64,000 nt of DNA. It comes from Macrostomum lignano. Taxonomy: Eukaryota. Below the pieces are notes generated by a model. It saw nothing but the letters and a program-made list of their open reading frames with translations. It did no database searches and had not been told where the DNA came from. A program made the position numbers and the translations under genes. Shown here piece after piece: positions 1 to 64,000 of this stretch (the first letter of the stretch is position 1; each line of letters begins with the position of its first letter). Location of the stretch: NCBI GenBank assembly GCA_002269645.1, contig NIVC01003172.1:1-64000 (forward strand). Reading direction: 5' to 3'.

Positions 1-189
1 AACTATGGCTGTCTTCTTACCTATACCTAAAGCCATTTTTATCTAGCTTTTATCTATAGCGACTACTTATTCATTCCATTAGTTTGAAGATTTAAGATGT
101 GCAATTAGAAAATAGTTGACATATTATACTATTTTAGTTGTGGAACCAAAAGTTCAGCTGCAGCTATTGCGTGGTGCATCTGAAGGCTG

Positions 190-392
190 TGTATGGCTGT
201 TCAGTCCAAGGACCTGGGGGGGGGGGTGGTGGTTCACCACACACCCTAAATTACCCCAGCTAATGCTGGCACCCATGTACAGCTGAGTTAAAGTGTCTGC
301 TCAAGGACACAAATTGTTCAGAATGCGGTCAAGAATCGAACCCCTGACCTTTCGGTTGGGAGTCTGACACTCAAACCATTAGGCTACAACCC
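190..392 (-). mobile_element. tRNA-derived SINE with conserved-type central domain
   Basis: The minus strand reads GGGTTGTAGCCTAATGG (A box) ... GGTTCGATTC (B box). It continues GTGTCCTTGAGCAGACACTTTAACTCAGCTGTACATGGGTGCCAGC, which resembles the GTGTCCTTGRGCAAGACACTT and ATGGGTACC motifs of V/Meta/Nin-type SINE cores. The 3' boundary is approximate. Confidence 0.7.
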
Positions 393-495
393 ATTCTTTA
401 AAAGATACGTATTAATGTGTCTATTGCCAAGTTTTCATAGATAATTCCTATTTTTTATTTTCAGTTCTTCACGAATTCTATTGTTAAAATAAAGA

Positions 496-1198
496 ATGTC
501 CGCCTCAGCCTCATCTGGCTTTTCAATGTCCTCGAGCTGGCGCAGCCTGGCAGACACGGTGCTGGCAGGTTGGCCCATAGACTACGACCTGCTGGAGCCG
601 ACGTGCCCGCAATCAGCGAGGCGGACATCGCCAAGCGAATGTGCGGCCTGCCATTCAAACCTGTTGACGATGTTACTCGGCCAACACCGGCCGAAACTGT
701 CCGAAATTTGAGCCGGCCGGACCAGAATCGGCCGGCTTATGCAATTGCCAGCCATTCCTAGCGCTGAATCGGCGCGCTCTATGAAGCGTCAGCGCCGCGC
801 GAGCGCCTGCGAACAGCCGGCAAGAATTGGTTCGGCTTACCGCGTCAGGAGACCGACGAGGCTCAAGCGCAGGCTTTAGAAGTGCTTCAGATGCGACGGG
901 CTCTGGACACGAAGACTTTCTATAAACGCAACGATCGGGACAAGCCCGCTCGCTACTATCAGGTTGGCACTTCGAAGATCGGCCGAGGATTATTACAGCT
1001 CCAGGACAACGCGCAAGCAGCGTCGGGCGGATGTTGTGGATGAACTTCTAGCTAGCGAAGACTTTATGAAGAAGCTCCGCGTGCGCTATAGAAAGATTCA
1101 TCAGGCTCGCATTGCGAGAGTCTGCGCGCAAGGCCAATAAGCTGAAACGGCTTACTAAGAAGCAGAAATCAAGGACTACTAAGGCTAAGGGCAATTGA
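496..1198 (+). pseudogene. FCF2: Fcf2-domain pre-rRNA processing protein (FCF2/DNTTIP2 homologue) broken by about 6 single-base frameshifts: pseudogene or consensus errors
   Basis: Stitched frames give TAGKNWFGLP...LEVLQMRRALDTKTFYKRND...RYYQVGT...EDYYSSRTTRKQRRADVVDELLASEDFMKKLRVRYRKI, the Fcf2 domain pattern. Shifts occur near 600, 727, 801, 972, 985 and 1110. A splice acceptor (TTTTCAG) ends at 464. Confidence 0.8.
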
Positions 1199-1272
1199 GC
1201 TTTTTAACGATATTACGAAAGTATGAGGGGCTTATGGATTCAATTCTGTCAGTTGTAACTCTTGGTTCTTCG

Positions 1273-1994
1273 ACCTTCAGTAGGCCGCCGCTATCCCCCA
1301 TGTAGTCCTTCAGTAGGCCACTGCTATCTCCCATGTGGTCCTTCAGTAGGCCGTCGCTATCCCCCATGTGGTCCGTGGTCTTCAGTAGGGCGCTGCTGTC
1401 CCCCATGTGGTCCTTCAGTAGGCCACCGCTATCCCCCATGTGGTCCTTCAGTAGGGCGCTGCTGTCCCCCATGTGGTCCTTCAGTAGGCCGCTGCTGTCC
1501 CCCATGTGGTCCTTCAGTAGGCGCTGCTGTCCCCCTTGTGGTCCTTCAGTAGGGCGCTGCTGTCCCCCATGTGGTCCTTCAGTAGGCCGCTGCTGTCCCC
1601 CATGTGGTCCTTCAGTAGGCCGCTGCTGTCCCCCATGTGGTCCTTCAGTAGGGCGCTGCTGTCCCCCATGTGGTCCTTCAGTAGGGCGCTGCTGTCCCCC
1701 ATGTGGTCCTTCAGTAGGCCGCTGCTGTCCCCCATGTGGTCCTTCAGTAGGCCACCGCTATCCCCCATGTGGTCCTTCAGTAGGCCGCCGCTACCCCCCA
1801 TGTGGTCCTTCAGTAGGCCACCGCTATCCCCCATGTGGTCCTTCAGTAGGCCGCCGCTACCCCCCATGTGGTCCTTCAGTAGGCCACCGCTATCCCCATG
1901 TGGTCCTTCAGTAGGCCACCGCTATCCCCCATGTGGTCCTTCAGTAGGCCACCGCTATCCCCCATGTGGTCCTTCAGTAGGGCGCTGCTGTCCC
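1273..1994. repeat. 33-bp minisatellite, about 22 copies
   Basis: Unit CCCCCATGTGGTCCTTCAGTAGGCCGCTGCTGT; source of the spurious repetitive ORFs. Confidence 0.95.
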
Positions 1995-2108
1995 TCATCG
2001 GCAGTGTAGCCCCTTGTTCATTTTTGGCTCAGCTGAAATACCCGCGTTCTCTCTCTACATGCATATATAGTACGCGGCCTTACTATTGGTTTGTAGATCT
2101 GGGCAAGC

Positions 2109-2160
2109 CGGTCACGTGACCGCCTTCAGCCAATAGCAGTAACGAAAATTTATATATAGA
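2109..2160 (+). promoter_or_regulatory. Candidate promoter: palindromic extended E-box, CCAAT and TATA-like element
   Basis: Perfect 14-bp palindrome CGGTCACGTGACCG (2109-2122), CCAAT at 2130-2134 and TATATATA at about 2151-2158, upstream of the CHD coding start. Confidence 0.4.
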
Positions 2161-4708
2161 AAGTGCCAGAGCACTAACATCTATAAGCCTTCTACTATTA
2201 CATTAATGTATTGAAGTGGTTAAAACATTGTGTACTTTTCTGCGCTAAAGTCCTCGTACTAGCTATTACTGTAAAGATCAATTTGTCCGCATCTTTCTGT
2301 CTTTTTTCTGAGCATTCAGTAAATCGAGTAGATTATAAATACTCTGAAATGGCATTTGCTCCTGCGATTGACTTGTCATTGCGTGTTTGTTTTGCGTTTC
2401 ATTTTTATTCCCTTATGTGCGCCTATACTTAGCTGATGTAGAGTCTATAGTTAGTTTTGCACTGTTTTATAGAAATAGTTGATAGTTTTTACTTTTCTTC
2501 TACAGTTACTGGCTTCGGACAGTTTGCTGTGATTTCGGGACTTCAAAATCCCCTGCCTTCTCTTCCCCTCCCCGCAGATGCAGCCCGCGCTCTTGACGAT
2601 CTATCTGACTTCCCTTTTTTTACTCAAAGCCAAGCCAATCTTCCCCTTTCCCTCCTCTTCCATGCTTCTATCTAATTGGAAACCTCCCAAAAATATCCCC
2701 ATCCCCTCTGTTCCTGTGTCACTCTCTCTCTATCTCTTTCCCGACCTTCGCTTGCTCCAGTCCCCCCCCCGATTGCCACCAAAATCTTCCCTCTTCCTCA
2801 CCTCCTCCCCGTCTCCCAAGGCCACGTCTGTCTGTCCGGCTCTCCTCACCGAGAGCATAGTTAAAGCCGAGCTTCAGCAGGCGACCGACCAACCTTCCCC
2901 GCCCTTCCACCCCATTCTTCAGCTTTCAGTCAAATAAAGCTATACCTATCCACTTCGCCTGTGTCTCACCCCCCCCCACCCCAGACACAGCAAGACCAAG
3001 ATAACCACCCACAAATTTCCTGATCGGGTTCGGTGCGGCCAGGGTGAGGAGTCTTCTAGCTCAGCTTCTGCTCCTCTATCTCTCTCCCGCCTTTCCTCCT
3101 CAGCTCTCTTTTTCTGTGGCTAACTCCGTCCCGAAACCGCCTAGCTGAGGCATTAGTTTTTCTTTCTTAGAAAGCACCGCCACGGCGCGCGCTTCCATAA
3201 TTCTGCTGGGGTGAGGGATATAGATGCAGGATGGGGACGGGAGGCTGCCCTAGCTTAGCCTGTTCAGTCTCATTTTTTACTTTGCTTTTAGTAGGTAAAG
3301 AGCTTTCTCTCTACGTTAGAGAGAAACGTATGCAACATTGGATTAAAGAGAGTTTATGTAATCATATTTAGGCAGAAATTCAAATCATAGTCGTAGCCGA
3401 TACGCTTAATTCCTCGCTTAAGAGTAAGGCATGGTAATTTTTTTCCGCGTTGATGATTTCTTTATCTATCTTCTCGACTTCTTAATCCAGATGGGTGGAT
3501 GGGACTGCGGCTATTCTCTCCCAACCCTGTCTCTTGTCTTTGAGGAAGGGGAAAACAGACTGCTAAGCCACACAGCTCCTCCTCTCCTCCGCCCACTGGC
3601 CAGCCGCATCACCAGATTCTCCTGAGCTGCTAATGCTGCGCGTCTCAACTCAAGTAGCAGGGGTAGCTGGCTTAGTTCTCTTTGGCGCACATGCGAGACG
3701 GGGGGGCCGCTGTGAATAAACGGGACTACGGGTCTTCCTCCCCAAGCCCTCCACCACACTGTTCGTCTCCCCACCCCACCCTCCTACTTTGCTCTCTTCC
3801 CTTCTCGCCTGATCTTCACAGAGTCTCCGCTACACACTCAAACTCCCTGAGCAATAATTCTGAAGCTCGCGTTTTCTCGTCCACGGCTAAAATATCCTCC
3901 TAAGTCTCCCTCTACACTATGCCTCATTGCCGCGTATTTCCCAGCCGAGGCCTTGGCCTTCCACCCTCTCCTTTTTTCTCCCATACAGCAATCTCGATCC
4001 AATACTACTGCCTCCTGCCCCACCCTTTCTCTCTCTCTTTCTCTTTAATGTCGAGTGAACTAGCAAAAAGAGAGGCCAGGCAGCCAGAAAGAGGAAAGGA
4101 AAACGCGATGCGTCACACACACAGCACTGCAGACACGCTTTGGGAGTTGAGGTGGGCCGGTTTCGAAGGATACACAGGGGGCTTTGGAAGCTTTGCCAAG
4201 AAAGCAAGCCCAGTCTGCCACCCACTAAGAATATGAACCGCTCTGTTTTATTGCTCAATAGTATGTAGAAACCTTGAGACAGTGGAATCAATGAGCAGCT
4301 TGAGCACATAGAGAAAGCTAACCTAATTAAATAACTTTCAAATTTTAACCTATTACCATTTATGCCAATATCCATTATCTATATAATTCTTTTCATGCCA
4401 ATTTTGTGTCGGCTGCCGATCAAGCATCGGCGCTCGAGCGCGATAAAGAAAATTACTTAAATAAGCCGCGATTAATCAGCCCAGCAAGGCAACCGCTTGA
4501 AAGCCTATCAAAGCTTGCCAAGGTGTTGATAATAGGAACAAAAGAATAACAAAGGTCACAATTTATCCACTCTCAACTTTGTATCGGTACACTTGTTCAA
4601 CTGATGCAGCCGATTAAATAGAGCGAGTAATTGGCAGGCCAGTTCGATTGCCCCCTGCACCTTAGGCGGGCAATCAAGGCATTATTGATAATCTGGTTAT
4701 CGCTAAAC

Positions 4709-27379
<22,671 letters not shown>

Positions 27380-28639
27380 TTTAATATTGAATGAAGCGTC
27401 TTCTAATATGCTACTGCCCAGCAGTTTATAGTAAGTAGTATATATAGCAAACATACCTACCATTTATACACTTAAAACTGTTTGCACTTCAGTTCTCGGC
27501 ACCTCTCTTCCGTGTATTCAAGCAGGTCTAGTATAAATAATAATAGGAAATTAATGCATCTGCTATGACCTTTTTTGTCCTCGCCCGTCTTACTTTTTAA
27601 TTGTATATAATTATATTTTTGTGAACTAATTGTGAGATAAAAGTGCGCAGCTGCTCTGTGTGTGTTTCGCTTCAATTTTATTTGGCACAAGCCGGGCAGA
27701 AAGTCCAGTTTTGGTTCAAGCAATTTCCCTATATATTCGCTTTTCACCCACCCGTTTGCGAGGCAATCTCCAGTTTTGTTATAATTTTATTATTGCATTT
27801 TGCTGTTGTCCGGTCTCCTCGATTTGTTTTAATAAATAATTTAATTATGATTCATTTTTTGTCCCAATTCAAATTGATGATGATAAGGATGATTTTTATC
27901 ATTGTGCTGCTTGGGTTTACAGCCGTCTATTTACTCATAGTGCTTAAGCTTATATTCTATTTTTAGTTTATTAAAAATATTACATTGGCAATTATTTTGT
28001 TGTGTTTAGGCATTTTTATTATTATTATTGCTCTATAACATATTAGTGCATAAGCTGCTTTATTCTATTAGTTTCTGTTCGCTTTCATGTATAATTAACT
28101 AATTGTAATCCGTTACTATTATTAATACTATGCATAGACTGGCACTTATTAACCCCCAACTAGCTGTAAGACAGTTATTTGTTGATTTAAATGGCATTTT
28201 TCTCATCCATTTGTTTGTTTGCTTGTATTAGTCTGGCAAGGCAAGCGCAATGTCGCTCGCACATACACACTGAGGAAAATGCAACTATAATATAATACCA
28301 ATGCTTTTTTATATCCCAATATTGTCCTGCATATTTGAATCCGCTTTTTAGTCCCTTAGATCTTCATCAACAGCATCACCAGTTGGCCATTCGATGTTTT
28401 CGTTTGCTATTGTGTTGTTCTGTTCACGTTACACTGTCTGCTACTGTTACACTCCCGCTGCGTGCCCCCCGCCCCCAGCTGTTGCACAAACTCGCAATTG
28501 TGTTTTAGTCAGCCTGTTCTCTTATCTCTCGAACAAATCATGCCTCGTCTTATTATAATAATTGTCACAGTTCAATCGGCCGAGAGTGCGGTCTTAAATT
28601 TTATGGCTTTTGCGCGTCGCGTGACTGTCTATTTGTGCA

Positions 28640-29062
28640 GTTTGGAAATGTACATTGAGATGTACAGCTAGAATTGTACATTGAGATTTACAGTTAAGAA
28701 ATGTACATTGTGATGTACAATCTGGAAATGTACATTGTGATGTACAATTTGGAAATGTACATTGTGATGTACAATTTAGAAATGTACATTGTGATGTACA
28801 ATTTGGAAATGTACATTGTGATGTACAATTTGGAAATGTACATTGTGATGTACAATTTAGAAATGTACATTGAGATGTACAATTTAGAAATGTACATTGA
28901 GATGTACAGCTGGAATTGTACATTGAGATGTACACAACTGGAATTGTACATTGAGATATGCAGCTGGAATTGTACATTAAGATTTACAGTTTGGAAATGT
29001 ACGTTGTGATGTACAATCTGGAAATGTACATTAAGATGTACAAATTGAAAATGTACATTGTG
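28640..29062. repeat. 27-bp minisatellite
   Basis: Unit AAATGTACATTGTGATGTACAATTTAG. Confidence 0.92.
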
Positions 29063-29398
29063 ACTTATTGCATAGTGCAGGCCGACTCTCGGTTGGTTTT
29101 TTGGAAACTATAGTTACAAATTTTATATTTCCTTTCTTGTCAACCATGCCACAGCAGTTGCGCAATCTCTCTCTCCATTTATTTGTGTCTCCCCTGTGCG
29201 TCTGTGCGCGTGTACAAAAAGTATATAAATTATTTGCAAAACGGGTTCTCTGTCAGTGAATGTGTAAGCAAACTTTATCCGATAAATAGCTTAATAAGCG
29301 AGTTGCAGACTTTGCTTATTTTGTCAGTTTATTTCTTCAGAGAAATTTTGTTTAATTTGAAAATAGTCAGTGGTTTGAGCCATCGTTGTGTCTCAATT

Positions 29399-29404
29399 AG
29401 AGAG

Positions 29405-29495
<91 letters not shown>
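29399..29495. repeat. (GA)n microsatellite
   Basis: Direct reading. Confidence 0.95.
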
Positions 29496-29498
<3 letters not shown>

Positions 29499-29650
29499 GC
29501 GAGGGTAGAAAACGAGGGTAAGAGAGGATAGATAGATGGGATGAGAACGTAGATTTCTGGAGAGCTGCTTTCTCTAGAATTCTATGGAATAGAAAAGGAA
29601 ACGAGAGAAACGGAGCTGTTCAGGTGCGGGCACAAAGCTCCTCGCGGTCA

Positions 29651-30571
29651 CTATTTGATGAACATCTGCGTTGAGCTGACTGTGGAGCAGTCGTTTCGAT
29701 TCGAGATGACGCAGTCCGTTCCGTTGTAGATGAAGGACAGACAGGCGCTGTTCTGGGCGCACAGAACGGCGCACTCCAACAGGGCTTTCAATCCCGAAGT
29801 GGGCGTTTCCACCGCTGAGCAGCTGGCGCCAGTGATGGAAACCTTGTGAAACACCGTGTCTGGAATGTGCCGGGGGGGTCTGCTGGTCTCAATAGATTCT
29901 GTCTCTTGTGTTTCACTTGAATTGAAGGCTATGGAGTTTGATTACCGAAATAGGCAGATTGGTTAAAGAGATCGGCAGATTGGTTGCTAAGATCGGCAGA
30001 TTAGTTGCTAAGATCGGCAGATTGGTTGCTAATATCGGCAGATTGGTCATCGAGATTGGCAGATTAGGTATAGAGATCGGAAGATTGGTCATCGAGATTG
30101 GCAGATTGGTTGCTAAGATTGGCAGATTAGGTATAGAGATCGGCAGATTGGTCATCGAGATTGGCAGATTAGGTATAGAGATCGGCAGATTGGTCATCGA
30201 GATTGGCAGATTGGTTGCTAAGATTGGCAGATTAGGTATAGAGATCGGCAGATTGGTCATCGAGATTGGCAGATTAGGTATAGAGATCGGCAGATTGGTC
30301 ATCGAGATTGGCAGATTGGTTGCTAAGATTGGCAGATTATGTATAGAGATCGGCAGATTGGTTGCAATGAAAGTATGATGATCACATAACGATTTCGATG
30401 ATTTAGAATTTCCAAGTGCTATGCAAAATTCAGCAGATAAGGTACATGTTAAAAGTACAAAAGTGCATGAAAAGACTCGCTTGAACTGGCGGATTGAACT
30501 TTCAGTACGCAGAAGCTGGCGATGAAGTACAGGGCCAGCAAGACGGGTGTGATTGAGACAGGCCTCTCCAT
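29651..30571 (-). CDS. Small secreted PAN/Apple-domain protein, two exons
   Basis: Exon 1 starts at ATG 30571 and encodes a signal-peptide-like MERPVSITPVLLALYFIASFCVLKVQS; the donor is probably near 30459 (weak GTACTT). Exon 2 (about 29877-29651) encodes LLECAVLCAQNSACLSFIYNGTDCVIS, a PAN Cys pattern. The intron holds a 21-bp minisatellite. Confidence 0.6.
29944..30364. repeat. 21-bp minisatellite, about 20 copies
   Basis: Unit GAGATTGGCAGATTGGTCATC and variants. Confidence 0.92.
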
Positions 30572-33500
30572 ACCGCTTCGGTTGCTGTGCTTGTAAGCTT
30601 TGTGCTCTGCGAGGCAATTGCAATAATTCTGCTTCTGCAGCAATTTGTAGCGAGTATAGATATACTCAACAATCGCCTCGCCCCCGGCGTATTGATCGCT
30701 TGCAGTTTCACTTCGGGGGGAGGTGGTTGGGATGCCGTATCCATAACAACGAGAGAGCTGTTTTGCTGCTCATAATCCCCCTGCTTTTAAACTCCTCCCG
30801 CCTTTTCCATTAGAAGGCTTGGAATCACTTGGAACCAACCACCTCCTCCATCCCAGATGGCGCAATTGTTTCTGCTCAGCGCTCTGGCTTCAAGAAGCAG
30901 CCAAGCGATTAGCTGAGAGCATTGTTGTAAAAAACGACTTTGATTCAAGAGCTCTGCGCTTTTTTCTGAAAAAAAATTCCGCCAAAACAATGAAGCCTTG
31001 CTTAGGGATTTAACAATTAAAGCGTCGTGAGTGGTGCGTGAGCAATGGTAGATTGCCTAGTCGCGCACAGTGTCTATGGCCATTGTTTAACTCTGCAAAA
31101 CACTTACTCTAGCGCATTGTCGCTGAGACCGGCATGTCATTGTTTATCACTTTTATATTGTCATTTTTAACACTTTGAATCAGTTTGCGCGAGCCCGCGA
31201 AGGCTTACCGCCCTTAGTGCAAGAAGGGGGGCTGTCTGGGTGTTGACTGTCTTGTGGGGTGGTGGGTGCGTTGTACTCGCCGTGTTTGCCCTGATCAACG
31301 TTAGATAACAAAACAGCATGGCACCAATTCCACCTCATATATTGGAAAAGGGAGTACGACGTTTGCTTGCGGGAAGTTTGCTTGCCGAACTTTGCTTGCG
31401 GAATTTTGATGTCTGCTTCCTAGAAATTCCGAAATTCGCAATCACAATTGCAAGGTTTTAATTTACCGAATTATTTTCTTGTCTGCTTGCTTGTTTTGAG
31501 TGCTTGTGAAGTTGGTCAGTCAATTATTACTTACTACAGATGCTTTGCAAGTGGATTCTTATCAGCATCGATGTAAACTGACTTGACACTAAGCTTTCAA
31601 ACTAGGCTTATAGAGTTTCATTCTAAGTATGAAATGACTATTCGATGTGTGCATTGTTCGAAATTGTGTCCAATTTTTGTTGAAAATGTATTCCCAGTAA
31701 AAAACTAAATTATTCCATTTCCGCATTAGGGCTTTTCAAATCTGCCATATCCTCATACAAAATCATAACACTATAGGCGACTTCCACGAATCTTAGAAAA
31801 TGGAAATTGGAAATACAAGACCTCAAAAATAGGTCATTTAAGGTTCCGCAAGAAATTAGTGACCAGCCCCCACGAATGCAGAAGACAGCAAATTGGCCAA
31901 GCGAGAGCGAAAGCAAAGCGGAGCGCACAAAGCGAAGCGGCCTCCGACGAACTATTTACGAGCGTATATTGTTATAAAAGGAGACAAGTGCAAGGAGACA
32001 AGACAATTTAAAAGGAGATAAATTGGAAATTAAAATTAAATGTCAACGCGTAAGAAAAAAAATTATAGCAAATCATAACAGTGAGCGCACCGCTGAAACA
32101 GCGTGCTAAATAGCCAGCGGAGGCCGGGGAGGGGCTAAGTACAGCCCGCCCCACACAGATGCACAAAGGCAGGGGGTGGCTGATCACTAAAGCTGGTTTG
32201 CACAAGTTGCGAGCACCAATGCAAATCATTGCAACTGTGGCTGGCAAACCTCGGCAAGCAAATTTCATAGACCCAAAACTATATACTACAAATTTCATAG
32301 CCCATACATCATCCAGGAATGTATCAAGCTAAGGACTACTAGGAACACTTCGTTATAGTCTAGTCTAGTAGTCCTTGCAGAATGTATTTGCACTTAATGT
32401 AACCCTGCCTTCACCTAGTATAGGACCAATCAAGTAGCTACGTGTTAGGTATTGAAATTGTATTAATTCAGTAAAATTATAGGTCTGCTTTGATCAACAG
32501 TTTGGAGTTGCTTCGTGCACACAAACTTTTACAAATTAAATTTAACTAAATTAAACTAATTTGATAATATGAGCATCTAGATTACGTTTATCAGTCTGCG
32601 TTGAGGTTTTTGGTCTGCATCATGCGTCTTTGTTGATCGTGTCAAGCCATATATAATAGCTTGAATTCCGATACATGCATGCAAGGAGATAGTTAAACAC
32701 TGCATTTGCATAACTCGTGTAGGTTTCGAGCTATGTAGCTAATTTTTACTCGCTAACGCATCTCACATCGTACAGTTTAGAGTCTGGACGTTCTAAATTT
32801 GTAAGCTAGCATATGGACTTATAAGCCTTCAGATATAAAATTTTGGATAAATTGGTCGTACAGAATATAGCTATCTGAACGTTAATATTTTCTATAGTTA
32901 CTTTTAAATGTTTGCAGTCTACCAAATTTAATTACACTTTAATAATGCCAATACAGAAGTTGCAGAGCCTTTGTTATAACTCTAATGTTATTGTGATTTG
33001 AACAATTTTAAATTTGTGAGACATTTGTGAGACATACTAGCTAGATACACGAAGATACTAGACATGCGAGAAAGTAAATTTAGCTAGCCTTTAATTAAGA
33101 ATTTGATAAATAATATACACCCTTAAGAGGCTAAGCATAGCGCGCTGTCTACGTCTTGTCAAATGGGCTGTTTGCTAGACCTAGTGATGTCAAACTGAGT
33201 CTTCAATGGTCAACCGACAACCTGCCAGGCCCTAGACTTATAAACTATCAACATCACCTCCATCATATTAAATCACGTATCCCACTCTGCTTGGTCATGC
33301 CAATAGCTAACTGATTTACCTGTCCAGTGTCCTACAAATTAAGTTGACTCAAGTTATGCCTAAATTTAGGCCCCTTCTGGCTACCCTAATCTGTCAAGTA
33401 AAACGGGGTATGATATGATGGGCCTATCAATCAGTTACATCTGCCTAGGTGGTTAAACTATGCGAAATTTAATATAATCTTGTCGAGGTTTAATAAATAG

Positions 33501-34090
33501 GCCTTACTAGACCTTAGATAGGGCCAGGCCTACTAGATCTAAGCTAGATTATAAAAAAATAACTAGCCCCCCCTAGTTTACTAGCCTAGCATGCATACTA
33601 TATAGCAGTGCATAGGTTCAACTGATTTTGAATCAAATGTTACAAGCACTGATATTTGCATAATGATTTATGAAGTTTTAAGCCTGTAAGTACATTTTCT
33701 ATGCTTTATTTATTAAATTTATAGTAGGCCTTAACTGAAAGTAAGTGTTATGAATATGATTAATTATCAATAAATTATTAGGCCTGCTAATTACTAATAT
33801 ATTAGGCATAAATAAAAAATATATATATATAAGCTTATATTCAAGTTGTTCAAATAACATATATTTGAACAACTTTTGAACAACTTTGAACAACTATACC
33901 TTAGGCATAAGGTAAAATAAAATAGTAATGATAATTTTGTTGTAATGTCTAAAATATAATAAGTATTGAATTTCAACTAGTTTCATTTGAAAAAAAACAC
34001 CTTGACAGAGTTTTGGTTTCTCTAAAGTGATTAATATTGTAGTAGTGCTTCAATACAGTACAAATTTTGAACAATAAAGGTATGTTTTCT

Positions 34091-34840
34091 CCATACTCAG
34101 GAAGGTGGCCTACACGCGGGAATTTTCCCGCGTGCACAAGCCACGCTAAAATTTTGGCGTGCAAAATTGGCATGTAAATAGGGGTCTCAAGCCACGCCTA
34201 AATTTTCAGCGTACAAGTTTTTTACTTGGCGTGTAACCTTGGCGTGCAATTACAAACTGACAGTATATCAACAAGTCAGATATAGATGTATACACTATAT
34301 ATATACAATATATAAAGTTAAATGTGAACAATTGAATTTGAATGGTGATTAAACCAACTAGTTGAGGCTACAGCCTAGCCTACAGCCAGGCCTACACTCT
34401 ACAGCCTACATTAAAGTTAAAATATCCAATAACTTTTAAATGCTCTTATTTTGTGACTCTTGTAGACTTTTAGTTTATTTGTTTCTTAAAATGTGAAGAA
34501 AAAGTTTTTGATACTTACTATGTTCTTTGTAGGGAATTTCCTTTTTTATATAAACTTTGTTTAACATAAATAGAAAATTTATTTAAAAATAGTATCTAAT
34601 ACGGTTAATATTCAAATTTTTACAATTTACTGTAGGGTAAACAGACAGTGTAACCACTTTTGGCATATAGGATTTTGGTATACACAATTTTCGGCGTATA
34701 TGATTTTTGGTATTTAAGATTTTTGGCGTGCAACAAAAACGTCATGTTAAGGGTTTTAAAAAATTGGCGTACATTGGCTTGCACCAAGGATTTTTCTATA
34801 AATTGATTCCCGCGTGCACTTGCCACCTTCCTGACTATGG
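34091..34840. mobile_element. Non-autonomous DNA transposon (750 bp) with 8-bp TSD (hAT- or P-like)
   Basis: TIRs CCATACTCAGGAAGGTGGC.. and ..GCCACCTTCCTGACTATGG. Identical flanks TGTTTTCT at 34083-34090 and 34841-34848. Repeated TTGGCGT subterminal motifs. Confidence 0.88.
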
Positions 34841-36481
34841 TGTTTTCTTAGAAACCAAACTCGTGCGAAATACAAGATAAATATTTTGTTTTAATGCACC
34901 GAATGTATTTGTTTTATTTGTTGTATCAAATAATTTTGTTTTACTGCGCAAAATAAATTGGGGAATTATTTTTTGTTTTAATCATATGGGGGGGAAACCA
35001 CTATATATAGGAGCAATTTTCTAGTAAATATACTCAACTGTCTTACCGTCTCTGACTTGTGAGCAAATTCTTGCAAACAAAAATAAGCAGTTCAATCTAA
35101 AACTTTCAAAGTCTTTCCAGTTAAAATAGTGACTTATTCATTTGCAAAGTCTGAGGCACGATTCCAGGAGATTTGCTAAGAAAAGGGAATCAGGGAACAA
35201 TTCACAGAAGTATTACGAGAGAGAGACGCCGTGACCCTCTAGTCTTGGTAAATGCCCGATTAGGACTATTCACTAATACATATACCAGTACTAGACTGCT
35301 CAGGCCATAAGCTACCAGAACGCTACCAGAAAGCAAGCCATAAGCTACCAGAAAGCAAGCCATAAGCTACCAGAACGCTACCAGAAATGCTAATATGAAC
35401 GCTACCCAGAAATATTTAAATGAAATTCTAAGAAACAGTTAAGGAGTAAAAACAGAAGTGCAATCAGGATAACTTTAGTTAAGCAGACGGGAACAACACC
35501 TGTACAACTTTGGTGGCAGCTCTTAGGGTAATAAATTCTAGCATCAATAGTTAGGAGTTTAGAAAGACAGAGCCAGAAGGCCTGTCACAATATCTATATG
35601 ATAATGTTCTAATCATAGTATACCCTTTCAGCAATGAAAAACTAAAAAATCAAAGCTTGCACTAAGTTGAAGTTTCTTGTAAAACAGTTGGAAGCTAGCC
35701 AAAATCATTGATAATTTGAAGAAGGTCTATAGGGACACTGCTCCATAAGATTGAACCATTTACTACTAGATTCAGGCTTTTAAAAATGACTATTAGTTTA
35801 CATGTAAAGTGTGGTATATAAAGTGTACTTGCTCCTTTTCAAATGTTCAATTCAATTCAAACAGTGCAAAAAAGTTTTTTCTAAATTTACAAACAATATT
35901 TTTCTGAAGCATATATACCCAACCTCAAAATTTTATCCATCTGGTGCAACTTAGTTTTGTCCAGATTTGCAATTTAGTTCTTCCCAATTGCAACTTAGTT
36001 CCTCCAATTGCAACTTAATTTTCATTTTGTATATGACTTCCCTTTTTCTATTTTTTTTCTCTGTTTCTTTTCTCTTTCCCCCCTCTCTCTTCTCCTTCCT
36101 TTCTTCCAATTTTTTATTTTTTGCATTTTTAATTTTGCAACTTACCTTGGCCAATGGCCATTTTACCTGTCTAGTTCAGATGGGTCAGATGGGTGTTAGG
36201 CATTTATGTACTAAAAAATTAAAATATTACAACACAATTGTTATTTATTAATATTAAATTAAAAAATCAAAATTTAAAATAAGTTTCTTAGCATGCACAG
36301 CACTTTTTTACTTGGCACACAGTGTACAATTAAAAATTTGACTAGGGATTTGTTGCGGCACACATAGCCATAGAACTGACCATAGAATACCCACTGAGTC
36401 CTATGGCTATTATGGCCTGAACATTGGGTTTAATGCACTTAGTGTGCTATCAACCTGCTAAACTGCTTGAATACTGATTCA

Positions 36482-36736
36482 GAAAACTTTTATTAGCGCT
36501 TAGTGACTAGGGATGAAACATGGATATTTTAGTACAATCCCAAGTCTAAGGTCGAATCCAAGGAGTGGCTGCCACAAAGTTCAGTGGGCCCCAAGAAGTT
36601 TTATGTAGAAGGGTTTGCAGCAAAAGACTTGGTGACCATCTTCTATGATGTTGAGGGAGTGGTAATAGTGGACTTCTTAGAAAGCCAGATAACCATTAAT
36701 GCCATCTAATATGTGTTGCTTCTGCAAAAGTTCTAA
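36482..36736 (+). mobile_element. Degenerate mariner transposase fragment
   Basis: Translates as ENFY*RLVTRDETWIF*YNPKSKVESKEWLPQSSVGPKKF...KDLVTIFYDVEGVVIVDFLESQITINAI*YVLLLQKF, matching the mariner IVTGDETW...KVMxTVFWDxxGVIxxDFL pattern, with stops. Confidence 0.85.
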
Positions 36737-37005
36737 TTTTTTATAGATTTTTTGTAATATATTAGTATATTCCAGTGCTAGACAACATTCTGGCATTTCT
36801 AGCACTTTTAGTACTAGAAGTTTAAAGTGGCTCTTTTTTCTGGTTCTTTTTTTAGAATGCTAGACTTGGGTAATAGAAGTTACTTTTTGATAAGTCTGGT
36901 CCTCAGGTATTTAAAAATGAAATTTTAGGTGCCAAACAGCTAACTTAACAATAAATATTTCCCAAAAGTGCAAAACTTTTACCAAAATACTAGTATAATT
37001 ATACA

Positions 37006-37270
37006 CATACATGCGCAACCCCCCTGATTTACACTGGCCATGCAACTTACTTTTTGACCAAAAATGCAACTTACCTGTAAAAGAAACCCTAACGCAATTT
37101 TGGGTAAACGGCAGGAGTAACTATGACTGTCTTATAAGGTATAAATGCCTCGTCATCTAATTAGTACTATGTCTGTATTCTTCAGGCTGGGAATTTTTGC
37201 GATTACCCCTGGTCCACCACAATTTACGGTGGCCAGATTGGCCAGGTCGGCCAGCAGTTGCGCATGTATG
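37006..37270 (+). mobile_element. MITE carrying a 28S rRNA fragment (copy 1)
   Basis: 14-bp perfect TIR CATACATGCGCAAC/GTTGCGCATGTATG, 8-bp TSD ATTATACA (36998-37005 and 37271-37278), and an internal 28S-like segment at 37102-37165. Confidence 0.92.
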
Positions 37271-38230
37271 ATTATACAAAGAAAAAAAAGAGATGATCCT
37301 AGATTATATGGTTTTTACTTTTTAAGTTAAAGCATATTTTAAGTATTATGTACTGATAGAATCATAGAATCAAGTAATTATTGGTATTGGTAACTACTAA
37401 TACTGAAACAAGACACATTCAGAACAATAAACATCCTTGTTTAAAGTATGTTTAAAGTATAGCTGCTATAAAACTACAGCACAATACTAGTAGGATAACA
37501 AGAATGACCCAAACAAACTAAAGTCGCCTGAAGTATTCTACTCATTATGATACATCTATTGGACAAAAATTATCTTCATATAAACTTCTGAAGAGTCAGA
37601 AGCAACATTTGAAAATTGGCCACCCATTTTTTTGTAAAACCTAAGTGTAATTTCCTGATATTCTACTAATCTTTGTTTTGTAAAAGGTTTTGTTTATTCA
37701 CTCAAATTTTGGATGTAGTAATAATAAAAATATTTATGAGCAAGGTGCACAAGAGGCCCTTTAGGGATCTATTTCGAGCATATTTTGGAAATACACCTAT
37801 ATACATATTTATGCCACACATATACACCTTATGCACCTCTAATTTACCTTTCATGCACTTTCTGCATCCCTTTAGCACTTTTCTTTCACCTGCTGTGCCT
37901 CACTTGTGAGCCTACTGTTCACCTTTTGTGCACTTCCAGTGCCCCTTATGCACCTTTACTGCCCCTATCGCCGCAACCAATCAAAATTGAGAATTCACCT
38001 ACTGCCTAACCACTTCAATTTTACAATTGTCATGCCTCTTAAAAATATTGGTGACATTTAGGCATAAAAGGTATACTCAGGTGCATTTCCAAAGCACACA
38101 TGAAATACGCCACTAAAGTGCCTCTTTTGTGCACCTCACTTACCTTTTATGCATCTGCAGGTGCATAACTTTTCCAATGGGCCACAAAGTCATCCCCACA
38201 ATCAGCAGCCCTGATGATACAGTCTCTGTC

Positions 38231-38418
38231 CAGGGGTGTAGGGAGGGGGTTAAGGGGGATATACCCCCTCCCCCAAAGCCTGACCAAAACTTTTTTGTTG
38301 CCCTTTGTTGCTATACATGCTACCATGTCTGTCATAGTAGTTTTACCTTGGTGTATCCTCCCCATAGAAAATTCACCTTGGTGTATCCCCCCATAGAAAA
38401 TTCCTGGCTACGCTCCTG
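38231..38418. mobile_element. hAT-like MITE (188 bp)
   Basis: TIR CAGGGGTGTAG/CTACGCTCCTG; perfect 8-bp TSD TCTCTGTC (38223-38230 and 38419-38426). Confidence 0.88.
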
Positions 38419-39192
38419 TCTCTGTCACTGTTGCTTACAATAGCGCACTGCCAAGGCTGTTGTTCCATGATATCTTCATTGAATTCTGCTTCAAATTCAC
38501 TGATTCCATCTTCTTCCAGCAATTCATCGTCTTCTTTAATCTGATCTTCAGCATTCATATTGGTTCTTATTGCGCAATGATTATATAGTTATGCAGTACA
38601 GGAAAAACAAAAATTAGATTAATGTAATAAAAATGTATCTGATCTGCAAAAATCTCTGTCAAAATAGAATATAACTTTGTTTATTTTGAATTGAGTGTTT
38701 GAGTTGAAGTTCTGCTTGTTCCTTTTGAAGAAGACTTTGTTCAAAATTGGAGGTAAAATGGTGTATTAGTGCTAATAGAAAAGTGAAAATAGACCTATTA
38801 GATGCTAATTGGGCTTAACATCAATTCTTGATAAAAATTTCAAAAATTTGATATTGTTAAACTTTGAATTTTCCCTCAAAAACAACATCTTCAGGAGTAT
38901 GGCTAGGACCTAGTAATTGTTTAAAAATGGTTGTTATTTATTGGGATACTAGTTCCATAGGCTTTAAAATTTTTAGCTAAGGAAAATTGGTTTGAATCTA
39001 TTACTAGGCATTTTAATAATAAAATTTGATAGCATATTTTTATAGTATAAAACAAAGAATCAACTTTTGTTCTTTTATATGATATATTCTTTGTAAAGTA
39101 AGCTATTTTAATTTTAAGAAATATTGATTATTAATAAGAAAAAATATATTATATGTATATTTAAAATAGCAAGAAGATTAATAGTGTTAACA

Positions 39193-39322
39193 TATACATG
39201 CCCAACACCCAGCCAACCTGGCTTATTTGGCCAGGAGGCAAGAGGTCTGGCCAAGGTAAGTTGCAAAAATGCCAACTCAAAAATATAGACATAGTGCTAA
39301 TTAGATGACAAGACAAGGCATT
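39193..39322 (-). mobile_element. Truncated, inverted copy of the 28S-carrying MITE (copy 3)
   Basis: TIR-like TATACATGCCCAAC (12/14 match). The minus strand reads AATGCCTTGTCTTGTCATCTAATTAGCACTATGTCTA, homologous to the right half of copy 1. Confidence 0.75.
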
Positions 39323-39405
39323 GTTTCTTTTTATATCTGTACAAAACTTTTGATTCAAGTATTTCTTCTACTATATTATTCTACTTGTTCAAAATTGACT
39401 CACAG

Positions 39406-42400
39406 GTTCAACACCCCAGATAAGTTTGTTATTCAGCCGCACAATGGCCTGGAAACGCTTATTATTGACAGGCAGACAGGCGATATGTCAATCACTAGTA
39501 AGTAGACAGTATTTTTTACAAGCAAAATATTGATATGCCTAATTCACAAGCAATCAGTGCAGTGATGTCTTTCCGTGTTTCATCAGATGTGCGGATCAGC
39601 TGGTTTCCTGGCTCTCCTACAATTGATTGACATTAAATTTTTTGCTGAGCGCTGATTTACCAACTTTCTGTACTGTTTAACGAAATTAGGGGGTGTTTAC
39701 TAATTAACAGCAGTGCCAAATGATGTGTACATCCGTGTTTCATCCGATGGAGCAGCCTTTCATGGCTGCTCTGAGAATGATTTAAGTCCCCGATTAGAAT
39801 TCCCTATCTCTCTCAATAATCCCGATCTCTAATCCCGAGTTCCTTATCTCACTCTCGATAATCCCGATCTCTAATCCCGAGTTCCTTATCTCACTCTCGA
39901 TAATCCCGATCTCTAATCCCGAGTTCCTTATCTCACTCTCGATAATCCCGATCTCTAATCCCGAGTTCCTTATCTCACTCTCGATAATCCCGATCTCTAA
40001 TCCCGAGTTCCTTATCTCACTCTCGATAATCCCGATCTCTAATCCCGAGTTCCTTATCTCACTCTCGATAATCCCGATCTCTAATCCCGAGTTCCCTATC
40101 TGACTTCCAATAATCCCGATCTCTAATCCCTAATTCTCTATCTCACTCTCGATATTCCCGATCTCAATTTCGAATTCCATATCTCACAAAAGAAAGAAAG
40201 AAATGCAAAGATCAAGCAGCTAGCAATTTAGAATTTCCACTGCCGCTCATTCCTAATCCTAATCCAACAACCACTCGCCAACCCAGTGGACTCATCCGCT
40301 GTCTCCCGCCTCATCGTTGGTACACCACCGACGACAATCTACGGCCTGTGGGGCGTCCTGCAGCTGCTGTCTGGCCCTCACCTGTTGATAGTGCAGGCCC
40401 GTCGGCATGTCGGCAACCTGCGCGGTCACAGTCTGTGGCGTGTAGAGTCTGCGGACATTTTGCCGTATTGCCGATCTAGCCTGCATTTAACTGAGACTGC
40501 CGCGGCTGACAACGAGATTTACCTGCAGCTGGTTCGCGAGTCCCTGCGCACGCCAGGTTACTATTTCTCCTACACCACAGATCTCAGTCGCAGTCTTCAA
40601 AGCGCCTGTCGATACGCGGCGGAATCGGTTGACTACACGGCGACACCGGCGGCCGCTGCTGCTGTTGTTGATGCGACACCGTTGTGCGATCGAGCCGACG
40701 ATCGATTTGTATGGAATTATAATTCTCTGATCAAGCTGAGACGCTTTCCCAGATTTGCTCTGCCAGTTGTGCACGGCTTTGTCTGCGTCACGACTGTGCC
40801 GTTCAAGGTGAGGCCTTTCTAATCTCCAGGCATCGCAAAACAGCCTCTTGGCCAACTTTCGTGCACATACAAGTCCAAAATTAGTGTGGAATGGAACCAG
40901 AAGTTGTGGCGCGAGAGTCATACTGATCTGCTCTGCTCCCTTCCTCAGAAGGACCCTAGCATAGGTTCAGACAAACTTAGGACCGCTTTAGTAAGCCTAG
41001 TTTCGTAATTTTTTATTTCAAAAAAGATATTTCAATTGCATAATAATGATTTTAATCTTGCTACTGTTAGTAGCACTACTATTAAGCAAGTAAATTAACG
41101 GTATAATAAACCGAATCGCCGCCAGGGCCGGACCATAGACTACGCGCTGATTAGCCGGCGCTCCCGACACAGGGCCGGAGTCCGCTACTACACACGCGGC
41201 CTCGACGAGAATGGCTACGCGGCTAATTTTGTTGAAACTGAACAGATTCTGTCGGTGCCTTCGTCAGCTGGGACTAATCAAACAGCTAATCCGAATGCTC
41301 AGGCTCTGTTCAGCTTTGTCCAAACTCGCGGCTCAGTGCCATTAATCTGGTCTCAGTATCCAAATTTATTGTACAAGCCAGCGCCAACTATTAGTCAAGA
41401 TTGGGATAAACAGTTCGATGCGTTTGTTGCCCATTTTAGCGATCAGGTGAGCGCCTGTTTTGCTTGCCATCTGACAGTAGTTTGACTTAGGGGGGGGGGG
41501 CGGTGCCGCAATGATGTGATTATCCGTGTTTCATCCGATTGGAGCTGTCACTTTGACCTCCAATGATTGACATTTTTAATAACTGAGCACCTTGCAAAAA
41601 TATGGGAGATTTGTCGCTTAGTCTTATGCTATATATGAGGATAAATGTTCTTCTCTAGTTCTGATTCTCAATCCTAAGAATCCCAATTCTTAGTCCCTAA
41701 CACCGATTTTAAGAATCCCAATCATTTGTCCCCAATACCGATTCCAAGGATCCCAATCATGAGTCCCAAATACCGATTCCAAGAATCCCAATCATGAGTC
41801 CCAAATACCGATTCCAAGGATCCCAATCATGAGTCCCAAATACCGATTCCAAGGATCCCAATCATGAGTCCCAAATACCGATTCCAAGAATCCCAATCAT
41901 GAGTCCCAAATACCGATTCCAAGGATCCCAATCATGAGTCCCAAATACCGATTCCAAGAATCCCAATCATGAGTCCCAAATACCGATTCCAAGGATCCCA
42001 ATCATGAGTCCCAAATACCGATTCCAAGAATCCCAATCATGAGTCCCAAATACCGATTCCAAGGATCCCAATCATGAGTCCCAAATACCGATTCCAAGAA
42101 TCCCAATCATGAGTCCCAAATACCGATTCCAAGAATCCCAATCATGAGTCCCAAATACCGATTCCAGGAATCCCAATCATGGGTCCCAAATACCGATTCC
42201 AAGAATCCCAATCATGAGTCCCAAATACCGATTCCAAGGATCCCAATCATGAGTCCCAAATACCGATTCCAAGAATCCCAATCATGAGTCCCAAATACCG
42301 ATTCCAAGAATCCCAATCATGAGTCCCAAATACCGATTCCAAGAATCCCAATCATGAGTCCCAAATACCGATTCCAAGAATCCCAATCATGAGTCCCAAA

Positions 42401-45400
42401 TACCGATTCCAAGAATCCCAATCATGAGTCCCAAATACCGATTCCAAGAATCCCAATCATGAGTCCCAAATACCGATTCCAAGGATCCCAATTATGAGTC
42501 CCAAATACCGATTCCAAGAATCCCAATTATGAGTCCCAAATACCGATTCCAAGAATCCCAATTATGAGTCCCCAATACCGATTCCAAGAATCCCAATTAT
42601 GAGTCCCCAATACCGATTCCAAGAATCCCAATTATGAGTCCCAAATACCGATTCCAAGAATCCCAATCATGAGTCCCAAATACCGATTCCAAGAATCCCA
42701 ATTATGAGTCCCCAATACCGATTCCAAGAATCCCAATTATGAGTCCCAAATACCGATTCCAAGAATCCCAATTATGAGTCCCAAATACCGATTCCAAGAA
42801 TCCCAATTATGAGTCCCAAATACCGATTCCAAGGATCCCAATCATGAGTCCCAAATACCGATTCCAAGAATCCCAATTATGAGTCCCAAATACCGATTCC
42901 AAGAATCCCAATTATGAGTCCCAAATACCGATTCCAAGAATCCCAATCATGAGTCCCAAATACCGATTCCAAGAATCCCAATTATGAGTCCCAAATACCG
43001 ATTCCAAGAATCCCAATCATGAGTCCCAAATACCGATTCCAAGAATCCCAATCATGAGTCCCAAATACCGATTCCAAGAATCCCAATCATGAGTCCCAAA
43101 TACCGATTCCAAAGATCCTGTTCCTAATCCTTAGTCTCAGCCTAATCCTAATAACTCTTATCCCGTAATCTATCTATAATCTAATATATAAGTCTAATCT
43201 ATAAAAGATAGATTAGGCCTGATATATAACTCAGCTGTCAGTCTTCCAATGATGTCAATCCGTGTTTCATCTGATTGCAACTACTATTAGCAATATGCTG
43301 CAAACTTATAATTTGCTGCTGATGGAGGCTGCGCAATGCAAAAATATTGTTATTTTTTGCTGACTAACAATATAAATATATTAGCCTAATTTCTTTCAGG
43401 TGTTCACCCGTTGCTATGGCAACCAGGTAATTGTCAATTTATTAGACGCCGTAGGCAAAGAACGCGAACTGTGCGCCCAGTTCAGCCGGATGTGCAGCCT
43501 GACAGAGGTGACTCGCCGTTTTGATGGTCTCCGCTACGAGCACTTCGACTTTCATCGCGAGTGCAGCCGATTGAGATGGGACCGGCTTAGTCTGCTGCTG
43601 GAGCGGACTGAGCCAGACTTTGACTCTATGGGATATTTCCAGGCCGCTCCTGATGGTGAGCAACCGGGATGTGCACTTGTGTTTCTTATTATCACAGAAA
43701 ATTTTTATATATGCTCAGCTATCTGATAGTTTATTGAAAACACTTTATATAATGCCACTTTTGGACAAGGCTCCCATTCCAAGAATCCCACATCCAATCT
43801 CAATTCCAAGAATCCCACAGTTCATCTCAATTCCAAGAATCCCACAGTTCATCTCAATACCAAAAATCCCACACCCCATCTCAATTCCAAGAATCCCACA
43901 CCCCATCCCAGTTCCAAAAATCCCACATCCCATCTTAATTCCAAAAATCCCACATCCCATCTTAATTCCAAGAATCCCACACCCTATCTCAATTCCAAGA
44001 ATCCCACACCCTATCTCAATTCCAAGAATCCCACACCATATCTCAATTCCAAGAATCCCACACCCCATCTCAATTCCAAGAATCCCACACCCCATCCTAA
44101 TTCCAAGAATCCCACACCCCATCTCAATTTCAAGAATCCCACACCCCATCCTAATTCCAAGAATCCCACACCCCATCTCAATTTCAAGAATCCCACATCC
44201 CTAGCTAAATCCCTCTGACCACGTCATCCACAAAACTGCCTTTACTGCCTTCAGTGTATTTCTAGTCCATGTACATCTTCGTGTACGGTACATTACTGGT
44301 TGCGTTTGCGCCAATAGCAGGTTGTTGACATCTGGAGGTCGGTCTTCAAGTGCCATTCTTTCAATAAAATAGCCTACACATTGTTTCTTGCTACTGAACT
44401 GACAGGACCAATCAAAGATGCCGAATCATACATGCGCAACCTCCAAAATTCGGTCGGCCTTGCGACTTAGTTTTAACAAAAATGCGACGAAGTTTTTGGC
44501 CAAAAATGCGACTTACATGTAAAAAAACAACGAAAAATTAACGCAACTTTGGGTAAACGGCAAGAGTAACTATGACTGTCTTATTAAGTCAAAATGCCTC
44601 GTCAGCTACTTAGTACTAATACTACGTAGTGGGCGTTTTCGGGTGGGCATTTTTGCGACTTCCTTGGTTGGCCGCCAAATCGGTCGGCCGGATCGGCCGA
44701 CTCGGCCGACTGTTGCGCATGTATGTGCCGAATGGCCCATCTTATTAGTGTCTGTGGCGCAGAATAAGTGCTGAACTAAAGTAATAATACTAAACATGGA
44801 AACCAAAAAACATAAATTGTATTTGGATAAGTTTTCAACGATTTTGGTTCAGAAAACCTCCCCAAATGACAGCGTTTAAAAAGAGCGTTGCAAAACAATG
44901 AGCAGAGATAAAGGCTTGTTTATGCTAACAAGAAACTTATTGCCTGCAGATTAGCTAATAATCATAAAGAGAAGCAGAAGAAAAAATGGCCATAAAGCAA
45001 TATGAAAGATGCGCGCCTGACAAAAACCTGAATATATAGGAAAGAGCAACTGGCCTAAAAAAACTGGCCTTTTATAACAAAGAAAGTGCGTGTTTAACAA
45101 AGAACTCGACTAAAAAAATTATGCTATTCGTAAAATATACAACTGTTTGTTATGCTGCAAGACTCGACAAGTTTTAGCAAGTGGGCCGTTGGTTCAATTG
45201 AGTCACCGCTGCATGCCTTCAGCACAGGAAATGAGTGACGTGGATTATTAAAGCTGGTTGCAACATTTGGTCCCAACGTGTGTTAAGCTGGCGCTCACCT
45301 GTTGGAGCAGGGCAGTCTTTCATCAAGCCAGCTGCAGGTTGCTCAGGTACGACTCCAGCCTGTTAATCTCATTTTTCAAAATTTCCTCTCGCTCGCGAAA

Positions 45401-48400
45401 TCCCATGTAGCGACTCAGGGCCTCCTCCTCGGCTGCCGCGGCGGCAGCGGCCCCGGTGAACCGGCGGTGCTGCGGACCCTGGCTGACGGAGCGCCGGCGG
45501 CCGCCACCTCCGCCCAGGTCCCCTGCGCCGGGCCAGTCTTGCTGAAGACTCCGGGCCAGGGACTCCACTATCGAGTTGCCTGCGGGGCGGGGGAGGTGCA
45601 GACTGCTAGCGGTGCTGGGGTCCCATGTCAGGTGGATCGGGAGGAATCTGCAGGCTGCATCTGGCGGTGCTGGGGCGCCATGTCAGGTGGATCGGGAGGA
45701 ATCTGCAGGCTGCATCTGGCAGTGCTAGGGCACCATGTCAGGTGGATCGGGAGGAATCTGCAGGCTGCATCTGGCAGTGCTAGGGCACCATGTCAGGTGG
45801 ATCGGGAGGAATCTGCAGGCTGCATCTGGCGGTGCTGGGGCGCCATGTCAGGTGGATCGGGAGGAATCTGCAGGCTGCATCTGGCAGTGCTGGGGCGCCA
45901 TGTCAGGTGGATCGGGAGGAATCTGCAGGCTGCATCTGGCGGTGCTGGGGCGCCATGTCAGGTGGATCAGGATCTGTTTACAGAACCAAAAAGACCAATA
46001 TTGAACGAAAACACGCGTCAGAACTCAGGCTCAGGTGTGAGTCATGACGAGCTCCTCACCCTGCTTCATGGCTCCATCTCCATCCTCTGGCCCAGTTCTC
46101 TGCAGGTCTCCGGGCCGGCCCTTGCCCAGCCCGTAGCGCTGGTTCAGGAAGTATAGGCTGGTGTTGTCAGGCGTCCACTGCCCGACCTTCAGCCTGACGG
46201 CCACCTCCTTCTCGTTGTAGTCCTTGCGCAGCTTGTAGTCGGGAAAGTGCTGCTCAATGATGCGATTGCACTTGTCTACGCTGAGCTCGCTCGGCCCCTT
46301 GATCTCGAAGATGCAGAATCGCATGGCCTGCGTGCCTCCGAGCTTTCTGGTGAGGATTTTGTTTTTAACGGCAAACACGCAGCTGGTGCGGTTGCAGGCG
46401 GCCTTGACGCGCGTGTCGCTGAACATCTTCAAGCTGGCGTCTGTGATCTGCAGCAGGTACTGCTTCTTGTAGCTTAGTCCGGCGTACATCTCTTGCAGTT
46501 GGTATTTGGACTTTTGTGCAAAAATAAAATAACTACGCTCGTTAAGAGTTCAGAGTTCTTGTCTGTTGCTAAAATTGCTTATTTGACTTGAAATTTTCGA
46601 TTATTCTGCTAGCTTACGCGACTTTTACCATAGACAATACTCGATCTAGCTTTTATCTGTGAGTCAGCAAAACAAGTACGAGATGTCTTTTATCGATGTG
46701 TTTTAGACAAATTATAGTTAATAACGATTTAAGCTTGGTGATCAGAGGGGGTTTAGTGGAGCTCAAAAAGAAAGATTCAAGCTCGTACTATTAATATTCA
46801 GAAAGAAAAGAATGTGAAGCGGATTCCCTATGGTTTGTTAGTTGAAAAGGACTTCCACAGGCGAGGTTCTGGCTCTGTGGTTTAGGTTTAGCTGACGAAG
46901 AGTGCTGAGTAGGAAGTCAGTAACCGGTCCTGGCCTATTGCGGGCACACTGCTCTTTTCAGTACACGCGCATTTAGAAATATTAAGCTGCGAGTTAACTT
47001 GTCGCTTTGACATTGCCATCCCCTCTCCTCCCTAGGCTCCCCGCAGCGCACCCAGCACTCGGTATTTCGCGTCAACTGCATCGACTGTCTAGACCGCACC
47101 AATGTTGCCCAGTGCCTGCTGGCTAGGCGCGCCCTTGCCCGTCAGCTGGCCGATCTTGGCTATGCCGCTCTGTTTGCTAACAACGCTACTAGCAGTAATA
47201 GTAGCGAATCCAAAACCGATCCGGACGCGGAGTCTCTAGAATCGGTCATCAAGCTTGCCTGGTCGGACAATGCCGACGAATTGTCTTTGCAGTACGCCGG
47301 CACCGGCGCTTTGAAGGCAGATTTCACTCGGACTGGCCGGCGCACCAAATCCGGCGCCCTGCGCGACGCCTATTTTAGCGCAGTACGCTACGCCAGGAAT
47401 AATTTCTACGACGGCTGGCGACAGGACGCTATAGATTTGTTGCTGGGCAATTACCTGCCGGAGCGAGGCGAGTTGAGTCCGTTTGCTCAGGGTCGCGATT
47501 GGAAAGTCTGGCTGTTGCCGTCAGTGCTGCTGTTTGGATTAACTATGCTCACTATGGGCGCTCTGCTGCCGCCAGGTGAGCTGTTAGTTGCTCTACTATT
47601 AAGGCCCATTCTAAACCTGATGGGATTTGAGGGGTTGTCAGACCCGCTGAGGGGATTTGAGGGGTTGTCAGACCCGCTGAGGGGATTTGAGGAATTGTCA
47701 GACCCGCTGAGGGGATTTGAGGGGTTGTCAGACCCGCTGAGGGGATTTGAAGGGTTGTCAGACCCGCTAAGGGAATTTAAGGGGTTGTTAGACTCGCTAA
47801 GGGGATTTGAGGGGTTGTCAGACCCGCTGATGGGATTTGAGGGATTGTCAAACCCGCTGAGGGGATTTGAGGGGTTGTCAGACCCGCTGAGGGAATTTGA
47901 GGGGTTGTCAGACCCGCTGATGGATTTGAGGGATTGTCAAACCCGCTGAGGGGATTTGAGGGGTTGTCAGACCCGCTGAGGGAATTTGAGGGGTTGTCAG
48001 ACCCGCTGATGGGATTTGAGGGGTTGTCAGACCCGCTGATGGGATTTAAGGGGTTGTCAGACCCGCTGATGGGATTTGAGGGATTGTCACACCCGCTGAT
48101 GGGATTTGAGGGGTTGTCAGACCCGCTGATGGGATTTGAGGGGTTGTCAGACCCGCTGAGGGGATTTGAGGGGTTGTCAGACCCGCTGATGGGATTTGAG
48201 GGGTTGTCAGACCCGCTGATGGGATTTGAGGGGTTGTCAGACCCGCTGATGGGATTTGAGGGGTTGTCAGACCAGCTGATAGGATTTGAGGGGTTGTCAG
48301 ACCCGCTGATGGGATTTGAGGGGTTGTCAGACCAGCTGATAGGATTTGAGGGGTTGTCAGACCCGCTGATGGGATTTGGGGGTTTGTCAGACCCGCTGAT

Positions 48401-49065
48401 GGGATTTGGGGGTTTGTCAGACCCGCTGATGGAATTCGAGAGGTTGTCAGACCCGCTGAGGGGATTTGAGGGGTTGTCAGACCCGCTGAGGGGATTTGAG
48501 GGGTTGTTAAAGCCGCTGAGGGGATTTGAGGGGTTGTAAAACCCGCTGAGGGGATTTAAGGGGTTGTCAGACCCGCTGAGGGGATTTGAGGGGTTGTAAA
48601 AGCCGCTGAGGGGATTTGAGGGGTTGTCAGACCCTCTGATGGGATTTGAGGAATTGTCAGACCCGCTGAGGGGATTTGAGGGGTTGTCAGACCCTCTGAT
48701 GGGATTTGAGGGATTGTCAGACCCGCTAAGGGGATTTGAGGGGTTGTCAGACCCGCTGATGGGGATTTGAGGGGTTGTCAGACCCGCTGACGGGGATTTG
48801 AGGGGTTGTCAGACCCGCTGACGGGGATTTGAGGGGTTGTTCAGACTCGCTGAGTGGGTTTGAGGATATCAGCCACATGGACACAGCAAAGCTAGCTTAA
48901 TTCCCTAACGTTGCAGAGCACTGGTCGGAGCAGATGTTATTCTCGCTATTCTGGTGCACATCTGTGGTGTTGGCAATATTCGGCATTTTCTACTACGGCG
49001 AAGACTTCGTTGACCGGCCCCGATTGGGCCAGAAATTCAGTCGCCAAAAACGATCAACTGTTTGA
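39406..49065 (+). CDS. SAC1: Phosphatidylinositol-4-phosphate phosphatase SAC1 (first exon upstream, not firmly located)
   Basis: Exons 39406-39497, 40287-40807, 41126-41446, 43400-43655, 47036-47575, 48917-49065, all GT-AG with compatible phases. Motifs: [47 protein letters not shown], catalytic [12 protein letters not shown] (CX5RT), [18 protein letters not shown], two C-terminal TM segments and [14 protein letters not shown] at about 49198. Confidence 0.93.
39553..39656 (+). ncRNA. Box C/D snoRNA, guide antisense to 28S rRNA UGAAACACGGA (copy 1)
   Basis: Terminal stem ATCAGTGC/GCGCTGAT, C box GTGATGT (39562), guide TCCGTGTTTCA (39572-39582), D' CAGA, C' TGATTGA (39624), D box CTGA (39645). 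Intronic in SAC1. Confidence 0.85.
39710..39785 (+). ncRNA. Box C/D snoRNA copy 2, apparently 3'-truncated
   Basis: C box ATGATGT (39720), same guide (39732-39742), D' CCGA and internal hairpin GAGCAGCC/GGCTGCTC. No D box plus terminal stem is seen before the 42-bp satellite. Confidence 0.65.
39800..40165. repeat. 42-bp minisatellite, about 8 copies
   Basis: Unit TCCTTATCTCACTCTCGATAATCCCGATCTCTAATCCCGAGT. Confidence 0.92.
41502..41591 (+). ncRNA. Box C/D snoRNA copy 3
   Basis: Stem GGTGC/GCACC, C box ATGATGT (41511), guide (41523-41533), D' CCGA, hairpin TTGGAG..GTCA/TGAC..CTCCAA, C' TGATTGA (41564), D box CTGA (41583). Confidence 0.87.
41700..43115. repeat. 35-bp minisatellite, about 40 copies
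   Basis: Unit CCAAATACCGATTCCAAGAATCCCAATCATGAGTC. Confidence 0.96.
43239..43331 (+). ncRNA. Box C/D snoRNA copy 4
   Basis: Stem CAGTCTTCCA/TGGAGGCTG, C box ATGATGT (43249), guide (43259-43269), canonical D' CTGA (43271), D box CTGA (43319). It ends about 70 nt before the acceptor at 43399, the typical intronic snoRNA position. Confidence 0.87.
43775..44200. repeat. 27-bp minisatellite, about 15 copies
   Basis: Unit ATTCCAAGAATCCCACACCCCATCTCA. Confidence 0.92.
44427..44725 (+). mobile_element. MITE carrying a 28S rRNA fragment (copy 2)
   Basis: Same 14-bp TIR, 8-bp TSD TGCCGAAT (44419-44426 and 44726-44733), and a 28S-like segment at 44551-44614. Confidence 0.92.
45323..46489 (-). CDS. 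Uncharacterised protein of about 228 aa, two exons, nested antisense in a SAC1 intron
   Basis: Exon 46489(ATG)-46060 ends CAG G|GTGAGG. The acceptor CCCGCAG precedes exon 45579-45323. The phase-1 junction is in frame, codon usage is GC3-rich, and the C-terminus is coiled-coil-like ([22 protein letters not shown]). Confidence 0.7.
45610..45970. repeat. 55-bp minisatellite, about 6 copies
   Basis: Unit GTCAGGTGGATCGGGAGGAATCTGCAGGCTGCATCTGGCGGTGCTGGGGCGCCAT, in the intron of the nested gene. Confidence 0.92.
47617..48860. repeat. 30-bp minisatellite, about 41 copies
   Basis: Unit GGGATTTGAGGGGTTGTCAGACCCGCTGAG/T, in the last SAC1 intron. Confidence 0.96.
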
Positions 49066-49424
49066 TGCCTTTTTCTCTATTCGTTATTCAAATGTTCTGG
49101 TGCTGGCAATTGCTATTCTCACAGGTCCGAATCATCAGTGCCCTCATTCCTGTTCCTACTGTGTTGTAAATTGTGCTAATGTATTGTATATTTCGAACAA
49201 ATAAATAAATTGCAAATTTAAACTCATAGATTCTGGTTTGTTTTTGCGTGCGATACCCATCTGCACTATCATGAGTCTTGAAGAATACATTTTTAATTTT
49301 AACTGTGTATTTACGGTGTTTTTCTAATTTAATTTAAGCTGGGGGCCAACTAAGGCGTGCTAACAAGACATGCATTTACCTTTTGTGACAAAAATTTACT
49401 AAGTTGATTATCTTGATTCCGGAC

Positions 49425-49935
49425 GGTCATGCAGATGACCATCCTTGAGGATCATACAGATGACCATCCTTGAGGATCATGCAGATGACCATCCTTGAGG
49501 ATCATACAGATGACCATTCCTTGAGGATCATGCAGATGACCATCCTTGAGGATCATGCAGATGACCATCCTTGAGGATCATACAGATGACCATCCTTGAG
49601 GATCATGCAGATGACCATTCCTTGAGGATCATGCAGATGACCATCCTTGAGGATCATACAGATGACCATCCTTGAGGATCATGCAGATGACCATCCTTGA
49701 GGATCATACAGATGACCATCCTTGAGGATCATACAGATGACCATTCCTTGAGGATCATGCAGATGACCATCCTTGAGGATCATACAGATGACCATCCTTG
49801 AGGATCATACAGATGACCATCCTTGACGGTCATACAGATGACCATCCTTTGTGGATCATACAGATGACCATCCTTGAGGATCATGCAGATGACCATCCTT
49901 GAGGATCATACAGATTACCATCCTTGACGTTCATG
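49425..49935. repeat. 25-bp minisatellite, about 20 copies
   Basis: Unit GATCATRCAGATGACCATCCTTGAG. Confidence 0.95.
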
Positions 49936-50196
49936 CGCTCTAGACGGTCATAATATGTACGTTCACAGTGAGTGGGTCAACACTATGACTTTCGACTAAC
50001 GTATTATAGATGAAACGTAACTGGTGTCACTAAGGTCAGCTAAATCCAGTAATATTAGAGTCGGAGGGGGGTATATTCTTGGGGTTGAAATCAATAGCAA
50101 TGGCAAAATTTACACTGAATGAGAGCAAAATTTGGTCACGTGATCAGTCACATGCCTACCCCAGTAGCAATAACCCGTGTGAGAGCTGAAGATTCC

Positions 50197-53100
50197 CTAC
50201 TTGAGCAGTCCAGTCGACTTCCAGGCGTCTTCCATTCGCCAGACTCCGAATGCGTAGCCCAACCGGTCGCCGCCGCCGGCTCCGCTGGCCGCTGCAGCGG
50301 CCGCCGCGGCGGCGGCAGCCGCAGCCGTGGCAGCAGAAATCGGGCCGCAGCAGTCCATAGCCGATGCTGCAGTCGTCGGTCCGCCGAAGAAGCCCGGCTG
50401 GTGCTGATGATGATGAGCAGCTGCTGACAGATGATGGAACTGCTGATGGTAGTGATACGGGTGCTGGTGCTGGTACTGCTGGTCGTCCGCGTCCTCGCCG
50501 CAGCGCAGCACAGTGGACAAGAAGTCGATGTAGCGAGTGGCCAGTCGGAGAGTCTGGATTTTCGACAGTTTATCGGACGGCAGAGTCGGTATAATGCGCC
50601 TGAGCTCCTCGTACGCTCTGCGGGTTGGGGGAGAAAGTGTAGCAGATTTTGTGCTAAATTTGTCAATCGTTAAAATACGATAATCATAAGATTTTGCAGG
50701 ATCTTGTAGGATAATCTAATATCTTGCCGGATATTGTAGGATTATCAAATATCTTGCCGGATATTGTAGGTAGGATTATCAAATATCTTGCAGGATATTG
50801 TAGGATTATCAAATATCTTGCAGGATATTGTAGGATTATCAAATATCTTGCAGGATATTGTAGGTAGGATTATCAAATATCTTGCAGGATATTGTAGGAT
50901 TATCAAATATCTTTCCGGATATTGTAGGATTATCAAATATCTTGCCGGATATTGTAGGATTATCAAATATCTTGCCGGATATTGTAGGATTATCAAATAT
51001 CTTGCAGGATATTGTAGGATTATCAAATATCTTGCAGGATATTGTAGGTAGGATTATCAAATATCTTGCAGGATCTTGTAGGATTATCAAATATCTTGCA
51101 GGATATTGTAGGATTATCAAATATCTTGCCGGATATTGTAGGATTATCAAATATCTTGCAGGATATTGTAGGATTATCAAATATCTTGCAGGATATTGTA
51201 GGATTTTCAAATATCTTGCAGGATATTGTAGGATTATCAAATATCTTGCAGGATATTGTAGGATTATCAAATATCTTGCCGGATATTGTAGGATTATCAA
51301 ATATCTTGCAGGATATTGTAGGATTATCAAATATCTTGCAGGATATTGTAGGATTTTCAAATATCTTGCAGGATATTGTAGGATTATCAAATATCTTGCA
51401 GGATATTGTAGGATTATCAAATATCTTGCAGGATCTTGTAGGATTATCAAATATCTTGCAGGATATTGTAGGATTATCAAATATCTTGCCGGATATTGTA
51501 GGATTATCAAATATCTTGCAGGATATTGTAGGATTATCAAATATCTTGCAGGATATTGTAGGATTATCAAATATCTTGCAGGATCTTGTAGGATTATCAA
51601 ATATCTTGCAGGATATTGTAGGATTATCAAATATCTTGCCGGATATTGTAGGATTATCAAATATCTTGCAGGATATTGTAGGATTATCAAATATCTTGCA
51701 GGATATTGTAGGTAGGATTATCAAATATCTTGCAGGATATTGTAGGATTATCAAATATCTTGCAGGATATTGTAGGATTATCAAATATCTTGCCGGATAT
51801 TGTAGGATTATCAAATATGTTGCAGGATCTTGTAGGATTATCAAATATCTTGCAGGATATTGTAGGATTATCAAATATCTTGCAGGATATTGTAGGATTA
51901 TCAAATATCTTGCAGGATATTGTAGGTAGGATTATCAAATATCTTGCAGGATCTTGTAGGATTATCAAATATCTTGCAGGATATTGTAGGATTATCAAAT
52001 ATCTTGCAGGATATTGTAGGATTATCAAATATCTTGCAGGATATTGTAGGATTATCAAATATCTTGCAGGATATTGTAGGATTTTCAAATATCTTGCAGG
52101 ATATTGTAGGTAGGATTATCAAATATCTTGCAGGATATTGTAGGATTATCAAATATCTTGCAGGATATTGTAGGATTATCAAATACTCGTATCTTGCAGG
52201 ATATTGTAGGATTATCAAATATCTTGCAGGATATTGTAGGATTATCAAATATCTTGCAGGATATTGTAGGATTATCAAATATCTTGCAGGATATTGTAGG
52301 ATTTTCAAATATCTTGCAGGATATTGTAGGTAGGATTATCAAATATCTTGCAGGATATTGTAGGTAGGATTATCAAATATCTTGCAGGATATTGTAGGAT
52401 TATCAAATATCTTGCAGGATATTGTAGGATTATCAAATATCTTGCAGGATATTGTAGGATTTTCAAATATCTTGCAGGATATTGTAGGATTATCAAATAT
52501 CTTGCAGGATCTTGTAGGATTATCAAATCTTGCAGGATCTTGTAGGATTATCAAATCTTGCAGGATCTTGTAGGATTATCAAATATCTTGTAGGATTATC
52601 AAATATCTTGCAGGATATTGTAGGATTATCAAATATCGTTCTCGGGGCTCCTGTGGCCACCAGTTTGCAAACAGCCGATCGGCCGATGCAGGACGCGGGG
52701 TTGAAATGAACTCACTTGTTCAAGGACTGTGTCCTCTGCCGCTCCCGCACATTGGCCATCATCCTCGCGGAGCTGCCGCTGTCATCGTAGGCGTCAGACG
52801 CTGCCGAGTGCGACGCGGCGTCTGAGCAGCCGCTCCGCTTTCTTTTTCGGCTGCTGGAGGCGGCGTTGCCAGAGCCTTTGGCTTCCAGCTTCACGCACAA
52901 GCTTGAATCGGTTCCAGGCTCCGCCGTTGCCGGCATCAGGCCACGACTGTGTCGCTGGTTTGACTCCGTCTGGGCAAATTGGATTTGTGTTGAGCGAATG
53001 TCTTCGTGCAGGTATATGAAGTTGGCTGAGATTCTGAGGTGCGGGTCTCTTGGGTTGGCTGAGATTCTGAGGTGAGGGTCTCTTGGGTTGGCTGAGATTC

Positions 53101-53268
53101 TGAGGTGAGGGTCTGTTGGTTTGGGTGAGATTCTGAGGTGAGGGTCTCTTAGATTGGGTGAGATTCTCCTGGCTGACTGTGTGAGTTGCAGCAGTCGCCA
53201 CTGGGACTCACCCCGCTCACACTCAGTCCAAGGCTGCCGCTATCGCCGCGGTTGCAGACAAGATCCAT
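50197..53268 (-). CDS. twist: Twist bHLH transcription factor
   Basis: Exons 53268-53212, 52969-52716 and 50617-50197 (GT-AG, in frame). b[53 protein letters not shown], and the C-terminal WR motif [16 protein letters not shown]. Confidence 0.93.
50690..52637. repeat. 30-bp minisatellite, about 64 copies
   Basis: Unit AGGATTATCAAATATCTTGCAGGATATTGT fills twist intron 2. Confidence 0.97.
53023..53167. repeat. 33-bp repeat, about 4 copies
   Basis: Unit GGCTGAGATTCTGAGGTGAGGGTCTCTTGGGTT in twist intron 1. Confidence 0.85.
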
Positions 53269-54019
53269 CAGCCGAAATTTTCTTCTTCACAGCAGCTTCT
53301 CCCTCGGATCACTTGGCGCCTCTGCGTGACCTCCCGGACTAAAAGCGGTGGCTGCTGCTGCTGTAGTAAAAACGATTGATGCGCTGGCTTCCTTGGAAAA
53401 AAGCTTCAGGCGTTAGCCGGGCCGCGCGCGCTAATTCTCAGGGTCTCCAGGAAACAGATGCTTGGGCAGCTGTTTGCCATTTTTAAGACTTGCCGTGTCA
53501 GCCGCTAACCCCCCCCCTTCCCAGAAGCGCCGCGGGTGCCCCGCTGTCGCCAGACTGTCTGGCGGAGGTTCCACCGCCGGGGCCTCCCTCTGTGTCGTCG
53601 GCCAACCCCCGGCGGGGGCCATTCTAAGAAATCGAGAGTATGGGGTGATGGGGAGATTCTCCCCCGTGACGCCCAACCCCAACCTCCCCGCCGGGGTGGG
53701 CAGAGGCGGGAAGAGGAGAAATGCGTTAACGAAAAATGATGCCCCGAATGTGGCTCGGGAAATATCAGGCTACCCATATGCTACCTGGGGAGGGCTTGCA
53801 TAGCATCTGCATTGACTTTTTGCACAAGCCTGTCTTGAATTCTGTAATCACTTTGACTGTCCACGCGTTTGGTGTCTGCGGGTTTGCTGTTAGCCTGCCT
53901 GAAATTGGCCAGCGGCAGATTGCGGAACCGGCTCTTTCAAAGTCTATTAGGAGAGTACTAGCAATTGCCGAGCAGCAGCTGTGACACAAGAGTGAATTTA
54001 TCAACGGTAGGTGCAACTA

Positions 54020-55135
54020 AAGCTGTTTCACAAGAGTGACGATTTAAACTAGATGTGTGACACAAGAGCAAAGTCATAAACTAGATGTTTGACACAAGAG
54101 TAAAGTCATAAACTAGAAATGTGACACAAGAGTGAAGTCATAAACTAGATGTGAGACACAAGAGTGACGATATAAACTAGATGTGTGACACAAGAGTGAA
54201 GTCATGAACTAGATGTGTGACACAAGAGTGAAGTCATAAACTAGATGTGTGACACAAGAGTGAAGTCATAAACTACATGTTTAACACAAGAGTGAAGTCA
54301 TAAACTAGAAATGTGACACAAGAGTGAAGTCATAAACTAGAAATGGGACACAAGAGTGAAGTCATAAACTAGATGTGAGACACAAGAGTGAAGTCATAAA
54401 CTAGATGTGAGACACAAGAGTGAAGTCATAAACTAGAAATGTGACACAAGAGTGAAGTCATAAACTAGATGTGAGACACAAGAGTGAAGTCATAAACTAG
54501 ATGTGAGACACAAGAGTGAAGTCATAAACTAGATGTGAGACACAAGAGCAAAGTCATTAACTAGATGTGAGACACAAGAGTGAAGTCATAAACTAGATGT
54601 GAGACACAAGAGTGAAGTCATAAACTAGATGTGAGACACAAGAGTGAAGTCATAAACTAGATGTGAGACACAAGAGTGAAGTCATAAACTAGATGTGAGA
54701 CACAAGAGTGAAGTCATAAACTAGATGTGAGACACAAGAGTGAAGTCATAAACTAGATGTGAGACACAAGAGTGAAGTCATAAACTAGATGTGAGACACA
54801 AGAGTGAAGTCATAAACTAGATGTGAGACACAAGAGTGAAGTCATAAACTAGATGTGAGACACAAGAGTGAAGTCATAAACTAGATGTGAGACACAAGAG
54901 TGAAGTCATAAACTAGATGTGAGACACAAGAGTGAAGTCATAAACTAGAAATGTGACACAAGAGTGAAGTCATAAACTAGATGTGAGACACAAGAGTGAA
55001 GTCATAAACTAGATGTGAGACACAAGAGTGAAGTCATAAACTAGATGTGAGACACAAGAGTGAAGTCATAAACTAGATGTGAGACACAAGAGTGAAGTCA
55101 TAAACTAGATGTGAGACACAAGAGTAAAGTCATAC
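54020..55135. repeat. 32-bp minisatellite, about 35 copies
   Basis: Unit CACAAGAGTGAAGTCATAAACTAGATGTGAGA. Confidence 0.96.
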
Positions 55136-56292
55136 ACTAAAGGCATCTTATAGTGAGTTTTGTTGGATTGTATTGTAGAATTCAACTCATCGCCCCCAAA
55201 ACAGTTTTGTTATAAACACAGCAAACTACCGGTAAAAAAGGCTCCAATTACGACAGGCCGTATCGGTGGGTGGTCCGGCCCGTCATCAATTCCGCGTCTT
55301 CTACGGCGCTAGAAAATAAAAGCAAAAACATGACAGACAATTGAAGGCCGCAGCTTGCATTCCCAGCCCACCCACCCCCTTTTCTTTTCAAACGAATTCG
55401 CGAATAAACAAACACCCGCTCACAGGCTGGAATTCGGGAGACAGACAGATTTTCTTTGACTCGATGGTCATTTTTCCCTTTGTCCACTGGCAGCAAAAAG
55501 CCAAGCCTAGGAGGCCGGATCGAGGCTGTTTGCTAGTTAGTTAGCGCCTGATCAAGTGTCAGGTCTTCAAGCCTTCCCGTTGCACCTCCTGCCCCAATGT
55601 CGATGCACGAATTTCAATTGCCTTAACTTTTTAGTTCCGTCCGTTCAAGAGCGCGCGGGGGGACAAAGGCTGACTTGGCTTTTTTCATCAATGAAGTCAA
55701 TTGGACACCCTTGACCCGGACACTCTGTGGGCGGTCCGTCCGGCAGAGGATGATGCAACGGAAAGGCGATCAGATCTTTCATAGCGGATTCTCTTGTCAG
55801 CTTCTGAATAATTCATATTTTGCTGGAGGGCAATCGGTTTCATTCTCCCCCCCCCGTGTTTTCAGACACCCCGCATGGCAACTTGACGTGAACTGTTGCC
55901 ACAGCTGGAGCCGCGAGCAGGGAAAACACGGGGCGGGAATCAAGGAGATTTAATGGATCATTTTGCAGCCTAAGCTACACCGAAATCCCAGCTGTTTCCT
56001 GATGCAACGAAGATCTGACGATTAAAAGAGGGTATCGCGAATGCAGATTTTTATTGCTAAAAAACGACAAATTTCGATGGCTAGCAACACGCCGAATGGC
56101 AGTAGTCTGTGTTGGTTGTTCTGGTTGAGAAAAATTTACGCACTTCTAACCAAGGTGTCTCAGTAGGTTTATTTAAATCTACACCAGACAACTCGCATTG
56201 AAACTTCGGGTTCATGAAAGTGCGTAACAGCTGAGGCAACAATATGTGCAGAGAAACTCTTCAGCAGTCAAAATACTTCAGCGATTGACCTT

Positions 56293-56710
56293 CAGCAATC
56301 AATAATCTTCATCAATCAATAATCTTCAGCAATCAATAATCTTCACCAATCAATAATCTTCAGCAATCAATAATCTTCATCAATCAATAATCTTCATCAA
56401 TCAATAATCTTCACCAATTAATAATCTTCATCAATCAATAATCTTCATCAATCAACAATCTTCATCAATCAATAATCTTCATCAATCAATAATCTTCATC
56501 AATCAATAATCTTCATCAATCAATAATCTTCAGCAATCAATAATCTTCAGCAATCAATAATCTTCACCAATCAATAATCTTCAATCAATAATCTTCATCA
56601 ATCAATAATCTTCAATCAATAATCTTCATCAATCAATAATCTTCATCAATCAATAATCTTCATCAATCAATAATCTTCATCAATCAATACTCTTCAGCAA
56701 TCAATAATAT
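56293..56710. repeat. 17-bp minisatellite
   Basis: Unit CAATCAATAATCTTCAT. Confidence 0.93.
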
Positions 56711-56975
56711 TGATCAATCAACAGCCTTTATCAAGCAACCTTGGACAAGTGCAATCAGCAACAGAAGAACAGAAGCAACTAAAAGTACAGAAGCAACTGA
56801 AAGGACCAAAATACGTGCTAACAAATCGCCTAAGCAACTTTTCGACAGACGGAACAACAAATCAACAACAGAGGCAGAAGCAACAAGCCATCAAATACAA
56901 CAACAGTAAAAGTCTCCGTTTCGTCCAACGCAGTTTTAAAAGCTCAGAGAGGCTGGGCGATTGGACAGCGCCTCA

Positions 56976-58991
56976 TCAGCAGGTCTCCAGCAGCTGCCGT
57001 CTCTTAGCGGGCCTCATCGGGCTCCCAGCCGGGCAGCGGAACGCCCGGCCGAACTCCACGGAGTCCTTCAGCATGCCGTTCACCCGCCGGCTCGCGGTCG
57101 GATGCTCAGCGTTGGCTTTAAACACGGCACCCTCCGCGGCGCCGGAGCCCCAGGCGCAGAAGTCCTGAGCCGCGCGAACAAAAAACAGGCGCTCGGCTGC
57201 GTTACTTGAACCGGCGGCACCGGCTGTCATGACAGCGGGCACGGCGTCCTTAGCAACGAGTGTCCGCGTCCGGTAGGCCCGGTGCGCGGCCCTCAGGCCC
57301 AGCCAATCGGCCAGGCGCTCCCATCGGGTTGCGCCGCCGTTTCGACATTCGCCATTTCGTCGCTCCAGCTTGGCGTAGTTGGCCAGGGAGTGCCCGAGCT
57401 CGTGCCCCAGCTGGAGACCCAGGCCGCCGTAGATGGAGAAGGCCGGATAGTCGGGTCGATAGGCGGGAGACTGCAGCAAGGACAGAGGCAGCAAGATGAC
57501 GCTGAACCGCTCCTGGCTTGCAGTGCTCAGAGTGTACGCATTGGCGATGAACGGGTCCATGCGCTCGATCGGGTTCTCCGCTCCCCTGCTGCAGCTCAGC
57601 AGCGAGTCCAGCCTCTGTCTAGCGCGGGATTCTAGCGCCAGGCCCAGCGCCGCGGCCTCCAGGGCGCCATTGCGGGATCGGACCCGACGGATGACCTCCC
57701 GTGCCGACCGATCGGACAGGCCCCAGCTCTGGCGGCCGTAACCCAGATACACGGGGGTTGAGTGCAGCTTCTCAGCCACGCGAGCTCGCTCCGCCGCAGA
57801 GCCGAGCGCCGGGGATTCCAGCGCGAGTTCGGCCATAGACGAGCGAATGTTGTCGGCAACGTTGGCCGCGGTGGGCAGAGCGGCGGAGGTCAGGTAGCGC
57901 TGGTGATAGAAATGCGCCACGGCGGGTCCGAGCAGCTGCGTCACCAGGTGCAGGCACTGCCGCCTGATGTACAATTGCTGGCTGTTAGAGCTGGACATGG
58001 AGCTGGGGCTGTCGTCAGTGTGCTGGTGCTGGTGTAGGTTGAGCAGGCTGCCCTGCAGCTCCACTACGGCATCCAGGGTGAGGAAGGCTTGCACCTGGGC
58101 GATTGGCAGTTTGCCGAGATGCTTCAGCAGAGCTTCGAGTCCCTTTAGTCGGTGATGCATCAGCTCGAACGATTCCGGAAGCTGGAGCTTCATCTTCTTG
58201 AACAGGTGACGCACGTACATCGTCCAGTTGAAGGCGGAGGCCGTGTCCAGCTCAGCCAGGGTGCTGCTTGACATCTCGCCGTCGTTTTTTGTCGGTGCCT
58301 TGGGCTCGACAGTGTCGATTAATTCGGCGACATCGACAGCCACAGCGCTGGCGACGATGGCGCTGCGCGCAGGAAAGCCGGCGCCGCGGAGCAGGCGCAG
58401 GGCGCGCCGGAGTTCAGCCGAGTTGCCGGCGTAGCCGAAGCGTCTCTGGCGGATGAGGCCGGCTCCAGAATCTCCAGTCTCCAGGCGGAACGGGCCGGTG
58501 AAGCCTGACCTGGCGTGAGTGGCCAGCAGCTGCTCGAGGCTGCCCGACTCGCGCCGGTTCCGGGCCAGCCGATGCAGCAGCGACCTCAGACTCTCGCGTT
58601 GCTTAGCAACCGAGCTCCGGTGCCAGGACCGGCAGCTGGCGAAGGTGGCGCCAACCAGCCTGGCAGCGGCCGGAGCCCCGGAATTGCCGCCGTCTGTCGC
58701 CAAGTCGGTGACCAGGCGGAACAGCCGGGCCTCAGTCTGGGCGCCCAGCTGCAGGCTGGTGTCGGTGTAGGCGGAGCCGGCCGAGCCCGGCCCGTCCAGG
58801 CCGGCGTAGTGGCCGGCCGCGCCCGCCGCCGAGCTGAAGCCGCCGCAGGCGTAGCTGTAAAAATTGGAGCACGGGTCGGCGGAGCGGTTCATCTTCAGCA
58901 GCATGGCGGCGCCGTCCTCGGTGCAGGCGTCCGTGTCGCAGCACCGGACGGTAGCGGCCGCTATGAGCAGTAACAGGGCTTGGCAGAGCAT
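56976..58991 (-). CDS. Intronless secreted M13 (neprilysin/ECE-like) metallopeptidase
   Basis: 671-aa ORF: signal peptide, MNRSADPCSNFYSYACGGF, ANAY (NAFY-like), zinc motif GHELGH, ERLAD (ENIAD-like), FFVRAAQDFC, HPTASRRVNG...EFGRAFRCPAGSPM. Confidence 0.9.
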   Translation of the reverse strand: MLCQALLLLIAAATVRCCDTDACTEDGAAMLLKMNRSADPCSNFYSYACGGFSSAAGAAGHYAGLDGPGSAGSAYTDTSLQLGAQTEARLFRLVTDLATDGGNSGAPAAARLVGATFASCRSWHRSSVAKQRESLRSLLHRLARNRRESGSLEQLLATHARSGFTGPFRLETGDSGAGLIRQRRFGYAGNSAELRRALRLLRGAGFPARSAIVASAVAVDVAELIDTVEPKAPTKNDGEMSSSTLAELDTASAFNWTMYVRHLFKKMKLQLPESFELMHHRLKGLEALLKHLGKLPIAQVQAFLTLDAVVELQGSLLNLHQHQHTDDSPSSMSSSNSQQLYIRRQCLHLVTQLLGPAVAHFYHQRYLTSAALPTAANVADNIRSSMAELALESPALGSAAERARVAEKLHSTPVYLGYGRQSWGLSDRSAREVIRRVRSRNGALEAAALGLALESRARQRLDSLLSCSRGAENPIERMDPFIANAYTLSTASQERFSVILLPLSLLQSPAYRPDYPAFSIYGGLGLQLGHELGHSLANYAKLERRNGECRNGGATRWERLADWLGLRAAHRAYRTRTLVAKDAVPAVMTAGAAGSSNAAERLFFVRAAQDFCAWGSGAAEGAVFKANAEHPTASRRVNGMLKDSVEFGRAFRCPAGSPMRPAKRRQLLETC

Positions 58992-59030
58992 CGCGTTTCA
59001 TAATCAGCCGGCAATGGCCTTCGGTCCCGC

Positions 59031-59037
59031 ATTTATA
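59031..59037 (-). promoter_or_regulatory. Candidate TATA box of the M13 gene
   Basis: TATAAAT on the minus strand, 40 nt upstream of ATG 58991. Confidence 0.45.
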
Positions 59038-59336
59038 AAGAAACCCAGAGTGAAAATTGTGATTGCGGCAATTTGGAAAATTGAGGTTTTGAGAGCAGCT
59101 GGGAAAAATAATTCCTTCAGCAATTAGCGGCAATTTAGTCAGACTTTCTCTTTTCTAGCAGTTTTTTCTAGTCAAAGACTATTTTGTCGAATAAATCAGT
59201 TTTTTGTTTTATTTCCTCAAATTGGTCGTCCTTGCTGCTCCGACAATTTTCCTGTTTACGTAATTGGCTAATTGGTCGAGTGCTATCGTGCTTTTAGCGG
59301 CTTTTTTCGTCTCCTACCTGCGCAAAGATTTTTTCG

Positions 59337-60585
59337 TGACTCCCGATTAGGCACACCCTGACTCCCGATTAGGCACGCCCTGACTCCCGATTAGGCTCAC
59401 CCTGACTCCCGATTAGGCACGCCCTGACTCCCGATTAGGCACGCCCTGACTCCCGATTAGGCACGCCCTGACTCCCGATTAGGCACGCCCTGACTCCCGA
59501 TTAGGCTCACCCTGACTCCCGATTAGGCACGCCCTGACTCCCGATTAGGCACGCCCTGACTCCCGATTAGGCACGCCCTGACTCCCGATTAGGCTCACCC
59601 TGACTCCCGATTAGGCACGCCCTGACTCCCGATTAGGCACGCCCTGACTCCCGATTAGGCTCACCCTGACTCCCGATTAGGCACGCCCTGACTCCCGATT
59701 AGGCACGCCCTGACTCCCGATTAGGCACCACCCTGACTCCCGATTAGGCACCACCCTGACTCCCGATTAGGCACGCCCTGACTCCCGATTAGGCACCACC
59801 CTGATTCCCGATTAGGCACCACCCTGACTCCCGATTAGGCACGCCCTGACTCCCGATTAGGCACGCCCTGACTCCCGATTAGGCTCACCCTGACTCCCGA
59901 TTAGGCTCACCCTGACTCCCGATTAGGCTCACCCTGACTCCCGATTAGGCTCACCCTGACTCCCGATTAGGCACCACCCTGACTCCCGATTAGGCTCCAC
60001 CCTGACTCCCGATTAGGCACGCCCTGACTCCCGATTAGGCACGCCCTGACTCCCGATTAGGCACCACCCTGACTCCCGATTAGGCACGCCCTGACTCCCG
60101 ATTAGGCACGCCCTGACTCCCGATTAGGCACGCCCTGACTCCCGATTAGGCACGCCCTGACTCCCGATTAGGCACGCCCTGACTCCCGATTAGGCTCACC
60201 CTGACTCCCGATTAGGCACGCCCTGACTCCCGATTAGGCTCACCCTGACTCCCGATTAGGCTCACCCTGACTCCCGATTAGGCACCACCCTGACTCCCGA
60301 TTAGGCACCACCCTGACTCCCGATTAGGCACGCCCTGACTCCCGATTAGGCACACCCTGACTCCCGATTAGGCACGCCCTGACTCCCGATTAGGCTCACC
60401 CTGACTCCCGATTAGGCACGCCCTGACTCCCGATTAGGCACGCCCTGACTCCCGATTAGGCACGCCCTGACTCCCGATTAGGCACGCCCTGACTCCCGAT
60501 TAGGCACGCCCTGACTCCCGATTAGGCACACCCTGACTCCCGATTAGGCACGCCCTGACTCCCGATTAGGCACACCCTGACTCCG
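59337..60585. repeat. 22-bp minisatellite, about 56 copies
   Basis: Unit GACTCCCGATTAGGCACGCCCT. Confidence 0.97.
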
Positions 60586-60639
60586 GATTTGACGAGTTAT
60601 TTAACTAATACCAAAACATCGAATATTGGGAGTCCTCCT

Positions 60640-63600
60640 CAGCGACTCTGCTATGCTCAGCAACTTACGTCGTATTATTATATTTATTATAGTTATTAGA
60701 CTTAGACTTATTATATTTGCACCTCGGCAACTCGGCGGCCAGCAGCGCCAAGACCAAGAGAGGGCAGCGAAGCGAGCGCCGGCGAGTTGAACGTCGGCGT
60801 AAGCGAAACTGGCGAGGTCGGCAACGTGGTTCCGCCCGTCGAGCTGCTGCCTTACTTAGCCAATTGGATCTTCCGGGTGGCGCCGGGGACCGTGAGGCTC
60901 ACTGTCATCGAGCCCCAGCCGTAACACAAGGCACGCTTCGGGTCGGGACGCTGAACTGCCGCACTCTCAAGGCCGCCTGGCCGACCCGGGAATTCACTGT
61001 GAGGACCTAGGCGCCGGCTGGACCCTCTGGTACACGTCGGCGGACCAGCGAGGCCGTGGAGGAGTTGGAGCGCTGATCGGACCGAGGCTGCAGCAGAGCT
61101 GTCGCTGCTTCGGGTCGACGCCCGGCTTCGCGGCCGGAACGCTCGCCTGTTCTGCGCGTATGCGCCTCCTGCCACCCGACCTGACGAGGCTCAATTCTTC
61201 TTCGAGCAGCTCTCGGCCCAGGTGGAGGAGACGGCGCAGCGCGACACAGTGGTCGTCCTCGGAGACCTGAACGCGATTTTGCGTAGGTCCGAGCGGTCGC
61301 TGTTTGTGACACCGCGCGAGAACGGAAACACCGGAGCGCTGGAAGACTTCCTGGAGAGGCAGGACATGGTTTCGGCCAACACCCGGTTCCGCAAGCCACC
61401 CGGCAGGCTCGCGACCTTCGTGGGCTGCAAGCGGAGGAAGAAACGCGGAGGCAGGCACAGCTCGACCTTGTGCTTGTGCGGATTCGTGAGCACCGCCGCG
61501 CCGTCAACTGCCGCATCATCACGCCGCTGGCTCTGCGGTCCGACCACCGGCTCCTCATCTGCGACCTGCGTGCACGCGATCCGCTTTACGTCCGCCGAAG
61601 CGGCCACTGCGGCGCTACTACCGTGCGCTCAAGGACAGCCAGACGCGTCGCAATTTTGCTAGTGCCTTCGTCAGCGCGCTTGGCGACAGGTGCGGGTGCG
61701 CCGAGTACACGGAGGTAAGTGCCGCGCTTAGAGCCGCGGCGGAGCAAGCAGTCCCACTGATGCAACCGGCCCAACATAGACAGCCGGTCTGGCAGGACGA
61801 CCCTGCGATCCGGCAAGCGAGGGCAGAGCTGGAGAGGCTCCGTCTGAGCAGGCGGCCAACTCGCGAGGCGGAGGAGGCTCTGGCGGCTGTCTACCTGCAG
61901 CGGCAACAGGGCGCTGTGGATGACGCCATCCAGGCTGTCACCTCCGCTGGACCCGACGCTAAAGAGCGCGTGGCCTGGTCCGCCATCAATGCTCTGACCG
62001 GGCGGAAGCTGCGCATCCCGCTCAACCTTGCCGGCGACACTCCGGATGAGCGCAAAAATGAGCTGCGCAAGTTCTTCGCCGCCATCGTCAGCGCGCCGTC
62101 GCCCCCGCTGCCAAACGATCTGAGGCTGCCGCCGGAGACGCCGTTGCCGGCAGAGGAGAGTTTTAATGTAGCGCCAGTCAGCACAGCCGACGTTGTGAGG
62201 CCCGCCCAACAGTCACCGAGCGGGAAAGCGCTGGGTCCGGACGAGGTGCCCATCGATGCGCTGCGACTCCACTGTGTGGCCAGCGAGGTCGCCAGTGTGA
62301 TGAACCGCGTGCTTTTCGGTGAGGCGGCACCCAACGAATGGACCACGGCGCACATCGTCGCTATTCCGAAGAAACCGTGCACCACACGGCTTGAGGAGCA
62401 CCGAGGTATCTGCTTTCAGTCCTGCGCTGCGAAGCTGTTCAACCGGATGCTGTTATCGCGGTTGCAGCCCGTGCTGGATCCGTACCTGCGTCCTGAACAG
62501 AACGGCTTCCGGCCCCACCGCGGCACAGTGGCGCACATCCTGGCTCTTCGCCGAGGCATCGAGGAAGTGCGGACCCGCCAGTCGAGCGGCTCTCTTTATT
62601 GACTTCAGAAAGGCTTTCGACTCGGTCGAGAGGGCCGTGCTCCAATGGTGCTTCGTGCGTACAACGTACCAGAGCAACTGATTTCCGCCGTCATGGCGCT
62701 GTATCACGGCACGAACGCTGCTGTGCTGACACCGGATGGCCTGTGGGATTTCTTTGAGACATCCTCTGGGGTGCTTCAGGGAGATCCGCTTGCGCCGTTC
62801 CTGTTTGTCCTAGTGCTTGACTGGGTGCTGCGCGGACTGCTTTCCCTTCTAACGACGACGGCTTCCTGCTGCAGCAACGCGTGGGTCGACGCCAACCGGA
62901 AAGGCGGCTTAGCGTTTTGGGCTAGGCCGATAATCTCGCTTTGCTGTCCTCGACCGTCGAGGGCGCCCAACGCCAGCTGGACCGGCTGGTGAGCGTTTCG
63001 GCGAGTGTCGGCCTGGTGGTCAACACGCAGAAGACCGTCGTGCTCTGCGTGCCGGACGACACCGAGGCTGCTATTTTCTGCCGAGGCACCGACGGCCAGG
63101 CGACGAAGCTTCCGTGCTGTCAGCAGTTCGTCTACATTGGCGGTCTGGTGCCTAACGTTCGCGAGGACCTGCGACGTCGCCGTGGACTTGCCTGGGCTGT
63201 CTTTCGTTCCGTGAGGGCTGTCCTGCAGTCCGAGGCCCTGCCCGACCGCCAGAGGGCGGCGGTGTTCCAGGCCGTGATCGAGACCGTCCTGTTGTACAAC
63301 GCCGAGACCTGGACGCTGACGGATTCGCTCGAACAGCTGGTCGATGCGGCGCACGCTGGCCTGCTGCGCGCCGCCTTCAAGATCGGCTACGAGCGAGTCA
63401 CCAATGAGGCACTCTATCGCTGAACCGGCCTGTCCCGTCCCAGCGAACTGTTGCGCCGTCGGTGACTCCAGCTGGATGCCACATCATCTGCGCCGAGTCG
63501 TACTGCCCACAGCCGGTGCAGGAGGTGCTGCTGCTGACGCTGCAGGCACCGGGCAGGCGTGTACTCGGCGTTTCGTCGACTGCCTTTGCTGGCTGATGCC

Positions 63601-63690
63601 GGCGCCCCGGACACTGCCGGCGGCGCGGCCTACGTTCGCGCCCAGGCCTTGAAACGCGCCTTGTGACGCTGTCTGCTAACTGACTGACAT
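60640..63690 (+). mobile_element. Inactive non-LTR retrotransposon (APE endonuclease plus RT, RTE-like)
   Basis: APE: LRVGTLNCRTL, VVLGDLNA, SDHRLL. RT: KALGPDEVP, EQNGFRPHRGT, FIDFRKAFDSV, GVLQGDPLAPFLF, and a YADD motif mutated to LG*ADNL (about 62918-62935). Many frameshifts; short (CTGA)n-like 3' end. The 5' boundary is approximate. Confidence 0.9.
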
Positions 63691-64000
63691 CGTATTTTGT
63701 TGTTGTTGTTGTTCAGCGACAGCCAACTCCTAATCCTGACTCAAGCCAAGCAGTGTGGCCGGTGACTCAACTGCCCCAAGAGCTGTTCATCTACCTGTAG
63801 AGGGTCCTGGCCTGCATCTTAAATGAGTTCTACTTGCATGCAGAAGTTCTGTAATGACAACAGTAGCGAACTAATGAAGTGCTATATAATAGCAGCTATA
63901 CGCTTAAGAGTATTTTCTATGCGTCACTGCCTACTCATTGTATATGGTAGTAGTTAGTTCTGGATATCCTTCACGAATTTTACCTAATACGAGTAGCTTA

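Follow-up and report, generated by a model that had tools for sequence, protein, structure and literature searches.

Terminal inverted repeat (TIR) transposons of animals capture fragments of their host genome by template switching and amplify some of them (PMC8277862). Among 100 animal genomes, 370 of these Pack-TIRs were found, only 4 of which are multicopy (PMC8277862), and the captured pieces have a median length of 224 bp (PMC8277862; Tan et al., 2021). The family described here was found in a 64-kb window of flatworm DNA (the whole stretch that was analyzed) and resembles Pack-hAT-N8_XT of Xenopus tropicalis (PMC8277862) and the plant Pack-MULEs in being a TIR element with a short captured host interior. 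Like the multicopy animal Pack-TIRs, in which capture is attributed to template switching in repair or replication, it has multiplied and occupies unlinked sites, each marked by a target-site duplication (TSD) of its own. It differs from the Pack-TIRs of PMC8277862 in that its parent appears to be the 28S rRNA gene and not the UTR or an exon of a protein gene, in that the captured piece of 66 nt is shorter than their median, and in that the family is old, with two subfamilies and members in two Macrostomum genomes.

Modules of rDNA within transposable elements are considered mostly non-beneficial products of reshuffling in a 2024 review, whose table of rDNA-derived elements includes SINE28 for 28S and Pokey/mPok for the IGS, but no 28S-carrying DNA transposon or MITE (PMC10946416). 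The literature searched likewise yielded no description of the present family and no 28S-carrying MITE, in agreement with the first-pass annotation of this DNA, which knew of none. SINE28, a 28S-derived mammalian SINE (Longo et al., 2015, via PMC10946416), is also a dispersed repeat with a piece of 28S; it is a class I retroposon that lacks TIRs and is moved by LINE machinery, whereas the flatworm family consists of cut-and-paste class II MITEs that have TIRs and make 8-bp TSDs. The Daphnia piggyBac elements Pokey and mPok (Elliott et al., 2013, via PMC10946416) share with it the combination of a DNA transposon, MITE derivatives and an rDNA-derived interior. The natural target of Pokey, TTAA in CTCTTAAGG, lies within the 28S stretch captured by the flatworm family. 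Pokey, however, makes TTAA duplications, inserts into 28S and has IGS repeats as its rDNA part, whereas the TSDs of the flatworm family are unrelated 8-mers and all insertions seen are outside rDNA.

The Cassandra and Ajax TRIMs and the 5S-derived SINEs are further non-autonomous elements with rRNA-gene sequence. These carry the 5S gene together with its internal Pol III promoter, which is plausibly beneficial, whereas the 28S fragment in the flatworm family is decaying and has no known promoter function. A structural parallel is offered by the deletion derivatives of P, Ac/Ds and hobo elements that contain filler from abortive gap repair, in which, as here, the ends and subterminal binding repeats are kept and unrelated DNA takes the place of the interior.

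Within the window we identified two complete elements, c1 and c2 (Table 1), with perfect 14-bp TIRs at both ends of each, as the first-pass annotation had reported. The ends of the family are the pair CATACATGCGCAAC...GTTGCGCATGTATG, with 8-bp TSDs. The 14-mer CATACATGCGCAAC has four exact matches in the window, which are the ends of c1 and c2, and five matches are found when up to two mismatches are allowed (0.40 expected). The two elements are flanked by different perfect 8-mers (ATTATACA vs TGCCGAAT), which had been read as the mark of independent insertions, and a third TSD in a copy from M. lignano bears this out, the three insertions being at unrelated sites. For the subterminal motif TGCRACTTA, already noticed as repeated, the window has 9 occurrences where 1.18 would be expected, every one of them within a family member, and the left and right arms both carry it in direct orientation. 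The elements are non-autonomous, TIR-bounded and TSD-flanked DNA transposons, each inserted independently, and they show the features of MITEs: TIRs, differing TSDs of fixed length, a size of 265–299 bp, no transposase ORF and dispersed copies. A SINE or retroposed origin was rejected, as TIRs and TSDs are present and a tail is not. The longest ORFs touching the elements measure 49–66 aa, those of 61 and 66 aa extending into flanking DNA, and an exact look-up of the MITE-internal 49-aa ORF returned no record. A 67-codon open frame of c2 was dismissed as a protein: the hits from an exhaustive search of protein representatives were all repeat proteins of bacteria that contain a YLWSNGATTQ-like motif, a spurious likeness.

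TABLE 1. Coordinates of the family members and their features in the window and in M. lignano locus L001.
Feature	Position	Strand	Details
MITE copy c1, complete, 265 bp, subfamily A	37006–37270	+	nhmmer E = 1.7e-82 to family profile
MITE copy c2, complete, 299 bp, subfamily B, CpG-rich (24 CpG)	44427–44725	+	nhmmer E = 4.8e-98 to family profile
c1 left TIR CATACATGCGCAAC	37006–37019	+	
c1 right TIR	37257–37270	-	exact reverse complement of CATACATGCGCAAC
c2 left TIR CATACATGCGCAAC	44427–44440	+	
c2 right TIR	44712–44725	-	exact reverse complement of CATACATGCGCAAC
c1 TSD ATTATACA, perfect 8-mer	left 36998–37005, right 37271–37278	.	
c2 TSD TGCCGAAT, perfect 8-mer	left 44419–44426, right 44726–44733	.	
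c1 subterminal TGCAACTTA motifs, n = 2	37041–37049, 37065–37073	+	presumed transposase-binding repeats
c2 subterminal TGCGACTTA motifs	44461–44469, 44507–44515	+	inside tandem ~23-bp duplication
c1 28S rRNA-derived block, helix 69–71 region, sense	37102–37167	+	54/66 identical to LSU consensus
c2 28S rRNA-derived block	44551–44616	+	52/66 identical to LSU consensus
Family member, 5'-truncated, decayed	39194–39332	-	nhmmer E = 5.2e-17, profile positions 159–294
Diverged relative without 28S block	35910–36208	+	two colinear nhmmer hits, profile 1–88 (E = 0.016) and 219–294 (E = 0.023)
Full copy in Macrostomum lignano	L001 8533–8827		third perfect 8-bp TSD AGACTATA

The sample, drawn from 110 kb of two Macrostomum genomes, comprises three full copies, a truncated one and a relative. 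The M. lignano locus, of 46 kb, was reached through the SNF2 exon of a CHD6-9 gene (93% aa identity); besides a CHD6-9 gene, the window also has an ORF at 26093–27379 and an M13 peptidase ORF, searches with which gave no match. The ends of the M. lignano copy match the TIR at 13/14 and 11/14 positions. Of the 28S block, the truncated copy retains only the 3' half, AATGCCTTGTC..TCATCTAATTAG; it also keeps the right arm, in which one TGCAACTTA remains, and its end, GTTGGGCATGTATA, is degenerate. The relative, 0.8 kb upstream of c1, has the same ends (CATATATACCCAAC and GTTAGGCATTTATG) and four TGCAACTTA motifs but another, CT-rich middle, and its flanks, TTCTGAAG vs TACTAAAA, are identical at 5/8 positions. 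A metagenome scan with a MITE-specific 21-mer from the 28S block gave two chance matches, and scans of viral contigs gave one chance match for a pattern of the block and none for a pattern of TIR plus motif.

The central 66-nt block of c1 and c2 is 79–82% identical to the helix 69–71 region of eukaryotic 28S, another part of 28S than the one from which SINE28 stems. The first-pass annotation had recognized this core in both elements, and it is also found in the M. lignano copy, the ungapped identity to the LSU consensus being 54/66 for c1, 52/66 for c2 and 50/66 for the M. lignano copy; the consensus, built from 94 eukaryotic rDNA contigs (one of which scores 718.8 bits to the LSU model), is a pan-eukaryote reference that stands in for the species' own 28S. 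Local alignment of the three full copies to the LSU region gave scores of 51, 43.5 and 38, whereas shuffled sequences scored 10.5 ± 1.5, and chance likeness to 28S is ruled out (z above 18). With cmscan, c1 matched Rfam LSU_rRNA_eukarya (RF02543) at positions 2255–2310, a local match of 56 positions only, with a score of 23.8 bits (E = 0.017 for 8.1 kb searched), which falls short of the gathering threshold of 50; the M. lignano copy scored 9.8 bits against LSU and c2 alone gave no LSU hit, single-copy cmscan being insensitive to so decayed a fragment. Alignment at the sequence level provides stronger support for the 28S origin than cmscan does. In the arms, no convincing further similarity to LSU was detected, and on the 5' side of the block there are possibly ~20 additional, degenerate nt of 28S. 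A genuine rRNA gene or rDNA unit was rejected, and an R2 or Pokey junction was rejected because the block is colinear with 28S through the insertion sites. We read the block as a gene-derived fragment of 28S and not as a gene.

The substitution of CTGTC for CTCTC that had been noted in c1 and c2 was confirmed, and is present in the M. lignano copy as well. Ten LSU-derived columns are changed in 3/3 full copies, and these common differences from 28S point to one capture before the subfamilies split, in line with the first-pass proposal that the fragment entered a single founder. The 28S fragment was most likely captured once. The M. lignano copy is the nearer relative of c2 (81% identity), c1 from the same genome as c2 reaching 75%, and this capture is therefore older than the split of the two subfamilies.

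We consider it probable that the family is a multicopy Pack-TIR/MITE, the middle of which was replaced by rDNA filler in the course of repair or template switching, and that the block is a passenger. These miniature, non-coding cut-and-paste elements would depend on a transposase that is encoded elsewhere and acts in trans; it is expected to recognize the 14-bp TIR and the TGCRACTTA repeats and to generate the 8-bp TSDs. Their backbone consists of the left end with the left arm and the right arm with the right end, common to the relative that lacks the core, and their middle mostly of the ~66 nt of 28S, possibly together with the degenerate 5' nucleotides. The rDNA was most likely taken up once, as filler, during the repair of an element that was broken or had lost part of its interior, either through abortive gap repair or through template switching at a replication fork; the chimera would later have been amplified by transposition, which would make it a multicopy Pack-TIR. 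As in Pack-TIRs, the 28S-derived block lies between arms that the core-less relative also has, the parental rDNA being deduced from the universal LSU consensus. Junction microhomology could not be cleanly defined in the copies because the 5' boundary of the block is fuzzy. One observation is not predicted by a simple filler model: directly 3' of the stretch that was captured, 28S has a sequence similar to the right TIR (11/14).

Other origins of the block were weighed against passenger capture. An autonomous parent may have captured the piece of 28S, for instance in a non-coding part, and the MITE may have inherited it via internal deletion, in which case the capture would be unrelated to MITE formation. 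Pokey, an autonomous DNA transposon with rDNA-derived (IGS) repeats (PMC10946416), is a precedent, and one block-carrying source that gave rise to derivatives repeatedly would also account for a block that the two subfamilies and the M. lignano copy share, derived changes included. However, neither the window nor the M. lignano locus contains an autonomous element with the family ends, and the core-less relative represents the backbone without the block; we regard this origin as unlikely.

It is likewise improbable that the block is more than a passenger, either (a) kept in master copies for a role (R2-type upstream recognition, a nucleolar factor, small RNAs) or (b) recording a birth of the family in rDNA via GACGCGCATGAATG. 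For the birth itself, a transposase would have paired one true end with the cryptic end-like GACGCGCATGAATG of 28S inside an rDNA unit and moved the intervening 28S, the right arm and the perfect TIR being restored later. The 11/14 resemblance is the best match to the 14-bp TIR in the 388-nt LSU region, and its start coincides exactly with the 3' edge of the captured segment, in right-end orientation; shuffled TIRs reach 11/14 in 2.2% of cases region-wide and in 0.06% when the match must lie between -5 and +10 nt from that edge. The terminal 48 nt of c1 also align weakly to this part of LSU (a score of 11.5, at 4% of shuffles), but neither c2 nor the M. lignano copy shows this alignment. The observation behind this reading was made post hoc. 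Moreover, ~90–100 bp lie between the block and the right TIR in all copies, and the right arm is also present in the core-less relative, which argues that the arm is ancestral and no later addition. Birth in rDNA is thereby rendered quite doubtful.

Least likely is that the block constitutes a functional module under selection, for the transposon or for the host. The first-pass annotation had suggested that it acts as a decoy or landing pad for R2, Pokey or I-PpoI, or as a source of rRNA-matching small RNAs; a decoy for R2 or a Pokey-like element and a site for nucleolar or ribosomal factors belong to the same reading. The block is kept in both subfamilies and in two genomes, and the stretch GGGTAAACGGC.GGAGTAACTATGAC, which we take to be the upstream part of the R2 recognition region with a role in R2 binding, is nearly intact in the copies. 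In comparisons with c1 the block is the best-conserved internal part, with a divergence of 0.11 vs 0.27–0.32 elsewhere (Fisher p = 0.0008–0.015). This slower rate could reflect some constraint on the block in master copies; part of the gap is due to decay of CpG sites and to slippage in the right arm, which is rich in GGCC. Between c2 and the M. lignano copy, in contrast, the divergence with CpG columns removed is 0.10 for the block vs 0.10 for the rest of the element.

The target sites themselves have decayed. Both the I-PpoI 15-mer CTCTCTTAAGGTAGC and the R2 site decamer TAAGGTAGCC (TAAGG^TAGCC) are missing from all four core-bearing copies (c1, c2, the truncated one and that from M. lignano), and nowhere is the block more altered than around the cleavage point. 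The TTAA targeted by Pokey is retained in c2 and the M. lignano copy only and is lost in c1. The helix-69 stem contains two non-standard pairs, the changes being non-compensated. No antisense partner of the block was found within the element, and hence no long hairpin over the block. All four copies with the core are free of interruptions by other elements, so that the insertions of R2 or Pokey which it had been suggested to look for inside the MITE copies are missing (0/4). The relative with the same ends and motifs but another middle indicates that the block is dispensable for the mobility of the lineage, and the truncated copy also speaks for a lineage that can do without it. With its sites destroyed, its stem broken, no insertions, equal rates in subfamily B and a core-less relative, the proposed function is very unlikely. 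We conclude that the 28S fragment is a decaying pseudo-fragment, non-functional as rRNA and without an intact R2, I-PpoI or Pokey target, and probably a passenger.

From the 8-bp TSD, our guess is that the family is hAT-like or P-like; elements of both groups make 8-bp TSDs, and its place in either is putative. hAT elements follow a terminal rule YARNG and a TSD consensus nTnnnnAn, and the P superfamily is characterized by a 7–8-bp TSD, a short TIR, subterminal THAP-type binding sites and a P/THAP9-like transposase. The TSD length confirmed at three insertions agrees with hAT; the terminus CATAC misfits the hAT rule, as do the TSD positions, with T at position 2 in 1/3 and A at position 7 in 1/3 TSDs, a small sample. 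Of the P-type features, the 8-bp TSD and subterminal repeats are seen, and the reverse-complemented motif TAAGTYGCA presumably resembles the P-element THAP site TAAGTG. A transposase for the family was found neither in the window nor in the M. lignano locus.

Taken as a passenger, the block represents a fairly ordinary transposon capture of host sequence, with no sign of a role as an rDNA decoy, and a flatworm MITE that carries 28S opens no new mechanism. If the block were instead retained for a role, or recorded a birth in rDNA, either would tie a cut-and-paste family mechanistically to rDNA. If confirmed genome-wide, the family would add a DNA-transposon case to the short list of elements carrying LSU rDNA, where the review has only SINE28 for 28S (PMC10946416), and an old, amplified member to the rare multicopy animal Pack-TIRs (4/370; PMC8277862). 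For the annotation of flatworm repeats and rRNA, its copies yield spurious dispersed 'LSU-rRNA' matches, and they could mislead read-based analyses of rDNA copy number or of R2 targets in Macrostomum.

The two complete copies in the window, c1 and c2, begin with the same sequence, CATACATGCGCAAC, and end in its perfect reverse complement, and each is flanked on both sides by a TSD of its own (ATTATACA for c1, TGCCGAAT for c2). With up to two mismatches, the 14-mer TIR occurs five times in the 64-kb window (0.40 expected), and the four exact matches are all ends of c1 or c2. The subterminal motif TGCRACTTA occurs nine times (1.18 expected), each time (9/9) within a family member. The two copies are ~75% identical over their full length, with the left arm of c1 lacking one 22-bp unit relative to c2. 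The exact 14-bp TIRs and distinct flanking 8-mers confirm the two TIR-bounded elements described in the first-pass annotation. The predicted fold of the element, as RNA or DNA, owes its stability to TIR pairing and to local GC-rich palindromes in the right arm, and contains no antisense partner pairing with the 28S-derived central segment (the block).

Further copies exist: three additional members were identified with BLASTN and with an nhmmer profile built from the copies. One is a full copy at an M. lignano locus (NIVC01001485.1, here L001), with ends CATACATGCACAAC and CATACATACACAAT and its own perfect 8-bp TSD, AGACTATA; the second is 5'-truncated. The third, a block-less relative, has the ends CATATATACCCAAC and GTTAGGCATTTATG, four TGCAACTTA motifs, flanking 8-mers identical at 5/8 positions and a CT-rich middle unrelated to 28S. 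As this relative shares the arms and ends, the backbone (both arms and the ends) predates the block and exists independently of it.

Coordinates of the family members, the 28S-derived block and neighboring features (window positions unless L001 is named; block identities refer to the pan-eukaryote LSU consensus)
Feature	Position	Strand	Length	Remarks
MITE copy c1	37006-37270		265 bp	perfect TIRs, 8-bp TSD
MITE copy c2	44427-44725		299 bp	perfect TIRs, 8-bp TSD
Full L001 copy	L001 8533-8827	(-)		81% identical to c2; carries the same block
5'-truncated copy	39194-39332	(-)		3' half of block, right arm and degenerate end kept
Diverged block-less relative	35910-36208			two colinear profile matches (profile 1-88 and 219-294)
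Block in c1	37102-37167			54/66 identical, ungapped
Block in c2	44551-44616			52/66 identical, ungapped
SNF2 exon, CHD6-9-type chromatin-remodeller gene	18931-20166
Exon of the same CHD6-9-type gene	20639-25822		1727 codons	HTH_CHD6-9 and BRK domains
Minisatellite arrays (examples)	41676-43112, 47617-48865, 50679-52637, 54029-55139

The c1 block matches the Rfam eukaryotic LSU model at positions 2255-2310 with 23.8 bits (E = 0.017 in an 8.1-kb search), below the gathering score of the family. The matched span comprises the helix-69 hairpin, with two non-standard pairs in its stem, a single-stranded TAAGGTAGCCAAATGCC stretch and helix 71. Using cmscan, c2 alone gave no LSU match and the L001 copy only 9.8 bits; because this search is weak on the copies, they were compared with real LSU sequence. 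Searching with an exact 68-nt 28S pattern recovered over 120 contigs of eukaryotic rDNA contaminating prokaryotic assemblies (one scoring 718.8 bits against the LSU model), 94 of which yielded a consensus of a 388-nt region, representing eukaryotes at large rather than the species' own 28S. This part of the LSU is near-invariant across 69 distinct reference sequences. The full copies match this consensus at 50-54 of 66 positions (50, ungapped, in the L001 copy), with local alignment scores of 51, 43.5 and 38 where shuffled sequences give 10.5 ± 1.5, bearing out the alignment of the core to 28S. The alignment can be extended ~20 nt 5' of the block at lower identity; since this extension also resembles a motif of the element itself, TGCAACTT, the left edge of the block is uncertain. 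The contigs holding the 68-nt string belong to bacterial and archaeal species-representative assemblies (loci L004-L123), so eukaryotic rDNA is a widespread contaminant of prokaryotic genome records.

In all three full copies, ten alignment columns depart from the LSU, including GGCG to GGCA, CTCTC to CTGTC, GTGA to GTAC and a rearranged stretch at CTTAAGGTAGCC. The shared derived changes indicate that the block was captured once, as proposed earlier from CTGTC. As c2 is nearer to the L001 copy than to c1, at least two subfamilies had the block before these copies arose. With TIRs excluded, divergence in the block versus the rest is 0.11 vs 0.32 for c1-c2, 0.17 vs 0.30 for c1-L001 and 0.12 vs 0.19 for c2-L001, with much of the excess in the GGCC/CpG-rich right arm. 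When CpG-involved columns are removed, the values become 0.10 vs 0.10 for c2-L001 and 0.11-0.15 vs 0.26-0.27 for the c1 pairs. Our reading is that the block decays neutrally within a subfamily, with at most weak indication of slower change between subfamilies.

CpG dinucleotides number 24 in c2, 8 in c1 and 0 in the L001 copy, and C>T or G>A changes make up 32 of the 49 differences between c2 and the CpG-free L001 copy. AT-rich intergenic DNA (window 28000-40000; L001 1-10000) has a CpG o/e of 0.48-0.61 and a GpC o/e of 1.35-1.48. This suggests CpG hypermutability in Macrostomum, possibly through cytosine methylation.

The window also holds a divergent M13 peptidase ORF, and no exact database match is on record for its proteins. 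The SNF2 exon protein is 93% identical to M. lignano A0A1I8G5A8 / PAA67398.1 (next best ≤70%). L001 aligns to the window in exons only (76-89% nucleotide identity), with a K2P of 0.57 at four-fold degenerate sites of the CHD gene (139 sites). Taken by themselves, these comparisons place the window in a Macrostomum-lineage flatworm, most likely a congener of M. lignano and less probably M. lignano itself, in which case it would be a divergent paralogous region. The MITE copies differ between the two loci by a K2P of only 0.20-0.31, far below the four-fold-site value, a gap that could stem from paralogy of the genes compared, from master copies that evolve slowly or from transfer between lineages. 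In the window the SNF2 exon forms a single unbroken ORF of 411 codons, and the same coding sequence in L001 (25456-25912, 28692-29454) is split by a ~2.8-kb intron, which was thus gained or lost between the two.

Other repeats lie nearby. A ~290-bp interspersed repeat 180 bp downstream of c1 (window 37454-37740; L001 140-422; 77-81% identity) is alike in every reading frame and therefore non-coding, and probably represents a second TE family. Window 180-285 matches L001 30476-30578, in a CHD-gene intron of M. lignano, over 107 bp (82%); this is either a further shared repeat or conserved non-coding sequence. The intergenic DNA surrounding the MITEs (28634-55139) is dense in long minisatellite arrays (periods 25-55 bp, up to 64 copies, 91-97% identity), and c2 lies between two of them. 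Long (CTGT)n / (ACAG)n-type microsatellites in opposite orientation, ~10.7 kb apart, are found at 9219-9450, upstream of the CHD gene region, and at 20195-20540, inside it.

The first-pass annotation had suggested that the block might serve as decoy or landing pad for rDNA-targeting elements or as a source of small RNAs. No copy retains the I-PpoI recognition 15-mer or the R2 cleavage-site decamer, pairing in the helix-69 stem is disrupted and none of the copies carries an insertion of another element; the Pokey TTAA is kept in two copies. Nothing in the sequence data supports such a role. The assignment to hAT or P is tentative: an 8-bp TSD fits hAT, P and a few others, and neither the terminus, CATAC, nor the TSDs at the three insertion sites follow the usual hAT rules. 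The family may be P-like.

The element is a non-coding, TIR- and TSD-bounded unit that inserted repeatedly, and its interior is a 28S fragment of single origin between arms held in common with the core-less relative. The fragment probably came in as filler when a broken or excised element was repaired or, alternatively, through replication-fork template switching, and the family's transposase would then have multiplied the chimera in trans. The stretch of 28S immediately 3' of the captured piece, GACGCGCATGAATG, agrees with the right TIR GTTGCGCATGTATG (37257-37270, 44712-44725) at 11/14 positions; the 388-nt LSU region contains no better TIR match, and the stretch starts exactly at the capture boundary. 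Shuffled TIRs reach 11/14 anywhere in this region in 2.2% of cases and near the boundary in 0.06%. Since 90-100 bp separate the block from the right end and this arm is ancestral, the likeness probably reflects either chance or homology-guided template switching; birth of the family within rDNA by cryptic-end use of the TIR-like sequence, which the adjoining match would favor, is less likely given that same distance and ancestral arm.

A Pack-TIR route is known for animal TIR transposons, although multicopy cases are rare (4/370; PMC8277862). According to a 2024 review, most rDNA modules in TEs are neutral outcomes of reshuffling, and a 28S-carrying DNA transposon is not among the entries of its table of rDNA-derived TEs (PMC10946416). 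The initial observation is borne out and extended: its structural interpretation was right, whereas its functional speculation finds no support. The family is best described as a MITE or multicopy Pack-TIR with an rDNA passenger, which probably arose by the capture-then-amplify route of the Pack-TIRs (PMC8277862).
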